Shown here: in pieces, positions 1-41,040 of the stretch | How the letters are laid out: the number at the start of each line of letters is the position of its first letter | Position numbering within the stretch: the stretch's first letter is position 1 | Assembly: GCF_010692395.1 (NCBI RefSeq) | Contig: NZ_JAAHHS010000023.1 | Location: 721-41,760 of the forward strand | Reading direction: 5' to 3' | DNA: 41,040 bases | Source of the DNA: Moorena sp. SIO3H5 | GTDB lineage: Bacteria > Cyanobacteriota > Cyanobacteriia > Cyanobacteriales > Coleofasciculaceae | Notes under the pieces: model-generated | The model's input: the letters and a program-made list of their open reading frames with translations, nothing else | The model's database searches: none | What the model was told of the DNA's origin: nothing | Translations under genes and position numbers: made by a program

Positions 1-349
1 TGGCTCCTTTGCGCCAAGCGTAAACCAGAGCAATCACAAGAATTGCAATAAAAATTAGGGCTTCCACAAATGCCAGTAATCCCAGCCGATTGAAGGCGAC
101 AGCCCAGGGATACAGGAATACAGTTTCAACATCGAAAATCACGAACACCAGGGCGAACATATAGTAACGAATGTTGAACTGAATCCAAGCACCCCCCACT
201 GGTTCCATACCAGATTCATAGGTGGTGCGCCGCTCTGGCTCCCGATGGCTAGGTCGCAAAAGCTTGGAAGCCGACAGGGCTAGTAGGGGCACTAAGCTGC
301 AAGCTAGTATGAAGCCTAAGAGATACTCGTAACCGCTAAGAACAAACAC
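1..349 (-). CDS. ndhC: NAD(P)H-quinone oxidoreductase subunit 3 (NdhC/NuoA family); last ~4 codons lie beyond the window edge
   Basis: Not in ORF track. Hand translation of minus strand from GTG (349-347): [116 protein letters not shown], open to position 1. Resembles NdhC over its full visible length. Confidence 0.9.
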
Positions 350-672
350 AATTGGTCAGTGCCAGGTAAAAACTGGCGTTAGTACTTCTTTACAAACTTT
401 ATTATAGGTGCTCTGCCCCTTTGAACGGTCGTCAGGGGTCAGTGCTTGCTTCTCAAAAGCCAATGACTACCATAGAATTGAAGGTTGCTCGTAGTTGATT
501 GTACTCCCTCTCCCTAGAAGACCCGACTCTTTCAAGGGTTGATCAAAAATCGGGTCAGGCATCTCGGAGAAACTCCTGAGCTTAAATCGAAAGTTAAGAA
601 AATCTGACACTTAGTGTGTGATAATATTTTTTAACATAGTTATTAAGATTTGCTGCTTAAGCTTACAGAGGA

Positions 673-1020
673 ATGACTGAACGAGCCCCAGAGCAAACCC
701 TAGCTGAACAGGCACCCAGCAGCTATGAATGCCGTGCTTGTGGCTATGTTTACGATCCGACCAAGGGAGATAGTAATCGCAAGGTTCCAGCTGGGACATT
801 ATATGAGGATTTGCCAGATGACTGGCGCTGTCCAGTGTGCGGCGCTCCGAAAATTCAGTTTATTAATATTGGTGCTGTTAATGCTCCGTCTGGATTTCAG
901 GAGAATCTTACCTATGGCTTCGGTGTTAACCGCATGACACCAGCACAAAAAAACCTTTTAATTTTTGCCGCTTTAGGATTAGGATTTTTGTTTTTTCTGA
1001 GCCTTTACGGTTTGAACTGA
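673..1020 (+). CDS. rubA: Membrane-anchored rubredoxin (RubA)
   Basis: 115-aa ORF with two rubredoxin Cys pairs ([10 protein letters not shown] ... [10 protein letters not shown]) and a C-terminal hydrophobic anchor ([20 protein letters not shown]). Sits directly upstream of ycf48-psbEFLJ, the conserved cyanobacterial arrangement. Confidence 0.9.
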
Positions 1021-1157
1021 AATCAGGGCAGTTGGCTTGTATGCGTGAACGTGAGCAACTGCTGGCATCACCAAAGCTTAGATCTAGAAGCCATCGCCCT
1101 TGGTGGGGTATGAAAACCTACGGAGAACGCTGCCATACTCAAGAAGTTCTGGAAATA

Positions 1158-2162
1158 ATGAGATATTTGATGAAAACGCTGAAACAAATTTTAATATTAC
1201 TGGCGGTGGCATTAATTTGTGTCAGCTGCAAATTTCCTTCATCCATAAGCTATAATCCTTGGGCGGTTATTTCCTTACCTACAGAAGCGACCATGCAAGA
1301 CCTTGGCTTTACCGGGGATCTTAGTCATGGATGGATTGTGGGTAGCTATGCCACAATTTTTGAGACTAAGGATGGTGGAAATACATGGGAACAGAAAGGC
1401 TTGGATCTCGGAGATGAAAATTATCGCTTCTCCTCTGTAAGCTTTGCTGGTGATGAGGGGTGGATTGTTGGTCAACCCTCGATCATGCTTCATACTACTG
1501 ATGGGGGTGAATCTTGGTCTCGCATTCTATTAAGTGAAAAGTTACCAGGTTCACCCAACAGAATCCTGGCTCTCGGACCCACGAGCGCAGAGATGACCAC
1601 TGATGTTGGCGCAATTTATCAGACTAAGGATGCAGGTAAAACCTGGAAGGCACAGGTAGCACAAGCGGTCGGAGTCACCCGTAATATTTCCCGCTCTGAA
1701 GATGGTAGTTACGTAGCTGTCTCTGCTAGAGGGAACTTTTACTCCACTTGGGATCCAGGTCAGAATGCTTGGTTACAGCATAATCGTTACAGTTCCAAGC
1801 GTCTCCAGAATATGGGGTTTACCCCCGATGGTCGTCTGTGGATTTTGGCCCGGGGTGGTCAGGTACAATTTAGCACTGCCGAAAACCAAGAAGAGTGGGA
1901 AGAACCAATTTATCCAGATTTTTCCAACAGCTTGGGATTACTTGACTTAGCTTATCGTACACCCAATGAAATTTGGGTAGCAGGTGGCAGTGGTAATTTG
2001 CTTTGTAGCTTTGATGGTGGAAAAACTTGGCAAAAAGACCGGGATCTTAGGGATGTTCCCTCGAATTTTTACAAAATAGTCTTTGTAACACCAGAACAGG
2101 GGTTTGTCATTGGTCAGAAAGGAGTTTTACTCAAGTATGAGCTGCCTAGCCAGGAAGCTTAG
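1158..2162 (+). CDS. ycf48: Photosystem II assembly factor Ycf48 (HCF136 homologue), beta-propeller
   Basis: ORF 1032-2162. The N-terminal 42 codons look non-native. ATG at 1158 (or 1170) gives a signal-peptide-like start MRYLMKTLKQILILLAVALICVSC. Repeated DGG.TW / GG.SW propeller motifs. Synteny rubA-ycf48-psbE. Confidence 0.88.
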   Translation: MRYLMKTLKQILILLAVALICVSCKFPSSISYNPWAVISLPTEATMQDLGFTGDLSHGWIVGSYATIFETKDGGNTWEQKGLDLGDENYRFSSVSFAGDEGWIVGQPSIMLHTTDGGESWSRILLSEKLPGSPNRILALGPTSAEMTTDVGAIYQTKDAGKTWKAQVAQAVGVTRNISRSEDGSYVAVSARGNFYSTWDPGQNAWLQHNRYSSKRLQNMGFTPDGRLWILARGGQVQFSTAENQEEWEEPIYPDFSNSLGLLDLAYRTPNEIWVAGGSGNLLCSFDGGKTWQKDRDLRDVPSNFYKIVFVTPEQGFVIGQKGVLLKYELPSQEA

Positions 2163-2207
2163 GGCTTGGAAATCCCTATGATCGATGCCAGTCAGTTTCG
2201 TTTTATA

Positions 2208-2230
2208 TTTCTACATCGAAGATGTAGAAA
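2208..2230 (+). promoter_or_regulatory. Perfect 10-bp stem / 3-nt loop hairpin between ycf48 and psbE (possible RNA processing or stability element)
   Basis: TTTCTACATC-GAA-GATGTAGAAA read directly. No U-tract follows, so it is not a canonical terminator. Confidence 0.35.
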
Positions 2231-2295
2231 AAAACGGCACTTAGAACTATTATAGTTATGGAATTTTAAACGGTTGTTGGTAGGAGGAATCTACG

Positions 2296-2541
2296 ATGGC
2301 AGGTACAACTGGAGAACGTCCGTTTGGTGACATTATTACCAGCGTTCGTTACTGGGTGATTCACAGTGTTACTATCCCAGCCCTATTTATCGCTGGTTGG
2401 CTTTTTGTGAGCACTGGTCTGGCTTACGATGCGTTTGGCACACCCCGTCCTAATGAATACTTTACTCAAGAGCGGATGGAACTACCAATCGTTTCCGACC
2501 GCTACAATGCTAAACAGCAAGTTGAAGAATTTGCTCCATAA
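2296..2541 (+). CDS. psbE: Cytochrome b559 alpha subunit
   Basis: 81 aa; [37 protein letters not shown] with heme-ligand His. GGAGG 8 nt upstream of ATG. Confidence 0.97.
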
Positions 2542-2567
2542 GGTTTTTTAGATAAAGGCAGACAATC

Positions 2568-2702
2568 ATGACTAGCAGTAATCCCAATCAACCAGTTTCT
2601 TATCCGATTTTCACGGTTAGATGGTTAGCGGTTCATACCCTAGCCGTTCCTTCAGTATTTTTCTTAGGCGCGATCGCAGCCATGCAATTTATTCAACGAT
2701 AG
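2568..2702 (+). CDS. psbF: Cytochrome b559 beta subunit
   Basis: Not in ORF track (44 aa). Hand translation: [44 protein letters not shown], stop TAG 2700-2702. Confidence 0.95.
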
Positions 2703-2713
2703 GAGAAGCAATT

Positions 2714-2833
2714 ATGGATCGGAATTCCAATCCCAATAGACAGCCGGTTGAACTCAATCGGACGTCTCTTTACTTAGGTCTATTACTGATTTTTGTGCTT
2801 GGTATTCTGTTTTCTAGTTATTTCTTCAATTAA
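2714..2833 (+). CDS. psbL: Photosystem II protein L
   Basis: [39 protein letters not shown] (39 aa). This is the C-terminal part of track ORF 2621-2833. AGGAG precedes ATG 2714. Confidence 0.95.
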
Positions 2834-3088
2834 CTGATTTAACAGATTCGTCTAAATCTCCATCTTAGAGAAGGCTAGGATGTAGACGGGAAAAGACTCT
2901 TAGTTAATTCCCTGGTAATTTCCGGTTAATCGGGAATTTACTAATTTGCTCCTGAAACGGAGTTGGACAAAACCCTTACCACTAGGGAGGCTTTTCAACA
3001 AAATCACTAGTTATTAAGACTAGTTATTAAGCCTTCTATCGTTAACTGCATCTAAAAAAAACTTGATTTAAAATTGGAGGTATAAGCT

Positions 3089-3208
3089 GTGTCTGGAGGG
3101 GGAAGAATTCCTTTATGGATAGTTGCCACTATCGCTGGTACTGGTGTCCTCGTAGTGGTTGGTCTTTTCTTCTATGGTGCCTATGTGGGAGTTGGTTCTT
3201 CGATGTAA
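3089..3208 (+). CDS. psbJ: Photosystem II protein J
   Basis: Not in ORF track. GTG start 8 nt after GGAGG (3076-3080). Translation (M)[38 protein letters not shown], stop TAA 3206-3208. Confidence 0.9.
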
Positions 3209-3308
3209 AGTAGACCAATTTCTTTGGTTAACACCCCGGCGAGGTTACCTCGCCCACTGGAAGGTTCACCAATAGAAAGACGCTAAATTAAAAACGAAGT
3301 AAATCCAC

Positions 3309-3359
3309 AGGTGCGCTCTTACCATTAAGAATTTAATTATTAATGGCAAGAGCGCACCT
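3309..3359. terminator. 20-bp-stem palindromic element between convergent psbJ and CPBP genes (likely bidirectional terminator; member of a dispersed family)
   Basis: AGGTGCGCTCTTACCATTAA (3309-3328) pairs with TTAATGGCAAGAGCGCACCT (3340-3359) with one mismatch; 11-nt loop GAATTTAATTA. Confidence 0.55.
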
Positions 3360-3425
3360 AAGCATAATCGCTGGTTTAACTTGAGCTGGCGGTATTTTTT
3401 TTTGGTAATTAGCTTTTAAGACTAG

Positions 3426-4286
3426 CTAATTCGACAACATCAGTAATAATAAAGCCCCAACTCCCAATAAACAAAGAAGACCAACTATCCCAGCTAACGG
3501 TTTTCCTCCCAAACCCGTTATCCAAATTGGTCCACTGCCTGTGTAAGCAATTAATTCAGCTGAGTCCAAGCAAGTTAAACCCCAAATCCAACCAGCATGT
3601 AGTCCCCATGCTAAACCCAGACTGCCTCCATCCACCCAACGGGCTAGGACTAATACCATTCCCATTAGCCATAATCCTGGTAACTGAGGGATAGTATCTT
3701 TTTGTTCCCAAACTAGGTGTAACAGGGCAAAAATCCCACTAGAGATGGCTGCTCCTACCCCGATAGAATACTCCTGCTTTAGTTGATTCACTAAGAAGCC
3801 ACGAAAGACTAACTCTTCTGTAACCCCAATCCACAGACCTAATAACATCACTGGGAGTAATATCGGTACCAAACGCTGCCAATTTTCAGAATTCCAGCGC
3901 ACCCAGCCTAGTAATAATTGCCCAGTAAATACTATGATTAAGCTGAAAATACCTACTCCTAGTCCCAATCCTAAAGACCCTAAAACGCTTAATTTCCACT
4001 CCAATCCGTAATCGGAGAAAGGCACCCCCTCTAGTTGAGAAGCTCCCCATAAAATTAGGGGAGCAATTAGGTAAAGTGCTGCGAGTAGTGGTAACTTTTG
4101 GCCTGGTGCTAAAGGCTGATTTGGACGCCACTTTAAAAGTATAGCTATAGGGAGAGCTAAGGGCAGCCAGAAAACTACCCAAGCTAGGAAAAAAGTTCCT
4201 AGCTTCAAAATAGTAGTTGAAGTGATTAATGACACAAACGACCCATTAGTTGCCTGATCAAGAATAGCCATTGGCGAGATTTGCAA
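3426..4286 (-). CDS. CPBP-family intramembrane metalloprotease (CAAX protease / Abi type)
   Basis: 286-aa polytopic ORF with EELVFRGFL and FALLHL motifs typical of the CPBP family. TTG start at 4286; alternative ATG at 4271. Confidence 0.85.
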   Translation of the reverse strand: MQISPMAILDQATNGSFVSLITSTTILKLGTFFLAWVVFWLPLALPIAILLKWRPNQPLAPGQKLPLLAALYLIAPLILWGASQLEGVPFSDYGLEWKLSVLGSLGLGLGVGIFSLIIVFTGQLLLGWVRWNSENWQRLVPILLPVMLLGLWIGVTEELVFRGFLVNQLKQEYSIGVGAAISSGIFALLHLVWEQKDTIPQLPGLWLMGMVLVLARWVDGGSLGLAWGLHAGWIWGLTCLDSAELIAYTGSGPIWITGLGGKPLAGIVGLLCLLGVGALLLLMLSN

Positions 4287-4454
4287 ATTGCTATCAAATT
4301 ACTATCAAATTACTATAAGGTCTCAACTACACTACCATAAGCGGCTGCTTTTTTCCCATAGCAAGTTACCTAACGAGATAGTAAATCGGGCTGGTTAATA
4401 ATAGCCTGGTTTACCGACTCCTCAGGTAGTAGAAAGAAGATTTTTGTTTCTACC

Positions 4455-4501
4455 GGTGCGACAATCACGCGAATTTAATTCTTAATGGTAAGAGCGCACC
4501 T
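4455..4501. repeat. Second, degenerate copy of the AGGTGCG...GAATTTAATT...GCGCACCT element
   Basis: 4471-4501 GAATTTAATTCTTAATGGTAAGAGCGCACCT matches 3329-3359 with 2 differences. The left arm is reduced to GGTGCG (4455-4460). Confidence 0.5.
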
Positions 4502-4512
4502 ATAATGGTTTT

Positions 4513-4701
4513 CACAAAGCAAATTAGGGGCCAAATCTGCCCCAGGGTTTGGATTTAAGCTCTAGGTTCTGGTGTGCCGGAAACGAAACCTTAGTAGAGT
4601 GGAGCCTTAGTTAATAAGTTTTGACCCTTTTTCTCATAGCCAGTCCCCTGTAAAGGCTCCACTCTACTTACGGTAACTTCAAACCCCACGGTACCTTTTT
4701 T
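4513..4701 (+). ncRNA. Candidate small structured RNA (speculative)
   Basis: Perfect TATAAT at 4501-4506, but no good -35. Hairpin GGGGC/GCCCC 4527-4543. Perfect 15-bp long-range stem 4594-4608 / 4653-4667. Weak stem GGTAAC(4672-4677)/GGTACC(4690-4695) followed by T6 (4696-4701). No ORF. I recognised no known RNA family. Confidence 0.2.
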
Positions 4702-4911
4702 AGAATGGCAGACAATCAACTTTAATACAATATCTACCTTATTCGTTTCATAGACTCCCAGATCGTTAGACGAAACCGAGGTGCACGTATCATTCTTTTA
4801 ACAGGTTTTTACGTTGTCTACTTATATTCAGGCAAGTTGGTTGTCTGACTTCCTATTATATAGGACAGCGCTAGTTTAGGGATTACCAACAACAGAATAA
4901 AAAAATATCCG

Positions 4912-4931
4912 TTGACGAATTTATTCGTCAA
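4912..4931. promoter_or_regulatory. Perfect 8-4-8 palindrome TTGACGAA-TTTA-TTCGTCAA (possible dimeric regulator site or hairpin)
   Basis: Read directly. Lies in the long gene-free region downstream of the cyAbrB gene. Confidence 0.25.
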
Positions 4932-5232
4932 GCAAGCTTATATCCCCCGGATCAATCACGGGGGCTTTACCCATCACGTCGCCAATAAATTGTTCAAAGC
5001 TCACGTCCCCAAAGAATCTTCATGGGGAGGCGTCGCTCGCCCCACACTGTCGTTTTTCATCCCCGCTCCCTTAGAGACGGGGGTTTCAAACTCGCAGGAT
5101 TTTCTGTAAGAAGGATTACTTCAAAGCAGTGCGACCCCACGCTTTTTTTTAAGCGAAGCGTGAATGCGCACCAATAGAGCGAAGCGTGAACACACACCAA
5201 GTTGCTGCTTTCTTTGCTTTGTGAGTAGATAC

Positions 5233-5616
5233 CTATTCAGCTTCAGAATCGCCATCCACCTGCTTAAGATGGATATGCTTGTAGCCTAGTTTAATTTCAA
5301 ACTCATCACCAGGCTCTAATCCCATGGACTGAGTGTAGGTTGAACCAATAACAATTTGACCATTCTTATGGACACTCACACGATAAGTCGGTTCACGCCC
5401 CCGACCATCTTTTGTGCCTTCTGGATCCAGGGGAACACCCTTGGCTCCTAAAACCGCATCATAAAAATCTGTTAAATTGACGCGGGTCTGGTCTGTTTTA
5501 GTTATAGTGTAATAGCCGCAACGCTTGGCTGTCTCTCGGCGAGGCAAGTGTGATAGCTCTTTTACTTTTTGAAGTAATGCTTTACCAGTTAGGGGAGTAG
5601 TTGAAATCTCTGGCAT
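5233..5616 (-). CDS. Cyanobacterial AbrB-like transcriptional regulator (cyAbrB/CalA type; AbrB domain at C-terminus)
   Basis: 127 aa. C-terminal swapped-hairpin-like segment GQIVIGSTYTQSMGLEPGDEFEIKLGYKHIHLKQ and N-terminal region LLQKVKELSHLPRRETAKRCGYY, typical of the cyAbrB clade. Confidence 0.85.
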   Translation of the reverse strand: MPEISTTPLTGKALLQKVKELSHLPRRETAKRCGYYTITKTDQTRVNLTDFYDAVLGAKGVPLDPEGTKDGRGREPTYRVSVHKNGQIVIGSTYTQSMGLEPGDEFEIKLGYKHIHLKQVDGDSEAE

Positions 5617-6027
5617 AATCTCACGAGATATCCTTTAAACTTCAGAGTGGTCAAGATCATTAATAGCCAAACTTTGGCTCTATTAAAAATATATCGTTAA
5701 ATCTATCTCAGTTGACAAGATATTTTGGATCATTTGTTTAAATCTTTACGTATTTCAATACTAACAGATCAGACAATCCCTGCCTAACCCTATAGGGGCA
5801 GTAATATGATAACTATGAAAATAATCCAGGAAACATACCAATAGGATTGCACTCTTACACCAGAAGTCAACTAGCGAAGGGTCTTGCTTCCCTAGGGAGT
5901 AGTGAAACAAGTATGGCCTAATTATCAAGAGTAACTAGTTACCTCAACCCTACTCGTGTTGGTCATATCATCCTTTAACCTTACCGATTATCCTTGTATA
6001 TGTTGGAATACTCAAGAGCTTAGTTTT

Positions 6028-7029
6028 ATGCAAGTTGATTTTAAAATCATTCGACAGACTCAAAACACTGCTCCACTACTCCAGACTTATAGGCTAGATG
6101 TCGAGAAAGGAAACACGATTCTGGAATGCTTGAATCGTATTAAGTGGGAACTTGATGGTACTTTAGCTTTTCGCAAAAATTGTCGCAACACGATTTGTGG
6201 TAGCTGTGGCATACGAATTAATGGTCGCTCGGCTTTGGCATGTAAGGAAAATGTGGGCAATGAATTGGGGAAGCAACAGCTCCCAGATGAGTCTAAAATT
6301 CCGGAGATTACTATAGCACCTCTGGGGAATATGCCAATAATCAAGGATTTAGTCGTTGAGATGAGCAGCTTCTGGGATAACTTAGAAGCTGTTGATCCCT
6401 ACGTCAGCACTGCTGCTAGGAAGATTCCCGAACGGGAATTTTTACAGAGTCCTAAAGAGCGATCGCTTTTGGCTCAGGCTGGTAATTGTATCATGTGTGG
6501 TGCTTGTTATTCTGAGTGTAATGCCAAAGAAGTTAATCAAGATTTTGTTGGTCCTCATGCCTTGGCTAAAGCACAGCGTCTGGTGGTAGATTCCCGTGAT
6601 AATACCACAGAAAATCGTTTGGAGAAATATAACGAAGCAATAAAAGGAGTCTGGGGTTGTACCCGCTGTATGATGTGTAATGCGGTTTGCCCGATGGATG
6701 TGGCTCCTATGGATCAAATTGGTAAGATTAAACAGCATATTCTTGAAGGTATTGAGACCTATGATAGCCGTCCAATCCGCCACCGCAAAGTCCTAATTGA
6801 TTTAGTCAAAGAGGGAGGTTGGATTGATGAGCGTAAGTTTGGCTTGCAGGTGGTTGGTAACTCATTTCGAGATATCCAAGGTTTGGTGAGCCTAGGACCA
6901 CTGGGATTACGAATGCTAGTTCGAGGTAAGTTTCCCTTGAGCTTTTCTCCATCAGCAGGAACATCACAAGTGCGATCGCTAATTGAATCGGTAAAAAATT
7001 TGGAGTCTGAAGGATCTGATCAGTCATGA
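6028..7029 (+). CDS. sdhB: Succinate dehydrogenase / fumarate reductase iron-sulfur subunit
   Basis: Three Cys clusters: CRNTICGSCGIRINGRSALAC (2Fe-2S), CIMCGACYSEC, CTRCMMCNAVCP. ATG 6028 is preferred over the upstream GTG 5956. Confidence 0.85.
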   Translation: MQVDFKIIRQTQNTAPLLQTYRLDVEKGNTILECLNRIKWELDGTLAFRKNCRNTICGSCGIRINGRSALACKENVGNELGKQQLPDESKIPEITIAPLGNMPIIKDLVVEMSSFWDNLEAVDPYVSTAARKIPEREFLQSPKERSLLAQAGNCIMCGACYSECNAKEVNQDFVGPHALAKAQRLVVDSRDNTTENRLEKYNEAIKGVWGCTRCMMCNAVCPMDVAPMDQIGKIKQHILEGIETYDSRPIRHRKVLIDLVKEGGWIDERKFGLQVVGNSFRDIQGLVSLGPLGLRMLVRGKFPLSFSPSAGTSQVRSLIESVKNLESEGSDQS

Positions 7030-7214
7030 GTTCTGAAACACCCAATAAGAGTGAATCATCTGAGGAGTCTTTTAACCAACCATTACCAGCTTTTGGTTGG
7101 ACTCCCTATGCTGAGCAAATCAACGGCAGGTTTGCTATGCTTGCCTTAGTTTGTATCGTGTTACTGGAGTTGCTCACTGGTCAAGGTTTGTTGACTTGGC
7201 TGGGTCTACTCTAA
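7026..7214 (+). CDS. hli: High-light-inducible / small CAB-like protein (one-helix chlorophyll-binding)
   Basis: 62 aa; FGWTPYAEQINGRFAMLALVCIVLLELLTGQGLL carries the E..NGR.AM chlorophyll-binding motif. ATG overlaps the sdhB stop (ATGA, 7026-7029). Confidence 0.85.
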   Translation: MSSETPNKSESSEESFNQPLPAFGWTPYAEQINGRFAMLALVCIVLLELLTGQGLLTWLGLL

Positions 7215-7370
7215 GGAATTTCCAACTACTATATAATGATCCCGAGCTTGAGATTTATTTGCTCTTACCATCAGGATTGTTGACGGTTGATTCTTGAGGG
7301 TTGACGGTTATACTACCTCTGGTGGAATTTCCTCCTTGCTCTGACGAGGCAATTACGGCTACAAAAATTT

Positions 7371-7394
7371 AGAGACCTAGGATGCTAGGTCTCT
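7371..7394 (-). terminator. Terminator hairpin downstream of the MscS gene
   Basis: AGAGACCTAG-GATG-CTAGGTCTCT, a perfect 10-bp stem. On the minus strand it is followed by AAATTTTT. Confidence 0.5.
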
Positions 7395-7535
7395 TCAAGG
7401 CTCTTGGCAATGAATTAAATCAATTAATTAAGGTAATTCAACCGGAGTATTGCACCCGGATTTGGTTGTGTTAATTAGATAGATTTTGGACCGCTGCTAT
7501 AGGAAAGTAGGCATTCTACAGATAAGTCTACAGAT

Positions 7536-9338
7536 TCAAGCTGTCTTACCATTGGGGAAAGAGCTATGGGGCTTTGGATTTGCTATTTGGCCATGACTTC
7601 CTGCTCGGGGAAGGTCTTGCTTAGCCATAGCTTCACTGATGTATATTTCCTGCTGAGGCAGTGGGATCACGATCCCCTCTTGTTCAAATCTTTCTTTTAT
7701 AATTCGGCTGATGTCACAATAGGCTGTCCAATAATCTTCCTTCTTAGTATAGGCCATAAACCAAATGTTAACAGCATATTCAGCCAATTCTCCAGTGTCG
7801 ATCCAAGGGCCAGGGTCTTTCAATACTAAAGGATGAGTGTTGGCAATATCCTTAAGAACTTGGATCGCTTGAGTAATACTATTGCTGTAGCTGATCCTTA
7901 CGGTGATGAACATAGCGCGGACGGAGCTACTGGTTTCGTTGGCAATAACATTACCCCAGATTGAGTTGTTCGGTACGATAATGATTTTATTTTCCAAAGT
8001 ATTGATGGTGGTGCAAACTAAGTTGACATCCTTCACCGTACCTTTTACCCCAGCGACTTCAATCATATCCCCCACGTCGAAGGGTTTATAGAGCAAGATC
8101 ATTAACCCATTAGCAAAGTTACCAAGGGTATTTTGGAACGCAAAGGCTACCACAAAACCAGCAGCTCCAATCATGGCCATCAGTGGACCAATACTGACCT
8201 CTAGGGCAGTGATACCTAAAAGAATACCCACCAAAAATAATCCTTGGCGGGTTATCCTAACTACGAACTGACGCAGCATAGCTGACATATTCGGGAACAT
8301 CCACAAAGATTTCTCGAGGACTTTCCCTATAATCAGGGAGAGGATGCTAAAGCCAACGACGATTCCTAAAAATTTGCCAATGTTATTGGCCCAGCGCAGA
8401 CCTCCTTCTTTAGACTGGAGCCAGCCTACGATGGTAATCCAGGTTCCTTCAGTGTCAGTGACGTCAACCTTAATCCCACTGATAGCATCGATGTATTTGT
8501 TGTACAACTCAACATCACCGCCTTTAGTTTCCAGCTCTTCGAGTACCACCTCAAAGCGATCGCTTAAAGCAGTGCGTTCCTCTCGCAGTGTAGTCATGTT
8601 GACTAGCACTTGCTTTTTAACTTCGGTTTTGGCCTCGACCGCTTCTTCTAGGTCATGCTTGGCTTTGTCAATTCCCTGTCCAGTCTTTTTCTGCTCTTGT
8701 TCATCAGTAACGATTTTGTTGCTAATTGTCCCGATCTTATCTTGAACCTTAGCAACATCCTGGTTTGAGGTTTTGGCTTTATCTTTCTCCTGTTCAGTAC
8801 CTTCAACTGCTTTATCAATCGCCCCTTGCAAAGTTTGATCTTGCTTGGTCTTTTCCTCTTCTTTGACTGCTTCTTCTACTGACTCCTGAGCTTTTTCGAG
8901 AGCTTCTTGTGCTTCTTGTGCAGCTTCTAAAGCTTTAAGGCGATCCTTAGCCGAGCCGTCAGTCTCTGTTTTTTGCTTAGTATCTGTCGCTTCCTCAAGA
9001 GCCTCTTTGGCATCTTCTAGGGCATCAACAGCTTCTTTAGTTTGCTCAAGCTCTCGATTTTTGCGCTTGACAGCAATTTCAGCATCGCTAAGTTCTTTAA
9101 CTTTAGTTTTAAGCAAGAACATCCACGCCTCAGCTTCACCATCCAGCTCATCCTTAGTCAAAGGCTTGAGCATTAGCTCTAGCTCCTCAATCGGAATAGT
9201 TGGATCGTCAGTAGTAACGGCTTTCTCTAAGGCTAAATTATTAGTGGTCTGTTTAGCTTGGACAGGTAACCACCATGCCCCAACCATTAAGAGACTGCCA
9301 AACAAAATGTTAATTTTCTTTTGTCGGTAACGAATCAT
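7536..9338 (-). CDS. MscS-family mechanosensitive channel with long N-terminal E/K-rich coiled-coil region
   Basis: 600 aa: signal-like N-terminus, ~250-aa charged coiled coil, TM helices, then an MscS core (NGLMILLYKPFDVGDMIEVAGVKGTVKDVNLVCTTINTLENKIIIVPNNSIWGNVI). Confidence 0.85.
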   Translation of the reverse strand: MIRYRQKKINILFGSLLMVGAWWLPVQAKQTTNNLALEKAVTTDDPTIPIEELELMLKPLTKDELDGEAEAWMFLLKTKVKELSDAEIAVKRKNRELEQTKEAVDALEDAKEALEEATDTKQKTETDGSAKDRLKALEAAQEAQEALEKAQESVEEAVKEEEKTKQDQTLQGAIDKAVEGTEQEKDKAKTSNQDVAKVQDKIGTISNKIVTDEQEQKKTGQGIDKAKHDLEEAVEAKTEVKKQVLVNMTTLREERTALSDRFEVVLEELETKGGDVELYNKYIDAISGIKVDVTDTEGTWITIVGWLQSKEGGLRWANNIGKFLGIVVGFSILSLIIGKVLEKSLWMFPNMSAMLRQFVVRITRQGLFLVGILLGITALEVSIGPLMAMIGAAGFVVAFAFQNTLGNFANGLMILLYKPFDVGDMIEVAGVKGTVKDVNLVCTTINTLENKIIIVPNNSIWGNVIANETSSSVRAMFITVRISYSNSITQAIQVLKDIANTHPLVLKDPGPWIDTGELAEYAVNIWFMAYTKKEDYWTAYCDISRIIKERFEQEGIVIPLPQQEIYISEAMAKQDLPRAGSHGQIANPKPHSSFPNGKTA

Positions 9339-9369
9339 TGGTTTTTCGTGTTAGTAAGACGTTAATGAC

Positions 9370-9558
9370 GATGTAACCTGTATAGTTTGCTTGACTGCTG
9401 AGTGTTAACCAGCGATGCCTCAGGTGCGACCCGTGGCGAATTTAATTCCCCTACGGAAAACGCACCATTACGGTCTTGGGGGAAACCCCCACTCGCGTTT
9501 TGGATCAAGACAATGAAGATGTAACCTGTATAATTTGTTTCACTGTTGAGTCTTAACC
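9370..9558. repeat. Composite element: two ~41-nt direct repeats flanking a third copy of the AGGTGCG...GAATTTAATT...CGCACC motif
   Basis: 9370-9410 GATGTAACCTGTATAGTTTGCTTGACTGCTGAGTGTTAACC versus 9518-9558 GATGTAACCTGTATAATTTGTTTCACTGTTGAGTCTTAACC (36/41 identical). Core lies at 9422-9476. Confidence 0.5.
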
Positions 9559-10398
9559 GTTGAGTGTCAACAGTTGCTCCCCCCATTACCCCCGAAGATC
9601 GGCAGAGCTGTTTCATTTTCGATTTAGACTTAGGGGGGCAGAGTAGCAGAGCAGCGGAGCCGAATTATCCGCAAATATTCGGTTTTGACAGAATTTATCC
9701 CTTTCTAATTCTCTATATCTAACCCTGAAATGAAGAAGCCGGGGGTAGTCAACACTCACCAGTAAACAAGGTATAGATAGCGTTTTATTGGTTCAAATTG
9801 AGCCATGTCCTTATTGTTGCCCAAGATTTTCCATCAATAAACATCTTGAACAAAAATTTTGCAAAATCTTTGCTGAATACCCACTCTGCTTTTATCACAT
9901 CTTTATTTCCCTGGCTGATAATTAATTATTCATGGCTGGTATCATCCATAGCTTATTTATCGGTAATGGTATATTTACCAGCCGCATTTGGTATAATTCG
10001 CTTCTGTAAAATTCGGTAAAAATATTTATTTTAATAAAAATTATAATTAGTAAGTAATTAAATAATATAGCCAAAATATTACGAAGTATGGATTACCATT
10101 AGGAATTATCATGATTATGATAGTTTTAATTAAAACTGACTTATAACACTTACTTGCTAATTGCTATTCTAATCAAAATAAAATTAGTCTTCGATTCAAT
10201 CGCGTATAATCCTAATATAGTATCGGTAAATCAAGTTATAAAATCGACAATTATTTTAGTAATAAGAATATAAAAAACTAGTCTCACTTGTTATAGATGT
10301 AATTTATATTTTTTTTAAAAACTGACCTCTAATATCTTTTTACTATTCCCTAACAAAAATTGACAATAATATCCGTTAATGCATCTGTCGGCGCGTGC

Positions 10399-10584
10399 AT
10401 GATCGATGAGATTTCTATGGCAGACGGCCCTGGAAAACCTGTTGATAGCAAGTGTACATCCCCACCGCAACCAAATAGTATTTGCACCCTAGACATCAAT
10501 GGGTGTGGCAATTCAAGCATTTGCCAGTGTCCTGAGGGGAGCGAATACAATCAGTTATTTGCGTCCTGCGAAATACCCTTGTGA
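10399..10584 (+). CDS. Hypothetical 61-aa six-cysteine peptide (EGF-like Cys spacing), orphan ORF in an AT-rich islet
   Basis: MIDEISMADGPGKPVDSKCTSPPQPNSICTLDINGCGNSSICQCPEGSEYNQLFASCEIPL. The ORF is clearly more GC-rich than its flanks: 26/60 G+C in line 10441 versus 9-16/60 in lines 10081, 10201, 10261. No obvious RBS. An antisense ORF also exists. Confidence 0.35.
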   Translation: MIDEISMADGPGKPVDSKCTSPPQPNSICTLDINGCGNSSICQCPEGSEYNQLFASCEIPL

Positions 10585-10656
10585 TACTAGAACCTGAATC
10601 TGTTAGTAATTCTATCAAGTTCCAGGTGATCACAAGTTAGATAATATCACAATTAA

Positions 10657-10694
10657 CAGTAGAGGGCTCACTGCTGAAAGTGAACCCTCTACTG
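10657..10694. terminator. 15-bp-stem hairpin between convergent Cys-ORF and TerB-like gene
   Basis: CAGTAGAGGGCTCAC-TGCTGAAA-GTGAACCCTCTACTG with one mismatch. No clear U-tract. Confidence 0.45.
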
Positions 10695-10758
10695 AATAGA
10701 TTTAGCTAGTTTTGTCAAAATTATTAATTAAGTTAGTTAATATTAATTAATAATCCTA

Positions 10759-11205
10759 TTACCCTTGATTTTTAATTAACATTACGTCTATAATTTTAAC
10801 AGCAGTATCTTCTGATATCTCTAAAGCATGATAAAGCTCGTTTAAAAACTCTTCTTCATCATCGGTAATTTCTCCATCTGCTAAGATAATATCAGTGGCG
10901 ATCGCAAAGGCTGTTCCTTGTAGTTCATGGGGGAGTGATTTGAGGGCTGCACTAAGAAGAGGATCAGAACCTTGCCGCTGCAGGAGCATCAAAAGTCGTT
11001 CAAACATTCTTGCCATTACATCAGCTGAGTAGCTCCTGAACAGCTGCATTCGAGATAAGGCCGTAATAATGGCTTGTACTTCAGAATTAGTCGCGTATCC
11101 GTCAGCAGCACCAGCAATTAATGCGATCGCAGCAAAGGCTTCAGCTGGTCCGAGTGTTGTTTGGCTGTGTTGACGACTAATTGAAATTTTGTCAAACAGA
11201 CCCAT
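10759..11205 (-). CDS. TerB-like (tellurite-resistance TerB family) protein
   Basis: Track ORF 10759-11328. ATG 11205 gives MGLFDKISISRQ..., the typical start for this family. AAADGYATNSEVQAI and ILADGEITDDEEEFLNEL resemble TerB repeat motifs. Confidence 0.7.
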   Translation of the reverse strand: MGLFDKISISRQHSQTTLGPAEAFAAIALIAGAADGYATNSEVQAIITALSRMQLFRSYSADVMARMFERLLMLLQRQGSDPLLSAALKSLPHELQGTAFAIATDIILADGEITDDEEEFLNELYHALEISEDTAVKIIDVMLIKNQG

Positions 11206-11376
11206 TGTTGTTGTCTCTTGGAAAAGTACCTTAGTTAATACCAAGATGACATTGGTGACCGCAAACGGAATTAGTGGAAATACTGAACTTGTGAGTAGAC
11301 TTTGCCAAAGTTTTCTATTCCACCTCAAGCAGGGCTATAGTTAATCTGGTTAATGTGACCGATAAACTAGAGTTAA

Positions 11377-13485
<2,109 letters not shown>

Positions 13486-13516
13486 GTGAACGTATCCCAT
13501 ACCAAATCTATGTTAT

Positions 13517-13558
13517 CGATTCCCGATTCCCGATTCCCGATTCCCGATTCCCGATTCC
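13517..13558. repeat. Heptamer array (CGATTCC)x6
   Basis: Counted directly. Confidence 0.95.
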
Positions 13559-13606
13559 CTTACTGTGGTTGCTTAAACCGTTCAGGTGATAGGGAGTAAG
13601 TCAACC

Positions 13607-13633
13607 AAAAAACCCCGCGTCTCATGACCGGGG
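13607..13633 (-). terminator. Putative rho-independent terminator of rpsU
   Basis: Minus strand: CCCCG - 11-nt loop - CGGGG followed by TTTTTT, 24 nt after the rpsU stop. The stem is short (5 bp). Confidence 0.45.
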
Positions 13634-13656
13634 AGTGTTGACAGTGGATTGAAGGT

Positions 13657-13836
13657 TTAGCGGTAACGACGCTTGCGTCTGCGAGCGATCGCTTTGCGCT
13701 TTTTCTTTTCAATGGGAGTCTCAAAATGACGTAGACGCTTCATATCAGCAAAAATTCCAGCTTTAGATACTTGTCGCTTAAATCTACGCAGGGCTGACTC
13801 AATGCCTTCATTTTCACCGACAACCACTTGGGTCAT
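13657..13836 (-). CDS. rpsU: 30S ribosomal protein S21
   Basis: Not in ORF track (59 aa). Hand translation: [64 protein letters not shown] lies upstream of the ATG. Confidence 0.93.
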
Positions 13837-14051
13837 ACTAAATTAATCCTCCTAAATTTGAACAAAAAATTCTAACTATACTATCATACAATTATACTAT
13901 CTAGCAAGATTGCTGATAACAAGACGTCATAAGATATTACCAAGCAGGGTCAATACCCGAAAGAATCTGCCTGGGTGATTATACCCTCAAATACTGGAAA
14001 AAAAGACTATTTCATTAACAATTGCGGTTGATCTCGATGAAGGTAAGGATT

Positions 14052-14157
14052 CAGCTATCAGCTATCAGCTATCAGCTATCAGCTATCAGCTATCAGCTAT
14101 CAGCTATCAGCTATCAGCTGACGGCTGACTGCTGACGGCTGACGGCTGACTGCTGAA
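14052..14157. repeat. Heptamer arrays (CAGCTAT)x9 then GACGGCT/GACTGCT units
   Basis: Counted directly. Abuts the dus stop codon (14161). Confidence 0.95.
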
Positions 14158-14160
14158 CGC

Positions 14161-15201
14161 TTAGTGATGGAGTTTAGCGATCGCATTTTCAATCAACTCA
14201 ACTCCTTGGTCAACCGTCTCTATTGTACTGAGTTTCTTACGCAATTCCCCTGCTCCAGGAAACCCTTTAGCGTACCAACTCATGTGTTTCCGGGATTGAT
14301 AAATACCCCGCTCCCCCTTATAGTGCCATAGACCTTGTAAATGCTCCTTAGCACATTCAAGCAGTTGTACTGGTGTGGTTGGGGGTAACAGTTGTCCGGT
14401 TTTCAGGAAATAGTCTATTTCTCCGACTAGAAAGGGATAGCCCAGGGTTCCCCGAGAACACATTACCCCATCAGCACCGGTTTCTTCCAAGCAGCGCACT
14501 GCTGCATCGACGGACAAAATATCCCCATTAGCAATCACTGGGATAGACAGCACATCTTTTACCCGCTTAATCCATTCCCAGCGAGCGGAGCCATTATACC
14601 CTTGGTCACGAGTACGGCCATGGAGGGTCAACATCTGAGCCCCTGCATCTTCCATACGTTGGGCAAATTCTACGGCATTGATCTCCTGATCAGTCCAGCC
14701 AATACGGGTTTTGACCGTTACAGGTACCTCAACTGCCTTGACTACTGATCGTACAATTGCTTCTGCCGTTTCTGGATCTCGCAGTAAAGCAGACCCGCCA
14801 CCATTTTTAGTAATTTTATTAACAGGGCAACCCATATTAATATCCACAGTATCTGCCCCTTCTGCCACTGCCCTTTGTGCCGCTTGAGCCAGAAATTCCG
14901 GGCGACAGTCAAATAATTGGATACTGATCGGTTTTTCTAATGGGTCTACCTCCATAACCTTGGGCAATTCTCGGAGATACTTTAACTGGCTAGCATGAAC
15001 CATTTCGGTATACATCATGGACTCAGTGGCGTAGCGACGCACTAGGCGACGAAACACCAAGTCGGTTACTCCAGACAGGGGTGACTGTAAAACCCTGCTG
15101 TTGACCTCAACTGAGCCAATTTTAAGGGGTGATGCTAAGCGTTGCTGTAATTGTGGAGATAGAACTGGCATTGGTAATGGTGTTGTTTCCGTCGTGATCA
15201 C
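14161..15201 (-). CDS. dus: tRNA-dihydrouridine synthase (Dus family, TIM-barrel flavoenzyme)
   Basis: 346 aa; LSPLSGVTDLVFRRL, DINMGCPV, HGRTR motifs characteristic of Dus enzymes. Confidence 0.9.
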   Translation of the reverse strand: MITTETTPLPMPVLSPQLQQRLASPLKIGSVEVNSRVLQSPLSGVTDLVFRRLVRRYATESMMYTEMVHASQLKYLRELPKVMEVDPLEKPISIQLFDCRPEFLAQAAQRAVAEGADTVDINMGCPVNKITKNGGGSALLRDPETAEAIVRSVVKAVEVPVTVKTRIGWTDQEINAVEFAQRMEDAGAQMLTLHGRTRDQGYNGSARWEWIKRVKDVLSIPVIANGDILSVDAAVRCLEETGADGVMCSRGTLGYPFLVGEIDYFLKTGQLLPPTTPVQLLECAKEHLQGLWHYKGERGIYQSRKHMSWYAKGFPGAGELRKKLSTIETVDQGVELIENAIAKLHH

Positions 15202-15219
15202 CCTTAGTAATCAGCAATT

Positions 15220-15260
15220 GATTCTTTATGATTCTTTATGATTCTTTATGATTCTTTAAA
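15220..15260. repeat. 10-mer tandem repeat (ATTCTTTATG)x4
   Basis: Read directly, immediately upstream of the dus start. Confidence 0.9.
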
Positions 15261-15878
15261 TATATAATAGCGCTGATTATACTTAGCTGATCATACTGCT
15301 GATCATACTTATCAGGTAAAGTCAAGTTTCTTTTCCCTATTCCCGACTCCCGTTTCAGTTTCCTCAACTACTCTCAAGACGGCAAACACAACTGATTTGT
15401 TACGGTTCACACCAATCCCAACAGCTGTTAATTTTCGTAAATTAGACACAGGCAAGGCAACAAAAAGGGGTCAGGAAAAAAACATACATGGGTTTTGACC
15501 ATAGCAGTCCTAATTCAAACGTCACGGAAATCAGAACTCTGGGTGGATTCTTCCCCAACTTCGGTGATCTTCCCTATATTCCGACTCTCACACCTAATCG
15601 AGAATGGCGCTGATTACCCCTAACTGTTTTCTTTCCTGCTGCCCCCTGACCGAAAAAATCAGTAGATAATCGGTTATTCAATTGAGAACCGTCCCATCTT
15701 AGGTTCGGGAAACCACCCTTCATTAGACTGGCAAATAAAGTTCAGTATAAATAATGGTAATCCAACCGATGGTATAAAAACTGGCAACGGTTATTCCTTG
15801 AACCAAAAGGCACGGATCATTCTCTAATCCTCTCCTACCCTACCAGTATTTGTAGTTATAGGCACCCGGAACACTCTT

Positions 15879-17792
15879 ATGGCAAAAGTTGTTGGAATTG
15901 ACTTAGGTACAACAAACTCCTGTGTAGCAGTAATGGAAGGTGGTAAACCCACGGTTATTGCTAATGCAGAAGGTTTTCGGACAACCCCTTCAGTCGTAGC
16001 TTATGCCAAAAATGGCGATCGCTTAGTGGGTCAAATCGCTAAGCGTCAGGCGGTGATGAACCCCGAAAACACTTTCTATTCAGTCAAACGCTTCATTGGA
16101 CGTAGATACAGTGAAGTCACCAACGAGGCTACCGAAGTATCTTACAAAACTCTCAAGGTTGGTGATAATGTCAAGCTAGATAGCCCAGCTCAAGGAAAGC
16201 AATTTGCGCCAGAAGAGATATCAGCTCAGGTGCTACGCAAGCTGGTTGATGATGCTAGCAAGTATCTTGGGGAAACCGTTACCCAAGCGGTAATTACTGT
16301 GCCAGCTTACTTCAATGACTCCCAGCGTCAAGCTACTAAGGCAGCGGGTAAGATTGCTGGTGTTGAAGTGCTGCGGATTATCAACGAACCGACTGCAGCG
16401 TCTCTGGCTTATGGTTTAGACAAGAAGAGCAACGAAACTATCCTAGTGTTTGACTTGGGTGGTGGTACCTTTGACGTCTCTATTCTAGAAGTAGGTGACG
16501 GGGTGTTTGAAGTGTTAGCTACCTCCGGTGACACTCACCTCGGTGGTGATGACTTCGATAAGAAAATTGTTGATCACCTAGCCAAAGAGTTCCAAAGCTC
16601 AGAAGGGATTGACCTACGCAAGGACAAGCAAGCTCTACAACGTCTGACTGAAGCCGCCGAGAAAGCCAAGATTGAGTTGTCTAGCGTTATGCAAGCTGAC
16701 ATTAACTTGCCTTTCATCACGGCTACCCAAGAAGGACCTAAGCACCTGGATATGACCTTGACTAGGGGTCAGTTTGAAGATATTTGCTCTGACTTAATCG
16801 ACCGTTGTCGCATTCCGGTAGAGAATGCCATCAAGGATGCCAAACTCGACAAGAGTGCCATTGATGAGGTGGTTTTGGTTGGTGGTTCTACTCGGATCCC
16901 TGCAGTGCAACAGGTGGTCAAGAAGGTACTTGGCAAGGATCCTAACCAAACTGTTAACCCCGATGAAGTGGTAGCGGTAGGTGCTGCTATCCAAGGTGGT
17001 GTATTAGCTGGTGAAGTCAAGGATATCCTATTGTTGGATGTCACTCCCTTGTCCTTGGGTGTGGAAACTCTCGGTGGCGTGATGACGAAACTGATTCCCC
17101 GCAACACCACTGTCCCCACCAAGAAGTCAGAAACCTTCTCTACTGCTGTGGATGGTCAGACCAACGTAGAAATCCATGTTCTTCAGGGTGAGCGGGAAAT
17201 GTCCTCTGACAACAAGAGCTTGGGAACCTTCAGATTGGATGGTATTCCCCCTGCACCCCGTGGCGTACCTCAGATTGAGGTAACTTTTGACATTGATGCC
17301 AACGGTATCCTGAATGTTACCGCTAAGGACAAGGGCACTGGTAAGGAACAGTCCATCAACATTACTGGTGCATCCACCCTATCTGATCAGGAAATAGACC
17401 GGATGGTGAAGGATGCTGAAGCTAATGCAGAGGCTGACCAAGATCGTCGTGAGAAGATTGACCGTAAGAACCAAGCTGATTCTCTTACCTACCAGGCCGA
17501 GAAACAGATTAAAGAACTCGATGATAAATTGCCAGCAGCTGATAAGGAGAAGATCGAAGGGTTGATCAAAGACCTGCGAGAGGCAATTGGGCAAGAGGAT
17601 GATGAGAAAATCAAGACTCTGACCACTGAGTTACAACAAGCTCTCTACAGTGTTAGTGCTAACCTCTATCAGCAAGCTGAGGGGGCTGCTGAGGCCACCG
17701 ATGCTGGCGCACCAGGTCCTGATGCTGCTCCTTCTGGTAGCTCTGGTAGTGGTGATGATGTCATTGACGCTGAATTTTCTGAAACCAAGTAG
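15879..17792 (+). CDS. dnaK: Molecular chaperone DnaK (Hsp70)
   Basis: 637 aa; [33 protein letters not shown] signatures; acidic C-terminus [10 protein letters not shown]. Confidence 0.97.
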
Positions 17793-17809
17793 GGATTTGG
17801 CTAAGCATT

Positions 17810-17960
17810 CAGCGGTCAGCGGTCAGCGGTCAGCCGTTAGTCTTTAGCTGTTCCCGTAGCGTGGGCGTAGCCCATGAGCTAAAAGCTGATAGCTAAAAGC
17901 TGTTCGCGTAGCGTGCGCGTAGCGCATAAGCTGATAGCTGATAGCTGATAGCTGGTAGCT
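17810..17960. repeat. Mixed repeat block: (CAGCGGT)x3, two tandem GTTCGCGTAGCGTG-type units, (GCTGATA)n
   Basis: Read directly downstream of the dnaK stop. Confidence 0.85.
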
Positions 17961-18031
17961 GAATACGTACATGGCTAATAGCTAAGGCAGATAATCCTAA
18001 AGCTTAGTCTATCTTTTTCTAAAGTCTAATT

Positions 18032-18067
18032 AAGGTTGATGAGAATTTGATTACTCATCAACCTTTT
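18032..18067 (+). terminator. Rho-independent-type terminator downstream of dnaK
   Basis: AAGGTTGATGAG - 10-nt loop - CTCATCAACCTT (perfect 12-bp stem) running into TTTT. Confidence 0.55.
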
Positions 18068-18080
18068 GCTTATTGGATTT

Positions 18081-18496
18081 TAGGGAGTAGGGAATCGGGA
18101 GTAGGGAATCGGGAATAGGGAATCGGGAATCGGGAATAGGGAATAGGGAATAGGGAATAGGAAAAAAATTATCACAATTACGACACGGATTGCTATACTC
18201 TAAATTAGTAGCTAAAGTCTAGGCAAAAGGCAAAGGGCAAGAGGCAATAGTCGTCAGTTATTAGAGTGGATGAATAATAGAGGATATCAATACTTTTAGC
18301 AAAAAAAGTAAATTTTTTAATTAGTTTATCGGTGACATTTTTTAAACATCAAAACATCAAACTAAAACAAAATTTTACCTCTTGCCTCTTGCCTCTCCTA
18401 AATTCCCTGTTCCCTGTTCCCTCTAAACCAAAATACTATATTCCCGATTACCTACTCCCGATTCCCAATTCCCGATTCCCGATTCCCGATTCCCTA
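18081..18496. repeat. Nested inverted heptamer arrays forming a ~415-bp imperfect palindrome
   Basis: Outer arms: GGGAATC/GGGAATA units 18081-18161 versus GATTCCC units 18439-18496. Inner arms: AGGCAAAAGGCAAAGGGCAAGAGGCAATAG 18221-18250 versus CCTCTTGCCTCTTGCCTCTCC 18378-18398. The centre is AT-rich. Confidence 0.85.
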
Positions 18497-18515
18497 ATCA
18501 ACTGAAAACGCTATT

Positions 18516-19838
18516 GTGGATAAACAAACCATTGATTCAATTCAAAACCTCCGCTACCAAGCTGCATCGTTGCTAGTTTATCAGTCAGTCTTGAGTGAAG
18601 AGGTAGGTTTAGCTTTTTTGAAACTATTAGAAGCTATACTTAACAGGGATGTGGATAACATCAGTTGTTTAAAGGCTTATGGTGACTGGTTTCAAGGGTT
18701 AGCTAGCCAAAACCAAAGTTGGCACGATTATCTGTTTAGGCAAATCCTTAGGGCTGATAATTCTTTTACCAGGCAAGTGCAAGGTTCTGAATTAGAAACA
18801 TTACCGCCAGCATTAGTAGACGCGGCTCGTCATGACTTACAAGCTTTACAAAATATCTATAAGTGCAGCAGTAAACAACTTTGTAAGTGGGTCAAAAGAG
18901 CATCTGTTTTACCGGTTGAACTGGTGCCTTGGAATTGTGAGTCAAGTCAATCAAGGTCTGGGTCTGACCAGATTGATAAACGTACTCAATGGCACGCTGA
19001 TCTACAAGCTAAACTAAACAATTTAGACAATTGGGCTGATGGCTTGGAAGCGATCGCGGCATACTATCAAGAGTTTGGGACTGGACTTTTTGCTGACTAT
19101 CAAGGATTTCGTTGGCAATCGGGTCAGTTGTTTGGTATTGCCAATCCCGATCCGATTAGACTCAGTGAGCTGGTGGGCTATGAATTGGCGCGGACGCAAT
19201 TGCTCAAGAATACAGAGTTTCTGCTGAAAGGCTACCGAGCCCTGAATATATTACTTTACGGTAGTCGCGGTTCAGGTAAGTCTTCTTTGGTCAAGGCGTT
19301 GTTAAATGAATACGGTGAGCAGGGATTGCGAATTATTGAAGTCCCGAAATCAGAGATGATCGATTTACCGGTGATTACGGAGCAATTGCGAGACCAGCCT
19401 CAAAAATTTATTATCTTTATCGATGATTTATCCTTTGAAGAGGATAATGATTCCTACAAAGCTTTAAAGGTAATCTTGGAAGGGAATTTAACAGCACGAC
19501 CTGACAATGTTGTGGTTTACGCCACCTCTAATCGACGACACTTGATTCGAGAATTCTTTGATGACCGTCCCCGTCCTAGCAATGAAGAGATCCATGGTTG
19601 GGATACGGTTCACGAGAAACTTTCGTTTAGCGATCGCTTTGGCTTAACCCTAACCTTTGAGAAAGCTGACCAGAAAACCTACTTGAATATTGTCCAACAT
19701 CTAGCTACCCTAGCCCAAATCCCCCTTGAGCCTAGTGAAATCAGACCTCGTGCCTTACAGTGGGCGATCCGAGCCAATGGTTTCTCTGGTAGAACAGCAC
19801 GACAGTTTATTGATTTTTTACAAGCAGAGGAATGCTAA
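18516..19838 (+). CDS. DUF815-type AAA-like ATPase with ~220-aa uncharacterised N-terminal region
   Basis: 440 aa; P-loop LLYGSRGSGKSS, Walker B IIFIDDLSF, then YATSNRRHL. GTG start at 18516. Confidence 0.8.
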   Translation: MDKQTIDSIQNLRYQAASLLVYQSVLSEEVGLAFLKLLEAILNRDVDNISCLKAYGDWFQGLASQNQSWHDYLFRQILRADNSFTRQVQGSELETLPPALVDAARHDLQALQNIYKCSSKQLCKWVKRASVLPVELVPWNCESSQSRSGSDQIDKRTQWHADLQAKLNNLDNWADGLEAIAAYYQEFGTGLFADYQGFRWQSGQLFGIANPDPIRLSELVGYELARTQLLKNTEFLLKGYRALNILLYGSRGSGKSSLVKALLNEYGEQGLRIIEVPKSEMIDLPVITEQLRDQPQKFIIFIDDLSFEEDNDSYKALKVILEGNLTARPDNVVVYATSNRRHLIREFFDDRPRPSNEEIHGWDTVHEKLSFSDRFGLTLTFEKADQKTYLNIVQHLATLAQIPLEPSEIRPRALQWAIRANGFSGRTARQFIDFLQAEEC

Positions 19839-21028
19839 TTATCCATGGGAAACGCCCCTGGTCGCACGCTGATTAATTTGGTCTTACCGTTACGAAGCAC
19901 TTCCACCTCTAACTGGGCACCCACCTCTGAGGCTTCCACACCCTGCTGAACCTCAGTGGCATTTTTAACTGGTTTCGAACCAACGGTTTTAATGATATCT
20001 CCTGTTTTGAAACCAGCTCTCTGGGCGGGGGAGCCTGGCACCACCCGGACGATTAAAACCCCATCATCTTGGTTGACTTTCAGGTCAAAGTCTTGGTCTT
20101 GATTAATTTTTTCTCTCAACTCTGGGGTCAAGGTCACCATCTGAATGCCTAGGTAAGGATGCTCAACTTTACCTTTAGAAAATAGTTGATTAGCTATCCG
20201 TTCCGCAGTTTCCACGGGGATAGCAAACCCTAAGCCTTGGGCATTGGCTCGAATAGCGGTGTTAATCCCAACGACTTCACCAGTGGCATTCAACAACGGA
20301 CCACCGGAATTACCAGGGTTAATGGCGGCATCCGTTTGGATAAAGCTGACCCGTTTTTCAGGAACCCCGACTTGGGAACTGGAGCGCCCTAAGGCACTTA
20401 TGATACCGACCGTTACAGTATTATCTAAACCGAGGGGATTACCAATAGCGATCGCCCATTCTCCTGGGGTCAAATTCTCTGCTTTACCCAAGTTGACTGT
20501 GGGCAAGTCCGTTGCTTCAATTTTGACTACGGCTACATCGGTAACTGGGTCACTGCCCACGACTTGACCCTCAAAGCTGCGACCGTCTTTTAGAGTGACT
20601 TTAACTTCCTCTGTGCCTTCTACAACGTGGGCATTGGTAATCAAGCGTCCATCGGAGCTGAGGATAAATCCTGAGCCCGTGCCTTGCTCGATGCGCTGTT
20701 TTGGCATAGGCAGGTCATCCCCAAAAAAGCGCCTAAAGAAGGGATTGTGGAACGGTTGTGGGATATCCCGTGATACCTGACGGGCTGCATCGATTCTCAC
20801 CACTGCCGGACCTACTTTTTCTACCGCTTTAGCTATGAAATTGAGGTTTCTCTGGGGTGTAACACTTGATCGTTGTGGCGTGAATGGTTGTAATACTGCT
20901 GGAACGATTTGTGGGCGTCTGATTACCTCTTGCTCTGCCATGAGATAGCGACTACCCAAAACCCCTGCACCTCCGCCCAAGCCCAGCAATGTCAGATAAA
21001 CGGTCAGCTGCTTTAGGGATAAACTCAT
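19835..21028 (-). CDS. htrA: HtrA/DegP-family serine protease (trypsin-like domain + PDZ)
   Basis: 397 aa: N-terminal TM/signal, catalytic TNAHVV (His) and GNSGGPLL (Ser), C-terminal PDZ (GSPAQRAGFKTGDII). Confidence 0.9.
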   Translation of the reverse strand: MSLSLKQLTVYLTLLGLGGGAGVLGSRYLMAEQEVIRRPQIVPAVLQPFTPQRSSVTPQRNLNFIAKAVEKVGPAVVRIDAARQVSRDIPQPFHNPFFRRFFGDDLPMPKQRIEQGTGSGFILSSDGRLITNAHVVEGTEEVKVTLKDGRSFEGQVVGSDPVTDVAVVKIEATDLPTVNLGKAENLTPGEWAIAIGNPLGLDNTVTVGIISALGRSSSQVGVPEKRVSFIQTDAAINPGNSGGPLLNATGEVVGINTAIRANAQGLGFAIPVETAERIANQLFSKGKVEHPYLGIQMVTLTPELREKINQDQDFDLKVNQDDGVLIVRVVPGSPAQRAGFKTGDIIKTVGSKPVKNATEVQQGVEASEVGAQLEVEVLRNGKTKLISVRPGAFPMDN

Positions 21029-21132
21029 GGTTTTAGTAATTTCACTAATTGCTTTTGGGGTCCATATACTTACACTTTACTGAAAAATGTTGAGTATTGA
21101 CGGAATAATATTGTTGAGTTACGTGAAATAGA

Positions 21133-21176
21133 GTGTGGGAGGTGTGGGGTGTAGGGTGTGGGGTGTGGGGTGTGGG
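21133..21176. repeat. Heptamer array (GTGTGGG-type)
   Basis: Read directly. Confidence 0.85.
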
Positions 21177-21287
21177 AATAAGATAGGGTAATTTTCCATT
21201 ATAGCGCTATTGTTTCGTTGTTGGGTTGAGAATGCGATCGCGTAGCGTGGCCTACGGCCAATCGCATCCTGTCAATTACAATTCGTT

Positions 21288-21337
21288 TTGATCACTGATC
21301 AGCAGTTATTACTGAATCGCTGGTGATCAGTGATCAA
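21288..21337 (-). terminator. Perfect 14-bp-stem hairpin 46 nt downstream of the NB-ARC/TPR gene stop
   Basis: TTGATCACTGATCA (21288-21301) pairs with TGATCAGTGATCAA (21324-21337); 22-nt loop. No clear U-tract. Confidence 0.4.
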
Positions 21338-21383
21338 AAAATCGCGCAAACTCACCCAATTTATTCCGAATATACCTCAAAAC

Positions 21384-23702
21384 TTAGGTATTATTAAGGA
21401 TATCGTGCAAAATTTGGAGACTATTACGAAACTTTACAGTGTGAGGATGATCTGACCCTAACTTCTTTTCTGCAATCTCCAAAGCCTGGACATAGAGCGG
21501 TTCTGCCTGATGGTAAAGTCCCTGAGTATAGTAGAGTCGAGCCAGGTTGTGGAGACTGCTGGCCACATCGGGATGGTTGTGACCCAGCAGCTGCTTTGTC
21601 ATCTCCAAAGCTTGTTGATAGAGGGGTTCTGCCTGATAGTAGCGTCCCATTGACCAGTAGAGATTTGCCAGGTTGTTGAGACTGATGGCCACATCGGGAT
21701 GGTCTTGACCCAGCCGCTGCTTCAACAGCTCCAAAGCCTGTTGATAAAGGGGTTCGGCCTGGTGATAGCGCCCCATTGACCAGTAGAGTGCACCCAGGTT
21801 GTTGAGACTGGTGGCCACATGGGGATGGTGTTGACCCAGCCGCTGCTTTCTGATCTCCAAAGCCTGTTGATAAAGGGATTCGGTCTGGTCATAGCGCCCC
21901 ATTGACTTGTAGAGTGCACCCAGGTTGTTGAGACTGGTGGCCACACGGGGATGGTATTGACCCAGCCGCTGCTTTCTGATCTCCAAAGCCTGTTGAAAGA
22001 GGGGTTCGGCCTCATCATAGCGCCCCATTGACTGGTAGAGTAAACCCAGATTGTTGAGACTGGTAGCCACATCGGGATGGTTCTGACCCACCAGCTGCTT
22101 TCTGATCTCCAAAGCCTGTTGTAAGAGGGGTTCGGCCTCATCATAGTGCCCCATTGAATTGTAGAGTAAACCCAGATTGTTAAGACTGGTGGCCACATCG
22201 GGATGGTTCTGACCCAGCAGCTCCTTTCTGATCTCCAATGCCTTTTGAGAGAGGGGTTTGGCCTGGTCATAGCGCCCCATTAACCAGTAGAGTAAACCCA
22301 GGTTATTGAAACTTCGGGCTACATCGGTATGTTCCTCACCCAGGCGGCTTCTAGTTATCTCTAAACATTTCTCATACCAAGGTTCAGCCTGGTCATAGAT
22401 ACCTTGATCGTCATAGAATTTTCCTAAGACAGTTAAGAGGGATGGTAAATCTTCATCCCTGAGCCAGTTAGTTAGGACTGTGGCAGCTTCGGCTAAATGA
22501 GGGATGCTGAGATTAACTACTGCAATCTGATCTTGAGTTGGTGTCTCAGGAATTTCCTGGGCTACAGCCACCATTGCCTGACAAAAGCTTTGCTTGTAGC
22601 TATCGGCCTCTGGTAATTGATCGAGTTTGGTCTGGAAAAATTCTCGAATTAGTTGATGGACTTGATAGGTTTGTTTTTCGGTCAGTTTCAAGAGATTACG
22701 ATTGACCAGAAAGCGATCGCGTAATTCTTCTAATTCTTCTTGTTCTTCTTCCCATTCCTCCTCATCGTCCGTTTCGATAACACAAGACTCTACCAGTGAC
22801 CACTCAAAAGGAGCTTGAGCAAACAGACTCAGACGACATCCCAACTGCTGGGCTTCTGGAAAATCTTTCAAATCTTCCCAGGATAAGTCAAAGGCTGCTG
22901 CGACTCCCAACTGGGCTGTCACTTGCCCTTGTTCTTCTTGAGAAAGTAATGCCTTTGCTGCTAATTTCTTTTTCTCTAAACGTTTCTGAACTTTAGCAAT
23001 GGTTAAACTCGGATGTAGATCTAAATATCGTCCTACTAACTCCAAGCCCAAAGGTAAATAACCCAACCATTCACATAGGGCTTCTGCTTCGTTTAGTTCG
23101 TTATCAATGCGCTCTTTTCCAACAAGCGATCGCAATAATTCCAATGCTGCACCAGGTGCTGCTTTTGGCGAAAGTACATCCAAGTCAATTCGTTGGTACG
23201 AAGCTCCTGGACGCTGACGACTGGTAACCAGTACTTTGAAGCGGGATTGGGCTGGAGGCAAATAGGGTTCAATTTTATCTTTATAGTCCTTCCCGAAAGA
23301 AGGAACATCATCGAGCACAATCAATACTGTTCCTTCTGGCCAATTTCTCCAGCAGTGTTCTACCTGTTGTTCGTTTAACTTTAGTTTATCGGGAATGGTT
23401 AATCCTAATTTAGTACGGGCAAAACTGACAATCTGAGTCCCGAGATCTACACCGCGCACTGGAAACCAGCACAACCCACCAGGATACTTATCCTGATATC
23501 TAAGTGCATATTGTAGAGCTAACTCAGTTTTGCCCACACCACCCATTCCAGCAATGGCACAAATCACTAATCGATCCGTCTCTTGAAATTCCCGACGGAG
23601 CTGCTCAAGTTGATCTTCCCTACCAACAAAGTAGGGAGTGCCACGATTAATAATGTTACTGGGGGGATTTAACTTTGTCCGTTCCCGGTCGGACGACTCC
23701 AG
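21384..23702 (-). CDS. STAND NTPase: NB-ARC-type ATPase + ~8 TPR (42-aa, kinesin-light-chain-like) units. True N-terminus unresolved: no canonical start after an in-frame TAG
   Basis: P-loop GMGGVGKTELA, Walker B TVLIVLDDV, pre-P-loop FVGREDQLEQL. TPR units of pattern HPDVATSLNNLGLLY.SMGRYDEAEPL.QQALEIRKQ.LG, visible as 126-nt DNA repeats ~21440-22440. The frame is open from 23702 down, but the first ATG/GTG/TTG is GTG 23567, 7 codons before the P-loop. Confidence 0.85.
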   Translation of the reverse strand: MESSDRERTKLNPPSNIINRGTPYFVGREDQLEQLRREFQETDRLVICAIAGMGGVGKTELALQYALRYQDKYPGGLCWFPVRGVDLGTQIVSFARTKLGLTIPDKLKLNEQQVEHCWRNWPEGTVLIVLDDVPSFGKDYKDKIEPYLPPAQSRFKVLVTSRQRPGASYQRIDLDVLSPKAAPGAALELLRSLVGKERIDNELNEAEALCEWLGYLPLGLELVGRYLDLHPSLTIAKVQKRLEKKKLAAKALLSQEEQGQVTAQLGVAAAFDLSWEDLKDFPEAQQLGCRLSLFAQAPFEWSLVESCVIETDDEEEWEEEQEELEELRDRFLVNRNLLKLTEKQTYQVHQLIREFFQTKLDQLPEADSYKQSFCQAMVAVAQEIPETPTQDQIAVVNLSIPHLAEAATVLTNWLRDEDLPSLLTVLGKFYDDQGIYDQAEPWYEKCLEITRSRLGEEHTDVARSFNNLGLLYWLMGRYDQAKPLSQKALEIRKELLGQNHPDVATSLNNLGLLYNSMGHYDEAEPLLQQALEIRKQLVGQNHPDVATSLNNLGLLYQSMGRYDEAEPLFQQALEIRKQRLGQYHPRVATSLNNLGALYKSMGRYDQTESLYQQALEIRKQRLGQHHPHVATSLNNLGALYWSMGRYHQAEPLYQQALELLKQRLGQDHPDVAISLNNLANLYWSMGRYYQAEPLYQQALEMTKQLLGHNHPDVASSLHNLARLYYTQGLYHQAEPLYVQALEIAEKKLGSDHPHTVKFRNSLQILHDILNNT

Positions 23703-24143
23703 CTAATCAGACCCTTGATGAATATGTATCTCTTGACCAAAATAATTAGTACCACCCTCAATATTGTCAATATTGTTTTGTAAACCTTTACCGTTGTCAT
23801 TAACATTCATAGTCTTGCTGCTGTTGTCGTGTATCTTACCAGTATGAATTTCTTGAGCGATTGCCTGAATTTCTTTAGCAAACTCTGGTTGTTCATTCAT
23901 GATCACTTTCAAGTAATCAGCCACTCGTTCTAAATCACTCGAAGAGCCTTTTTCAACTGCCGTCAGAGCATTTTCAGCTTTATAATTATCCCGTAACTTG
24001 TCCCAGATCATTTTACGGAGTTCTTCCATCTTGGCGATTGCCGCTGTGGTGAAATGTTTGGCTAACTCCCCAGCTCCAGATTCCAGAAACTTCTTGAAAG
24101 CCAGAGTAGCGATCTCTGCTGCTGAAAGTATTGCTAGTGCCAT
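23703..24143 (-). CDS. 146-aa alpha-helical module, same frame as and contiguous with the NB-ARC/TPR ORF (probable detached N-terminal domain)
   Basis: MALAILSAAEIATLAFKKFLESGAGELAKHF... ends in a G/N/Q-rich tail NVNDNGKGLQNNIDNIEGGTNYFGQEIHIHQGSD, then TAG (23705-23703). I did not recognise a family by eye. Confidence 0.6.
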   Translation of the reverse strand: MALAILSAAEIATLAFKKFLESGAGELAKHFTTAAIAKMEELRKMIWDKLRDNYKAENALTAVEKGSSSDLERVADYLKVIMNEQPEFAKEIQAIAQEIHTGKIHDNSSKTMNVNDNGKGLQNNIDNIEGGTNYFGQEIHIHQGSD

Positions 24144-24245
24144 AAGCCAATAGAATCAAGCTGCTGTCTACTAACCAAGGTATACAATACTAAGTCTAAC
24201 AAACAGTTCTAAAAACGGATTAAATTTTAATAAAAAATAAGAAGC

Positions 24246-24290
24246 AATTAAATTGTTTTCAAATAAAATAACCGATTAAATTGTTTTCAA
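24246..24290. promoter_or_regulatory. Two identical 17-nt direct repeats (ATTAAATTGTTTTCAAA), 28-bp period, ~100-150 nt upstream of the 146-aa ORF
   Basis: 24246-24262 and 24274-24290, read directly. Candidate operator pair. Confidence 0.3.
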
Positions 24291-24496
24291 AGAATCTCAA
24301 AGAGTGTTTTGATCAACAGATATGCTCAGGATAGCATTTTCCACGAGATCATTAACCCTAATATAGTCACACCAAAAACTCCTCACTACTCTTGCCTCTT
24401 CCATTTACTCGTAAAAAAAACGCGATTATTTGAAAAAGACGCTACGCGATTGAACGTAGGTCAGACTAAGCGAACCCATTCCAAAATTCCCCTCTT

Positions 24497-24530
24497 TTCC
24501 CTGTTCCCTGTTCCCTGTTCCCTGTTCCCT
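24497..24530. repeat. Heptamer array (TTCCCTG)x~5
   Basis: Read directly. Confidence 0.9.
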
Positions 24531-24681
24531 AAAAAAAACGGGAACGCTAACATTTTTTTTGTGAATTTTACTTTGGCTGTTTGACCTTATGGTGCGTTAC
24601 GTGGCGGACTATACCAAGGCTGGCGCTTGAGCAAAAAATTAGGGCAATTCCGCCCCTAACACACCCTACGCAACTGTTCCC

Positions 24682-24721
24682 AATTCTTAATTCTTAATTC
24701 TCAATTTTTAATTCTTAATTC
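24682..24721. repeat. Heptamer array (AATTCTT-type)
   Basis: Read directly. Confidence 0.85.
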
Positions 24722-24769
24722 TGTACATTTTCTTTCAATACCCCCTCAGAAAATAAATTCTAAAACCCC

Positions 24770-24798
24770 TTGACAATAATAAATATAATCGTTATGAT
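24770..24798 (+). promoter_or_regulatory. Putative sigma70-type promoter for the 84-aa ORF
   Basis: TTGACA (24770-24775), 17-nt spacer, TATGAT (24793-24798), ~33 nt before ATG 24831. Confidence 0.3.
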
Positions 24799-24830
24799 TA
24801 TATTATAAACTTCAAACAAAGGTTTTAACG

Positions 24831-25085
24831 ATGACTGAAGAGTTTATCCCAAACGAAAACAACAATCCTGAAGAGATTACTCCCGCTAATACTCCTCAGG
24901 AACCTTCTCCAAAAAAATACCCAGTTAAGCACATTCTGACAGGATCACGTAAAGCCATAATAAAGACAATGCAAACCCTATATGCGCTGCGTTACGCGGA
25001 AATCTCCGAGTGGAGCCCCCTTCAGCCCACTGGCATCCCAGGAGAATTCATCACCATAATGACCAAATACCTGATTATCGATTAA
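24831..25085 (+). CDS. Hypothetical 84-aa protein (acidic/Pro-rich N-terminus, compact C-terminal domain)
   Basis: ATG ORF with an upstream promoter-like motif and a downstream GC hairpin. The C-terminal part HILTGSRKAIIKTMQTLYALRYAEISEWSPLQPTGIPGEFITIM looks like a folded domain. Family not recognised. Confidence 0.5.
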   Translation: MTEEFIPNENNNPEEITPANTPQEPSPKKYPVKHILTGSRKAIIKTMQTLYALRYAEISEWSPLQPTGIPGEFITIMTKYLIID

Positions 25086-25094
25086 ACTAATTTA

Positions 25095-25110
25095 GGGGGG
25101 GTAACCCCCC
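25095..25110 (+). terminator. G6-GTAA-C6 hairpin (GNRA-type loop) 10 nt after the 84-aa ORF stop
   Basis: GGGGGG-GTAA-CCCCCC read directly. No U-tract. Confidence 0.35.
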
Positions 25111-25188
25111 TGACCGAAACATTAGGTCTCATGACATGGGATTGTGTTTAGGTTTGGTTGAAAAATTGTAGTCATCATTAAAACCTCT

Positions 25189-25222
25189 AGCCGTGGAAAT
25201 TATTTCTGCGGCTATTTTTTTT
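25189..25222 (+). terminator. Hairpin plus T8 run (candidate terminator)
   Basis: AGCCGTGG ... CTGCGGCT (8 pairs including 2 G-U) followed by ATTTTTTTT. Confidence 0.4.
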
Positions 25223-25355
25223 GGGAAGTTTAAGGTTGTTCGCGTAGCGTGGCCAAAGGCCAAGGTTATTAAGGTTGAAGTTTAGGATGTTGTTCGCGTA
25301 GCGTGGCCTTTTGGCCAAGGTTGAAGGTTAGGATGTTGAATTGAGTACTAAGAAT

Positions 25356-25450
25356 GTAGAATCCAGACGGTAGAATCCAGACGGTAGAATCCAGACAGTA
25401 TAATTCTCAATTCTCAATTCTTAATTCTTAATTCTTAATTCTTAATTCTC
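25356..25450. repeat. 14-mer (GTAGAATCCAGACG)x3 followed by heptamers (AATTCTC/AATTCTT)
   Basis: Counted directly. The heptamer array supplies the last codons and the stop of the 76-aa ORF. Confidence 0.9.
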
Positions 25451-25665
25451 CCTGTTTCGTTTACTCGATAAGCTTTAGCGGAAGCTCTCAACCAAATGAA
25501 TGCTCCGGTAGCAAATGGAATTAGTAGGAAAAGAGTACCAAATGTCAGGGGATGTTCTCTGACATAGGAGCTGTAAACCATCACTGCTATTGCTGAGCCA
25601 CAATAAATTAATCCACATAGGGGAATAGCAATCACTAGTAAAGCAAATTTAGTATCTTTATCCAT
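25435..25665 (-). CDS. Hypothetical 76-aa two-TM membrane protein
   Basis: Two hydrophobic helices (FALLVIAIPLCGLIYCGSAIAVMVY; TFGTLFLLIPFATGAFIWL). No RBS seen. Confidence 0.4.
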   Translation of the reverse strand: MDKDTKFALLVIAIPLCGLIYCGSAIAVMVYSSYVREHPLTFGTLFLLIPFATGAFIWLRASAKAYRVNETGRIKN

Positions 25666-25711
25666 GGTATAGCGGTTTTTAAGCTAGTAAAGTACAATTT
25701 TTTTGGTTTTA

Positions 25712-25739
25712 GGGAGCAGGGAGCAGGGAGCAGGGAGCA
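25712..25739. repeat. (GGGAGCA)x4, left arm of the inverted repeat around the four-helix-bundle gene
   Basis: Exact reverse complement of 26219-26246. Confidence 0.95.
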
Positions 25740-25757
25740 GGGAAGGAGAAACAGAAG

Positions 25758-26120
25758 TCATTGTTCTAGCTTTTTAATAAGAGCAATAATCATTCGACTT
25801 TCTTCTTTAAGTAAAGAAACAATTACTTCTATATCTGTTTGCTTAGATAAGCCTACTCTAGAAGATAAAATAAGATGTGTTTCTAATTCGTTAATTGAGC
25901 CTTGGGCAATATTAAGAAATCTGATGTACTCAGCGGTTGACCTTCTCCCATATCCTTCTGCTATGTTAGCCGGAATAGATACCGCAGCTCTCCTAATTTG
26001 TTGAACCATACCATATAATTCGTCTTTAGGGAAAAATTTAGTTAATAAATAACACTTTTCGGCTATATCCATGCCTTTTTGCCAAATTATTAAGTCTTTA
26101 AAATTATTAATATATGACAT
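25758..26120 (-). CDS. Four-helix-bundle protein (23S rRNA intervening-sequence protein family)
   Basis: 120 aa; FKDLIIWQKGMDIA, RRAAVSIPANIAEGYGR, FLNIAQGSINELETHL match the family signature as I know it. The gene is AT-rich (17/60 G+C in line 25801). Confidence 0.85.
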   Translation of the reverse strand: MSYINNFKDLIIWQKGMDIAEKCYLLTKFFPKDELYGMVQQIRRAAVSIPANIAEGYGRRSTAEYIRFLNIAQGSINELETHLILSSRVGLSKQTDIEVIVSLLKEESRMIIALIKKLEQ

Positions 26121-26218
26121 TTATAAACTTATTGATTTTTACAGTATAGTGTTTACGGCGGTTTGCATAACTATCAGGTGCACAGGATTGTTTTCCGTCT
26201 TATGACTTCCCTCTTCAC

Positions 26219-26246
26219 TGCTCCCTGCTCCCTGCTCCCTGCTCCC
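26219..26246. repeat. (TGCTCCC)x4, right arm of the inverted repeat
   Basis: Exact reverse complement of 25712-25739. Confidence 0.95.
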
Positions 26247-26281
26247 TAAAAATCTAGCTCACCTAACTGAAACCCCTATAT

Positions 26282-28144
26282 TCAGCTTTCCCCAACACAT
26301 CGATAAAGCTTATAACTATACTGACCAGCCCACTTAGAGCGCTTTTCTCGAAAACATTGCTGAGACTCTAGGTCAACTTTGGTACGGAAATTAACTAACC
26401 ATAAATCTAGTGGTCGTGGCAATTCATTTAATTGTTGTTGTAATTGTTGGACAGCATCCTCGTAACTGGAACTATTCCGGTCACGACCTACTAAGAAAAA
26501 TTGGGGAAAATCCCTGGAATTATCATTAGAACCATTAGCAACAGTCAGACCTTTCAATCCCCAAGCTAATCCCATCATGCGCCCGGTCTGTCCATGGTGT
26601 TTGTAGGTCGTTGCGATCGCAAGCGGTGCTTCACTTGCTTCCTTAAGAATAGACACTAGTAGATCCGGGCGCTCGTTTTGAAGATAACCAAGATTCGAGA
26701 CTGTCACTAATCCACCCAACAGCCCAATCAACCATACCGCTACCACTATCCTTTTGCCAAAGTAAGACTTATAGCTGTTTTCATCCCGATCAAGTACATA
26801 GGATTTTCTTCTACTTTCCTGTGTTCCCCTCCTGGGAGGGGTTAGGGGTGGGTTCCTGCTCCCTGCTCCCTGCTCCCTGTTCCCTGTTCCCTGTTCCCTG
26901 TTCCCTGCTTGTGCAACAAGTCTAATCTGATTCCAACAACCACCTAAGCTTGCTGCCACCAACAGGATCACTCCTGGAAAGTAGACGAAGTGAAAACGGG
27001 GGGCTGTGCTTAAATCTATACCGAAACCCCAGGTCAAGACTAAACATAACCCAATTGCTGCTAAGACATACTCCCTTAGGATTGTGATAACGGAACGGTT
27101 ATGGTGATCGAGTTGCTGTAATTTCAGTCCATAGCGGAGATGGGATACTATCCAAACCACTAGGATTAAGGTAACTATACCGGAAACAATAATAATTCCT
27201 AGGGATAGGTCATAGAAAGAAGAAGGTAGCAGTAACACCATACTGAACAGCCATAGTAAAAATCGTCCTATGGGTTCAATCCATCGTGCGATCGCATTTT
27301 GGCTATAAATCCATTGGGTAGGGGGACTATCATGAATCGTTTGTAAGGCCGGTATCCACACTAAACATCCCGCTAAGGAACCCATAGCTACTCCATAAAT
27401 TCCCCACCAGTAAGGTTTGATCAAAGCTAGTCGGTCTTGCTGAGTTTCTCGCCAAGCTTGTCCCAATAATGCGATCGCTTCCGCACCTAAAGTCAGGATA
27501 AAGAAATAATGGGTAGCAATGCCCAGACTATTCACTCCCACCCACCCTAACCCTAGCCAACTGGGCAACCGTTCACCACAGTCGATTAACTCTACCGCTT
27601 TCACCAAGCAACCGAGAGATGCTATCACTAGCACAATAGCCAGAGTATAATGACGAGCCTGTTGAGCTAGGAAAATCCCGAAAGGGGAAACAGCCATCAT
27701 TGCTGCTGCTATGTGACCTACCAATAGTGAGCGAAAGGCCAGCCGACCTAGGCAAAAGATAGCAGGAATCGAGATTACTCCCAATAAAGCAGAAAGCGAT
27801 CGCACTGCCCAAATCGAAACTATACCATCCTCTAATGGGAATAGTTTTAGCCACAGATGGGTCAGAGCAAAATAAACTGGGGGATGGGTACTTTCCGTTA
27901 ATAAATAATGAATAACATTACTAATGCCAGCATCAGGAGACGGTTGTAGTGGGCTTAATAGGGTGTCTACTCCCATAAACTGATTCAGAGGTAACGAGTA
28001 AAAACTGTTACCCAAGCTAAATACTGTTGTCGCACATTCATCAGTCCAAGGAGGTAAAACCCCTAAACCAGCAAAGCGCAGCAAAGTCCCAATCGTAATC
28101 CACAGCAGCAATAATAAAACAGTTTGGGATTTTTTTAAGTACAT
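26282..28144 (-). CDS. GT39/ArnT-PMT-like membrane glycosyltransferase (GT-C fold)
   Basis: 620 aa; ~11 TM helices; N-terminal LRFAGLGVLPPWTDECAT motif typical of family 39; C-terminal soluble domain. Contains an in-frame repeat insertion (next feature). Confidence 0.8.
   Translation of the reverse strand: MYLKKSQTVLLLLLWITIGTLLRFAGLGVLPPWTDECATTVFSLGNSFYSLPLNQFMGVDTLLSPLQPSPDAGISNVIHYLLTESTHPPVYFALTHLWLKLFPLEDGIVSIWAVRSLSALLGVISIPAIFCLGRLAFRSLLVGHIAAAMMAVSPFGIFLAQQARHYTLAIVLVIASLGCLVKAVELIDCGERLPSWLGLGWVGVNSLGIATHYFFILTLGAEAIALLGQAWRETQQDRLALIKPYWWGIYGVAMGSLAGCLVWIPALQTIHDSPPTQWIYSQNAIARWIEPIGRFLLWLFSMVLLLPSSFYDLSLGIIIVSGIVTLILVVWIVSHLRYGLKLQQLDHHNRSVITILREYVLAAIGLCLVLTWGFGIDLSTAPRFHFVYFPGVILLVAASLGGCWNQIRLVAQAGNREQGTGNREQGAGSRNPPLTPPRRGTQESRRKSYVLDRDENSYKSYFGKRIVVAVWLIGLLGGLVTVSNLGYLQNERPDLLVSILKEASEAPLAIATTYKHHGQTGRMMGLAWGLKGLTVANGSNDNSRDFPQFFLVGRDRNSSSYEDAVQQLQQQLNELPRPLDLWLVNFRTKVDLESQQCFREKRSKWAGQYSYKLYRCVGES
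26825..26903. repeat. Palindrome CCCCTCC-TG-GGAGGGG plus seven heptamers (3x TGCTCCC, 4x TGTTCCC) lying inside the GT39 ORF
   Basis: Translated in frame as AGNREQGTGNREQGAGSRNPPLTPPRRGT; verified codon by codon. Confidence 0.95.
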
Positions 28145-28147
28145 ATA

Positions 28148-28215
28148 GGGAAGGGAACAGGGAATCGGGAGTAGGGAATCGGGAATCGGGAATCGGGAAT
28201 CGAGAATCGGGAATG
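28148..28215. repeat. Heptamer array (GGGAACA / GGGAATC units)
   Basis: Starts 4 nt upstream of the GT39 start codon. Confidence 0.9.
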
Positions 28216-28438
28216 ATTTAGGTTATTTTTTTGAAGGTTTTAGCAATTTATCTTACTTATTTTTTCAACGTTTATTGCTTGATTAAGCATGTAAATTACA
28301 ATGCCTTTAAATTTTAATCAGTTCTAAATCAACAAGTTACATAGCATTTTTAATATTTATAATTTACCTATAAAATTATTAAGCTAATCAGCATTGAAAG
28401 TTTAGATCTATCCACTGCTTAAAAAGCCTTCAATTGCT

Positions 28439-28547
28439 CTCCCCATCTCCCCATCTCCCCATCTCCCCATCTCCCCATCTCCCCACACTTCCCTCTCTCC
28501 CTGTTCCCTGTTCCCTGTTCCCTGTTCCCTGTTCCCTGTTCCCTGTT
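28439..28547. repeat. Octamer (CTCCCCAT)x5-6 then heptamer (CCCTGTT)x7
   Basis: Counted directly. Ends 3 nt from the stop of the 212-aa ORF. Confidence 0.95.
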
Positions 28548-28550
28548 CCC

Positions 28551-29189
28551 TCAACGACGAAATAAGCGTAAAATTATCCACATTACCAGAGTAGCGATCG
28601 CACCAGTGAGAATACTCCAGGCAAAAGCTGGTGTCATCATAAAGATAGTATTATTTTCAGGGGGTTGTTGTTTAACTAGGACAGTCGCAGTAATGCTACT
28701 GGTTGCTACTCCCACGCCAGCCAGAGCAATGCTTTGGTGTAAGCTACGATTACTCTGGGTTTGGTAAGTTTGGGTCATGCCATCTACTGTCCGAATCATA
28801 TTTTCTAGTAAGGTTAAACCAGACTTTAATCTGCCATGCTCCATCTCCACTTGTTGCAGATATTGGCTAGCTGCTAAATCCCTAAATTCTTCGAGAATGT
28901 GCCAATCACCCCGTTGATCAACCTGTTTTAGTTTAGTCAATCGTTGTTGGTAATGTTCGATATTGGTTTTAATGGTTTGGGCTTGGGAATCGAGAATACC
29001 TAAATTAGTAGCATAACGAGACAATAGAGTGAGGTTATTGCTTAGTATTTCTCGTAACTTTACTGTATTTTGAGATAACATACTGATCTCAGCAATACTA
29101 GTGTTAACTGAAACTAGATCAGCTTTCAATTCTGCTAGTGGTGTGTTAATTTCACCATAAGCCCAAAGAATTTTGTTACGATAATACAA
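28551..29189 (-). CDS. Hypothetical coiled-coil protein with two C-terminal TM helices, overlapping the kinase gene by 14 nt
   Basis: 212 aa. The only canonical start is TTG 29189. Long helical/coiled region, then SIALAGVGVATSSITATVLV and AFAWSILTGAIATLVMWIILRLF. Family not recognised. Confidence 0.5.
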   Translation of the reverse strand: MYYRNKILWAYGEINTPLAELKADLVSVNTSIAEISMLSQNTVKLREILSNNLTLLSRYATNLGILDSQAQTIKTNIEHYQQRLTKLKQVDQRGDWHILEEFRDLAASQYLQQVEMEHGRLKSGLTLLENMIRTVDGMTQTYQTQSNRSLHQSIALAGVGVATSSITATVLVKQQPPENNTIFMMTPAFAWSILTGAIATLVMWIILRLFRR

Positions 29190-30618
29190 TAGGTAAATTA
29201 AATCTATATAAATGCCAGTAATGGTGTCTATTATAGAGGCTATAACAACGACCCCAATGAGCTTCTGCTAAATTTGAGTTGCTTGCGATCGCTTTTTCGT
29301 AAGTCATCAGTGCTTGCTGGTATTTTTCTGCTTGCCGCAAGCTATCCCCTTGGCTGTTTAATTCTATTGCAGTTGGTTGTGTTTCCGGGTCGGATGGCGA
29401 TTTCGCAGCTGATTCGGTATCCGATTCGGGAATAGTTTTTTGGACTGAGCTGGTAGTAGTACTTTCAGGGGTGTTGCTAACTACGGCTGGGGTTGCAGGT
29501 TTTGACTCAGAGCTGGTGGTCGAACTTTCGGCAACGGTATCGCTAATGTTATCAGTAATGTTGTCAGTTTGAGTGACAGGTTTGGGAACTAGAAAAGTCT
29601 TAGTAGCGATCACAGAAATACCGATACCCATCCCTGCTAAGACAGTAATCATCAACCAAGGCTTCATTAACCATCTTCGGATGATCTCTGATCTGGCCTG
29701 GGTTTGTGCTGATGTTGCTGAAAAAGAAACAGTCTCTTCCGGAACTGTAGCAGACATAGCTATTGTTGGTGCAGCAGTTAGCCTCTGAACTGCTGCCAAC
29801 GCTTCTACTGCCGTCGGGTAGCGGTCACGGAAATCATAGCGCACCATACAGTCGAGGATATCCGCTAATTCTGAGTTAACTTGGGTGTTAAGTTGGATGC
29901 GATTGCGCCAGTTGATTTCCCCTGTTTCGGAGTTTTCTTTTAGTAACTTGGGATGAATTCCGGTTAATGCCTGGATACCTACCATCCCCACCGCATAGAT
30001 ATCGCTGCTAAAACGGGGATTGCCACCGAACTGTTCTTTGGGGGTGTAGCCATAACTGCCAATCGCAATGGTTTTGGTTTGCCCCGTTTCGGGATCGATA
30101 ATCTGGGTGCTAGCTTGCTTAACTGCCCCAAAGTCAATCATGACTATTCTATTATCCTTGCGGCGGCGAATCAGGTTTGGGGGTTTGATATCACGATGGA
30201 TCACACGTTGCTCATGGACAAATACTAGGACTTGTAGGATGTCTTGCAACAGAGCAATCACTCGATTTGATTCCCAAGGCTGACTGATTTCTTGGTTGAG
30301 GGGTTGTCCATCAATAAATTCTTGGGCCAGATAAAACTCGTGATTTTCCTCAAAATGCGCCAGCAACTGGGGGATCTGATCGTGGGTACCCAGCTGGTAG
30401 AGGACTTGGGCTTCTCGCTCAAATAGGCCTTTGGAAATTTCCAAACACTCAGGATCCGTCACCTGAGGTTTGAGCTGTTTAATCACACATTGGGGAGTTC
30501 CTGGCAAGTGCAAGTCCTGTGCCAGAAACGTTTCACCAAAGCCACCTGCTCCCAGCTTGCTGATAATTTTGTAGCGACCGCCTAAGGGCTTTGCGGAATT
30601 TAGCAGTTCATTGTTCAT
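29176..30618 (-). CDS. Hanks-type Ser/Thr protein kinase with TM helix, S/T/P-rich region and a truncated TPR-like C-terminus
   Basis: 480 aa; GAGGFGETF (G-loop), VIKQL (Lys), HRDIKPPNL, DFG, GSYGYTPKEQ. TM segment WLMITVLAGMGIGISVIA. Confidence 0.9.
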   Translation of the reverse strand: MNNELLNSAKPLGGRYKIISKLGAGGFGETFLAQDLHLPGTPQCVIKQLKPQVTDPECLEISKGLFEREAQVLYQLGTHDQIPQLLAHFEENHEFYLAQEFIDGQPLNQEISQPWESNRVIALLQDILQVLVFVHEQRVIHRDIKPPNLIRRRKDNRIVMIDFGAVKQASTQIIDPETGQTKTIAIGSYGYTPKEQFGGNPRFSSDIYAVGMVGIQALTGIHPKLLKENSETGEINWRNRIQLNTQVNSELADILDCMVRYDFRDRYPTAVEALAAVQRLTAAPTIAMSATVPEETVSFSATSAQTQARSEIIRRWLMKPWLMITVLAGMGIGISVIATKTFLVPKPVTQTDNITDNISDTVAESSTTSSESKPATPAVVSNTPESTTTSSVQKTIPESDTESAAKSPSDPETQPTAIELNSQGDSLRQAEKYQQALMTYEKAIASNSNLAEAHWGRCYSLYNRHHYWHLYRFNLPIVLS

Positions 30619-30692
30619 GGTTTAGCTTTGATTATACTCGCTATCCCAGAAGTCGCTACAGGTTTACAGGGTTCTATAAGCCGGAGTTTAAT

Positions 30693-31610
30693 TTAACTAT
30701 CAATTTTAACCGTAGACACCCAGTCTTTGTATTTCGGTTCCCGATTTTCGGTAATTGCTGCTAGCATTTCCTTTAGCTTTTCGGTTATTGGTCTGTTTTG
30801 AGATAAATGATAGTTTTCAATTCGTTTAACTGGGGTGATCTTTGCCGCTGTCCCACTCAGAAATACTTCATCCGCAATAAATAGTTCTGATTTATCCACT
30901 GGTCGTTGTATAGTTGGCAAGCCCATGTCTTTAGCAAGGGTCAGAATACTATCCCGAGTAATTCCTTCTAGGATATCCTGATCGAATCCAGGGGTAATTA
31001 GCTGCCCATTTCTGACTATAAAGATATTCATCCCAGAAGCTTCCGATACTTTCCCCTCAGAATTCATCAAAATTGCTTCATCAAAGCCAGACTCTACTGC
31101 TTCTGTTTTTGCCAAGGAAGAGGTAATATAAGCCCCACTAATTTTACCTCTCAAGGGTAAACTTTGGTCTTGTTGTCGATGCCATGAACTAATCCGACAG
31201 TTAACTCCCTTAGGAGATAAAAAATCACCTAATTCTAATCCATACACAAAAAAGTCTTTGTCAATCTTATGGAGTCTCGGGGAAATTCCTAAATCTGACG
31301 TGTAGACAAAAGGGCGGATATAAAACGGTGTAGTTGGTTTATTTTGTTTTATAAAATCAATGATAATAGTCTTGATTTTATCAGCAGGTAAATTGTAGTT
31401 TAATAACCGGGCACTATTACTTAGCCGTTGGCAATGGCGGTCTAACCGAAACAGTAAACATTGCTGTGGGTTTTTCGGGTCAGGGAGAGAGCGTAATCCG
31501 CCAAAAGCTCCAGTGCCGTAGTGTAAGGCATGGGTAGCAATGGAAATTTTGGCGTCAGCAAAAGGGACAAACTTGTTCTGAAAGTAAGCAATGGGCAAAA
31601 AATCAGGCAT
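30693..31610 (-). CDS. ilvE: Branched-chain amino acid aminotransferase (class IV PLP enzyme)
   Basis: 305 aa; HALHYGTGAFGGLR, GAYITSSLAKTEA, EASGMNIF, LEGITRDS motifs. Confidence 0.9.
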   Translation of the reverse strand: MPDFLPIAYFQNKFVPFADAKISIATHALHYGTGAFGGLRSLPDPKNPQQCLLFRLDRHCQRLSNSARLLNYNLPADKIKTIIIDFIKQNKPTTPFYIRPFVYTSDLGISPRLHKIDKDFFVYGLELGDFLSPKGVNCRISSWHRQQDQSLPLRGKISGAYITSSLAKTEAVESGFDEAILMNSEGKVSEASGMNIFIVRNGQLITPGFDQDILEGITRDSILTLAKDMGLPTIQRPVDKSELFIADEVFLSGTAAKITPVKRIENYHLSQNRPITEKLKEMLAAITENREPKYKDWVSTVKIDS

Positions 31611-31897
31611 AGTTAAAATCAGTGCTTCAAGATTAATTTATCTCAGTTTAACGAGAGGCTGACAGCATGGTCTCCATGGCATAAGCGCCTTGTTGTCACC
31701 CCCTCAGGGGGAACTGGCTCCTACCCATGACCTACCCAAAACCCCACACCCGACACCCTATCTAATTTTCACTCTTGTTGTCAGCCCCTGAGCACCGCTG
31801 GCCATGGTTGACAATAAATTTTTCATGTGCTAAGCAAAACTCAGCACTGACCTACTCAGCACTGATCCACGATGTTCTAGTTAGCAGGAGTGAAATC

Positions 31898-32482
31898 TTG
31901 GCTGAACCTATTTATGTTCAATTGACCTGGGAAGACCCAGAAACCGGCGAGTTAAAGAAACCTGTTCTGAGACCGCCCATTGCTGTTGGTCGAGAAAAGG
32001 ACCATTTGCCAGAACAGTTAGCAGGTCAATCTGTGTCTCATCTGGTACTTCTTGACAAAGAAATTTCCCGCTATCACGCCCTGATCACAGTGGCTAATAC
32101 CCAACTCTATATTACTGACCGCAGCGCCAACGGCACATTTATTAACGGGCGACAGATTCGCTCTGGTATTCAACCTTTTTCAAGCAAGGACACCCTGCGG
32201 ATTGGTCCTTACAAGATTACAGCGACCTTGAAACGGGAAAATGACCTGAACGCCACTGCACAGAACTTTGACCAGACGAGTCTATTAGGTGAGAAAAGTG
32301 TCTCCAACTCTCTGCCCAAGAATAAACCTATGGTTTGGTTGATTGGCTTAGTGGTACTTTTAATAATGGGAGTCGGCACGTGGGTCGTGGTCAGCGGTCT
32401 GCTGGAAGGGTTAAAACCGGAGATGCAAGACGAGGACAACGATTCCTCTACACATCTAGAACGGTTAGTCGTCAACAGCTAG
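31898..32482 (+). CDS. FHA-domain protein with C-terminal TM anchor
   Basis: FHA signature GRE...ISRYHALI...ITDRSANGTFINGRQI. TM segment MVWLIGLVVLLIMGVGTWVVVSGLL. TTG 31898 with AGGAG 8 nt upstream is preferred over the upstream TTG 31775. Confidence 0.78.
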   Translation: MAEPIYVQLTWEDPETGELKKPVLRPPIAVGREKDHLPEQLAGQSVSHLVLLDKEISRYHALITVANTQLYITDRSANGTFINGRQIRSGIQPFSSKDTLRIGPYKITATLKRENDLNATAQNFDQTSLLGEKSVSNSLPKNKPMVWLIGLVVLLIMGVGTWVVVSGLLEGLKPEMQDEDNDSSTHLERLVVNS

Positions 32483-32547
32483 TTAGCTCAATCTTAACCA
32501 TGAGATTCTAATGTTATCGAAAATAGAACCTAAATGGAACGTAACCT

Positions 32548-34572
32548 ATGGAATCTCTTCTGAATGTTCGATTTTCCATTAACCCTTTCCCAAGGGTTAG
32601 GTTTCAGCGTTCCTTGGGATTGGTTTTGCTAGGTGTACTTACCCTACTGCTCACCCTATTACCATGCTCTACCTTAGCACAGGAATCTTTGGCAAATGGC
32701 ACTAAGAAAGCTCCTGTGGTAGTGGATGGTATTGAATTATTTCAAGTGGGCAACGCTGGCAACTTTAGCGCTACTGAGCGAGCCAATCTGATCAATCAGC
32801 GCTTAGCAAGGGAGGTGAAATCCCCACAAAAACCTAAGTATGTGGACATTGAATATGTCGGGCAAAACGAGGGGATTCTTCGTACCAAGTTTACCGAGCG
32901 CATTCTGGTCACCATTACCAAGGCCGATCAAATTCCTGATACTGATCCTCTTGAGCAAGCCCAGAAATGGGAGAAGCTGATTGAAAGGGCAATCCGGCAG
33001 GGCAAACGACAGCGGATGCCAGATTATAGTCGTCAGGCAGTAAGGTTTACAGCCATAGTGCAGGTGTTGTTAATGCTGTTGTACTTGCTGTTACGCTTCT
33101 TCAGGCAATTTGCCTTGCGGAAACTGACCTCTTGGCTAGGGAATCCGGCTTCGCCTTTTTTCCCTTGGCATGACCCAGCCAAATTATTTCTGGGGGCAGC
33201 CCTGTTAGGTTTACAGCTTATCCTGTGGACTACAGCGATCTTAACCATTAGTGACCTATTTCCCCAAGTTCGCAGTTGGCGTTATGACCTGTTAAACTTC
33301 CTCAAGTCTCCTGTCATTGGTGCAGGAGAAAGCAAGTATTCTGCTATCCAAGTGCTGCTGTTGGTGGTATTAACCGTTGTGCTATGGTTTGTGGTTAGTG
33401 CCCTCACCAGGCTATTGAGGCGTTACGTCTTGGGCAAAAGTGGCGCTGATTCAGGGGTGCAAGAGGTTATTGCTATCCTGACCCAGTATGTCCTGACATT
33501 TTTGGGCATGATTATCATACTGCAAAGTTCTGGGTTGGATTTGAGTTCCCTAACCATTTTTGCCAGTGTCTTAGGGGTAGGAATTGGCTTCGGTGTGCAA
33601 AATATTGCTAACAACTTTATCAGTGGCTTAATTATCACCCTAGAGCGACCGATTCAACTGGGGGATTTTATTAAAGTCAACGATTTGGTGGGAACTGTGC
33701 AGCGCATTGGTTCCCGCAGTACAGAAATTTGCACCTTGGATAAAGTGACAATAATTGTGCCCAATGCCCGGTTTTTAGAAACTGAGGTGATTAACTGGAG
33801 TCACGGTAACCCGATTTCCCGGCTCAAGATTCCTGTAGGAGTGGCTTACGGATCTGATGTGGAGCAGGTCAAGAAGGCACTGTTGGCAGCTGCCAAGAGT
33901 CACCCGGAAGTGTTACTGAGGCCCTATCCCCAAGTTTGGTTTCAGGAATTTGGTGAGAGTTCCCTCAACTTTGAGCTGTTGGTCTGGACTGGAGACCCCA
34001 AGCGGCAGCCTAAAATCAAAAGTGACTTGAACTACCGGATTGAGAAAAGTCTGCGTCGCCATGATATCCATATACCATTTCCTCAACGGGACCTCCATGT
34101 GCGATCGCCTCAGTTAGAGAAATTGCTCACGGCTTGGCTGGGGGAGCGTCAGCCAAAACCGCCAGAAAACCAACTCTATATTCCTAATGGATATCAGTCT
34201 GAGCGGCCCACCCAAGATGCTTTAGTTTCAGGTTTCCTAGAGCCGATGGATGAAGTAGATCTAGATTCTTACCCTACGGCTCCTTTGCAAGAGGATATGG
34301 TAACACTAGACATTGAAACCTTGGTCGAGGAAATGCGTCAACCAGGAGGATTGGATATTAAAGACCGTCGCTATCGTCTCAATAGCTATGGATGCTGTTT
34401 TGTTGGCTCAGAAGCCGTAGATTGGTTGGTAAAACGGTGTAATTCTACTCGGGAAGACGCAGTAACTGTTGGACAGATACTAATTAATAGAGGTATTATT
34501 CATCATGTCGCAGATGATCATCCTTTCCGGGATGATTATTTGTTTTACCGTTTTTATTTAGATGAGAATTAA
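32548..34572 (+). CDS. MscS-family mechanosensitive channel with C-terminal DEP domain
   Basis: 674 aa. MscS core NNFISGLIITLERPIQLGDFIKVNDLVGTVQRIGSRSTEICTLDKVTIIVPNARF. Last ~85 aa (nt ~34309-34569) GGLDIKDRRYRLNSYGCCFVGSEAVDWLVKRCNSTREDAVTVGQILINRGIIHHVADDHPFRDDYLFYRF align by eye to the DEP consensus. Confidence 0.85.
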   Translation: MESLLNVRFSINPFPRVRFQRSLGLVLLGVLTLLLTLLPCSTLAQESLANGTKKAPVVVDGIELFQVGNAGNFSATERANLINQRLAREVKSPQKPKYVDIEYVGQNEGILRTKFTERILVTITKADQIPDTDPLEQAQKWEKLIERAIRQGKRQRMPDYSRQAVRFTAIVQVLLMLLYLLLRFFRQFALRKLTSWLGNPASPFFPWHDPAKLFLGAALLGLQLILWTTAILTISDLFPQVRSWRYDLLNFLKSPVIGAGESKYSAIQVLLLVVLTVVLWFVVSALTRLLRRYVLGKSGADSGVQEVIAILTQYVLTFLGMIIILQSSGLDLSSLTIFASVLGVGIGFGVQNIANNFISGLIITLERPIQLGDFIKVNDLVGTVQRIGSRSTEICTLDKVTIIVPNARFLETEVINWSHGNPISRLKIPVGVAYGSDVEQVKKALLAAAKSHPEVLLRPYPQVWFQEFGESSLNFELLVWTGDPKRQPKIKSDLNYRIEKSLRRHDIHIPFPQRDLHVRSPQLEKLLTAWLGERQPKPPENQLYIPNGYQSERPTQDALVSGFLEPMDEVDLDSYPTAPLQEDMVTLDIETLVEEMRQPGGLDIKDRRYRLNSYGCCFVGSEAVDWLVKRCNSTREDAVTVGQILINRGIIHHVADDHPFRDDYLFYRFYLDEN

Positions 34573-34691
34573 TTTAAGTATTCAGCTTAAGCGCTACGCG
34601 CACGCGTGCGCGTTCAGCTATTAGCTTATGCGCGCACTTATCACAGGCTAGAAGCCTGTGCCACGCAAACTACGGTAACAGGCAAAGGCCA

Positions 34692-34740
34692 ACGGCTGAC
34701 CACTGACGGCTGACGGCTGACAGCTGACGGCTGACAGCTG
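34692..34740. repeat. Heptamer array (GACGGCT/GACAGCT)
   Basis: Read directly. Confidence 0.9.
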
Positions 34741-34759
34741 AATACTTAGATTAATTTCA

Positions 34760-35263
34760 TTAACATCCTAAAGAATCGCGAGTATCAACACCAGTTATAG
34801 TATTAGTACCAGAAGCTTTTTTGCATAGCTCCTGGTCTTGGTTATAATCCAAAATTACAAAGGTGAAGTCAGCGCCAGTAATATCTGCACCCTTAAATTT
34901 AGATTTCAATATCATTGCCTCTTCAAACACTGCATCGGTTAAGTCTGCTTCCTTGAAAGTAGATCCATTAATGAATGCAAAGGTAAAATCTGCTCCATGT
35001 AGGTTAGCATTCGTGAAATCAACTTTGGTAATGTTGGCACCTATAAACTTAGCCTTGCTCAAGTTGGCTGACTGTAAATTGACATTGCTAAAAACATTCT
35101 CACTAAAGTCTTCACCGGATTTATCCTGACCGCTTAGATCCTTGTTTTCATAGGTAGCGTTAATGGTGGCAGCGCTTTGGGCTTGGGCTGGCAGAGGCAA
35201 CACTAGAATAGTTAGTGCTAGTAGAAAGGCTGCCAGGTGTAAAAAGTACTTACCGTACTTCAT
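34760..35263 (-). CDS. Pentapeptide-repeat protein with signal peptide (lumenal/periplasmic type)
   Basis: 167 aa. Signal MKYGKYFLHLAAFLLALTILVLPLPAQA, then A(D/N)LxX repeats (ANLSKAKFIGANITKVDFTNANLHGADFTFAFINGSTFKEADL). Confidence 0.85.
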   Translation of the reverse strand: MKYGKYFLHLAAFLLALTILVLPLPAQAQSAATINATYENKDLSGQDKSGEDFSENVFSNVNLQSANLSKAKFIGANITKVDFTNANLHGADFTFAFINGSTFKEADLTDAVFEEAMILKSKFKGADITGADFTFVILDYNQDQELCKKASGTNTITGVDTRDSLGC

Positions 35264-35395
35264 GAATTGCTCTAATCCTCCTGTTGATTAAACGTTGCTG
35301 ACAAGGGTAACTATATCAATTTTTGTAGGAGTTGTGAATAGGGCACTATAGGGCAATTTTCAGCAAGGTTTGAGGGACATTGTTTATAGTTTTAA

Positions 35396-35444
35396 GGCAA
35401 TAGGCAATAGGCAATAGGCAATAGGCAATAGGCAATAGGCAATA
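35396..35444. repeat. Heptamer array (GGCAATA)x7
   Basis: Counted directly. Confidence 0.95.
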
Positions 35445-35594
35445 GCGATGCTTCAGAAAGTAGTATACTAAGATTACGTAATTTTTTTGGGAAGCGATTG
35501 ACCTTGGCCTAAAGGCCACGCTAGGCGAATGGTCACGCTACGCGATGCTCGGTAGGAGCCGCTACGGGAACGCAAAAAAATAGACTTTACTGAG
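35440..35594 (+). repeat. Dispersed GC-rich element, copy A (direct repeat partner of 39565-39748)
   Basis: CAATAGCGATGCTTCAG...GGCCACGCTAGGCGAATGGTCACGCTACGCGATGCTCGGTAGGAGCCGCTACGGGAACGC aligns with copy B at roughly 85 percent identity by eye, with one 9-nt indel. Confidence 0.8.
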
Positions 35595-35627
35595 TAAAAA
35601 TACTTGTTTAATCAATAGGAGTAGAGT

Positions 35628-35781
35628 GGGCATCCTGCCCGCGCGGAAATAAGGAGGAAACTGGCAAGATGCCAGTTCCACGCAAGATGCCCGCGCGAAA
35701 ATAAGCATGAAACTGGCAAGATGCCAGTTCCACGCAAGATGCCAGTTCCACGCAAGATGCCAGTTCCAGGGCAAGATGCCC
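35628..35781. repeat. Array of small hairpins / 18-nt tandem units (CAGTTCCACGCAAGATGC)
   Basis: Repeated TGGCA-AGA-TGCCA and GGGCA-NNN-TGCCC stem-loops. The larger ~55-nt unit is duplicated. Confidence 0.85.
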
Positions 35782-35940
35782 ATTTTACAGGTGCGACCCA
35801 AGGGGGATTTACTCGCCCATGGGAAAGGGCACCTAAAAACTCTTAAAATCATTCCATTATTAAGCAACGCCTACTTTTTCAGTATCCTTGAACAACATAT
35901 TGTCAGTGAATTGCAAACCGCTGTATTTTGGTTTTATAAT

Positions 35941-38900
35941 TTACTCTTCAAACTCCTTAATTGTTTTCATGTATTTTTTTGATGCTCCTTCAGATAATTG
36001 AAGTCTTTGTTCTTTTTTAATGCGAAAATATTCATTATAAACTTCCTGACTTTCTTTCTGCTCAAGTAAATAATCATAAGGACCTTTACCAGACAAAAGT
36101 TTAACTAATATAGGTGAGATTTCAATAGTGACGAATAAGGCAGTTATTAGCCAATTAATATTACGAATATTCGGATCGTCTTTAGATAACTCTTCTAAAG
36201 CAACAAGACGAGCTAAGAAGCCATAGGATTTTTTGTCAATTTTTTCTTGATTCAGTTGTTCTAAGTTACTCTCTGGTGACTGCAAAATAAGATTACGTTC
36301 TTTAAGCTTATCTATTTTATCCTCTTTCTCCTTAACTTTATTATCTAATTCAATAAATTTTTGTTTGATCTCATCTGCATAGTTTCGTTTGTCTTGATAA
36401 ACAATTCCTTTTCCAAGTTGGCCTGTTCCCTGTGTACCTTCTGCTTCTGCATTAGCCGCATATTCTGCATTTTGCCATTCATTTTTGTACTTATTTTTTT
36501 CTATATTTAAGGCTTGAATTTCTTGCTCTAGGTCTTTTATTGGTTCGGTAAGTTCTTCTTTGGATAGTTCATTTTTATCTTGTTCTATTTTCTGGTTAAT
36601 TTCTTTTTCAAAGAGCCTCAACTCAAGGGGTTTAGCAACCACAAAGCTTAACAATAATGCTATTAACAATCGAAGACTTGTTGCTGCAATAAATGGCAAA
36701 TTTAAATTTAAGTCCGTTTCTTTTCTCTTAGAGCTTAAAATTAAAAAACGATCTAAGTTAAAAACTATAAAACTCCAAAACGTTCCTCCTAGACAAGAAG
36801 CTGCTACAGAACCAAATACTGTAAAAAGAGCATAACCACCGGAAAAAATAGCCGTTGTTGATGTTAGCAGAACCGTGGTACCAATTGCTGTATATTTATA
36901 TCGTTCTGTCAAACATTCTTTTTGTGCCAAAATGTGATGATCTGCACCAGCACACCATAGCAAAAATTTTTCTAGTGAATTTAAATTATCGTTAATTGTT
37001 GGAGTCTGTATTAGGTGTTGAAGTTCAGCTGGTAAGCCAATTTCGTTTATAAAAGTACCAACCCCTTCAACACCATAAGTATTCAGAGCACTTTTGATAT
37101 ATTCTGTAGCTCTTTCCTGAATTTGCTCCCGTTGTTGTAAGAAGTCTAAAGCATTATAGTCTTGAGCGGAATTACGGAAGTAATTACCAACCATCGATGC
37201 TAAGACCCTATTCACAAGGTTTTTAATAGAGCTATATTTAACCGCACCCTTAGACAAGGGGCTAAGAACTCCTCCTTCTTCCTCAACTTGCTGAAAACTA
37301 TGAGCATTTGGTGAACCCACACGAGAGATCATTTTAGGAGAATTGTTGGGAGCAATATTAATAACCTGGGTGACTTCAAGATTCAAAATAAAGCCATCTT
37401 TTGAGCGAAGCTTTAATGTGTTCAAATTAGAATCATAGTTGGTTGCTGGTTTATCTCTATTCGTCCAGTCCAAAGTTATTTCATGGGCAGGAACTATTAC
37501 TATATTTTTAACTCTTGTATTGATAGGATGTGTTCCCGCTTCTATTGGTATGTTTTGAATCCCTTTATACCCAATTGGAACGATATTAAACTGAGAACCA
37601 TAAGTATTTTGCTCTTGATTGGCGTGGCTATTCTTACCAACATTGGAGATTAAAACTCCAACTGTTCCAGTTTTAATATTAGTTAAAGGAACTTGTTCAA
37701 CTTCCACAAACCAAGGATTTAAACTCCAAAAACCTTCTTCGATAAATTCTTCTTGTAAACCTCGATAGCCACTTTTGTCAATAAACTCCTGTGGCTCCTG
37801 AAACTTATTATGTCCCTCAATAACTGGTCCTGCAATCTCCCCTCTTGGTAAGGGCTTACCATCAAAAGTAGTAACAATACCAATTTTACCTGATTCAACT
37901 CTGTAAACTTTTAATTGTTCTGGTTTCAGTCCATATTGCTTGGCATTGTCAGTAGTAACTACTGTAAATATTTCAGTGTTTATTCTATAGGAACCTTCAG
38001 TAAGAATTGTGCGCTGTTTACCTTGTTGACCACCGTTGTTGACAAAGGCTTCAGCATTCTGAAAATTATCGCAATCTACAGCTTTACCTAGTATTTGTCC
38101 TGGTGGTAGTTCAGCACCATCTTGAGCAATAACTAGCCCTATCTCCCCTGAGCGAATATTAATTACTGGGACATTATTAACTTTAAACAACTCTGTATTA
38201 ATGTAGTGAGTTCCAGGAGGAATAATTCCTAATTGGTTCCCTTGTTGACCGCCGTTTTTGATAAATGCTTCAGCGTCCTGAAAAGTGTCACATTCAACAA
38301 CTTTACCAAAGTTCTGACCAAGTGGAAGTGGCTGACCATCCCTTGCTTCCACTAACCCTACTTCATTAACTCCAATTTTGATAAGTTCAACTCTCTTAAT
38401 TTTGAAAAGTTCTGTATTAATTGCGTATTTGCCAGTAGTAATAATCTTTAACTGTTGTCCCCTATATCCCCCATTATCAATAAATGCTTGAGCGTCTTCA
38501 AAATTGTTGCATTCAACAGCATCACCAAAGGTTTTTCCAATCGGAAGTGGCTTGCCATCTTTCGCTTCTACTAAGCCAATTTCATAGTCATTAATATGAA
38601 TAATTTTCCTGATTTCAACAGAAAAAAGTTGAGTATTAATCCGATAAATACCATTTCTTAAAATGCCTAACTGCCTACCCCGTTGACCACCATTTTTGAT
38701 AAAAGCACGACCATCTTGAAAGTCATCACATTCTTCGATAACTTTCCCAAAAATTTTACCTGTGGCAAGAGAAGCACCATCGTTGGCGGTTACTAATCCA
38801 ATTTCATCTTTATCAATATGTATAGCCATTTGTTTAACAACTTTATAGCTCAAAGGAGAGTGGAAATGTCTTCCAGGACCAAGAGTATCAACCTGCCAAC

Positions 38901-39021
38901 CCATTTCTCCATTAAGAGCGATTTGACGATTAGATGGTAAAGGACTACCAAACTTTTTATAGACAATTCCAACCTCATCTTGAGAGATTACATAAACGCC
39001 AGGTGCCCGATCAATTGCCAT
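35941..39021 (-). CDS. 1026-aa fusion protein: seven tandem beta-rich modules + SPFH/band-7-like core + DUF4407-like membrane and coiled-coil domain
   Basis: ATG 39021 with GGAG 8 nt upstream. Modules each open with E[IV]G[IL]V at residues 16, 73, 147, 220, 293, 379, 453. SPFH-like segment KDGFILNLEVTQVINI...YIKSALNTYGVEGVGTFINEIGLP. DUF4407-like LLWCAGADHHIL...YKYTAIG...FWSFIVFNLDRFLI plus a K/E coiled coil at residues ~800-930. Low G+C (12-23 per 60-nt line in five sampled lines). Confidence 0.85.
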   Translation of the reverse strand: MAIDRAPGVYVISQDEVGIVYKKFGSPLPSNRQIALNGEMGWQVDTLGPGRHFHSPLSYKVVKQMAIHIDKDEIGLVTANDGASLATGKIFGKVIEECDDFQDGRAFIKNGGQRGRQLGILRNGIYRINTQLFSVEIRKIIHINDYEIGLVEAKDGKPLPIGKTFGDAVECNNFEDAQAFIDNGGYRGQQLKIITTGKYAINTELFKIKRVELIKIGVNEVGLVEARDGQPLPLGQNFGKVVECDTFQDAEAFIKNGGQQGNQLGIIPPGTHYINTELFKVNNVPVINIRSGEIGLVIAQDGAELPPGQILGKAVDCDNFQNAEAFVNNGGQQGKQRTILTEGSYRINTEIFTVVTTDNAKQYGLKPEQLKVYRVESGKIGIVTTFDGKPLPRGEIAGPVIEGHNKFQEPQEFIDKSGYRGLQEEFIEEGFWSLNPWFVEVEQVPLTNIKTGTVGVLISNVGKNSHANQEQNTYGSQFNIVPIGYKGIQNIPIEAGTHPINTRVKNIVIVPAHEITLDWTNRDKPATNYDSNLNTLKLRSKDGFILNLEVTQVINIAPNNSPKMISRVGSPNAHSFQQVEEEGGVLSPLSKGAVKYSSIKNLVNRVLASMVGNYFRNSAQDYNALDFLQQREQIQERATEYIKSALNTYGVEGVGTFINEIGLPAELQHLIQTPTINDNLNSLEKFLLWCAGADHHILAQKECLTERYKYTAIGTTVLLTSTTAIFSGGYALFTVFGSVAASCLGGTFWSFIVFNLDRFLILSSKRKETDLNLNLPFIAATSLRLLIALLLSFVVAKPLELRLFEKEINQKIEQDKNELSKEELTEPIKDLEQEIQALNIEKNKYKNEWQNAEYAANAEAEGTQGTGQLGKGIVYQDKRNYADEIKQKFIELDNKVKEKEDKIDKLKERNLILQSPESNLEQLNQEKIDKKSYGFLARLVALEELSKDDPNIRNINWLITALFVTIEISPILVKLLSGKGPYDYLLEQKESQEVYNEYFRIKKEQRLQLSEGASKKYMKTIKEFEE

Positions 39022-39175
39022 AAGAAAAACTCCAATTAGATTAACTAGTTAATAATCAAAATCATACTATTTCGCTACCTTAATTCTTATTATTTTAACG
39101 TGAGTTTGACGAACTGGACAAAGGTGAAAGAGGGAGCATGTCACTTATGCAGCAACATTAGTACTAAATTTAGAG

Positions 39176-39259
39176 AATGGGGAATGGGGAATGGGGAATG
39201 GGGAATGGGGAATGGGGAATGGGGAATGGGGAATGGGGAATGGGGAATGGGTAATGGGT
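39176..39259. repeat. Heptamer array (AATGGGG)x10 + 2 variants
   Basis: Counted directly. Confidence 0.95.
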
Positions 39260-39329
39260 AATAGGTATAGCAGTCGCCAGGGCAGTTAGGACATGACAAA
39301 AGTCTCAAACCTAAGTAAGCGCAAGAGTT

Positions 39330-39364
39330 TGACTTCTGACTTCTGACTTCTGACTTCTGACTTC
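39330..39364. repeat. Heptamer array (TGACTTC)x5
   Basis: Counted directly. Confidence 0.95.
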
Positions 39365-39564
39365 TGCTGTAATAGGGGGAGCATCTCACAATAGCCGAGT
39401 ATTTTTACTTTTTCTATAGCCCTCTCATGGGTAATTGCTTGCTAATCATGGTAAATAGTTGATCTGTTTTGCAACTAATACTTGCTCATATCTCGCATTT
39501 TTGTTGTTTTGTCAAGTAGTTCATGTGTTCGCCAAATTTGACCTGCTCCCGATCCATCCGATGA

Positions 39565-39748
39565 CAATAGCGATGTTTCAATAAGTAGTATATAAGTTAC
39601 GGAATTCTGTTGGGACGCGATTGACCTGGGCCTTTAGGCCACGCTACGGGAATGGTCACGCTACGCTCCGGAAGCGATGCTCGGTACGAGCCGCTACGCG
39701 AACGCATTCTGGGGCACTTCCGGTACATGGAAAAACAGACTTGAGCAG
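39565..39748 (+). repeat. Dispersed GC-rich element, copy B (direct repeat partner of 35440-35594)
   Basis: CAATAGCGATGTTTCAA...GGCCACGCTACGGGAATGGTCACGCTACGCTCCGGAAGCGATGCTCGGTACGAGCCGCTACGCGAACGC. Confidence 0.8.
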
Positions 39749-39876
39749 TTACATCGAAGCGATCAGGCAAGCATACCCATTCTCAGCCAGGGTAAACCCC
39801 TCGAAATTTGTCTCAAAAGTTACAGCTAAAAGGGAAACCGCCGTAAAAAGATTTGGTCGATTTTTAGAAAGGGGTT

Positions 39877-39904
39877 TTGACAACCGGATTTGGGCTCATA
39901 TAGT
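39877..39904 (+). promoter_or_regulatory. Near-consensus sigma70-type promoter pointing into the minisatellite
   Basis: TTGACA (39877-39882), 16-nt spacer, TATAGT (39899-39904). Confidence 0.3.
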
Positions 39905-40036
39905 AAATAGGTTAGTTTTCAGTATAAGTTATAACATACTTTTGTAACATTTACTGATATAGGGCTGTCATATCCTGCATGTTTGGCTCTACTACCTATA
40001 CGACATTGAGTTTGAACAAAAATCTAGGAATTTTAC

Positions 40037-40255
40037 ATGAGGTTTTACATGAGGTTTTACATGAGGTTTATGAGGTTTTACATGAGTTTTATGAGGTTTT
40101 ACATGAGGTTTATGAGGTTTTACATGAGGTTTATGAGGTTTTAGATGAGGTTTTACATGAGGTTTGACATGAGTTTTATGAGGTTTTACATGAGTTTTAT
40201 GAGGTTTTAGATGAGGTTTGACATGAGGTTTTACATGAGGTTTTACATGAGGTTT
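40037..40255. repeat. Minisatellite: 20 tandem units (13 x 12-mer ATGAGGTTTTAC-type, 7 x 9-mer ATGAGGTTT-type)
   Basis: Units parsed one by one; total 219 nt. All unit lengths are multiples of 3. Confidence 0.95.
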
Positions 40256-40603
40256 ATAAGTTGACAAACACTTTGAATTAGATTTAATATATTGAAGCAA
40301 GTTAAATTTCCTTGGTTTAATACAATTAGGAGTTGTGAAACAGATAAAAAAAATCATGCCCTGGCATCTATAGTAAGTACTAAATAATCAGCTATCAGCT
40401 GTTACCTTGTTATCATTTTGCTCAAACCGGGGTGCCGATTAATGGCAAGCTCTATGAGCTATACCAAGAATCAGAAAAGGTGGAAGAATACCGCCAATCC
40501 CAAGGTAAGCTAGATGTATGTGAAGGTTGCACAGTTTGGTGTTATTTGATTCCCAGCTTCTTTATGGGTGTGGACAAATATTGGTGGTTGAATCAAGTTA
40601 CCT

Positions 40604-41040
40604 ATGCCAGCGAATTTCTGGCCCGAAAACGATTCTTACAACGAGCTTGACCCACTCAATTCTCTGTTGTCAGACGTTGATTTAACAGAGGATCTGGAGA
40701 CGGAGGTGGAGACAACTACTTTATCTCTACCATCCCGGTTTCAAGGTCGTAGACGCAAGGCCGCTCTAGTTCTCACAATGGTTTGGAGCGGTACTATTGC
40801 CTTGAATTTACTTTCTTGGGGCTCCTTGTTTGTATTGGGGCTGACTACAATTATGGGTATTCATGCCTTGGTGATAGTTTTTGCTAAACCCAGGGAAAAA
40901 ATTTCCCAGATCCAGGGTGATTATCCCTATGTATCCGTGTTGGTGGCGGCAAAAAATGAGGAAGCTGTCATCGGCAATTTGGTGGAAAATCTTTGTAATT
41001 TAAAATATCCAGATGGAAAATATGAAGTCTGGATTGTTGA
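40604..41040 (+). CDS. Family-2 glycosyltransferase with N-terminal TM helices, 3' end beyond window
   Basis: Not in ORF track. Hand translation from ATG 40604: MPANFWPENDSYNELDPLNSLLSDVDLTEDLETEVETTTLSLPSRFQGRRRKAALVLTMVWSGTIALNLLSWGSLFVLGLTTIMGIHALVIVFAKPREKISQIQGDYPYVSVLVAAKNEEAVIGNLVENLCNLKYPDGKYEVWIVD. VSVLVAAKNEE...YEVWIVDD is the GT2 N-terminal signature. In-frame TGA lies at 40589. Confidence 0.85.
   Translation, partial: MPANFWPENDSYNELDPLNSLLSDVDLTEDLETEVETTTLSLPSRFQGRRRKAALVLTMVWSGTIALNLLSWGSLFVLGLTTIMGIHALVIVFAKPREKISQIQGDYPYVSVLVAAKNEEAVIGNLVENLCNLKYPDGKYEVWIV

Follow-up and report, generated by a model that had tools for sequence, protein, structure and literature searches.

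How is an NLR-type protein translated if its reading frame has no start of its own? The question is raised by the minus strand of the window (the whole analysed stretch of DNA, 41,040 nucleotides), where an ATG-initiated ORF at 24143..23703 encodes 146 amino acids and ends in ...IHIHQGSD before a TAG codon. Past this TAG (23705-23703) the same frame holds a further 772 sense codons (23702..21387) before it closes with TAA (21386-21384). GTG 23567, codon 46 after the stop, is the earliest ATG, GTG or TTG in this part, and the P-loop GMGGVGKT follows 6 codons further; the translation of this part reads LESSDRERTKLNPPSNIINRGTPYFVGREDQLEQLRREFQETDRL-V-ICAIAGMGGVGKTELA. A sequence-only reading of this DNA had described the TAG as in frame, both parts as sharing one minus-strand frame and the stretch up to GTG 23567 as start-less, all of which is confirmed by the ORFs and their translation. 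The features of the locus are the following.

23703..24143, minus strand: effector ORF, 146 aa and TAG; predicted major product with a helical N-module and a disordered G/N/Q-rich tail
23718..23807, minus strand: tail motif NVNDNGKGLQNNIDNIEGGTNYFGQEIHIH, residues about 113-142 (alignment)
23703..23705, minus strand: in-frame stop, TAG here, with C at +4; proposed recoding site, conserved over 105 loci
23695..23702, minus strand: 8-nt spacer CTGGAGTC (consensus CTNNAGTC) between stop and pseudoknot (alignment)
23664..23694, minus strand: H-type pseudoknot (covariation, permutation, model match)
23568..23702, minus strand: 45 sense codons without ATG, GTG or TTG, encoding LESSDRERTKLNPP (pseudoknot) and the FVGRE..LEQL of NB-ARC
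22959..23618, minus strand: NB-ARC NTPase domain (PF00931, E 5.7e-12) with the P-loop GMGGVGKT at 23549-23526
21468..22454, minus strand: C-terminal TPR array of about 8 TPR_10/TPR_12 units, presumed sensor (Pfam and FxSxx_TPR-like)
21384..24143, minus strand: conceptual readthrough product, 146 + 1 + 772 = 919 residues (effector, motif, linker, NB-ARC, TPR)

Conservation of the stop codon and its context

An in-frame stop of this kind, with an open frame lacking a start behind it, is found at 105 loci from many cyanobacterial genera, which is far beyond chance; many of these instances are related, and the locus counts do not represent independent events. The stop is TGA in 84 of them, TAG in 19 and TAA in 2. 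Three Moorena orthologous loci from separate assemblies, with N-modules 85-88% identical, keep TAG at the position of 23703-23705 together with an identical signal. Close relatives may differ in the stop type alone, as is the case for this window (TAG) and L111 (TGA) or for L030 (TGA) and L073 (TAA). The stop is present in 81/81 covariance-model matches, and TGG occurs in 0/77 metagenome matches, which were retrieved by a pattern fixing part of the signal and admitting TGG at the stop position (TRR). The sole sense variant found is GAG, at one locus where stem S1 of the pseudoknot is decaying. Retention of the stop in the Moorena orthologues and the 105 instances, the interchange of its types and the lack of TGG indicate that the stop is under selection and is not accidental damage.

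In the protein-seeded, pattern-free set (25 genome loci and this window) the base at +4 is C in 24/26 sites. The codon after the stop is often CTG; CTA is found in 37 instances, and CTC, CTT, CCG, CCA and GTA occur as well. According to the context rules for leaky stops reviewed in PMC7026636, UGA and C at +4 favour readthrough. Such a leaky context is seen across the family (UGA predominant, UGA-CUA, C at +4), the window itself having TAG-C.

Spacer and pseudoknot

Stem S1 is formed by GTCCG (23694-23690) paired with CGGAC (23681-23677), whereas in stem S2 the GGGA at 23686-23683, which lies inside the S1 loop, pairs with TCCC (23667-23664). Between the 3' strand of S1 and this TCCC runs the A-rich loop AAAGTTAAA (23676-23668). 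The stems are short (5 + 4 bp). The spacer has 8 nt in the instances examined, with A17, G18 and C20 of alignment A2 conserved to 90-100%. A conserved pseudoknot 8 nt after the stop is absent from the sequence-only reading.

Among 80 distinct sequences 89.2% of the cells are paired versus 79.2% in shuffles, and these percentages are conservative, since two subgroups, the L030 type (9-nt loop) and the GGCA type (11-nt L3), are out of register in the ungapped as well as the model-made alignments. The covariation score of the same set is 0.278 versus 0.110, with 0/500 shuffles reaching the observed value, and slid registers give at most 48% pairing. The two free positions of S1 pair in all 77 pattern matches (55 distinct signals), the pair types being UA51/CG20/UG5/GC1 and CG43/GC18/UG10/UA5. 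The variants of S2 include GGGA/TCCC, CGGC/GCCG, CGGA/TCCG, GCGA/TCGC, AGGC/GCCT and GGGT/ACCC, and 0/2000 permutations reach the observed pairing of this stem (register-aware script). Compensatory changes thus occur in both stems, and because they swap amino acids (S to P together with T to A), it is the RNA and not the peptide that is constrained. The G-U pairs found in the stems are compatible with the sense-strand RNA alone.

The signal model has one match in the whole window, at this junction. Rfam 15, including pseudoknot riboswitches such as preQ1, gives no match at the signal at E up to 10 and none over the whole window. The signal pattern has no matches in viral contigs, so it is not a phage element. 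Single-sequence MFE folding of the junction, a method that cannot model pseudoknots, shows nothing special (z 0.65). Two other roles of this region were considered and rejected. A Shine-Dalgarno-like GGAG in the spacer is found only in a subset of the loci (CTGGAGTC versus CTACAGTC or CTAAAGTC) and is not a conserved RBS. Frameshifting is disfavoured because a slippery site is absent and each of the two alternative frames ends after no more than about 15 codons.

Downstream frame

The downstream part had been recognised as a STAND NTPase with NB-ARC and TPR parts, in agreement with the Pfam matches. NB-ARC (PF00931) covers post-stop residues 29-248, and its onset lies 17 residues upstream of GTG 23567, so the conserved pre-P-loop segment indeed sits in the start-less stretch, as was also proposed before. 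The eight TPR_10/TPR_12 repeats match with E 1e-111 to 1e-126 (TPR_12 5e-126, TPR_10 2e-111), and the FxSxx_TPR-like match of the downstream part scores 317.8 bits. PADLOC returned no Avs or antiphage STAND model for this protein, only a generic TPR model and weak PDC matches.

Across the loci, 93/105 instances have a frame after the stop that runs on for 200 codons or more, or else reaches the end of the contig; in the other 12 it is short, so some copies have decayed or do something else. The first canonical start lies a median of 37 codons past the stop (93 loci, range 0 to 79) and within 10 codons in 2 cases. In related pairs, the differences at codon positions 1/2/3 within codons 18-41 past the stop amount to 132/104/241.

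Effector module and tail motif

The N-module comprises about residues 1-105 (24143-23829). The effector ORF has 72 homologues, all of 97-163 aa, and its HMM gives 528 matches, mostly of about 140 aa. The AF2 model, built from a 30-sequence alignment and weak overall (pLDDT 57.7), places helices at residues 8-21, 33-50, 54-64, 69-84 and 86-105, the tail having pLDDT <50. Nothing above noise was found for the N-module in Pfam, NCBIfam and PADLOC; Foldseek of the weak model against the PDB gave no match with E below 2, and the profile matched only designed helical repeats among PDB sequences. The UniRef label of the homologue P0064 ('NACHT-NTPase and P-loop...') was not reproduced by Pfam. The N-module is thus an undescribed helical family with a G/N/Q-rich tail and no Pfam, NCBIfam, PADLOC or PDB relative, as had been suspected from the sequence. 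Its likeness to HeLo/Bell/MLKL seems to be one of architecture only, and by analogy the helical module may act as an effector.

The tail NVNDNGKGLQNNIDNIEGGTNYFGQEIHIH is the local form of the family motif N.DNA[KR]GWQTKVEGGTAYIGEIHI and can be regarded as a candidate amyloid-like signalling motif of the BASS type. Effectors of the signal-bearing loci are the helical module, TIR or alpha/beta-hydrolase, with a G/N/Q-rich tail on each, and the downstream modules are NB-ARC, NACHT or kinase; TIR or alpha/beta-hydrolase effectors are linked to these modules by the cassette seen here.

Two-gene relatives and stop-less fusions

The NLR of two-gene relatives starts from an ATG of its own and carries a copy of the effector tail motif at its head. 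Smith-Waterman comparison of tail and NLR head gives a median of 91 and a minimum of 40 in these relatives (n=39). The signal-bearing loci (this one and 85 others, n=86) give a median of 20.5 and a maximum of 30, which is the background level. The paired motif on effector and NLR that marks Bell/BASS systems is therefore found in the 39 two-gene relatives and is missing at this locus. P0103 (957 aa) and P0111 (967 aa) are stop-less proteins composed of N-module, motif, NB-ARC and TPR. The existence of these two proteins and of the GAG locus means that an effector-NLR fusion is a viable protein architecture.

Proposed mechanism and its alternatives

Judged from comparative sequence evidence, programmed stop-codon readthrough at TAG 23705-23703 is the best explanation of the locus, and a probable one. 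The computed features on which it is built are the conserved stop, the in-frame start-less coding, the covariation of the pseudoknot, its constant distance from the stop, the modularity of effectors and sensors and the logic of the motif. The cassette would consist of a stop with C at +4, the 8-nt spacer and the compact H-type RNA pseudoknot, with the TAG as the recoding site. Most ribosomes would stop at the TAG and release the 146-aa effector. With the stop in the A site the pseudoknot would be positioned at the mRNA entry channel, and a minority of ribosomes would place a near-cognate amino acid there and carry on in the same frame, giving a 919-aa tripartite NLR (effector module with tail motif, NB-ARC and TPR). 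Readthrough would be the sole route by which the NLR part acquires a start and a motif, since it has neither itself. One mRNA would then provide a fixed high effector-to-sensor ratio, with the free effector abundant and the fusion rare. The TPRs may sense presumably phage or non-self, upon which the rare fusion would oligomerise via NB-ARC; the clustered motifs would draw in the abundant free effector or act as its template, in the manner of amyloid-signalling Bell/BASS-NLR pairs, and the outcome would be cell death or abortive infection. We infer the ribosomal readthrough, the product ratio, the amyloid templating and the phenotype.

An unlikely alternative is termination-reinitiation, in which the pseudoknot holds the ribosome or 30S subunit and translation restarts nearby at a non-canonical codon, yielding a separate NLR without effector or motif. 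It would fit the frequent CTG after the stop, a weak bacterial start, and one annotation pipeline calls the downstream gene of L160 from the base directly after the stop. Moreover, Bell/NLR pairs are commonly tightly coupled, with very short gaps or overlaps (Dyrka et al. preprint). However, none of the other codons found after the stop (CTA above all) is a start, and neither a start nor a Shine-Dalgarno-like element is conserved at a fixed position. With the next codon in the P site, a structure located 8 nt past the stop would presumably be inside the mRNA channel, and initiation there would require its melting. The NLR so made would also lack the motif that every two-gene NLR has, and the natural GAG variant and the stop-less fusions point to continuous reading being in use. 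Bypass of the stop and restart at the CTG had both been considered in the sequence-only reading; the comparative evidence favours the former and renders the latter improbable.

Less probable still is an internal canonical start (GTG 23567), with the pseudoknot as a cis-regulatory element of an intergenic leader (riboswitch, thermosensor or RNase site) and the shared frame as a relic of an ancestral fusion. Annotation pipelines do place NLR starts internally, and a promoter-like match lies at 23770-23742 (minus); its hexamers lie within tail codons for which the other loci show no conservation, and the match is treated as chance. The stop-to-first-start distance varies too widely for such a start, and GTG 23567 itself is replaced by GCA in the orthologues L159 and L160. 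Such starts come after the onset of the NB-ARC match and after the conserved FVGR..L motif; the stretch ahead of them is stop-free in 93/105 loci and biased to third-position differences, and the lack of a riboswitch match in Rfam speaks against a leader element as well.

Recoding by a special tRNA with a SECIS-like or PYLIS-like structure (selenocysteine at UGA, pyrrolysine at UAG) is very improbable. UGA is predominant (84/105), and in bacteria the SECIS hairpin sits directly 3' of UGA; but TAG, as in this window, and TAA share the same pseudoknot, close relatives differ only in the stop type, and no SECIS match was found in Rfam. The site falls in a disordered linker with no catalytic role, and the window has no tRNA genes. 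A one-off nonsense mutation, sequencing error or pseudogene, as in the earlier proposal of a single split gene, is refuted by the comparison of loci: a lone in-frame stop without restart does resemble a fresh nonsense mutation and 12/105 related loci look decayed downstream, but the TAG is common to the three Moorena loci, about 100 further loci have a stop there that switches type and essentially never becomes a sense codon, and the 772 downstream codons are intact.

Relation to known systems

The review PMC7026636 describes the MuLV signal as an 8-nt spacer followed by a pseudoknot and gives B. subtilis SacB as the lone bacterial example of readthrough. In MuLV gag-pol, like in the scheme proposed here, an in-frame stop parts an abundant product from a rare C-terminally extended one, and an 8-nt spacer of conserved sequence precedes an H-type pseudoknot. 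In contrast to MuLV, the host is bacterial, with RF1/RF2 instead of eRF1, and the genes are cellular immune-like and not viral; the context is mostly UGA-C and not UAG-G, the pseudoknot is much smaller (5 + 4 bp), and there is no sequence or Rfam relationship. Luteovirus-type pseudoknots (BWYV/PEMV) have a 5-bp S1, a 3-4-bp S2, an L1 of 1-3 nt, one base at the junction and an A-rich loop (7-9 nt) able to occupy the S1 minor groove, and they stimulate -1 frameshifting at a slippery heptamer. The element GTCCG-ACC-GGGA-A-CGGAC-AAAGTTAAA-TCCC belongs to the same size class but has no slippery site and no long alternative frame. Near-cognate decoding of a stop on the bacterial ribosome, giving a minor extended protein, is common to Q-beta (coat to A1), B. 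subtilis SacB and the present proposal. To our knowledge, no dedicated downstream pseudoknot is known for Q-beta or SacB. Unlike the signal described here, those two cases are not family-wide cassettes conserved across many genes.

Bell/BASS-NLR amyloid-signalling pairs (Dyrka et al. 2020 preprint; the Bab/Agp antiphage system, 2024 preprint) are enriched in filamentous cyanobacteria. Like the present locus, they have a small effector (about 100-aa helical, TIR or alpha/beta-hydrolase) that ends in a short G/N/Q-rich motif and whose coding region directly precedes, in collinear order, that of an NB-ARC/NACHT protein with TPR/WD repeats. The difference is that the NLR considered here has no motif copy or start, and the proposed link is translational, not one between two polypeptides; lacking the motif copy, it would have escaped a motif-pair screen. 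The predicted 919-aa product has the effector-NOD-repeat architecture of all-in-one NLRs (P0103, P0111; fungal HeLo-NACHT; plant CC-NB-LRR), whereas the same mRNA would here yield excess free effector too.

Significance

Structure-stimulated stop-codon readthrough is textbook knowledge for retroviruses and plant viruses; our literature search found no natural case for bacterial chromosomal genes. The signal of about 45 nt, phylogenetically validated at >100 loci, would offer a bacterial recoding model for the competition of a pseudoknot with RF1/RF2, and in synthetic biology it could serve as a portable element for fixed-ratio expression of two products. Gene callers systematically mis-annotate such NLRs with truncated N-termini or arbitrary starts, and motif-pair screens miss them.

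On balance we favour the view that the signal is a natural cassette for pseudoknot-dependent programmed readthrough in cellular bacterial genes, a modular 'translational joint' that would set the effector-to-sensor ratio in cyanobacterial NLR-type immune or cell-death systems and replace the second gene and duplicated amyloid motif of Bell/BASS-NLR pairs. It would represent a third genetic architecture of effector and NLR beside the two-gene amyloid pairs and the all-in-one NLRs, linking both designs, and it predicts how the stoichiometry of sensor and executioner is set. If this is true, the readthrough frequency could be tunable (by RF2 activity, temperature or infection state) and would act as a translational rheostat on a suicide system.

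Organization of the effector and NB-ARC/TPR frames

The effector gene and the stop codon that closes it lie on the minus strand:

24143..23703, minus strand: effector ORF (N-module), ATG start, 146 aa, C-terminus ...IHIHQGSD followed by TAG
23705-23703, minus strand: in-frame TAG closing the 146-aa ORF

Behind the TAG the frame continues unchanged for 772 sense codons to TAA 21386-21384 (minus strand). The first ATG, GTG or TTG of this stretch is GTG 23567, codon 46 after the stop, with none in between; the ORFs, the TAG and the start-less stretch were thus accurately described in the sequence-only reading. The STAND NTPase proposed there for the downstream part is borne out by the HMM search, in which NB-ARC (PF00931, E 5.7e-12) covers residues 29-248 of the post-TAG translation, beginning 17 residues ahead of GTG 23567, and is followed C-terminally by eight TPR_10/TPR_12 repeats (Pfam, with a TPR-type match in NCBIfam as well). 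The 146-aa module has no family in Pfam, NCBIfam or PADLOC, and any relationship of its fold to Bell/HeLo domains is tentative.

No terminator is present between the effector ORF and the NLR ORF. A promoter-like match (TTGACA-17-AATTAT, 10/12; 23770-23742, minus strand) is located towards the 3' end of the effector ORF, at a distance of 37 nt ahead of the TAG. It is probably a chance match, because the tail codons at this place are not conserved in other loci. A 182-aa ORF in another frame within the TPR array (21722-22270, minus strand; repetitive translation WRSESS.WV.TIPMWPPVSTIWV...) most likely arises as a side effect of the tandem TPR repeats and is not a gene.

The surroundings of the locus comprise the following genes:

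18516-19838, plus strand: DUF815 AAA ATPase, convergent, with a 4-nt overlap with the end of the HtrA-like protease gene
19835-21028, minus strand: HtrA-like serine protease (Trypsin_2 + PDZ), directly downstream of the NLR
24831-25085, plus strand: conserved ORF, 84 aa, between the 23S_rRNA_IVP and effector genes
25435-25665, minus strand: hydrophobic ORF, 76 aa, between the same two genes
25758-26120, minus strand: 23S_rRNA_IVP four-helix-bundle protein, 120 aa (PF05635, E 2e-38), upstream of the effector gene
29176-30618, minus strand: Ser/Thr protein kinase with C-terminal TPR, elsewhere in the window, with no evident connection to the effector/NLR locus
35941-39021, minus strand: SPFH/Band 7 + DUF4407 protein, 1026 aa, elsewhere in the window, likewise with no evident connection

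The M. producens locus L158 shows synteny for the HtrA-like protease next to the NLR. The orthologous effector-NLR locus of Moorea sp. SIO1F2 is flanked by an IS605 OrfB/Cas12f-like TnpB gene (L159:7216-8436, minus strand).

Conservation of the stop in relatives

The 146-aa module has 72 word-indexed homologues, every one of them a stand-alone protein of 97–163 aa; they come from cyanobacteria such as Moorena, Oscillatoria, Leptolyngbya and Nodularia. The TAG and an almost identical downstream sequence are kept in three Moorena orthologous loci (L158, L159, L160). In about 25 of the 80 fetched genome loci encoding N-module relatives, the small ORF is closed by a stop, directly behind which a long open stretch runs on without a change of frame. 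Among these loci are representatives of Scytonema/Tolypothrix, Fischerella, Mastigocoleus, Rivularia, Richelia, Xenococcus and Symplocastrum, as well as of Leptolyngbyales and Coleofasciculaceae, and the loci presumably span several cyanobacterial orders (assigned by genus). Their post-stop frame opens with the conserved peptide L(E/Q/K)S(S/P)..ER(T/A)K.NP, and the first canonical start is found 30–52 codons past the stop.

A predicted pseudoknot behind the stop

The stop is followed by an 8-nt spacer (CTNNAGTC), the 5-bp S1 hairpin GTCCG-N8-CGGAC, the A-rich segment AAAGTTAAA and TCCC, which pairs with GGGA of the hairpin loop to form S2. The element is a predicted H-type pseudoknot with short stems. 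Both stems exhibit compensatory variants: GCCCG/CGGGC, GTCAG/CTGAC, GTCGG/CCGAC, GTCTG/CAGAC, GGCGG/CCGCC and G-U wobble forms in S1; CGGC/GCCG, CGGA/TCCG, GCGA/TCGC, AGGC/GCCT, GGGT/ACCC, CGGCA/TGCCG and GGGG/CCCC in S2. Substitutions of this kind change the peptide that is encoded (Ser to Pro together with Thr to Ala), so the constraint acts on the RNA and not on the protein; the G-U pairs are compatible with the sense strand only.

For 26 sites in an ungapped alignment, 82.9% of the cells are paired versus 72.8% in shuffles, and covariation is 0.268 versus 0.130 (0/500). With 80 distinct model-aligned sites, pairing is 89.2% versus 79.2% (at most 48% in slid registers) and covariation 0.278 versus 0.110 (0/500). 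Two subgroups whose loops differ in length by 1–2 nt are misregistered, which makes all these figures conservative; when S2 was permuted with the register taken into account, the result was 0/2000. Neither the site (E up to 10) nor any other part of the window has a match in Rfam, and the covariance model matches the window once, at 23651-23714.

Pattern search independent of the N-module

Metagenome contigs were scanned with TRR-CTNNAGTCG-NCNG-NNNN-GG-N(2,3)-CNGNC-AAAG, the N-module being ignored. The scan resulted in 77 loci, with TGA in 62, TAG in 14, TAA in one and TGG, although allowed by the pattern, in none. The pattern leaves two S1 positions open on either side, and these are paired in 77/77 loci (55 distinct signals). 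Upstream ORFs are mostly helical modules of 123–160 aa that start with MEP.T..AIA...KA.EK and bear several different G/N/Q-rich tails; the others include a TIR_2 protein (E 3.8e-16) and alpha/beta-hydrolases. The in-frame downstream modules include several NB-ARC+TPR types, NB-ARC+APAF1_C, NACHT and a protein kinase. In viral contigs the pattern is absent.

Two signal copies a few kb apart occur in L082 (3995, 9639), L096 (6321, 10399), L153 (5177, 8104) and L017 (second at 10150), which suggests clusters of effector-NLR units.

Coding signature of the downstream frame and rival explanations

Taken together, the 105 instances of the signal, which are not independent events as many are related and part was retrieved by the pattern with some fixed positions, have TGA in 84, TAG in 19 and TAA in two. 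In 93/105, no further stop interrupts the frame for at least 200 codons or before the contig ends, and the first canonical start lies a median of 37 codons past the stop (in two instances only, within 10 codons). Where related pairs differ in codons 18–41 after the stop, the differences are distributed as 132/104/241 over codon positions 1/2/3, the signature of a sequence coding in frame 0. The remaining 12 loci have 1–198 in-frame codons after the stop (L033, L113, L011, L005, L069, L082, L086, L105, L117, L120, L141, L143), some without a Pfam domain in this frame (L033, 154 aa; L011, 140 aa); these twelve could be copies in decay or could give rise to short readthrough extensions.

Termination followed by reinitiation at the next codon, proposed earlier for the CTG behind the TAG, is disfavoured: in relatives this codon is frequently no possible start (CTA, CCG, CCA, GTA), and the pseudoknot would sit within the mRNA channel. 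An internal canonical start, with the pseudoknot in a regulatory leader, is contradicted by the variable, non-conserved start positions, by the domain boundary and by the coding signature; GTG 23567 itself is not a conserved start, as L159 and L160 have GCA there. Insertion of selenocysteine or pyrrolysine is contradicted in that each of the three stops is found in combination with this structure. Frameshifting is excluded by the closed alternative frames, and the splitting of one gene by a nonsense mutation or sequencing error, also considered in the sequence-only reading, by conservation of the stop in the three Moorena orthologues (TAG) and across the 105 instances.

Two-gene relatives and natural fusions

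The full HMM search for the N-module gave 528 matches, mostly of about 140 aa. Other loci of the family are ordinary two-gene pairs in which the NLR has its own ATG, in Nostoc for example 11 nt past the stop, and repeats the effector tail at its N-terminus (NQDNAKGWQTKVEGGTVYQGEINIH in the effector versus MNQSNQDNAKGWQTQVEGGTVYQGDI... in the NLR); further two-gene loci have matched variant motifs, or a helical domain plus motif. The same arrangement, a tail motif repeated at the NLR start, defines the Bell/BASS amyloid-signalling pairs (Dyrka et al. preprint), and for a pair of this type a role in abortive infection against phage has been shown in E. coli (Bab/Agp preprint).

The last 40 aa of the effector were aligned with the first 120 aa downstream, and the Smith-Waterman scores compared: in two-gene loci the median is 91 and no score falls below the minimum of 40 (n=39); in signal loci the median is 20.5 and the highest score 30 (n=86). 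The relative frame of effector and NLR is mixed in the two-gene class and always 0 in the signal class. From the tail scores and the start-codon results, the NLR parts behind the signal have neither a start codon nor a motif copy; both would come only via readthrough of the stop.

Stop-less natural fusions N-module-motif-NB-ARC-TPR are represented by the proteins P0103 (957 aa) and P0111 (967 aa). The 393-aa protein P0089 (N-module-motif-linker-GUN4 domain) is encoded with a signal variant, L161:1948-2010 (CAT GAG CTG AAG TCA TCG GGA GGG GTT CCG ACA AAG), where GAG replaces the stop ahead of the spacer and a pseudoknot that has lost its first S1 pair (A-C). The two fusions and this single GAG variant indicate that the fused architecture is viable and a sense codon at the site rare.

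In two-gene Nostoc loci (L008-L034) the effector stop is followed as TGA ATTGAGCC ATC ATG.... These 8 nt past the stop resemble the spacer of the signal (CTGGAGTC), and the Nostoc NLR linker (QLQSSPPNNIPYRG) looks like the signal-locus linker minus the pseudoknot-encoded DRERTKLN. There are hints here that the two architectures may interconvert.

Proposed mechanism

Known readthrough signals share with the present one the stop (UGA preferred), a C at +4, often CUA or CUG next, the 8-nt spacer and the H-type pseudoknot. UGA is the leakiest stop, and leakiness is promoted by C at +4 and by UGA-CUA; the MuLV signal consists of an 8-nt spacer and then a pseudoknot (PMC7026636). The sequences themselves show the conserved stop and frame, the coding signature, the pseudoknot, its spacing and the motif logic; what we infer is the readthrough step, the ratio of the products, the formation of amyloid and the phenotype. 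The majority of ribosomes would stop at the signal and release the effector with its tail. In a minority, a near-cognate tRNA would decode the stop, resulting in a 919-aa effector-motif-NB-ARC-TPR protein. A single mRNA would thereby yield free effector in large excess over the sensor, and the sensor, once activated and oligomerised, would bring its motifs into a cluster and draw in free effector.

Full-text literature searches yielded no paper that describes readthrough or a pseudoknot for NLR loci of cyanobacteria, and B. subtilis SacB is the only bacterial readthrough entry in a recoding review (PMC7026636). The kind of signal is already known from viruses of eukaryotes. Its predicted use for readthrough in a conserved modular cassette of bacterial cellular genes, coupling effectors to NLR sensors, appears to be new.

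What the first reader, a model, noticed from the sequence alone, without database searches (positions are those of the whole stretch)
26825..26903. Heptamer array plus palindrome translated in frame inside a GT39 glycosyltransferase: possible contingency (phase-variable) site
Seen: seven heptamers (3x TGCTCCC, 4x TGTTCCC; 49 nt, 26855-26903) and the palindrome CCCCTCC-TG-GGAGGGG (26825-26840) lie within ORF 26282-28144. They are read as AGNREQGTGNREQGAGSRNPPLTPPRRGT, between the TM-rich N-terminal part and the C-terminal domain. These are the same heptamers that fill neighbouring intergenic arrays. Inference: an intergenic-type STRR element has invaded a linker of the coding sequence while the frame survived. 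Because the unit is 7 nt, gain or loss of one unit by slippage would frameshift the gene. The array could therefore act as an on/off switch for a surface-glycosylation enzyme.
Basis: partly seen in the sequence, partly recalled or inferred. Interest (0 to 1): 0.5.

Follow-up and report, generated by a model that had tools for sequence, protein, structure and literature searches.

The report
In-frame heptamer repeats in glycosyltransferase loop
A run of 7-base repeats and a small hairpin element really do sit inside a Moorena membrane glycosyltransferase gene, but strain comparison shows a length-variable loop that always stays in frame, with no sign of an on/off switch.

Summary
The minus-strand ORF 26282..28144 (620 aa, identical to a Moorena sp. 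SIO3H5 protein) carries 4x GGGAACA + 3x GGGAGCA plus a 7+7 hairpin. They are read as GNREQGTGNREQGAGSRNPPLTPPRRGT.

None of 63 orthologous loci outside Moorena has tandem heptamers in the gene, so this is a genus-specific insertion. It lies in a low-confidence loop between the last two membrane helices of a GT-C-fold enzyme.

In 15 Moorena DNA loci the loop-coding segment is 195-561 nt long. It mixes heptamer arrays with small CCCCTAACCCC hairpin elements, while the flanks are 91-97% identical. Every allele is in frame (15/15 DNA loci; 20 distinct linker peptides from at least 20 assemblies).

Between identical flanks, the unit count changes only in threes: 3/6/12, 11/14 and 7/10. The intergenic array just before the ATG takes 7 to 18 units, in all classes mod 3.

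A change of one or two units would truncate the protein at 431-446 aa, removing a C-terminal region with 20 invariant residues. Such alleles were never seen, although most alleles were found through intact proteins.

Verdict: a tolerated, frame-constrained repeat polymorphism in a disordered loop. A contingency switch is not supported. This is a new member of a known kind, of modest interest.

The parts
26282..28144 (-). Gene for a 620-aa GT-C-fold membrane glycosyltransferase (named 'glycosyltransferase family 39 protein' by NCBI; Moorena sp. SIO3H5)
   Evidence: ORF. 100% identical to P0001. AlphaFold model has pLDDT 88 and pTM 0.89. The Foldseek hits at E<=0.001 are STT3/AglB, ArnT, Pmt4, ALG9/12, DPY19 and AftA. 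40 of 61 homologues hit PF02366.
26855..26910 (-). In-frame heptamer array. On the coding strand: one degenerate unit, then 4x GGGAACA and 3x GGGAGCA, encoding GNREQGT GNREQGA GSR.. (array starts at codon 414). It is a G3N4 quadruplex motif on the sense strand.
   Evidence: G4 motif and ViennaRNA gquad prediction: -41.2 versus -30.9 kcal/mol.
26814..26854 (-). Small hairpin element on the coding strand: GGAACCCACCCCTAACCCCTCC-CA-GGAGGGGAACACAGGAAAG, encoding NPPLTPPRRGTQE. It contains the palindrome 26826-26841 and is a diverged copy of the CCCCCCTAACCCCCC-loop-GGGGGG elements in other Moorena alleles.
   Evidence: The same element sits at the same place in the SIO4G3 protein.
26756..26932 (-). 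Hypervariable linker-coding segment (residues about 405-463), between the penultimate and last membrane helices. The model gives low confidence and coil for residues 421-452.
26285..26755 (-). Last membrane helix (hydrophobic stretch about 464-482) plus the conserved C-terminal domain (about 483-620), which would be lost after a frameshift in the array. Twenty residues here are invariant across 61 homologues.
28145..28214 (.). Intergenic heptamer array ending 7 nt before the ATG (context and control). Unit number is 7-18 in 14 Moorena loci, in all classes mod 3.
26218..26247 (.). Intergenic array of the same unit (GGGAGCA on the gene strand), about 35 nt after the stop codon (context).

Best explanation
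The array and palindrome belong to a repeat-colonised, hypervariable loop of a conserved cyanobacterial GT-C membrane glycosyltransferase. In the genus Moorena, G-rich intergenic-type heptamers (GGGANNA) and small CCCCTAACCCC hairpin elements have entered the coding sequence of the loop between the last two membrane helices. These units have no stop codon in any frame on the sense strand, and the loop is predicted to be disordered. Insertions are therefore tolerated as extra hydrophilic peptide (GNREQGx, PLTP...). The arrays keep expanding, contracting and recombining, by slippage or recombination (inferred). Only changes that preserve the frame persist, which for a 7-nt unit means steps of three units (21 nt, 7 aa). 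Any other change truncates the protein before its last membrane helix and conserved C-terminal domain. What we see is a frame-constrained length polymorphism, like a variable-number tandem repeat inside a gene, and no switch behaviour. Shown: the insertion, the variability, the strict in-frame rule, the consequences of a frameshift, and the fold. Inferred: slippage as the mutational mechanism, loss of function on truncation, cytoplasmic location of the loop, and selective neutrality of loop length.
For: The insertion is Moorena-specific: 0 of 63 non-Moorena loci have tandem heptamers in the gene, and their linkers are short. The linker is 195-561 nt in 15 Moorena loci and every one is divisible by 3. 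There are 20 distinct in-frame linker peptides among 30 protein records (17 listed, plus P0007, P0010 and P0011, whose in-frame linker DNA is). Unit counts between identical flanks: 3,3,3,6,6,6,6,6,12 (flanks AAAGAGxA...GGGAAATGG); 11,11,14 (flank GTTGCAxAAG); 7 in the window versus 10 in SIO4G3, both ending at the same hairpin element. Control: the intergenic array before the ATG has 7,9,10,11,12,13,14,16,18 units, in all classes mod 3. Flanks are 95-97% identical with no gaps over 900 nt upstream and mostly 91-95% downstream, whereas the linker is 28-80% identical with up to 359 gap columns. Changes of 1 or 2 units give 431-446 aa products, and 20 invariant residues lie downstream. Model residues 421-452 are coil and the 10-residue blocks from 421 to 450 have pLDDT 51-61. 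Protein fragments in the clusters end at contig ends or in adapter sequence, never at the array. Intragenic G-rich heptamer arrays are already documented in cyanobacteria, where phase variation was judged unlikely (PMC4692102).
Against: Twelve of the 15 DNA loci, and all protein records, were found through intact predicted proteins, which biases the sample toward in-frame alleles. Only 3 loci (L001-L003) came from a frame-agnostic tblastn scan. NCBI pseudogenes would be invisible in the protein database. No read-level data were available, so low-frequency out-of-frame subpopulations cannot be excluded. Neutrality of loop length is assumed, not shown. The persistence of repeats at this one site in the whole genus could reflect some benefit.
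Confidence: 0.75

Rival explanations
1. Contingency locus: slippage of the 7-nt units switches the glycosyltransferase on and off at high frequency, giving phase-variable envelope glycosylation.
For: The unit length is not a multiple of 3, and changes of 1 or 2 units truncate the protein. Copy number does differ between strains. The gene product is an envelope-related GT-C enzyme. The sampling bias toward intact proteins means OFF alleles could have been missed.
Against: None of 15 DNA alleles or 20 distinct peptides is out of frame. Unit changes occur only in multiples of three, while the adjacent intergenic array varies freely. No Prodigal-type fragment ends at the array. Identical arrays occur in independent samples and strains: L072 = L073, SIO3I8 = SIO3I7, SIO4A5 = SIO4A1. 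The perfect runs are only 4 and 3 units, and the array is two-thirds of the way into the gene. SSR switches are enriched near the N-terminus (Lin & Kussell, as cited in PMC4692102).
Confidence: 0.08
2. Functional element: the repeats are kept because they do something. Either the G-quadruplex and hairpin in the mRNA or DNA modulate translation or transcription between the last two membrane helices, or loop length tunes the enzyme or its partners.
For: Seven G3 tracts with 4-nt loops lie on the sense strand, and ViennaRNA with G-quadruplexes predicts a G4 (-41.2 versus -30.9 kcal/mol) plus the hairpin. Related heptamers form G4 in vitro (PMC4692102). The stem of the window's hairpin differs from the CCCCCC/GGGGGG version by a paired change (CCCCTCC/GGAGGGG) that keeps pairing. 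All CCCCTAACCCC copies in the Moorena loci lie on the coding strand.
Against: Array number, unit composition and element content differ wildly between strains (3-16 units, 0-5 elements), which argues against a conserved structural requirement. Orthologues in all other genera lack the repeats entirely. The coding-strand bias can be explained by stop-codon avoidance, since the reverse orientation of the element has TAG in one frame. There is no experimental evidence.
Confidence: 0.12
3. Artefact: the array is a short-read assembly or annotation artefact, and the true gene is split or has a different sequence there.
For: The window comes from a metagenome-assembled Moorena genome. Repeats do break assemblies in this genus: the SIO3C2 partials end at contig ends and there is an N-run in L003.
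Against: The 49-nt array is probably shorter than a sequencing read (read length not checked here). Comparable in-frame arrays occur in the 9.6-9.7 Mb single-record genomes of M. producens PAL and JHB. The ORF is continuous and conserved on both sides.
Confidence: 0.03

Closest known systems
G-rich heptanucleotide tandem repeats of cyanobacteria and Xanthomonas (GGGNATC / GGGGAYT; Rehm et al. 2015, PMC4692102), and the classical STRR repeats of heterocystous cyanobacteria
   Same: 7-nt units with a G3-4 tract. Many dispersed arrays, mostly intergenic and close to gene ends. Variable unit number and G-quadruplex potential. A minority lie inside ORFs (32% in Anabaena PCC 7120 according to that paper). 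Phase variation was judged unlikely there too.
   Different: The units here are GGGAACA, GGGAGCA, GGGAATA and GGGAGTA, in a non-heterocystous marine genus (Moorena). They are not the canonical STRR1-3 sequences (recalled from memory, not tested). This array is on the coding strand, inside a conserved enzyme, and interleaved with hairpin elements.
SSR-mediated phase-variable (contingency) genes of host-adapted bacteria, for example tetranucleotide repeats in Haemophilus and Neisseria LPS glycosyltransferases, and the heptanucleotide ATCTTTC repeats controlling hmw1A (PMC8262952)
   Same: A tandem repeat whose unit is not a multiple of 3, in or near a glycosylation or surface gene. A one-unit change would alter expression.
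   Different: No out-of-frame alleles. Short imperfect runs (4+3 units, against 13-24 in the hmw1A promoter constructs). Located late in the ORF. A free-living cyanobacterium. The hmw heptamers act in a promoter, not in frame.
In-frame tandem repeats that create disordered protein regions, for example Borg element amino-acid tandem repeats (PMC9879509), and VNTR-type length polymorphism in bacterial proteins
   Same: Rapidly evolving DNA repeats inside ORFs, under strong selection to keep the frame. They yield hydrophilic, disordered peptide repeats, often in membrane proteins. There is a conserved hotspot within one protein family.
   Different: Here the DNA unit (7 nt) is not divisible by 3. 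The peptide period is three units (7 aa, with all three frames read in turn), and only every third length state is viable.
Small dispersed palindromic elements of cyanobacteria (SDR elements of Nostoc, Elhai et al. 2008; MITE- or REP-like hairpins)
   Same: An element of about 40 nt with a C-run/G-run hairpin, repeated and nested, occurring inside other repeats and tolerated in coding sequence.
   Different: Mobility and genome-wide copy number were not established here. There is only one copy in the 41-kb window, and every copy seen in the Moorena loci lies in this one linker. The Elhai paper could not be read, so the comparison rests on memory.

Membership tests
SSR contingency (phase-variable) locus | Tandem repeat inside the ORF whose unit length is not a multiple of 3, so that a one-unit change shifts the frame | tested here: met
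   7-nt units. Simulated changes of 1 or 2 units give 431-446 aa truncations.
SSR contingency (phase-variable) locus | Both in-frame (ON) and out-of-frame (OFF) repeat numbers found among strains or isolates | tested here: not met
   15 of 15 DNA alleles and 20 of 20 distinct peptides are in frame. Unit counts differ only by multiples of 3 between identical flanks. Caveat: the sampling is biased toward intact proteins.
SSR contingency (phase-variable) locus | Long, perfect repeat tract giving a high slippage rate; within-population length heterogeneity | not testable with these tools
   The longest perfect runs are 4 and 3 units. Identical arrays in independent samples (L072 and L073) hint at stability, but no read data were available.
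SSR contingency (phase-variable) locus | Repeat located near the 5' end of the ORF or in the promoter | tested here: not met
   The array starts at codon 414 of 620.
Cyanobacterial G-rich heptanucleotide tandem repeats (STRR-like; Rehm 2015 class) | Tandem 7-nt units with a G3+ tract, at least 4 units (G4-capable), dispersed in many mostly intergenic arrays | tested here: met
   TRF finds about 25 period-7 arrays in 41 kb, all but this one outside credible genes. G4 motif scan and gquad fold.
Cyanobacterial G-rich heptanucleotide tandem repeats (STRR-like; Rehm 2015 class) | Unit sequence identical to a described family (GGGNATC, GGGGAYT, or STRR1-3) | tested here: inconclusive
   The upstream array is GGGAATC-type, matching the GGGNATC/GGGANTN class in PMC4692102. 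The in-gene units GGGAACA and GGGAGCA do not fit GGGANTN. The STRR1-3 sequences are recalled from memory only.
GT-C glycosyltransferase / CAZy GT39 (PMT-like) | Sequence match to the PMT family model (PF02366 or PF13231) | tested here: inconclusive
   The window protein has no Pfam or NCBIfam hit at E<=0.1. 40 of 61 aligned homologues hit PF02366, best E-value 2.3e-8. A family profile against PDB sequences finds only Pmt4 at E=0.4.
GT-C glycosyltransferase / CAZy GT39 (PMT-like) | GT-C fold: multi-helix membrane domain with conserved acidic residues in the first external loop, plus a C-terminal soluble domain | tested here: met
   Model pLDDT 88 and pTM 0.89. The 24 Foldseek PDB hits at E<=0.001 that I inspected are all GT-C enzymes: STT3/AglB, ArnT, Pmt4, ALG9/12, DPY19 and AftA; top-hit TM-scores about 0.40-0.46. 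D35 and E36 are at least 90% conserved in the PPWTDE motif.
GT-C glycosyltransferase / CAZy GT39 (PMT-like) | Specifically GT39 rather than GT66, GT83 or another GT-C family; protein O-mannosyl transfer activity | not testable with these tools
   Foldseek ranks STT3 (GT66) and ArnT (GT83) above Pmt4 (GT39). No MIR domain was detected. The substrate is unknown.
Small mobile palindromic elements (SDR / MITE / REP-like) | Hairpin-forming unit present in many dispersed copies in the genome | tested here: inconclusive
   The hairpin is confirmed and homologous copies exist. However, there is only one copy in the window, and all 26 copies in the Moorena loci lie within this linker, none in the flanks. 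A genome-wide count was not possible.

The most novel reading that the evidence does not exclude
The array is a working regulatory device in a free-living filamentous cyanobacterium. One version is a true slippage switch that generates GT-null subpopulations, which are missed here because pseudogenes are invisible in protein databases. The other is a sense-strand G-quadruplex plus hairpin that paces translation between the last two membrane helices. In either version the 'only every third state is viable' rule would make a 7-nt repeat a one-in-three ON lottery.
Probability: 0.07. Interest if true: 0.6.

Novelty: new member of a known kind. Interest (0 to 1): 0.3.

Why it matters
The locus is a clean natural example of how intergenic-type simple repeats and mini-hairpin elements can colonise a permissive loop of a conserved membrane enzyme. 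It also shows how selection filters a 7-nt repeat so that only three-unit (7-aa) steps survive, with an unconstrained intergenic array next door as a built-in control.

There are three practical points:
- It warns against reading every non-triplet repeat in a surface-related gene as a phase-variation switch.
- It offers a strain-typing marker for Moorena.
- It flags annotation artefacts around such arrays, namely N-terminal extensions and tiny 'hypothetical proteins' translated from them.

It does not open a new biological question unless read-level data reveal out-of-frame subpopulations.

Tried and rejected
- Pfam and NCBIfam on the window protein gave no family hit. I had to use homologues and a structure model.
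- A family profile against PDB sequences gave only Pmt4 at E=0.4.
- The look-up of encoding contigs had no record for P0003 and P0008, so those alleles were used as proteins only.
- The GTDB genome scan gave only 3 Moorena loci.
- The JGI metagenome scan gave 24 loci, none from Moorena, so there was no extra frame-agnostic sample.
- I looked for split or truncated alleles in 90%-identity clusters. The fragments found end at contig ends or in Nextera adapter sequence (P0127), not at the array.
- A peptide search with GNREQG/GSREQG repeats listed only 41-84 aa 'hypothetical proteins' among its best 120 hits, evidently ORFs overcalled on arrays. It therefore did not show how often real proteins carry such repeats.
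- The promoter/terminator scan of 26100-28600 was no better than shuffled sequence.
- Elhai et al. 2008 on small dispersed repeats could not be read.
- Topology by hand-counting helices was ambiguous. The cytoplasmic placement of the loop rests on the GT-C rule that the C-terminal domain is periplasmic, and on the loop's excess of Arg and Lys.
- Assembly artefact was rejected as the main explanation because the PAL and JHB genome records show the same kind of in-frame arrays.
Full report

Yes. The + strand at 26855-26903 reads 3x CCTGCTC + 4x CCTGTTC, which is equivalent to 3x TGCTCCC + 4x TGTTCCC at 26857-26905, followed by a degenerate eighth unit. TRF reports 26855-26909, period 7, 7.9 copies, 95% matches.

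Both features lie inside the minus-strand ORF 26282..28144 (620 aa). On the coding strand the array is 4x GGGAACA + 3x GGGAGCA. With the hairpin it is read as QAGNREQGTGNREQGAGSRNPPLTPPRRGT.

The same units fill neighbouring intergenic arrays at 24497-24530, 25711-25743, 26218-26247 and 28489-28551. Overlaying the roughly 25 period-7 arrays in the window on ORFs of 90 aa or more, this is the only array inside a credible gene.

**2. What is the gene?**

The protein is 100% identical to a 'glycosyltransferase family 39 protein' of Moorena sp. SIO3H5.

- By itself it hits no Pfam or NCBIfam model.
- 40 of 61 aligned homologues hit PF02366 (PMT), best E-value 2.3e-8.
- A family profile finds only Pmt4 weakly among PDB sequences, at E=0.4.
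- An AlphaFold model built on 61 homologues is confident (pLDDT 88, pTM 0.89).
- The 24 Foldseek PDB matches at E<=0.001 that I inspected are all GT-C enzymes: STT3/AglB, ArnT, Pmt4, ALG9/12, DPY19 and AftA.

It is therefore a GT-C-fold, lipid-carrier-type glycosyltransferase. The specific GT39 label is not secure.

In the model, the repeat-encoded residues sit at the end of helix 406-420 and in a coil at 421-452, where the 10-residue blocks have pLDDT 51-61. This is followed by one more long membrane helix (453-482) and then the C-terminal alpha/beta domain. The array is thus in the loop between the last two membrane helices, not directly before the soluble domain.

GT-C C-terminal domains are periplasmic or lumenal in the solved members (established knowledge), and the loop is rich in Arg and Lys. 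I therefore infer that the loop is cytoplasmic. This was not tested.

**3. Is it an insertion?**

Yes, and it is specific to the genus.

- In an alignment with Coleofasciculus, Symploca, Nostoc, Komarekiella and Synechococcus PCC 7336 orthologues, the linker is short and non-repetitive.
- None of 63 non-Moorena orthologous loci has three or more tandem heptamers inside the gene.
- Moorena orthologues range from 611 to 790 aa. Nearly all of this length variation lies in the linker. The rest comes from start-codon choice and a second, smaller insertion site.

**4. What does the linker look like across Moorena?**

I extracted the DNA between the conserved anchors GGCWN and FGKRIVV from 15 loci: the window, three from a genome scan, and eleven via exact-protein look-ups.

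- Lengths run from 195 to 561 nt.
- The content is a mosaic of GGGANNA heptamer arrays (3-16 units in total) and 0-5 copies of small hairpin elements. These are built on CCCCCCTAACCCCCC-loop-GGGGGG and are translated as SPLTPLNKGG or APLTPQ.
- The window's palindrome aligns with these elements. Its stem, CCCCTCC/GGAGGGG, differs from CCCCCC/GGGGGG by a paired change.
- The same element occupies the same position in the SIO4G3 protein.
- All 26 CCCCTAACCCC cores in the Moorena loci lie in this linker on the coding strand, and none lies in the flanks. The 41-kb window has only this one copy.
- Outside the linker the genes are 95-97% identical with no gaps over 900 nt upstream, and mostly 91-95% identical downstream. 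The linker itself is 28-80% identical, with up to 359 gap columns.

**5. The key test: reading frame**

All 15 linker DNAs have a length divisible by 3. Thirty protein records from at least 20 assemblies give 20 distinct linker peptides, all read through in frame: 17 are listed, and the other three (P0007, P0010, P0011) have in-frame linker DNA.

Unit counts between identical flanks, by flank class:

| Flank class | Unit counts |
|---|---|
| AAAGAGxA [array] GGGAAATGG | 3, 3, 3, 6, 6, 6, 6, 6, 12 |
| GTTGCAxAAGxx [array] GGGAAATGG | 11, 11, 14 (the 14 counts diverged units in strain 3L) |
| Array ending at the window-type hairpin element | 7 (window), 10 (SIO4G3) |

Every difference within a class is a multiple of three units, that is 21 nt or 7 aa.

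As a control, the intergenic array that ends 7-11 nt before the ATG of the same gene has 7, 9, 10, 11, 12, 13, 14, 16 or 18 units in the same strains. These fall in all three classes mod 3.

So the arrays mutate freely, but inside the gene only frame-preserving states persist.

**6. Consequence of a frameshift**

Simulated gain or loss of one or two units gives products of 431-446 aa. These lack the last membrane helix and the C-terminal domain. That region holds 20 residues invariant across 61 homologues, among them Y487, L488, R492, D494, H516, H517, G518, T520, G521, R522, P578, W582 and L583. The data indicate that such events are removed by selection rather than used.

**7. Search for OFF alleles and for instability**

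- The 90%-identity clusters of the Moorena proteins contain a few fragments. Each ends at a contig end or in adapter sequence (P0127 ends in ...CLLYTSPSPRDS). Those that cover the linker read through it in frame.
- No N-terminal fragment of about 430-446 aa at Moorena-level identity appears in the ranked hit list. The bit score falls directly from 1087 (P0015) to 713 (a protein with 56% identity to the query).
- Identical linkers occur in independent samples and strains: the two ENA assemblies L072 and L073, SIO3I8 and SIO3I7, SIO4A5 and SIO4A1, and SIO3B2 and SIO1G6.
- Caveats: most alleles were reached through intact predicted proteins, NCBI pseudogenes carry no protein record, a metagenome scan added no Moorena loci, and no reads were available.

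**8. Other properties**

- The array is a textbook G3N4 quadruplex motif on the sense strand. ViennaRNA with G-quadruplexes predicts a G4 plus the downstream hairpin in the mRNA (-41.2 versus -30.9 kcal/mol).
- Related heptamers (GGGNATC, GGGGAYT) are known to be abundant, mostly intergenic and G4-forming in Xanthomonas and Nostoc. About a third are intragenic in Anabaena PCC 7120, and those authors judged phase variation unlikely (PMC4692102).
- Translated heptamer repeats in Moorea producens 'hypothetical proteins' have been noted before (PMC4679880).
- My peptide search listed only 41-84 aa hypothetical proteins among its best 120 hits, from Moorena, Dolichospermum, Anabaena and Nostoc. These are evidently ORFs overcalled on arrays.

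**9. Interpretation**

Best explanation (confidence about 0.75): a tolerated, frame-constrained repeat polymorphism in a disordered, probably cytoplasmic loop of a conserved GT-C enzyme. Intergenic-type heptamers and mini-hairpin elements seeded it, and slippage or recombination continually reshuffles it.

Rivals:

- A contingency switch (about 0.08).
- A functional G4, hairpin or loop-length role (about 0.12).
- An assembly artefact (about 0.03).

The closest known parallels are the G-rich heptamer repeats of cyanobacteria, and in-frame tandem repeats that create disordered regions, as in Borg elements (PMC9879509). The heptanucleotide hmw1A switch of Haemophilus acts in a promoter and uses 13-24 units (PMC8262952).

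**10. Verdict**

The insertion, the repeat identity and the frameshift logic are supported. The on/off-switch inference is not supported by between-strain data and remains untested at the population level. This is a new member of a known kind, of modest interest (0.3).

Noticed in passing
window 28145-28214 (and the same position in L001-L003, L067-L077): A heptamer array (GGGAATC-type on the + strand, C-rich on the gene strand) runs to within 7-11 nt of the glycosyltransferase ATG. It varies from 7 to 18 units among Moorena strains, in all classes mod 3. It would change 5'-UTR or promoter spacing, so it is a better candidate for expression tuning than the in-frame array.
   Followed up: partly
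P0012, P0013 (alignment A1, columns 1-50): The N-terminal extensions of some annotated Moorena orthologues (e.g. ...SLLPIPDSRFPIPDS...) are translations of the upstream heptamer array. They are start-codon annotation artefacts.
   Followed up: partly
L075 and proteins P0012, P0014, P0131; corresponds to window about 26640 (after ...EASEAPL): There is a second in-frame insertion hotspot in the C-terminal domain. It adds LDAVAHG...GNPQDRAASL (up to 32 aa) in some Moorena alleles and is absent from the window.
   Followed up: no
P0127 (ENA, 187 aa): This protein fragment ends in CLLYTSPSPRDS, which I recognise from memory as the translation of Nextera adapter sequence. The public assembly appears to carry adapter contamination.
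   Followed up: no
window 21475-22331, inside ORF 21384..23567 (-): A 126-nt tandem repeat (6.8 copies, 86% matches) corresponds to the 42-aa TPR_10/TPR_12 repeats of an NB-ARC/TPR protein.
   Followed up: partly
window 32548..34572 (+): An MscS-type mechanosensitive channel homologue carries a C-terminal DEP domain (Pfam E=1e-22), an unusual domain combination.
   Followed up: no
window 25758..26120 (-): A 23S rRNA-intervening-sequence protein gene (PF05635) lies downstream of the glycosyltransferase gene. Among the Moorena loci fetched, gene calls with this Pfam hit appear only in L070 and L074, so the downstream flank appears to differ between strains.
   Followed up: no
window 40031-40255, inside ORF 39992..40357 (-): A nested 12/21/33/66-nt tandem repeat (TTTTACATGAGG-type, about 20 copies) lies within a 121-aa ORF that has no Pfam hit.
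   Followed up: no
window 17846-17954 and 35636-35743: Each region has two copies of a 52-nt repeat, embedded among heptamer arrays (17809-18494) or next to an 18-nt repeat (35716-35780). Their nature is unknown.
   Followed up: no
proteins P0139-P0258: The best 120 hits (of 370 at E<=0.01) are 41-84 aa 'hypothetical proteins' from Moorena, Dolichospermum, Anabaena, Nostoc and some non-cyanobacterial bins that match GNREQG/GSREQG repeats, evidently ORFs called on heptamer arrays.
   Followed up: no

Follow-up and report, generated by a model that had tools for sequence, protein, structure and literature searches.

A cyanobacterial MscS-type channel with a C-terminal DEP domain and the linkage of one of its clades to a membrane-anchored FHA protein and a Hanks-type kinase

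The locus analyzed here raises the question whether a bacterial mechanosensitive channel may be governed by a DEP domain fused to its own C-terminus, by a kinase and an FHA protein encoded next to it, or by both. In a 2026 review the specialized roles of MscS-like channels with extra domains were called 'poorly explored', and the fusion to a cNMP-binding domain (bCNG) was the only one discussed. The window, i.e. the whole stretch of 41,040 nucleotides of Moorena sp. SIO3H5 that was analyzed, had been described in an earlier note as containing a 674-aa open reading frame (32548-34572, plus strand) for an MscS homologue ending in a DEP domain, an FHA-TM gene 65 nt upstream on the same strand and a Hanks kinase gene about 1.3 kb away on the opposite strand. 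The extent of the reading frame and the C-terminal sequence quoted for it were both borne out, the stretch 31898-34572 comprises exactly the FHA gene (stop at 32482) and the channel gene (ATG at 32548), and the distance to the kinase gene was measured as 1280 nt from start to start (Table 1). The view that such a fusion is uncharacterized also held, as a literature search revealed no paper on an MscS-DEP channel, on a cyanobacterial DEP domain or on FHA/kinase control of a bacterial MscS. The fusion itself is neither rare nor new to databases.

Table 1. Features of the kinase/FHA/channel locus (positions of the window)
Feature	Position (nt)	Strand	Basis or remark
Hanks-type Ser/Thr kinase, 480 aa	29176..30618	-	Pkinase E=3e-29
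Kinase TM helix, about aa 318-340	29599-29667	-	
Kinase catalytic domain, aa 16-274	29797-30573	-	
Class-IV aminotransferase gene	30693-31610	-	between kinase and FHA genes
Membrane-anchored FHA protein, 194 aa, TTG start	31898..32482	+	FHA PF00498 E=1.5e-13
FHA domain	31985-32206	+	
Invariant post-FHA motif, aa 98-120	32189-32257	+	'KDTLRIGPYKxTAxL..NDLNAT'
FHA protein TM anchor, aa 145-167	32330-32398	+	followed by acidic C-tail
FHA-to-channel spacer, 65 nt	32483..32547	+	between stop and ATG
Channel N-terminus: signal peptide or first TM, aa ~16-44 ('...TLAQ'), and periplasmic domain	32548..33018	+	AlphaFold model
Five channel TM helices, aa ~158-366	33019..33645	+	AlphaFold model
Channel residue 298	33439-33441	+	in cytoplasmic hairpin
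MscS cytoplasmic vestibule, beta and alpha/beta domains, aa 367-532	33646..34143	+	Pfam
Acidic tether, aa ~533-581, predicted disordered	34144..34290	+	pLDDT ~30 for aa 534-581
DEP domain, aa 582-673, and stop codon	34291..34572	+	PF00610, PDB sequence/fold matches

The protein is a channel of the MscK/MscS type, composed of a signal peptide, a periplasmic domain, five TM helices, the vestibule and a tethered DEP domain. Its membership in the MscS family follows from the profiles PF00924 (MS_channel_2nd, aa 352-419, E=2e-20, 73 bits versus a cutoff of 20.2) and PF21082 (MS_channel_3rd, aa 427-509, E=5e-22, 78.6 bits versus 21) and from a Gly/Ala-rich pore helix TM3 (aa 332-366, 'ASVLGVGIGFGVQNIANNFISGLII') preceding the vestibule. 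E. coli MscK (7uw5, E=1e-51, aa 216-522) is the closest solved relative, followed by MscM and MscS, and Foldseek matches to MscK and MscS reached E-values of 1e-20 to 1e-16. The MscK equivalog NF008438 was matched only between aa 263 and 526 and scored 224.7 bits versus a cutoff of 991; the protein is thus not assigned to it. By BLASTP (E=1e-32), aa 266-525 align with residues 28-284 of E. coli MscS, pairing D301 with D62 and E306 with D67 within a cytoplasmic hairpin of the TM1-TM2 type (aa 296-306, 'GKSGADSGVQE'), in which residue 298 lies three residues ahead of the D62 equivalent. In the full-length AlphaFold model, which is a monomer, the TM helices extend over residues 158-197, 205-253, 266-298, 302-327 and 332-366, and a helix at 16-37 precedes a periplasmic alpha/beta domain (aa ~54-155, pLDDT 85-95) that is conserved in both clades compared, i.e. 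the FHA-linked clade and the remaining sequences. The tether of about 50 residues between vestibule and DEP is unconserved in either of them.

The C-terminal domain proposed earlier is a bona fide DEP domain. The profile PF00610 was matched over its full length (positions 1-72 of 72, aa 601-669) with 80.2 bits versus a cutoff of 32.7 (E=1e-22), far above chance, and the fold comparison agreed. Searches of PDB sequences by phmmer yielded per-domain E-values of 1e-16 for DEPTOR DEP1, 2e-13 for P-Rex1 DEP1, 2e-9 for the LYCHOS DEP and 1e-4 for the Dvl DEP; together, the sequence and fold matches include P-Rex1, DEPTOR, Epac2, RGS7, Dvl2 and LYCHOS. A model of the DEP alone (aa 596-673, pLDDT 88) was superimposed on the domains of P-Rex1, DEPTOR, Epac2 and RGS7 with TM scores of 0.78-0.84 and rmsd values of 1.2-1.9 A; for P-Rex1, DEPTOR and Epac2 the TM scores were 0.78-0.82, the rmsd values 1.2-1.6 A and the identities 44-51%. 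The model exhibits the three-helix bundle, the beta-hairpin arm and the C-terminal beta wing of the DEP fold; the parts follow each other as helix 1 (at 589-597 in the full-length model, in which the DEP has a pLDDT >90), the basic hairpin arm 'IKDRRYRL', helices 2 and 3 and the wing. The hairpin sequence 'IKDRRYR' is conserved, R607 being present in at least 90% of the sequences. All of the best 46 Foldseek matches of the DEP model were eukaryotic DEP domains, while winged helices of the MarR type appeared only at E>0.2, and a generic bacterial winged helix was therefore rejected.

The FHA domain upstream scored 51.4 bits versus a cutoff of 20.7. Although the mechanical reading frame begins at 31775, the TTG at 31898 (AGGAG 9 nt upstream) was taken as start because the Moorena gene call of 194 aa and the family alignment agree on it. 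Residues predicted to bind phosphothreonine (G31-R32, S57-R-Y-H60, N78-G79) are conserved in 29 of 29 aligned family members. Weak NCBIfam matches to FhaB_Rv0019c (FhaB/FipA, NF049868; 24.4 versus 125 bits) and TagH (TIGR03354; 41.7 versus 120 bits) remained below the equivalog cutoffs. A promoter/terminator scan detected no promoter-like site in the 65-nt spacer and no terminator-like hairpin either, and the latter result suggests that FHA and channel genes may be co-transcribed; in orthologous loci the spacing ranges from -13 to about 740 nt. An Rfam scan of the whole window gave no match. The kinase (PF00069, 102.5 bits) possesses the motifs 'CVIKQLK', 'HRDIKPPN' and 'DFG', which are conserved in its orthologues, and the linked orthologues retain HRD, DFG and the activation-loop motif 'GQTxTIxIG'.

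To learn how widespread this arrangement is, related loci were compared. Among 185,579 species genomes, 329 DEP-coding stretches were found, the best 80 of them nearly all cyanobacterial, and in 82 of 89 DEP hits examined the domain is fused to MscS. More than 100 top homologues, also cyanobacterial, are automatically annotated with PF00610, PF00924 and PF21082 together. MscS-DEP is hence a conserved, almost exclusively cyanobacterial family. Its association with FHA and kinase genes is confined to one part of it. In the clade of the window channel the FHA gene is located upstream at all 27 loci and a kinase-TPR gene is adjacent at 19 of 22, whereas the other MscS-DEP clades revealed FHA at none of 41 and the kinase at none of 33 loci; a family HMM detected no FHA gene within 10 kb on either side of these other loci. 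The clade had first been set at a core identity of at least 68% to the window channel, but this cutoff was too narrow because the channels of two divergent metagenome contigs (L090 and L091, 45-50% overall identity) are FHA-linked as well, and it was replaced by a neighbor-joining tree. In this tree, which carries no support values and contains phylogenetically non-independent loci, a single FHA-linked clade is nested inside MscS-DEP, and orthologues without DEP (L087-L089) are nested within that clade. The latter retain FHA and kinase, so that a dependence of the FHA linkage on the DEP was rejected. The proposal of the earlier note that the locus forms a phospho-regulated or DEP-gated module was thus supported as regards the evolutionary coupling of FHA and kinase to the channel, but not as a general property of MscS-DEP proteins, since the FHA gene is conserved next to one clade only and the pair stays with channels deprived of the DEP. 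As DEP-less members keep FHA and kinase and other clades lack both, the DEP and the kinase/FHA pair appear from these comparisons to be two separable add-ons acting as independent layers, not one 'FHA-DEP' device.

We regard the chances as about even that the locus encodes a tension-gated channel with a DEP docking layer and a kinase/FHA phospho layer. The channel, presumably a heptamer like the solved channels of the MscS family, would act as a tension-gated valve bearing these two cytoplasmic regulatory layers separately. Seven tethered DEPs might dock on anionic lipids of the inner leaflet or on the cytoplasmic face of the channel by way of the conserved basic beta-hairpin (K605, R607, R608, R610), in analogy to the DEP domains of Epac1, Dvl, RGS and LYCHOS, and thereby bias gating or localization. 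In Epac1, R82 of the DEP is needed for phosphatidic-acid binding and membrane localization (PMC5093460). Within the FHA clade, the kinase would use its TPR domain to perceive a cue from the envelope or the periplasm and would autophosphorylate its activation loop, where the invariant GQTxTIxIG provides a putative pT-x-x-I site; the membrane-anchored FHA protein would read this phosphothreonine and join the kinase to the channel, and phosphorylation of Thr/Ser298 in the channel hairpin and/or of the invariant Thr120 of the FHA protein could change gating. Candidate phospho-sites are therefore residue 298 in the TM1-TM2 loop, Thr120 and the kinase activation loop. In the alignment, Thr or Ser occupies position 298 in 28 of 28 FHA-clade sequences versus about 6 of 45 others. 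By contrast, neither a conserved phospho-acceptor nor a pT-x-x-(I/L/D) motif was found in the linker between vestibule and DEP in either clade, and this unconserved, disordered segment without a conserved Thr was rejected as an FHA docking site. Since FHA domains read phosphothreonine and residue 298 of the window channel is a Ser, not a Thr, the FHA protein probably does not dock on the channel here.

Information might also flow in the opposite direction, the channel being a sensor whose tension-induced changes are read by FHA, kinase and DEP-bound partners and converted into phospho-signalling, which resembles the signalling without ion flux that has been proposed for MSL10 of plants. Either direction is compatible with the conserved set of kinase, FHA and channel, and eukaryotic DEP domains typically scaffold or recruit. 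Moreover, overexpressed MscS fusions of the bCNG type gave no protection against osmotic shock in E. coli (PMC13591265), suggesting that MscS-like proteins can have roles other than that of a valve. On the other hand, the kinase has an external TPR domain of its own, which is the more usual input; the pore helix and the vestibule show the full conservation seen in functional channels; and the cluster encodes no downstream effector, for an unbiased clustering of flanking ORFs at FHA-linked loci showed that only FHA (23/23) and kinase (18/23) recur. A sensor function of the channel is accordingly held to be unlikely.

A second alternative concerns the DEP, which could be a module for protein-protein contacts or oligomerization, clustering channels by swapped dimers or recruiting a soluble partner, for instance a standalone DEP protein, in place of docking on lipid or on the channel face. 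Domain-swapped dimers of the Dvl2 DEP (PDB 5lnp and 5suy) are among the fold matches, and the long flexible tether would suit reaching neighbors. Cyanobacteria also possess standalone and tandem DEP proteins (e.g. a protein of 159 aa at locus L081 and one with two DEPs at L043), and a DEP profile search, ranked by summed score so that multi-DEP proteins occupy the top 150, yielded 5559 representatives at E<=1e-3, including proteins with up to seven DEP repeats. Against this, no conserved partner gene was found beside FHA-less MscS-DEP genes, the best neighbor occurring at 14 of 44 loci as a matter of local synteny; the domain is closer to the P-Rex1/DEPTOR/Epac type than to Dvl (E 1e-16 versus 1e-4), and its conserved basic hairpin favors an anionic surface. 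It is rather improbable that oligomerization or partner recruitment is what the DEP serves instead of docking.

Still less probable is that the adjacency merely reflects inherited synteny, with FHA and kinase serving other targets and the channel being a mere neighbor. This explanation draws on the fact that the linked loci all fall into one clade and may go back to a single ancestral arrangement, that the spacers between FHA and channel genes are sometimes long (~740 nt in Coleofasciculus), and that a class-IV aminotransferase gene without an obvious functional link also recurs near the cluster in some genomes. However, the three genes have stayed together in several orders (Moorena, Coleofasciculus, Symploca, Geitlerinema PCC 7407, Lyngbya, a Xenococcaceae MAG, Waterburya, Kastovskya and the two divergent contigs) while the genes flanking it turn over. 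The trio also survived a relocation of the kinase gene, in L091, to a downstream position on the same strand still inside the cluster, the doubling of the FHA gene in tandem at L011 and the loss of the DEP mentioned above. Furthermore, the FHA-TM family comprises about 130 clusters, the named ones all cyanobacterial, and every member whose locus was examined adjoins this channel clade. An artefactual DEP segment, whether due to contamination with eukaryotic DNA, to chimeric assembly or to a generic winged helix taken for a DEP, can practically be dismissed in spite of the overwhelmingly eukaryotic occurrence of DEP and its unusually high identity to human DEPTOR and P-Rex1, since the fusion is present as one ORF in the finished genomes of Geitlerinema PCC 7407 (CP003591) and Crocosphaera watsonii WH 8501 (chromosome) and in about 80 independent loci, which refutes contamination and chimerism, and since the GC content is unremarkable and the winged-helix matches are negligible.

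Several known systems share single elements with the preferred arrangement of a valve with two regulatory layers. The bCNG channels likewise consist of an MscS core with an extra C-terminal cytoplasmic sensor domain, are mostly cyanobacterial and have no solved structure, but their sensor binds cNMP, for which the window channel shows no Pfam match (cNMP_binding), and they differ from it in the MscK-like periplasmic domain, the five TM helices and the kinase/FHA linkage of one clade. E. coli MscK and MscM (7uw5, 7ux1, 11so; E=1e-51 and 1e-37, aa 216-522) are closest in solved pore, TM and vestibule and also contain additional N-terminal TM helices and a periplasmic domain; at 1100-1120 aa they are much longer than the 674-aa protein and have neither a DEP nor kinase/FHA neighbors. 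LYCHOS/GPR155 (8u54 and others), an integral membrane protein of the transport type, likewise ends in a cytoplasmic DEP. This eukaryotic lysosomal cholesterol sensor, however, combines a PIN-like transporter with a GPCR-like fold, is unrelated to MscS, and its DEP is less similar to that of the window than those of P-Rex1 and DEPTOR. The DEPs of P-Rex1, DEPTOR and Epac1/2 are the closest and share the signature 'IKDRR.(H/R)L..Y..CF.G.E.VDWL...GIIHHV.D.H.F.D...YRF', yet they are situated internally or N-terminally in soluble eukaryotic proteins, whereas the presumed heptamer carries one DEP per subunit. Membrane Hanks kinases whose genes adjoin that of a small FHA protein, in some cases anchored in the membrane, which reads the phosphothreonine they generate, are also found in the actinobacterial PknA/PknB modules with FhaA and FhaB/FipA and in the T6SS Fha-PpkA modules; there the output is cell division or secretion and not a mechanosensitive channel, and the FHA protein is not, as here, tail-anchored with an N-terminal FHA domain. 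Veley et al. reportedly described in 2014 that Arabidopsis MSL10, an MscS-like protein, is regulated by phosphorylation of its cytoplasmic domain. MSL10 would thus be, like the channel proposed here, an MscS-family protein modulated by Ser/Thr phosphorylation, but it is a plant protein with its phospho-sites in a long N-terminal domain, has no FHA partner and no DEP, and its structure (PDB 8tdl) is only a distant fold match.

With a bona fide DEP and a dedicated kinase/FHA pair, two further conserved regulatory add-ons of MscS channels have been defined. Clades with DEP only, with DEP and FHA/kinase, and with FHA/kinase only constitute natural controls for each add-on, and clean genetics and electrophysiology are therefore possible. 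For the DEP field, a channel whose fold is known and which carries a single DEP offers a simple prokaryotic system in which to ask what the domain senses at membranes. It is conceivable, though doubtful, that the trio represents the first mechanosensitive channel of bacteria controlled by a Hanks kinase and an FHA protein and/or that the DEP is an old prokaryotic sensor of membrane state. If so, phospho-signalling of this kind would control channel gating or the signalling output of the channel, and either the P-Rex/DEPTOR/Epac-type DEP would derive from the channel DEP or the latter would be the product of an ancient transfer from eukaryotes. Either way, the question is raised how a DEP so similar to human domains became widespread in cyanobacteria.

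The window kinase itself deviates from its relatives. While its orthologues comprise 610-760 aa with several TPRs, it stops at aa 480 within the first TPR (TPR_11, E=2e-5), so that an external Ser/Thr/Pro-rich linker and a remnant of this repeat alone follow the TM helix, and it lacks the multi-TPR extracytoplasmic domain of cluster-type kinases. As far as aa ~461 it shares 91% identity with a Moorena kinase of 614 aa, from which it diverges thereafter, and at the DNA level the homology with Moorena ends at nt ~29238. Judged from this comparison, the kinase no longer possesses its TPR sensor, and the input branch in this genome may therefore be altered or defunct.

The C-terminus of the 674-residue channel is a real DEP domain. 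The earlier note had read the last ~85 residues as DEP; translation of 32548-34572 returned exactly the residues quoted there, and a Pfam match over the full profile bore out the assignment (see the table). When the last 93 residues were compared with all PDB sequences by phmmer, DEP proteins were the sole matches, the best being DEP1 and DEP2 of P-Rex1 and DEP1 of DEPTOR (per-domain E 2e-13 to 1e-16), followed by Epac2, Iml1/DEPDC5 and GPR155/LYCHOS and, more weakly, by Dvl and RGS7. An AlphaFold model of residues 596-673 (pLDDT 88) revealed TM scores of 0.78-0.82 and rmsd values of 1.2-1.6 Å against the DEP domains of P-Rex1, DEPTOR and Epac2, with 44-51% identity in the structural superposition. 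The domain is surprisingly close to its metazoan counterparts. The hairpin 'IKDRRYRL' is retained, and R607 is kept in at least 90% of the DEP sequences aligned. A Foldseek search with the model yielded eukaryotic DEP domains throughout the top 46 matches. A generic bacterial winged helix was rejected since MarR-type matches were found only at E>0.2.

The closest solved relative of the channel is E. coli MscK (7uw5, E=1e-51, residues 216-522), followed by MscM and, in third place, MscS (E~1e-28); the protein scored below the NCBIfam equivalog cutoffs for both MscK and MscM. From the topology of the family, the C-terminus and hence the DEP domain would be cytoplasmic. A search for a conserved motif in the linker between vestibule and DEP gave none, neither in the clade of channels with an upstream FHA-TM gene nor in the FHA-less one. 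The clearest clade-specific position is Thr/Ser298 within '(K/R)-T-G-A-(D/E)', which is T or S in 28/28 sequences of the FHA-linked clade versus about 6/45 others, and Ser in the window. In a BLASTP alignment with E. coli MscS, D301 pairs with D62 and E306 with D67; this puts residues 296-306 in the TM1-TM2 cytoplasmic hairpin, and position 298 lies three residues N-terminal of the D62 equivalent. Nomura et al. (2008) are reported to have found that D62 of E. coli MscS links the vestibule with the TM1-TM2 loop and has an influence on inactivation.

Genes of the window and parts of the channel (aa, residues of the channel)
Feature	Position	Strand	Basis or remark
MscS-DEP channel, 674 aa	32548-34572	+	ORF listing and translation
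FHA-TM gene, 194 aa	31898-32482	+	TTG start; same-length product called in Moorena
Hanks-type kinase	29176-30618	-	Pkinase E=3e-29; 1280 nt from FHA start
Class-IV aminotransferase	30693-31610	-	between kinase and FHA-TM gene
1026-aa protein	35941-39021	-	SPFH/Band_7 domain and C-terminal DUF4407 membrane domain
Signal peptide or first TM	aa ~16-44		AlphaFold model and sequence
Periplasmic alpha/beta domain	aa 54-155		AlphaFold model and sequence
Five TM helices	aa 158-197, two within 205-253, 266-298, 302-327		model and sequence
Pore helix	aa 332-366, after the five TM helices		model and sequence
Beta and alpha/beta vestibule domains	after pore helix		model and sequence
MS_channel_2nd	aa 352-419		Pfam
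MS_channel_3rd	aa 427-509		Pfam
Vestibule-DEP tether	aa 534-581		pLDDT ~30 in full-length model
DEP (PF00610)	aa 601-669		Pfam E=1e-22, 80.2 bits vs gathering score 32.7, profile 1-72 of 72
DEP parts in full-length model	helix 1 589-597, hairpin 605-619, helices 620-631 and 635-647, wing 651-669		pLDDT >90

The membrane-anchored FHA protein and the Ser/Thr kinase, the latter ~1.3 kb away on the other strand, were found where the earlier note had placed them. The FHA ORF was listed mechanically from 31775, while its actual start is the TTG at 31898 with AGGAG 9 nt upstream; its stop (32482) lies 65 nt before the channel ATG on the same strand. The protein, whose N-terminus reads YVQLTWEDPETGE, contains an FHA domain (Pfam E=1.5e-13) in which the canonical pThr-binding residues G31-R32, S57-x-x-H60 and N78-G79 are conserved in 29/29 aligned sequences. 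The domain is followed by the near-invariant motif 'KDTLRIGPYKxTAxL..NDLNAT', which includes T120, by basic residues, by a TM helix (aa 145-167) and by a short acidic or Ser/Thr/Pro-rich tail. With this layout, FHA-TM is tail-anchored and its FHA domain cytoplasmic. With about 130 clusters at 90% identity, the family is small; the proteins span 181-275 aa (mostly <230), those with an organism name are all cyanobacterial, and many are on contigs equal in length to those of MscS-DEP matches, which suggests that the two genes share contigs. Upstream of the gene, the direct repeat CTCAGCACTGA occurs twice at 31841-31865, 33-57 nt from the TTG, and forms on the minus strand a hairpin that resembles a terminator. 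At this site, ~135 additional bases are present in loci of the M. producens type (L001, L002, L009). A Xenococcaceae MAG (L011) harbors the FHA-TM gene twice in tandem upstream of the channel (6629-7204 and 7713-8288).

The channel-linked kinases are orthologues of 610-760 aa with a TM helix, external TPR repeats and intact VxK, HRD and DFG motifs. Their activation loop 'DFGAVKQ..TQ...GQTxTIxIG' is invariant, and T183-I-A-I provides an Ile at pT+3, the type of motif to which many FHA domains are suited. The window kinase is 91% identical to the Moorena kinase up to residue ~461 and stops at residue 480, and the DNA homology of the window to five Moorena loci begins at ~29238, inside the first TPR. 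Hence, either the TPR sensor was lost by rearrangement or the assembly was mis-joined, and 28551-29240 is either a breakpoint or an assembly join. Two ORFs lie beside the kinase, of 212 aa (28551-29189) and 620 aa (26282-28144); neither is found at the syntenic position in Moorena, which is taken up instead by the gene for a 410-aa protein and an LNT/CN_hydrolase gene. The class-IV aminotransferase adjoins the cluster in 7/22 clade loci (Moorena, Geitlerinema PCC 7407, Lyngbya, Waterburya; L003, L005/L006, L021), which may reflect either left-over synteny or some loose functional connection.

The association of FHA with MscS-DEP, which the earlier note had proposed to survey, holds for one clade but not for the family. 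By tblastn of the window proteins against all fetched loci, FHA-TM was detected directly upstream on the same strand in 27/27 loci with enough flank when the MscS core was at least 68% identical to that of the window, and an orthologous kinase within 4.5 kb on the opposite strand in 19/22; for the other channels the values were 0/41 and 0/33. An HMM of the FHA-TM family found no FHA within ±10 kb of the second-group (<68%) loci, with the sole exception of a Lyngbya locus harboring both paralogues. The gene order is kinase-TPR(-), aminotransferase(-), FHA(+), MscS-DEP(+) in Moorena and kinase-TPR(-), FHA(+), MscS-DEP(+) in Geitlerinema PCC 7407 and Lyngbya, and the Rubidibacter channel has neither FHA nor kinase in its neighbourhood. 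A neighbour-joining tree without support values was built from 361 columns covering the TM and vestibule region, with E. coli MscS as the outgroup; in it, all FHA-linked channels formed one clade nested in the MscS-DEP family. In Lyngbya aestuarii (L005/L006) the order is MscS-DEP#2(+), kinase(-), aminotransferase(-), kinase(-), FHA(+), MscS-DEP#1(+); paralogue #2, which is without FHA, is sister to the FHA-linked clade.

The reading in the earlier note is supported in part: a single FHA-DEP-kinase module should be split into two independent layers. The genes are coupled in one clade, but three close channel orthologues without DEP (L087 from Potamolinea and L088, 567 aa each; L089, 606 aa) retain both partners, the kinase-TPR in divergent orientation and FHA upstream; conversely, FHA and kinase are absent beside the majority of MscS-DEP channels. 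Because the three DEP-less orthologues nest inside the FHA-linked clade, DEP was lost secondarily at least once. Layer one is an ancestral DEP appendage of a cyanobacterial channel family, layer two a later, clade-specific kinase/FHA association.

The nearest relatives of the channel DEP are those of P-Rex1, DEPTOR and Epac. Its nearest relatives attach through a basic surface, either to anionic lipid or to membrane proteins at their cytoplasmic face, and LYCHOS, an integral membrane protein, carries its DEP at the C-terminus. For the DEP domain of Epac1, R82 and phosphatidic acid are documented (PMC5093460). We propose that the seven tethered DEP domains bind reversibly, either to the inner leaflet, which is rich in PG/SQDG, or to cytoplasmic loops of the channel itself, and thereby bias gating or localisation. 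The TPR-kinase would sense an envelope cue and autophosphorylate, the membrane-anchored FHA-TM would read pThr and couple the kinase to the channel, and the output might be phosphorylation of T/S298 of the channel and/or T120 of FHA-TM. This mechanism as a whole, DEP docking and kinase/FHA control of gating, is inferred. FHA domains are specific for pThr and the window has Ser298, so the kinase or FHA-TM itself is a likelier FHA docking site than the channel. The reverse direction is conceivable but less likely, the channel being the sensor and acting upstream of the kinase. DEP, for its part, might be an oligomerisation or partner module instead of docking on the membrane or the loops. Neutral synteny would also bring the genes together; all-against-all clustering of flanking ORFs from the dereplicated loci, however, gave only FHA (23/23) and the kinase (18/23) as recurrent neighbours, the others reaching at most 6/23, and the FHA-less group had no widely conserved neighbour (best 14/44). 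FHA upstream and an adjacent kinase-TPR were also seen with two channels that have diverged much further (45-50% overall identity), in one of them (L091) as FHA, channel and kinase on a single strand. The FHA, kinase and channel genes are truly coupled.

An artefactual fusion, the weakest alternative, was rejected. With the full channel as query, >100 homologues were found, all with PF00610, PF00924 and PF21082. Among the matches listed, those with an organism name are all cyanobacterial, including Moorena (94% identity), Symploca, Coleofasciculus, Trichocoleus, Leptolyngbya, Lyngbya, Geitlerinema PCC 7407 and Rubidibacter. This assigns the window to a filamentous cyanobacterium similar to Moorena. 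A DEP-only alignment, run against 185,579 species with one genome each, detected 329 DEP-coding stretches, the best 80 of which are essentially all cyanobacterial. The MscS core was fused to DEP in 82/89 DEP matches (loci L001-L086), the remaining seven being standalone or tandem DEP proteins, gene remnants and one match at a contig edge with unreadable context (L038). They include a 159-aa single-DEP protein of a Leptolyngbyaceae MAG (L081, 9758-10237), a Paraprochloron match without MscS core (L064) and, accounting for two matches, a 289-aa Prochloron protein with two (N-domain + DEP) repeats (L043, 9758-10627), whose gene lies between those for the substrate-binding protein and the permease of a sugar ABC system. 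In Coleofasciculus MAGs, partial duplicates or remnants of linker and DEP occur (L051, 11309-11629; L052, 9764-10240), one of them downstream of the intact gene, past a small inserted gene pair. In the tree, the MscS-DEP gene of the single contig from a MAG labelled Crocinitomicaceae (L067) groups as sister with the one from SU3 (L040), a unicellular cyanobacterium; the contig was probably mis-binned and is cyanobacterial, not a case of DEP in Bacteroidota. An exhaustive DEP profile search gave 5559 cluster representatives at E<=1e-3, of which 363 reached E<=1e-30, headed by multi-DEP proteins with 2-7 repeats, some eukaryotic and some metagenomic. Such tandem proteins are common in metagenomes and protists (P0241-P0390), and some add Ser/Thr kinase or AAA_16 (STAND-like) ATPase domains (P0245, P0284, P0309).

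The nearest concept is that of the bCNG channels, which are mostly cyanobacterial and combine the MscS core with a C-terminal cNMP-binding domain (PMC2246266; PMC13591265), whereas the window's channel has DEP in this place. In its kinase/FHA logic the locus most resembles actinobacterial PknB-FhaA/FipA and T6SS PpkA-Fha, although equivalog scores were far below the cutoffs. The gating of bacterial MscS-like channels was reviewed in September 2026 (PMC13591265) with no mention of DEP domains, FHA, kinases or phosphorylation. In a literature search covering few subscription journals, no pertinent paper turned up on MscS-DEP, on DEP in cyanobacteria or on control of a bacterial MscS by kinase/FHA, in agreement with the earlier note, which knew of no characterised bacterial fusion. 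The fusion is not a new sequence discovery, since the proteins are already in databases with automatic domain labels; it is a conserved, functionally uncharacterised variant, and the family offers a well-defined, testable system with natural controls built in.

Downstream of the channel, Moorena has the 1026-aa protein in the same place, 89-95% conserved. The N-terminus of the protein consists of about five ~65-aa repeats 'GLV.A.DG.PLP.G..FG..VEC..FQDA.AFI.NGG..G.Q'. Intergenic regions carry tandem arrays of heptanucleotides (ACGGCTG, AGGCAAT, GAATGGG, TGACTTC), perfect or nearly so, which resemble the STRR repeats of filamentous cyanobacteria; they are located at 34692-34741, 35395-35445, 39175-39262 and 39330-39366, the first beginning 120 nt past the channel stop codon. 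An 18/52-nt tandem repeat is also present at 35636-35780.

Follow-up and report, generated by a model that had tools for sequence, protein, structure and literature searches.

A low-GC SPFH-DUF4407 gene between paired composite repeats is probably a long-standing resident of Moorena genomes

Introduction

Is a low-GC gene enclosed by two direct repeats the cargo of an excisable element, or a resident gene that happens to lie in repeat-rich DNA? The question is raised by a 4.3-kb segment of a 41,040-nucleotide stretch of a Moorena genome (hereafter, the window), in which two repeats in the same orientation, copy A (35440-35612) and copy B (39565-39751; R2 end included in both), bracket a single 3.1-kb gene. 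The repeat core was traced to Moorena genomes by BLAST and a 17-mer scan (chance matches expected for the 17-mer, 0.00). An earlier note on this DNA proposed a horizontally acquired or recombination-mobilized cassette, with the repeats as possible agents of its excision or loss. We compared the window with about ten related genomes, using nine syntenic loci from three clades of a gene tree that was midpoint-rooted without an outgroup. We favor, with some confidence, a different reading as a whole: a long-resident Moorena gene in repeat-saturated, rearrangement-prone intergenic DNA, in which A and B are not excision sites.

Results

Composition of the gene and content of the segment

The low G+C content reported earlier is borne out, with all seven hand counts (16, 12, 18, 23, 21, 32 and 28) reproduced exactly. 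The gene (35941-39021, minus strand) has a GC of 0.355 and a GC3 of 0.239, compared with a mean of 0.414 (sd 0.050, minimum 0.319) for other window genes of at least 600 nt (z = -3.5), and its codon-usage divergence is 0.107 per codon vs 0.057-0.076 in genes of comparable length; the composition thus does not match that of resident genes, and it was a match that the earlier note had held would count against its reading. Low GC3 could in principle also reflect selection or expression level. The window contains 23 HIP1 octamers, none after 34101. The gene indeed lacks HIP1, as had been noted, but this is not significant for the gene alone (0 vs 1.9 expected, P = 0.155), while the absence across 34102-41040 is (P = 0.009).

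The ORF list and TRF confirm that between the repeats lie one ORF, one hairpin array and two heptamer arrays, GAATGGG x12.6 (39175-39262, plus strand) and TGACTTC x5.3 (39330-39366, plus strand). The hairpin array (35636-35780, minus strand; 52-nt and 18-nt periods, repeat family D12) is downstream of the gene and contains two terminator-like minus-strand stem-loops, 35679-35657 and 35735-35705. Another heptamer array, AGGCAAT x7.3 (35395-35445, plus strand), adjoins copy A and overlaps its first bases. Such arrays are not special to the segment, since TRF finds about 20 comparable ones across the window. A consensus scan gives a candidate promoter, TTGTCC-18-TAAAAT (39092-39121, minus strand), 71 nt upstream of the start codon. 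Neither an integrase nor a tRNA was found in or beside the segment.

Each repeat is a composite

Alignment of core A (35440-35574) with core B (39565-39706) gives 119 matches in 133 ungapped columns (89.5%; 82.6% with gaps), bracketing the by-eye figure of about 85%, and self-BLAST reveals no other non-tandem repeats of at least 90 nt in the window save intragenic TPR repeats. The 9-nt indel described for copy B (GCTCCGGAA/TCCGGAAGC, at about 39667-39675) is real. So is the second difference, described as an insertion of about 25 nt: a stretch of some 24 nt in copy B (39707-39730, TTCTGGGGCACTTCCGGTACATGG) has no counterpart in the window's copy A. Because copy A of Moorena sp. SIOASIH still retains the counterpart, ATTCTGGGGCACTT, this stretch is, on comparison of the copies, ancestral sequence deleted from the window's copy A, and not an insertion in B.

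We find that each repeat consists of locus-specific outer modules around a variable chain of 16-32-nt hairpin units. Copy A (plus strand) comprises an outer-left module L (35440-35496, CAATAGCGATGCTTCAGAAAGTAGTATACTAAGATTACGTAATTTTTTTGGGAAGCG), a chain of three units, I1-I3 (35497-35572), and an A-type outer-right module R2 (35573-35612, AAAAAAATAGACTTTACTGAGTAAAAATACTTGTTTAAT), the R1 module having been deleted here and kept in SIOASIH copy A (ACGCATTCTGGGGCACTT). Copy B (plus strand) comprises L (39565-39619), a chain of I1, I2 plus a 9-nt remnant of another unit type, and I3 (39620-39704), and R1+R2 (39705-39751, CATTCTGGGGCACTTCCGGTACATGGAAAAACAGACTTGAGCAGTTA). In copy A, I1 reads ATTGACC..GGCC-loop-GGCC..CGCTAGGCGA, I2 ATGGTCACGCTACGCG and I3 ATGCTCGGTAGGAGCCGCTACGGGA, and each unit ends in ...CGCTACGCGA.

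The inner units belong to a dispersed, HIP1-associated family with 7-9 exact-core copies per Moorena genome, whose chains are bordered by GCGA(T/A) and often terminate in a HIP1 octamer. Orthologous copies differ in unit number at both A and B; at an unrelated orthologous site, three species have 2, 3 or 4 units. In two lineages, SIOASIH and ERZ505124, copy B is "empty" of the chain and reads GGGAAGCG-T-ACGCATTCTGG; the chain junctions at B (GCGA/TTGACC on the left, CTACGCGA/ACGC on the right) correspond to a HIP1-like GCG(T/A)(A/T)CGC site. The L module, by contrast with the inner core, is found only at the two sites flanking the gene in syntenic Moorena loci, and L and R occur nowhere else in the 624 kb of loci searched, which include 25 inner-core copies and 169 kb of unrelated Moorena loci. 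As to the proviso that the repeat might be one of hundreds of randomly placed copies, the inner core is indeed dispersed, and the outer modules, in the loci searched, are not.

The inner units recall the small dispersed repeats (SDR) of Nostoc punctiforme and relatives, reportedly described by Elhai and colleagues in 2008: both are well below 100 nt, hairpin-forming, intergenic, dispersed, nested in other repeats and variably present at orthologous sites of related genomes. The likeness is one of description; sequence family and genus differ, and the Moorena units are chained with a GCGA(T/A) border. They also resemble REP/REPIN elements mobilized by RAYT (Y1/HUH) transposases (Bertels and Rainey 2011, PMC3116915) in being short palindromic extragenic units, single or clustered, but they are heterogeneous and are not inverted doublets. 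Y1_Tnp (IS200-like) genes occur in neighboring Moorena loci.

The gene and its bracketing repeats are old in Moorena

All Moorena genomes examined carry the gene (M. producens 3L, JHB and PAL, M. bouillonii PNG and >15 Moorena MAGs), with orthologues 88-95% identical to the window protein and a GC3 of 0.22-0.25 in all orthologues examined. Nucleotide identity between the window and other genomes is 93.7-96% for the gene, 94.0-94.8% for MscS-DEP and 93.6-95.0% for ilvE. This ubiquity, uniformly low GC3 and neighbor-like divergence point to an old resident; of the proposed horizontal acquisition, a foreign origin stays plausible (see below) and a recent arrival does not. PNG and SIOASIH are closer in this gene (98.7%) than in the flanking genes (95.4-97.2%), which hints at some exchange within the genus and not strictly vertical descent.

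Both copies bracket the gene in SIOASIH, ERZ505124, JHB and loci L059, L060 and L062; copy B is seen in 3L, on a short contig, and copy A in L075. Since the repeat-gene-repeat arrangement is represented in all three gene-tree clades, it is probably ancestral, by parsimony on the midpoint-rooted tree. None of the nine syntenic loci, drawn from three clades, is an empty site with a single repeat. The L module at the window's B site and its orthologues at the B site of SIOASIH and ERZ505124 are 93-95% identical, and orthologous copies resemble each other more closely (93-95%) than paralogous copies do (about 82-89%); there is therefore no sign of recent duplication or integration.

The right end of copy B is variable. 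Synteny with the SIOASIH/ERZ505124 type stops immediately after R1+R2 (39751), and with 3L, L059 and L062 it runs on to 39839 and into a TTTTACATGAGG array. In JHB and L060, copy B ends in an A-type R2 module followed by a 106-nt extension that otherwise lies to the right of A (92% identical), and the right flank varies even between genomes with 99.6% identical genes. Judged from these junctions, A and B have exchanged sequence by recombination.

Relocated copies in PAL and PNG lack the repeats

The gene lies in other surroundings in M. producens PAL and in M. bouillonii PNG and has therefore been reshuffled by recombination. BLASTN of the window against loci L063 and L064 defines a conserved block of the ORF plus ~80-110 nt upstream (35937-39131, minus strand), with the candidate promoter inside or at its edge: the only DNA of the region shared with PAL is 35937-39097 and that shared with PNG 35937-39131, neither including a repeat. 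The block conserved in clade-1 genomes is 35924-39130. The two repeats, some 135 nt in core length, thus do not delimit the mobilized unit, so that of the proposed recombination-mobilized cassette the changes of context are confirmed and the boundaries are not. The PAL gene is bracketed by other direct repeats of ~560 nt, 95% identical and unlike A or B in sequence, suggesting that duplicative insertion around this gene may recur; arrays related to the 35636-35780 hairpin array flank it as well. In PNG, a scaffold gap of 100 N lies immediately downstream of the MscS-DEP locus.

Relatives outside Moorena

Outside Moorena, the N-terminal two-thirds of the protein (the repeat/SPFH module) has its closest relative in P0007, with 75% amino acid identity and a GC3 of 0.225. 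Its contig is 37% GC and HIP1-free, with an adjoining integrase gene and protelomerase, ParA and Alp7A genes nearby. The shared composition and mobile-element-like contig make a foreign origin plausible and suggest an ancient transfer. In two other cyanobacterial loci, one from Nostoc sp. CHAB 5784 and one on a metagenome contig, Band_7 and DUF4407 are encoded by separate neighboring genes downstream of a GUN4 gene; the AT shift of these genes is only mild, a point against a foreign origin. In homologues of the N-terminal module, vWA domains lie at the C-terminus, and these homologues are encoded beside Trypco1 and Trypsin_2-GUN4 or GUN4 genes.

Domain architecture of the gene product

The 1026-residue membrane protein begins with six ~73-residue beta-rich repeats (residues ~1-460; 39021-37642), followed by SPFH/Band_7 (466-676; 37626-36994; Pfam 4.9e-22, above cut-off) and DUF4407 (702-989; 36918-36055; Pfam 3.3e-65), all on the minus strand; the DUF4407 part contains hydrophobic segments at 773-804 and 955-977 and a long coiled-coil hairpin. 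AlphaFold2 models have pLDDT values of 86.2 and 92.7, and the best Foldseek matches are major vault protein (MVP) and SPFH ring proteins. Known SPFH/Band-7 scaffold proteins include flotillin, YqiK, HflK/C, stomatin and prohibitin. The MVP match spans the repeats and the SPFH 'shoulder' (E = 3e-12), but identity is about 10%, there is no Pfam Vault match, the repeats are about 73 residues long, and the C-terminus forms a DUF4407 transmembrane coiled coil where MVP has its cap helix. A distinct MVP homologue described from Moorea producens, F4Y3B4, is much closer (bioRxiv 10.1101/872010).

Discussion

What, then, is the relationship between the repeats and the gene? A discrete 4.3-kb cassette that entered at a repeat, by Campbell-type or site-specific insertion, and can be lost or excised by recombination between A and B would explain why same-orientation repeats of 135-190 nt bracket one compositionally atypical gene, and it gains from the A-to-B exchange in JHB and L060, the changed contexts in PAL and PNG and the analogous PAL repeats. 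We nevertheless judge it unlikely: the proposed excision or loss finds no counterpart among the nine loci, relocated copies lack either repeat, with homology ending at the ORF, and the gene is as diverged as its flanks and the repeats more alike between orthologues than between paralogues. Genomic islands and integrative elements flanked by att sites likewise place direct repeats around atypical DNA, yet this segment encloses a single gene and differs from them in having no integrase, tRNA target or presence/absence polymorphism, in a bracket that predates species splits and in relocated copies without repeats. That the whole L-I-R unit is a MITE-like non-autonomous element, inserted twice independently near the gene so that the bracketing is incidental, is a rather doubtful proposition. 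Its inner part is clearly multi-copy, the locus has taken up further small mobile elements (for example, a ~115-nt palindromic insert in the copy A R2 module of clade-1 genomes and L075), and the window is dense in dispersed repeats (CGCTACGCGAAC, 9 vs 0.09 expected); the confinement of L and R to these sites in the 624 kb searched argues against it, as do the lack of a target duplication and of terminal inverted repeats within 70 nt of the ends, and the lack of matches in plasmid, viral and metagenome collections.

Copy B lies 545 nt upstream of the minus-strand SPFH-DUF4407 gene and copy A 180 nt upstream of a minus-strand pentapeptide-repeat gene, positions kept in many genomes, which together with the interspecies conservation of L at orthologous sites could speak for a shared cis-regulatory or leader element retained for co-regulation. 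This seems quite improbable given that the promoter-like sites (35338-35310 and 39121-39092) are outside the repeats and a consensus scan finds none within them, that the repeat has no Rfam match and no significant fold (z-scores -1.5 to +0.4, small local hairpins only), that inner content is highly variable, and that PAL and PNG have an intact gene without the element. A chance pairing of two members of an abundant family, with low GC following from amino acid composition, is very improbable and largely refuted; repeat density in the Moorena genome is very high and the coiled-coil region is rich in K, N, I and E, but the outer modules are, in the loci searched, common to these two copies only, GC3 is largely independent of amino acid content, and the arrangement is conserved in three clades.

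Under the long-resident reading that we prefer, the gene would have come by transfer from a cyanobacterial mobile element of low GC, before divergence of the Moorena lineages sampled here, the simplest account of its composition, and would reside with its own promoter region and terminator hairpins, both predicted. A and B would be paralogous, both derived from a ~100-nt sequence specific to this locus (L + R1 + R2) that was duplicated before the split of the three sampled clades, perhaps by local duplication or Campbell-type insertion in an ancestor. The I1-I3 chain would have nested at a HIP1-like site within each copy, with units gained and lost one by one at orthologous sites. Since then the copies may have served as ordinary substrates of ectopic recombination, breakpoints accumulating at the right end of B, and would not have acted as attachment sites of an excisable element; purifying selection may retain the gene despite its flanking repeats.

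The vWA-MoxR/VMAP-type conflict systems of multicellular bacteria comprise trypsin/caspase peptidases, Trypco1/2 and GUN4, where Trypco1 is a trypsin-co-occurring domain and GUN4 a cyanobacteria-specific effector-associated domain (Kaur et al. 2020, PMC7159879). The vWA domains and the Trypco1, Trypsin_2-GUN4 and GUN4 neighbors are features that homologues of the N-terminal module share with these systems; unlike them, the window gene adjoins no peptidase, GUN4, vWA or MoxR gene, and PADLOC gives no match. The gene product is probably an SPFH scaffold that is anchored in the membrane, carries vault-protein-like repeats and is fused to its DUF4407 transmembrane coiled-coil partner, and the gene probably derives from a conserved operon often linked to GUN4-protease conflict-system genes, an association by which it may itself have a role in such a system.

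A repeat-bracketed gene of foreign-like composition

Alignment places two same-orientation repeat copies in the window, copy A at 35440-35574 (extending to ~35612) and copy B at 39565-39706 (extending to ~39751). They agree in 119 of 133 ungapped columns, so that the direct-repeat pair described in the earlier note is real, and they are the sole non-tandem repeat of at least 90 nt within the window. The 25-nt insertion previously noted in copy B is a true length difference but not an insertion; it corresponds to an outer-right module, R1, that has been lost from copy A of the window. The contents of the bracketed segment are as noted: the only ORF of at least 100 aa is the 1026-aa SPFH-DUF4407 gene (35941-39021, minus strand), with a promoter-like site 71 nt upstream of its start codon, a hairpin array containing two terminator-like stem-loops directly downstream, and two heptamer arrays. 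Heptamer and hairpin arrays are common throughout the window and are not confined to this segment. The neighboring gene at 32548-34572 encodes a mechanosensitive channel with a C-terminal DEP domain (MscS-DEP; Pfam E = 1e-22), an architecture kept across many filamentous cyanobacteria.

The low G+C content of the gene is borne out, with every hand count exactly reproduced. In a filamentous cyanobacterium whose window has a GC content of 42.9%, the gene stands at 0.355, with distinct codon usage (divergence of 0.107 per codon) and a GC3 of 0.239 vs. 0.414 ± 0.050 in the other genes (z = -3.5); GC3 falls between 0.22 and 0.25 in all orthologues examined. The gene thus has the atypical base composition and codon usage of a genomic island, and we find this composition to be genuinely foreign-like. 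HIP1, an octamer present 23 times in the window, is indeed missing from the gene, but a zero count for this gene alone falls short of significance (P = 0.155), and so is no evidence by itself. Two further low-GC spots, a ~1.2-kb stretch at 9600-10800 (GC 0.29-0.34) and a 120-aa ORF at 25758-26120 (GC3 0.223, the most deviant codon usage of the window), mean that the SPFH-DUF4407 gene is not the sole compositional outlier.

The bracket across Moorena

Loci orthologous to the window share 92-96% identity with it in M. producens, M. bouillonii and numerous Moorena sp. metagenome-assembled genomes (MAGs), and the gene is found in M. producens 3L, JHB, PAL-8-15-08-1 (PAL), M. bouillonii PNG and more than 15 Moorena MAGs, that is, in all Moorena genomes listed. 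Nucleotide identity between the window and other genomes is 93.7-96.0% for the gene, 94.0-94.8% for MscS-DEP and 93.6-95.0% for ilvE; divergence of the gene thus matches that of its surroundings. A midpoint-rooted neighbor-joining tree of the gene resolves three clades: JHB, 3L and the MAG loci L059, L060 and L062 (clade 1), PNG and SIOASIH (clade 2), and PAL, the window and the metagenome assembly ERZ505124 (clade 3). The order pentapeptide-repeat gene, copy A, SPFH-DUF4407 gene, copy B occurs in all three and is, by parsimony, ancestral. The orthologous outer-left modules of the repeats, 93-95% identical, are closer to each other than are the paralogous copies A and B within one genome. A search for homologues of the pentapeptide protein yielded no useful Moorena orthologues.

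The earlier note had proposed a horizontally acquired or recombination-mobilised cassette, excisable through its direct repeats. Horizontal acquisition is in keeping with the foreign-like composition and with the mobile and conflict contexts of the gene family; as judged from these comparisons, however, acquisition would predate the sampled Moorena radiation. The role of the repeats as cassette ends or excision sites is not supported by comparison. Among nine syntenic loci from the three clades, none is an empty site with a single repeat copy and all keep the gene, and no integrase or transposase gene lies in or beside the segment, whose neighbors are the pentapeptide-repeat and MscS-DEP genes. 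In PAL, a complete genome, and in PNG, the gene occupies other neighborhoods, with PhdYeFM/ParE toxin-antitoxin, DUF433 and Tc-toxin genes. Homology to the window at these relocated copies spans 35937-39097 (PAL) and 35937-39131 (PNG), i.e., the ORF and ~80-110 nt upstream, and includes neither repeat; the gene has thus been reshuffled, but the unit that moved is not the repeat-bounded segment. The MscS-DEP locus of PNG lacks the pentapeptide and SPFH genes; it is not a valid empty site, because a 100-N scaffold gap lies 240 nt past the MscS stop codon. We find no evidence that the repeats delimit or excise a cassette, and we read them as paralogous spacer copies of old standing, into which small dispersed units are packed.

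One candidate for horizontal transfer, "Moorea sp. SIO2B7", in which the gene is 88% identical and MscS-DEP only 57%, was rejected, as its 3.8-kb contig (L075; GCA_010672555.1, JAAHGJ010001150.1) is 93% identical in nucleotide sequence to, and syntenic with, the window, and is probably a mis-binned Moorena contig. Separately, the SPFH-DUF4407 genes of PNG (L063) and SIOASIH (L054) are 98.7% identical, compared to 95.4% for MscS-DEP and 97.2% for ilvE (PNG locus L065), a closeness for which exchange within the genus may be responsible.

Modular anatomy of the repeats

We aligned the A and B sites of the window, SIOASIH (L054), ERZ505124 (L055), JHB (L061), 3L (L008) and the SIO MAG loci L059, L060 and L062. 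Each repeat is a composite of an outer-left module L (...CTTCAAAAAGTAGTATATAAGTTACGGAATTCTGTTGGGAAGCG), a variable inner chain of hairpin units, and outer-right modules R1 (ACGCATTCTGGGGCACTT...) and R2 (AAAAACAGACTT...). The inner units are I1 (ATTGACCTTGGCC-loop-GGCCACGCTACGCGA), I2 (ATGGTCACGCTACGCG) and I3 (ATGCTCGGTACGAGCCGCTACGCGA). The outer modules are found solely at the two gene-flanking sites in 624 kb of fetched loci. The whole L-I-R repeat lacks the terminal inverted repeats and target-site duplication of a MITE; between the terminal 70 nt of its two ends, every inverted match is shorter than 9 nt except a poly-T/A run. BLASTN of the repeat against PLSDB plasmids gave no match, scans of metagenomes and viruses with the outer-left 19-mer gave three chance matches without further similarity, or none, Rfam and tRNA searches of the region gave no match, and folding of the repeats revealed no significant structure.

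Other small elements lie in or near these sites. A ~115-nt palindromic MITE-like insert (ends GGACTTACGC...GCGTAAGTCC, with TACTCAG on either side) is nested in the copy-A R2 module of clade-1 genomes (L061, ~13278-13390; L059 and L062, ~13856-13968) and of L075 (~2590-2720), and is not in the window. At 35788-35833, in the stretch from copy A to the gene, is a dispersed ~46-nt element of family D20 (CAGGTGCGACCC...GCACC), with a second copy 26 kb away at 9421-9466, and related copies adjoin the B site in SIOASIH and ERZ505124. Just right of copy B, at 40031-40255, is a degenerate long tandem array of ~20 copies with units TTTTACATGAGG and TTTATGAGG, its position kept in 3L, L059 and L062.

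Inner units resembling small dispersed repeats

The 17-mer core of the inner block recurs almost exclusively in Moorena genomes, and 22 loci from four of these genomes yielded 25 copies with an exact core. Representative genomes have 7-9 such copies each, usually in chains that differ in composition. As in small dispersed or REP-type repeats, I1-I3 are short hairpin units (GACC/GGCC-loop-GGCC/GGTC and GCTCG-GTA-CGAGC) at many intergenic sites, nested in other repeats and polymorphic for insertion or absence at orthologous sites. A chain occupies the B site of the window, 3L, JHB and L059-L062, and the site is empty in SIOASIH and ERZ505124, which read GGGAAGCG-T-ACGCATTCTGG without any chain. 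Two chains stand in tandem in copy B of JHB and of L060, I3 is missing from copy A of ERZ505124, and an unrelated orthologous site holds two, three or four units in three species.

Among the inner-core copies sampled (loci L003-L052 and window 39612-39712 and 35489-35580; borders GCGA(T/A)), the left junction is (G/A/C)CGAT|TGACC in 23 of 25, and the right end is directly a HIP1 octamer (GCGATCGC) in seven and a one-mismatch variant of it in seven more. HIP1 occurs within 110 nt to the right of 14 of the 25 copies vs. ~5% expected, and removal of the chain at one locus, L003, restores the palindrome GAAAAGCGATCGCTTTTC. The pattern of these junctions suggests HIP1 sites as the places where unit chains insert, or from which they grow. 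Y1_Tnp genes in nearby loci are no more than circumstantial evidence for a mobility mechanism of I1-I3. Very small nested repeats were reportedly described for Nostoc by Elhai and colleagues in 2008, and given its dispersal, nesting, filled and empty sites and variation in unit number, the inner block behaves like them; in Moorena it has, in addition, an association with HIP1.

Exchange and rearrangement at the flanking repeats

In JHB and L060, copy B terminates in an A-type R2 module and a 106-nt extension (92% identical) otherwise found to the right of copy A, and sequence has therefore passed between A and B. To the right of B, the loci continue in at least three alternative ways, one in the window, 3L, L059 and L062, a second in SIOASIH and ERZ505124 that leads to an SpvB/Tc toxin gene, and a third in JHB and L060, and these types differ even between genomes whose genes are 99.6% identical. 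In PAL, the gene lies between other direct repeats of ~560 nt (95% identical; L064, 6874-7432 and 12758-13380), derived from the PhdYeFM antitoxin region, hairpin arrays included. Relative to the gene, a DUF433 fragment is upstream in JHB and PAL and downstream in PNG. The gene neighborhood is a rearrangement hot spot. Shuffling on a large scale occurs in other places too; the pentapeptide gene of ERZ505124, for instance, adjoins a transaldolase gene that is 20 kb away in the window.

A predicted vault-like SPFH module fused to DUF4407

The gene product belongs to both the SPFH/Band 7 superfamily (PF01145, residues 466-676; 79.3 bits vs. a gathering cut-off of 23.6) and DUF4407 (PF14362, residues 702-989; 220.7 bits vs. 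31.3, spanning profile positions 5-296 of 297). A confident AlphaFold2 model of residues 1-699 (window 36925-39021; pLDDT 86.2) contains six ~73-aa beta-rich repeats followed by the SPFH domain, and that of residues 690-1026 (pLDDT 92.7), likewise confident, is entirely helical and includes transmembrane helices as well as a long coiled-coil hairpin. Prohibitin, stomatin, erlin, flotillin and HflK/C are all Foldseek matches at a probability of 1.00, and the top structural match of residues 1-699 is the eukaryotic major vault protein (E = 3e-12), followed by SPFH ring proteins. The Vault family is absent from Pfam matches at E ≤ 0.01, and identity to major vault protein in the structural alignment is ~10%; the modeled likeness is one of architecture and fold only, not of sequence-level membership. 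Searches of NCBIfam and PDB sequences returned no match to the gene product, and PADLOC-DB 2.0 no defence-system family for the gene at E ≤ 0.01.

The complete fusion is restricted to Moorena. Homologues of its N-terminal 65%, at 45-75% identity, are widespread among cyanobacteria and have other C-termini, such as vWA or a STAND NTPase, or none; DUF4407 proteins that stand alone share 40-58% identity with the C-terminal part. In Nostoc sp. CHAB 5784 and one metagenome contig, a GUN4 gene is followed by a Band_7 gene and, immediately downstream, a DUF4407 gene; in the Moorena gene, this operon pair has therefore been fused. Two conserved cyanobacterial operon types occur at L069 2323-8610, L070 5588-11380 and L072 8334-13033; the first is GUN4, Band_7 (repeat-SPFH), DUF4407, and the variant is Trypco1, Trypsin_2-GUN4, SPFH beside an integrase. 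The closest non-Moorena relative of the N-terminal module, P0007 (75% identity, GC3 0.225), is the last gene of an operon of the latter kind, next to an integrase gene, on a HIP1-free contig of 37% GC that encodes a ResT/TelK protelomerase, ParA and Alp7A and resembles a linear plasmid-prophage. Both Trypco1 and GUN4 are characteristic of the conflict systems found in multicellular bacteria (PMC7159879). The family to which the gene belongs is thus linked to mobile as well as conflict contexts. More distant homologues (phage hits H16-H25) include the repeat-SPFH part in a 642-kb uncultured phage (LR756502.1; 37% identical) and DUF4407 in Prevotella Lak megaphages (31%), as well as "flotillin family" proteins of Rhizobium megaplasmids (~30%).

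A more far-reaching reading, which we consider improbable, is that the ~3.2-kb promoter-plus-ORF block forms a self-contained module of conflict or defence type, in which a vault-protein-like SPFH scaffold is joined to its DUF4407 membrane partner, and that it would have moved time and again within Moorena genomes, and possibly from one to another, via circular or duplicative intermediates at whatever direct repeats happened to flank it. These would be the repeats on either side of the gene in most lineages and the 560-bp toxin-antitoxin-region repeats in PAL. On the same reading, the PNG copy might be an intra-genus transfer, and the inner units a previously undescribed class of micro-element that inserts into, or grows from, HIP1 sites.

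Implications

In cyanobacterial genomes saturated with repeats, direct repeats around an AT-rich gene are not by themselves the mark of an excisable island; comparative synteny here makes the repeat bracket older than the species. The locus instead provides a clear-cut natural series, with sites either filled or empty, in which tiny hairpin units are gained and removed at HIP1-like sites in Moorena, and this series bears on the purpose of HIP1 and on the spread of small dispersed repeats. SPFH-DUF4407, a conserved cyanobacterial pair that is fused in Moorena, gives a first functional lead for DUF4407. Its N-terminal module, with a predicted vault-protein-like architecture, a wide distribution in cyanobacteria and swappable C-termini (DUF4407, vWA, STAND NTPase), deserves testing as a membrane-associated conflict system.

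What the first reader, a model, noticed from the sequence alone, without database searches (positions are those of the whole stretch)
35941..39021. Giant single-gene fusion: repeat-expanded SPFH-like scaffold joined to a DUF4407-like membrane/coiled-coil module
Seen: a 1026-aa ORF with a good RBS. Residues 16-520 are seven tandem modules that open with E[IV]G[IL]V, with periods of 57-86 aa. The central four share the pattern EIGLV.A.DG.PLP.GQ.FGK.VECD.FQDA.AFI.NGGQ.G.QL.II..G.Y.INTELFKV. Residues ~520-675 resemble an SPFH/band-7 core. Residues ~683-1000 resemble DUF4407 as I remember it: W-C-A-G-A-D, K-Y..I-G, hydrophobic helices including FNLDRFLI, a long K/E-rich coiled coil and a terminal hydrophobic helix. 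There is no N-terminal TM segment. Established: SPFH proteins normally carry their own N-terminal anchor and organise membrane microdomains or partner proteases, while DUF4407 is uncharacterised. Inference: here DUF4407 would supply the membrane anchor for an unusually large, module-amplified SPFH array. I know of no description of this architecture. Its low G+C and repeat-bracketed context fit an acquired accessory gene, with a role in membrane integrity or conflict as speculation.
Basis: partly seen in the sequence, partly recalled or inferred. Interest (0 to 1): 0.7.

Follow-up and report, generated by a model that had tools for sequence, protein, structure and literature searches.

The report
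Vault-like SPFH scaffold fused to DUF4407
This 1026-residue cyanobacterial protein is a natural fusion of two proteins that other cyanobacteria encode as neighbouring genes: a scaffold whose predicted shape closely resembles the eukaryotic major vault protein, and an uncharacterised four-helix membrane protein; the fusion shows that the two work together.

Summary
ORF 35941-39021 (-) encodes 1026 aa with seven tandem modules (residues 16-520). It also has a Band_7/SPFH core (Pfam E 4.9e-22), a full-length DUF4407 (E 3.3e-65), and no N-terminal TM segment.

New points:
1. Both halves are separate, adjacent genes in Microcystis, Nostoc, Nostochopsis, Waterburya and others. Only Moorena has them fused, and it is the only fusion among 1.84 billion representative proteins.
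3. Module number ranges from 2 to 15 in relatives. Expanded forms (five or more modules) are almost always preceded by a GUN4-domain gene, in most loci fused to a caspase, CHAT, trypsin, kinase or EAD1 domain. Forms with 5-7 modules are followed by DUF4407.
4. The Moorena fusion lost the scaffold's cap-like coiled coil, the DUF4407 C-terminal extension and the adjacent GUN4 gene.

Best reading: a membrane-tethered, vault-like oligomeric scaffold with DUF4407 as its membrane partner, derived from a conflict- or cell-death-type module. The function is inferred, not shown.

The parts
35941..39021 (-). Complete gene, 1026 codons plus stop: vault-like SPFH scaffold fused to DUF4407
   Evidence: ORF list. 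Intact orthologues of 1022-1026 aa in four other Moorena assemblies with dN/dS 0.36-0.63.
39030..39033 (-). GGAG Shine-Dalgarno-like motif, 8 nt before the ATG
   Evidence: Upstream sequence read directly.
37462..38976 (-). Seven tandem beta-rich modules (residues 16-520), predicted to be MVP-repeat-like
36973..37461 (-). SPFH/band-7 core (residues 521-683), the 'shoulder' equivalent
36952..36996 (-). Fusion junction (residues 676-690: ...LPAELQHLIQTPT|INDNLNSLEKF...)
   Evidence: Stand-alone DUF4407 proteins begin MKEQLNxLEKFLLWSAGAD, aligned to residue ~684. Unfused SPFH homologues continue from the IDLPDELEE motif into a long coiled coil. The junction is conserved in five Moorena genes.
35944..36972 (-). 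DUF4407 module (residues 684-1026)
   Evidence: Pfam PF14362 E 3.3e-65. AF2 model with pLDDT 77, all-helical.
36613..36921 (-). Predicted transmembrane helices 1-3 of DUF4407 (residues 701-803), holding the invariant SGGYA, NLDR and R/K positions
   Evidence: Hydropathy; helices H26-61, H64-88 and H100-128 of the model; invariant columns of alignment A2.
36280..36609 (-). Long antiparallel helical hairpin (residues 805-914) with a Gly-rich tip loop AEGTQGTGQLGKG
36091..36174 (-). Predicted transmembrane helix 4 (residues 950-977) with invariant E and P (IEISP)
35440..35574 (.). Downstream copy of a ~135-nt dispersed element that flanks the gene
   Evidence: Direct repeat families D7-D9. blastn found only two full copies in the 41-kb window.
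39565..39706 (.). Upstream copy of the same element (83% identity over the whole element by blastn; 87-94% in the ungapped segments)
   Evidence: Copies at equivalent positions are variably present in other Moorena loci.
35657..35735 (-). Two terminator-like stem-loops inside a 52-nt tandem repeat, 200-280 nt downstream of the stop codon
   Evidence: This is a consensus match only; the number found is no higher than in shuffled sequence.

Best explanation
The gene encodes a Moorena-specific fusion of two proteins that are encoded by adjacent genes in other cyanobacteria.

Part 1 (residues 1-683) is a scaffold. It has seven beta-rich modules predicted to stack as an extended array like the repeat domains of the major vault protein. 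An SPFH/band-7 domain follows, in the position of the vault 'shoulder'.

Part 2 (residues 684-1026) is DUF4407. It has four predicted transmembrane helices with conserved polar residues in the membrane, and a ~110-residue helical hairpin between helices 3 and 4.

An internal deletion of roughly 1 kb joined the end of the SPFH domain to the first residues of DUF4407. That deletion removed the scaffold's flotillin/MVP-like coiled-coil tail. The Moorena protein also lacks the ~90-residue C-terminal extension that stand-alone DUF4407 proteins carry. Loss of both is what one expects if those two segments were the non-covalent docking surfaces of the partners (inference).

Mechanism, inferred from the behaviour of solved SPFH and MVP assemblies: the protein oligomerises side by side through its SPFH domain and repeat array into a ring or barrel on the cytoplasmic face of a membrane. 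It is held there only by a ring of DUF4407 membrane domains, whose hairpins project to the far side.

In relatives, this scaffold is part of a module with a GUN4-domain protein carrying a caspase, CHAT, trypsin, kinase, EAD1 or TRADD-like domain. The ancestral role is therefore most likely a scaffold or sequestration platform of a stress, conflict or cell-death pathway, with DUF4407 as the membrane sensor or effector. The Moorena version is a streamlined form with no adjacent GUN4 gene.
For: Shown:
- Both Pfam domains pass their cutoffs.
- Split pair: an SPFH-repeat gene is followed by DUF4407 at 17-395 bp in L001-L004, L007, L013, L014, L017, L019 and L029.
- The junction maps to the DUF4407 start.
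- Both halves have their nearest relatives in the same operons. For example, P0019 and P0127 share contig L007, and P0022 and P0124 share a 7232-bp Waterburya contig.
- The fusion occurs only in the Moorena cluster among the best 150 of 3937 hits in 1.84 billion representatives.
- It is present and intact in M. producens 3L, M. bouillonii PNG, SIO3I8 and SIOASIH, with omega 0.36-0.63.
- Unfused homologues share a tail motif with the MVP cap-helix end (hhalign probability 92.9%).
- Module number ranges from 2 to 15 in relatives.
- A GUN4 gene lies upstream of 15 of 16 forms with 5-7 modules and 4 of 5 forms with 8 or more modules, but only 4 of 66 forms with 4 or fewer.
- Conflict-type companions are present: EAD1, TRADD-like_N, CHAT, Peptidase_C14, Trypsin with Trypco1, and Pepco.
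- Cytoplasmic N- and C-termini for DUF4407 fit the SPFH fusion here and a C-terminal Ser/Thr kinase fusion (P0381).
Against: - No oligomer was modelled or observed. Ring or barrel formation is extrapolated from other SPFH and MVP structures.
- The repeats and SPFH core show no significant sequence similarity to MVP (Pfam Vault families absent; hhalign probability 0.1-0.2%; PDB profile search). Likeness may therefore reflect parallel amplification of the SPFH N-terminal beta sub-domain rather than common descent.
- The fusion lacks the coiled coil that builds the cap in all solved SPFH and MVP cages.
- In N-terminally anchored relatives the membrane end is the opposite end of the array, so the geometry is unsettled.
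- No GUN4 gene lies in the 41-kb window or beside any Moorena copy.
- There are no PADLOC or NCBIfam hits.
- The Moorena neighbours are ordinary chromosomal genes.
- Omega of 0.4-0.6 indicates weak constraint.
- The DUF4407 fold search gave only generic helical hairpins. Its topology is inferred from hydropathy, the positive-inside rule and two fusions.
Confidence: 0.6

Rival explanations
1. Ordinary flotillin-type membrane-microdomain scaffold. The protein organises or stabilises plasma or thylakoid membrane patches as a housekeeping function. The repeats act only as a spacer and DUF4407 only as an anchor. There is no link to conflict or cell death.
For: - SPFH membership.
- The 3-module base form is common in Nostocales and Chloroflexota, without GUN4 or DUF4407 neighbours.
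- Moorena neighbours are chromosomal genes: MscS-DEP, FHA, aminotransferase IV, DnaK, LigA.
- No PADLOC hit.
- JGI names relatives 'YqiK'.
Against: - Expanded forms are almost always next to a GUN4 gene, in most loci fused to a caspase, CHAT, trypsin, kinase or EAD1 domain.
- Some expanded relatives sit on elements with integrase, PIN, ParA and a telomere resolvase.
- Variants are fused to VWA or a STAND NTPase.
- Distribution is patchy, G+C is low and omega is 0.4-0.6.
Confidence: 0.25
2. DUF4407 is the effector. It is a membrane-permeabilising or ion-conducting protein, kept inactive or switched on by clustering on the SPFH scaffold, as in abortive-infection systems with transmembrane effectors. 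The fusion hard-wires the regulator to the effector.
For: - Invariant polar and charged residues lie inside the predicted TM helices: NLDR, R784, K797, E967.
- Conflict-type gene company in relatives.
- One non-cyanobacterial DUF4407 lies about 4 kb from a SIR2-STAND gene.
Against: - DUF4407 is absent from PADLOC.
- Other DUF4407 contexts show nothing defence-like.
- Constitutive fusion of a toxin to its scaffold, without the GUN4 partner, would be risky unless another control exists.
Confidence: 0.2
3. Decaying relic. A deletion fused two genes of a system that Moorena no longer uses. The product is non-functional or on its way to loss.
For: - Loss of the cap coiled coil, of the DUF4407 C-terminal extension and of the adjacent GUN4 gene.
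- Relaxed omega, up to 0.9 for the SPFH part in one pair.
- Flanking dispersed repeats.
Against: - Five intact 1022-1026-codon reading frames in separate Moorena assemblies, with no stops or frameshifts, and omega below 1 in every comparison.
- Every residue that is invariant across alignment A2 is, by definition, kept in the fusion.
- The junction is conserved.
- The AF2 models are confident.
Confidence: 0.1

Closest known systems
Major vault protein (MVP), the shell protein of eukaryotic vaults
   Same: - Same order of parts: an N-terminal chain of small beta-sandwich repeat domains (9 in MVP within residues 1-519; 7 here within 16-520), then an SPFH-like shoulder.
- Unfused relatives continue with a long cap-helix-like coiled coil of similar total length (849 aa in Microcystis against 861-893 aa for MVP).
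- MVP chains and the R1-R7 fragment are the best or only non-SPFH structural matches.
- A tail motif of unfused relatives aligns to the MVP cap-helix end.
   Different: - No significant sequence similarity in the repeats or shoulder.
- Modules are 73 aa with an inserted short helix.
- Module number ranges from 2 to 15 among relatives.
- Many relatives have N-terminal TM anchors.
- This protein has a membrane domain where MVP has its cap helix.
- Bona fide MVP homologues (>50% identity to eukaryotic MVP) exist separately in Moorena (bioRxiv 10.1101/872010; PMC3762200) and are a different protein.
SPFH/band-7 cage formers: flotillin/YqiK, HflK/C, prohibitin, stomatin, erlin, QmcA
   Same: - Pfam Band_7 member.
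- Membrane association.
- Relatives have the coiled-coil tail used for cage formation.
   Different: - Six extra modules precede the SPFH region.
- No N-terminal anchor in this protein.
- The coiled-coil tail is replaced by DUF4407.
DUF4407 (PF14362), uncharacterised membrane proteins
   Same: Full-length, high-scoring match. It has the same four hydrophobic helices, hairpin and conserved motifs as about 400-aa stand-alone members.
   Different: It is covalently joined to an SPFH scaffold and lacks the ~90-aa C-terminal extension of its closest stand-alone relatives. No function has been published: only three incidental mentions were found in the searchable literature.
Conflict systems of multicellular bacteria described by Kaur, Burroughs, Iyer and Aravind 2020 (PMC7159879): VMAP ternary systems with EAD, caspase/trypsin-Trypco, GUN4 and Band7-like domains
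   Same: Relatives of the scaffold sit next to genes with EAD1, TRADD-like_N, CHAT, caspase, Trypsin with Trypco1, and GUN4. Some relatives are fused to vWA. That paper lists Band7-like domains as superstructure-forming parts of vWA proteins, and GUN4 as a cyanobacterial effector-position domain.
   Different: The Moorena locus has no vWA, MoxR, peptidase or GUN4 gene. Text searches of that paper found no mention of the repeat array, its MVP likeness or DUF4407.

Membership tests
SPFH / Band 7 (PF01145) | Profile match above the curated threshold | tested here: met
   79.3 bits against a cutoff of 23.6, residues 466-676.
SPFH / Band 7 (PF01145) | Alpha/beta SPFH fold | tested here: met
SPFH / Band 7 (PF01145) | N-terminal membrane anchor (TM helix or hairpin) | tested here: not met
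   No hydrophobic segment before residue 735. About half of the relatives do have one.
SPFH / Band 7 (PF01145) | C-terminal coiled coil that builds the cage wall and cap | tested here: not met
   The sequence switches to DUF4407 at about residue 684. Unfused relatives keep a 170-340-aa coiled-coil tail.
SPFH / Band 7 (PF01145) | Assembly into a membrane-bound ring or cage | not testable with these tools
   No multimer prediction or experiment was available.
DUF4407 (PF14362) | Full-length profile match above threshold | tested here: met
   220.7 bits against a cutoff of 31.3, profile positions 5-296 of 297.
DUF4407 (PF14362) | Hydrophobic helices flanking a long coiled-coil hairpin, and conserved motifs (W..GAD, ERYKY, SGGYA, NLDR, IEISP) | tested here: met
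Major vault protein | Sequence match to the Vault repeat and MVP shoulder families (PF01505, PF17794-6, PF11978) | tested here: not met
   No such Pfam hit at E <= 1. hhalign of repeats against MVP repeats gave probability 0.1%, and SPFH against shoulder gave 0.2%. The profile search of PDB hit MVP only through coiled coil, at E about 0.1.
Major vault protein | Chain of small beta repeat domains followed by an SPFH-like shoulder (three-dimensional architecture) | tested here: met
Major vault protein | Cap-helix coiled coil and cap ring | tested here: not met
   Absent from this protein. Unfused relatives have it, with hhalign probability 92.9% to MVP residues 727-812.
Major vault protein | Soluble closed 78-mer particle made of two half-shells | not testable with these tools
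   The presence of four TM helices argues against a free soluble particle (inference).
VMAP / vWA-MoxR ternary conflict systems (Kaur et al. 2020) | vWA protein with MoxR ATPase and VMAP partner in the locus | tested here: not met
   There is no vWA domain in this protein. The ten largest window ORFs scanned show no vWA or MoxR-family hit. Neither family appears among the precomputed Pfam hits for the genes of the SIOASIH locus. The remaining smaller window ORFs were not scanned. Some relatives are vWA fusions.
Known anti-phage defence systems (PADLOC-DB 2.0) | Match to any defence-system protein model | tested here: not met
   0 families at E <= 1.

The most novel reading that the evidence does not exclude
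The family builds membrane-attached 'half-vaults': barrels whose height is set by the number of MVP-like modules (2-15). The GUN4 domain shared by the upstream caspase, CHAT, trypsin and kinase proteins acts as a cargo-docking domain that loads these dangerous enzymes onto or into the barrel, as PARP4 docks onto MVP repeats. DUF4407, with its hairpin reaching across the membrane, senses envelope or thylakoid damage or opens a pore. This would be a previously unrecognised bacterial cell-death or defence compartment. It would also be an independent, still-evolving (or ancestral) route from SPFH cages to vault architecture.
Probability: 0.2. Interest if true: 0.9.

Novelty: new variant of a known kind. 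Interest (0 to 1): 0.7.

Why it matters
**DUF4407.** This family has no known function. The fusion, together with the conserved gene pair, gives it its first firm functional partner: an SPFH scaffold. It also gives a testable topology.

**Origin of vaults.** How vaults arose from SPFH proteins is an open question. A 2026 paper still describes prokaryotic MVP homologues as known in only a few bacteria plus ten Asgard archaea (PMC12962969). Here is a large cyanobacterial family, with relatives in Chloroflexota, in which MVP-like repeats have visibly been amplified on an SPFH protein. Copy number is variable, and some host lineages are experimentally tractable.

**Link to cell-death components.** The tight association of the expanded forms with GUN4-tagged caspases, proteases and kinases connects a cage-forming scaffold to bacterial cell-death-type machinery. 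It suggests a new role for GUN4 domains beyond porphyrin handling.

Tried and rejected
- **No hits.** NCBIfam and PADLOC gave nothing useful. A phmmer search of the whole protein against PDB sequences gave nothing. PHROGs matched only the SPFH part, to 'lipoprotein' phrog_200.
- **Sub-threshold Pfam labels are noise.** CshA_repeat, ATP-synt_ab_Xtn, DUF1192, and Cas6/TseH on the relative P0118 have zero significant stretches. They arise from summing weak matches over the repeats. An adhesin or Cas reading was rejected. There is also no signal peptide.
- **Sequence homology of the modules to MVP repeats.** This was tested with a profile search of PDB and with hhalign against a vertebrate MVP alignment. 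Only the tail of unfused relatives matched. The MVP alignment is shallow (Neff 1.7), so the negative result is weak.
- **P0004 (749 aa).** It first looked like a 3-module fusion variant. BLASTP shows it is a 5'-truncated copy starting at query residue 278.
- **GUN4 partner.** I looked for a gene or remnant in the window and in four Moorena loci and found none.
- **Non-cyanobacterial DUF4407 neighbourhoods.** No SPFH gene and no consistent theme. Cluster names added nothing beyond Saprospiraceae.
- **Promoter and terminator scans** were no better than shuffled sequence. No tRNA gene in the window marks an integration site.
Full report
**1. The observation**

The ORF at 35941-39021 (minus strand) is real: ATG start, 1026 codons, with GGAG 8 nt upstream.

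Seven modules open at residues 16, 73, 147, 220, 293, 379 and 453. Modules 2-5 are 47-58% identical to one another. Modules 1, 6 and 7 are 18-38% identical to the rest. The DNA shows the corresponding 219-nt period.

Pfam gives Band_7 (E 4.9e-22, residues 466-676) and a full-length DUF4407 (E 3.3e-65, residues 702-989). Both are far above the curated cutoffs.

Hydrophobic helices occur only in the DUF4407 part. The gene is 35.5% G+C in a 42.9% window.

**2. It is a fusion of two neighbouring genes**

A database search with the whole protein found full-length matches only in Moorea/Moorena (88-94% identity). The N-terminal 65% (modules plus SPFH) matched thousands of cyanobacterial proteins with different C-termini.

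A search with the C-terminal 364 residues (663-1026, spanning the junction) found stand-alone DUF4407 proteins of 400-460 aa. Several of these lie on contigs of the same length as the SPFH hits.

Fetching the contigs showed the two genes side by side on the same strand, 17-395 bp apart. This holds in Microcystis, Nostochopsis, Nostoc, Roholtiella, Cuspidothrix, Anabaena and metagenomic Pleurocapsales-like contigs.

The first residues of the stand-alone DUF4407 proteins (MKEQLNxLEKFLLWSAGAD) align to residue ~684 of the fusion. The preceding residues (INEIGLPAELQ) match the IDLPDELEE motif. In unfused scaffolds, a 170-340-residue coiled-coil tail begins at that motif.

The fusion therefore arose by a deletion that removed that tail and the intergenic spacer. 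It also lacks the ~90-residue C-terminal extension of its closest DUF4407 relatives.

A search of 1.84 billion cluster representatives with residues 521-1026 gave 3937 hits. Among the best 150, only the Moorena cluster matched across both halves.

The fusion is intact in M. producens 3L, M. bouillonii PNG, SIO3I8 and SIOASIH. The junction is conserved and dN/dS is 0.36-0.63. P0004, which looked like a short variant, is merely 5'-truncated.

**3. What the modules are**

An AlphaFold2 model of residues 1-700, built from 49 homologues, is confident: mean pLDDT 86.3, and about 90 across the array.

Foldseek against the PDB ranks major vault protein chains first, at E 6.6e-13 with alignments of ~790 columns. 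It also finds the crystal structures of the MVP R1-R7 repeat fragment, which contains no shoulder domain, at E 5e-8 and TM-score 0.57-0.59 on the target.

The protein is thus predicted to have the vault order of parts: a chain of small beta domains, then an SPFH 'shoulder'. Unfused relatives add a cap-helix-like coiled coil. The end of that coiled coil aligns to MVP residues 727-812 with hhalign probability 92.9%.

At sequence level the repeats and shoulder are not detectably related to MVP. The protein is also distinct from the bona fide MVP homologue already reported in Moorea/Lyngbya (bioRxiv 10.1101/872010; PMC3762200). I therefore say it looks like MVP, not that it is an MVP.

Module 1 and module 7 resemble the ordinary N-terminal beta region of SPFH domains. 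The simplest origin is amplification of that sub-domain (inference).

**4. The wider family**

Counts below come from 120 database homologues and the 89 loci held at that point: nine fetched by protein identity (L001-L009) and 80 from the GTDB genome scan (L010-L089).

| Form | Typical size | GUN4 gene upstream | DUF4407 downstream |
|---|---|---|---|
| 4 or fewer modules | 600-760 aa; common in Nostocales and Chloroflexota | 4 of 66 | none of its own (the one case counted, L002's 507-aa ORF, shares the DUF4407 of the adjacent 7-module gene) |
| 5-7 modules, unfused | about 770-1010 aa | 15 of 16 | 11 of 16 |
| 8 or more modules | 1200-1790 aa; most carry a C-terminal vWA domain | 4 of 5 | none |
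| Moorena fusion | 1022-1026 aa | 0 of 4 | fused |

Module number ranges from 2 to 15 overall, with seven the commonest among the 120 closest database homologues and three among the genome-scan loci.

Of the five 5-7-module forms without a detected DUF4407, four run out of contig within 1 kb of the gene end. The fifth (L018) has an FHA-like gene downstream instead.

One variant is fused to a STAND NTPase.

In all ten loci examined with Pfam, the gene upstream of the scaffold carries a GUN4 domain. Seven of those ten GUN4 proteins also carry an N-terminal EAD1, Peptidase_C14, Trypsin_2, Pkinase, or CHAT plus TRADD-like_N domain; the other three show only GUN4. Earlier look-ups show CHAT-GUN4, Pkinase-GUN4, Peptidase_C14-GUN4 or GUN4 alone.

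The closest unfused relative of the Moorena scaffold (P0007, 75% identity) follows a Trypco1 plus Trypsin-GUN4 pair. It lies on an element with a telomere resolvase, ParA, PIN and an integrase.

These companions are the vocabulary of the conflict systems of multicellular bacteria described by Kaur et al. 2020. That paper mentions GUN4 and 'Band7-like' superstructure-forming domains. Text searches of it found no mention of this repeat array, its vault likeness or DUF4407.

The searchable literature holds three incidental mentions of DUF4407, and no paper linking GUN4 domains with band-7 or flotillin.

**5. DUF4407**

The model (pLDDT 77) is all-helical:
- three hydrophobic helices at residues ~701-803;
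- a ~110-residue antiparallel hairpin with a conserved Gly-rich tip (AEGTxGTGxxGKG);
- a fourth hydrophobic helix at ~950-977;
- a terminal helix.

Invariant polar residues lie within or at the ends of the membrane helices: NLDR, R784, K797 and E967 in IEISP.

With the SPFH part cytoplasmic, and a Ser/Thr kinase fused to the C-terminus of another DUF4407 (P0381), both termini should be cytoplasmic. The hairpin should then lie on the far side of the membrane (inference).

**6. How it most likely works**

*Shown:* the two parts are partners; the scaffold is SPFH plus MVP-like repeats; DUF4407 is the only membrane-spanning element.

*Inferred:*
- Like every solved SPFH protein and MVP, the scaffold oligomerises laterally into a ring or barrel.
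- In Moorena this barrel is tethered through a ring of DUF4407 domains at the shoulder end.
- The missing tail and the missing DUF4407 extension were the docking surfaces that covalent linkage made dispensable.
- The ancestral module served a stress, conflict or cell-death pathway together with GUN4-tagged enzymes.

*Unsettled points:*
- the geometry, because N-terminally anchored relatives attach by the opposite end;
- whether a cage can close without the coiled coil;
- what, if anything, replaces the GUN4 partner in Moorena.

Rivals are an ordinary microdomain scaffold, DUF4407 as a pore-type effector, and a decaying relic. Each is listed with its evidence in the rival explanations.

**7. 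Context in the window**

The gene sits in a chromosomal region with DnaK, LigA, MscS channels, an NB-ARC-TPR protein, an FHA protein and a Ser/Thr kinase. The downstream flank is syntenic with Moorea sp. SIOASIH.

It is flanked by heptamer tandem arrays and by two direct copies of a ~135-nt dispersed element. That element occurs variably at the same places in other Moorena genomes. No tRNA or mobility gene is adjacent.

Low G+C and the flanking element are compatible with an old acquisition but do not prove it.

**8. Verdict**

The added value is threefold:
- the fusion is a Rosetta stone for a conserved scaffold-DUF4407 pair;
- the scaffold is predicted to be vault-like;
- the expanded scaffold family is genetically tied to GUN4-effector proteins.

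This is a new variant of known kinds (SPFH and MVP-type scaffolds). Its function is unproven.

Noticed in passing
window 35440-35574 and 39565-39706: A ~135-nt element (83% identity over its length; 87-94% in the ungapped segments) is present as two direct copies bracketing the gene. It contains a GGCC...GGCC palindrome. These are the only two full copies in the 41-kb window. Single copies lie at equivalent positions in other Moorena loci. It is possibly a MITE-like dispersed repeat.
   Followed up: partly
window 35395-35445, 39175-39262, 39330-39366, 40031-40255: Short tandem repeat arrays in the intergenic regions around the gene: heptamers AGGCAAT, GAATGGG and TGACTTC, and a 12/21-nt array with about 20 copies of the 12-nt unit. 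They create spurious repeat-peptide ORFs on both strands.
   Followed up: no
window 35636-35780: A 52-nt tandem duplication, overlapped by an 18-nt repeat, forms two strong stem-loops followed by T-rich tails on the minus strand. They lie 200-280 nt downstream of the gene's stop codon and may be its terminator.
   Followed up: no
window 32548-34572 (+): A 674-aa MscS-type mechanosensitive channel has a C-terminal DEP domain (Pfam E 1e-22). This is an unusual bacterial combination and is conserved in Moorea sp. SIOASIH.
   Followed up: no
window 21384-23567 (-): A 727-aa NB-ARC plus TPR (STAND-type) protein lies about 12 kb from the gene.
   Followed up: no
window 26282-28144 (-): A 620-aa ORF has no Pfam match at E <= 1e-5.
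   Followed up: no
L002 6417-7940 (Microcystis, GCA_000312265.1): An extra 507-aa ORF with four scaffold-type modules is inserted between the GUN4 gene and the 849-aa scaffold gene. It is absent from two otherwise identical Microcystis loci. It may be a partial duplication of the module array.
   Followed up: no
L090 and L091 (metagenomic contigs carrying P0007): The closest unfused relative of the Moorena scaffold (75% identity) follows Trypco1 and Trypsin-GUN4 genes. It has no DUF4407 downstream. It lies near a ResT/TelK telomere resolvase, ParA, PIN, Uma2 and an integrase, which suggests a linear plasmid or prophage-like element.
   Followed up: partly
alignment A1 columns 798-872 (tails of unfused homologues) against human MVP 727-812: hhalign probability is 92.9% (E 3.6e-7) between the motif F..x..LSPElYxKIE at the end of the scaffold coiled coil and the MVP cap-helix end / cap-ring start (KKFKQMTEAIGPSTIRDLAV). 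Coiled-coil composition may inflate the score.
   Followed up: partly
P0381 (685 aa) and P0434 (1155 aa), from the representative search: Other DUF4407 fusions exist: one to a C-terminal Ser/Thr protein kinase, and one to a class A penicillin-binding protein (transglycosylase plus transpeptidase). Both are singletons from read-archive assemblies, so gene-calling artefacts are not excluded.
   Followed up: partly
L009 12285-17332 (Microcystis aeruginosa G13-07): The 1405-aa scaffold-vWA fusion is followed by two small membrane-protein-like genes, a vWA protein, a PP2C phosphatase and a DUF4278-kinase-GUN4 protein. The vWA-PP2C-kinase set resembles, from my own recollection of earlier work (not checked here), a 'TerY-P triad'. 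A Pepco gene and a caspase-GUN4 gene lie upstream.
   Followed up: no
L018 9447-10856 and L024 9172-10539: In two Nostocales loci, the scaffold gene (6 and 4 modules) is followed not by DUF4407 but by a ~460-aa protein whose N-terminus looks FHA-like. The window and L007 also have FHA and kinase genes within a few kb. This may indicate a wider link to Ser/Thr phospho-signalling.
   Followed up: no
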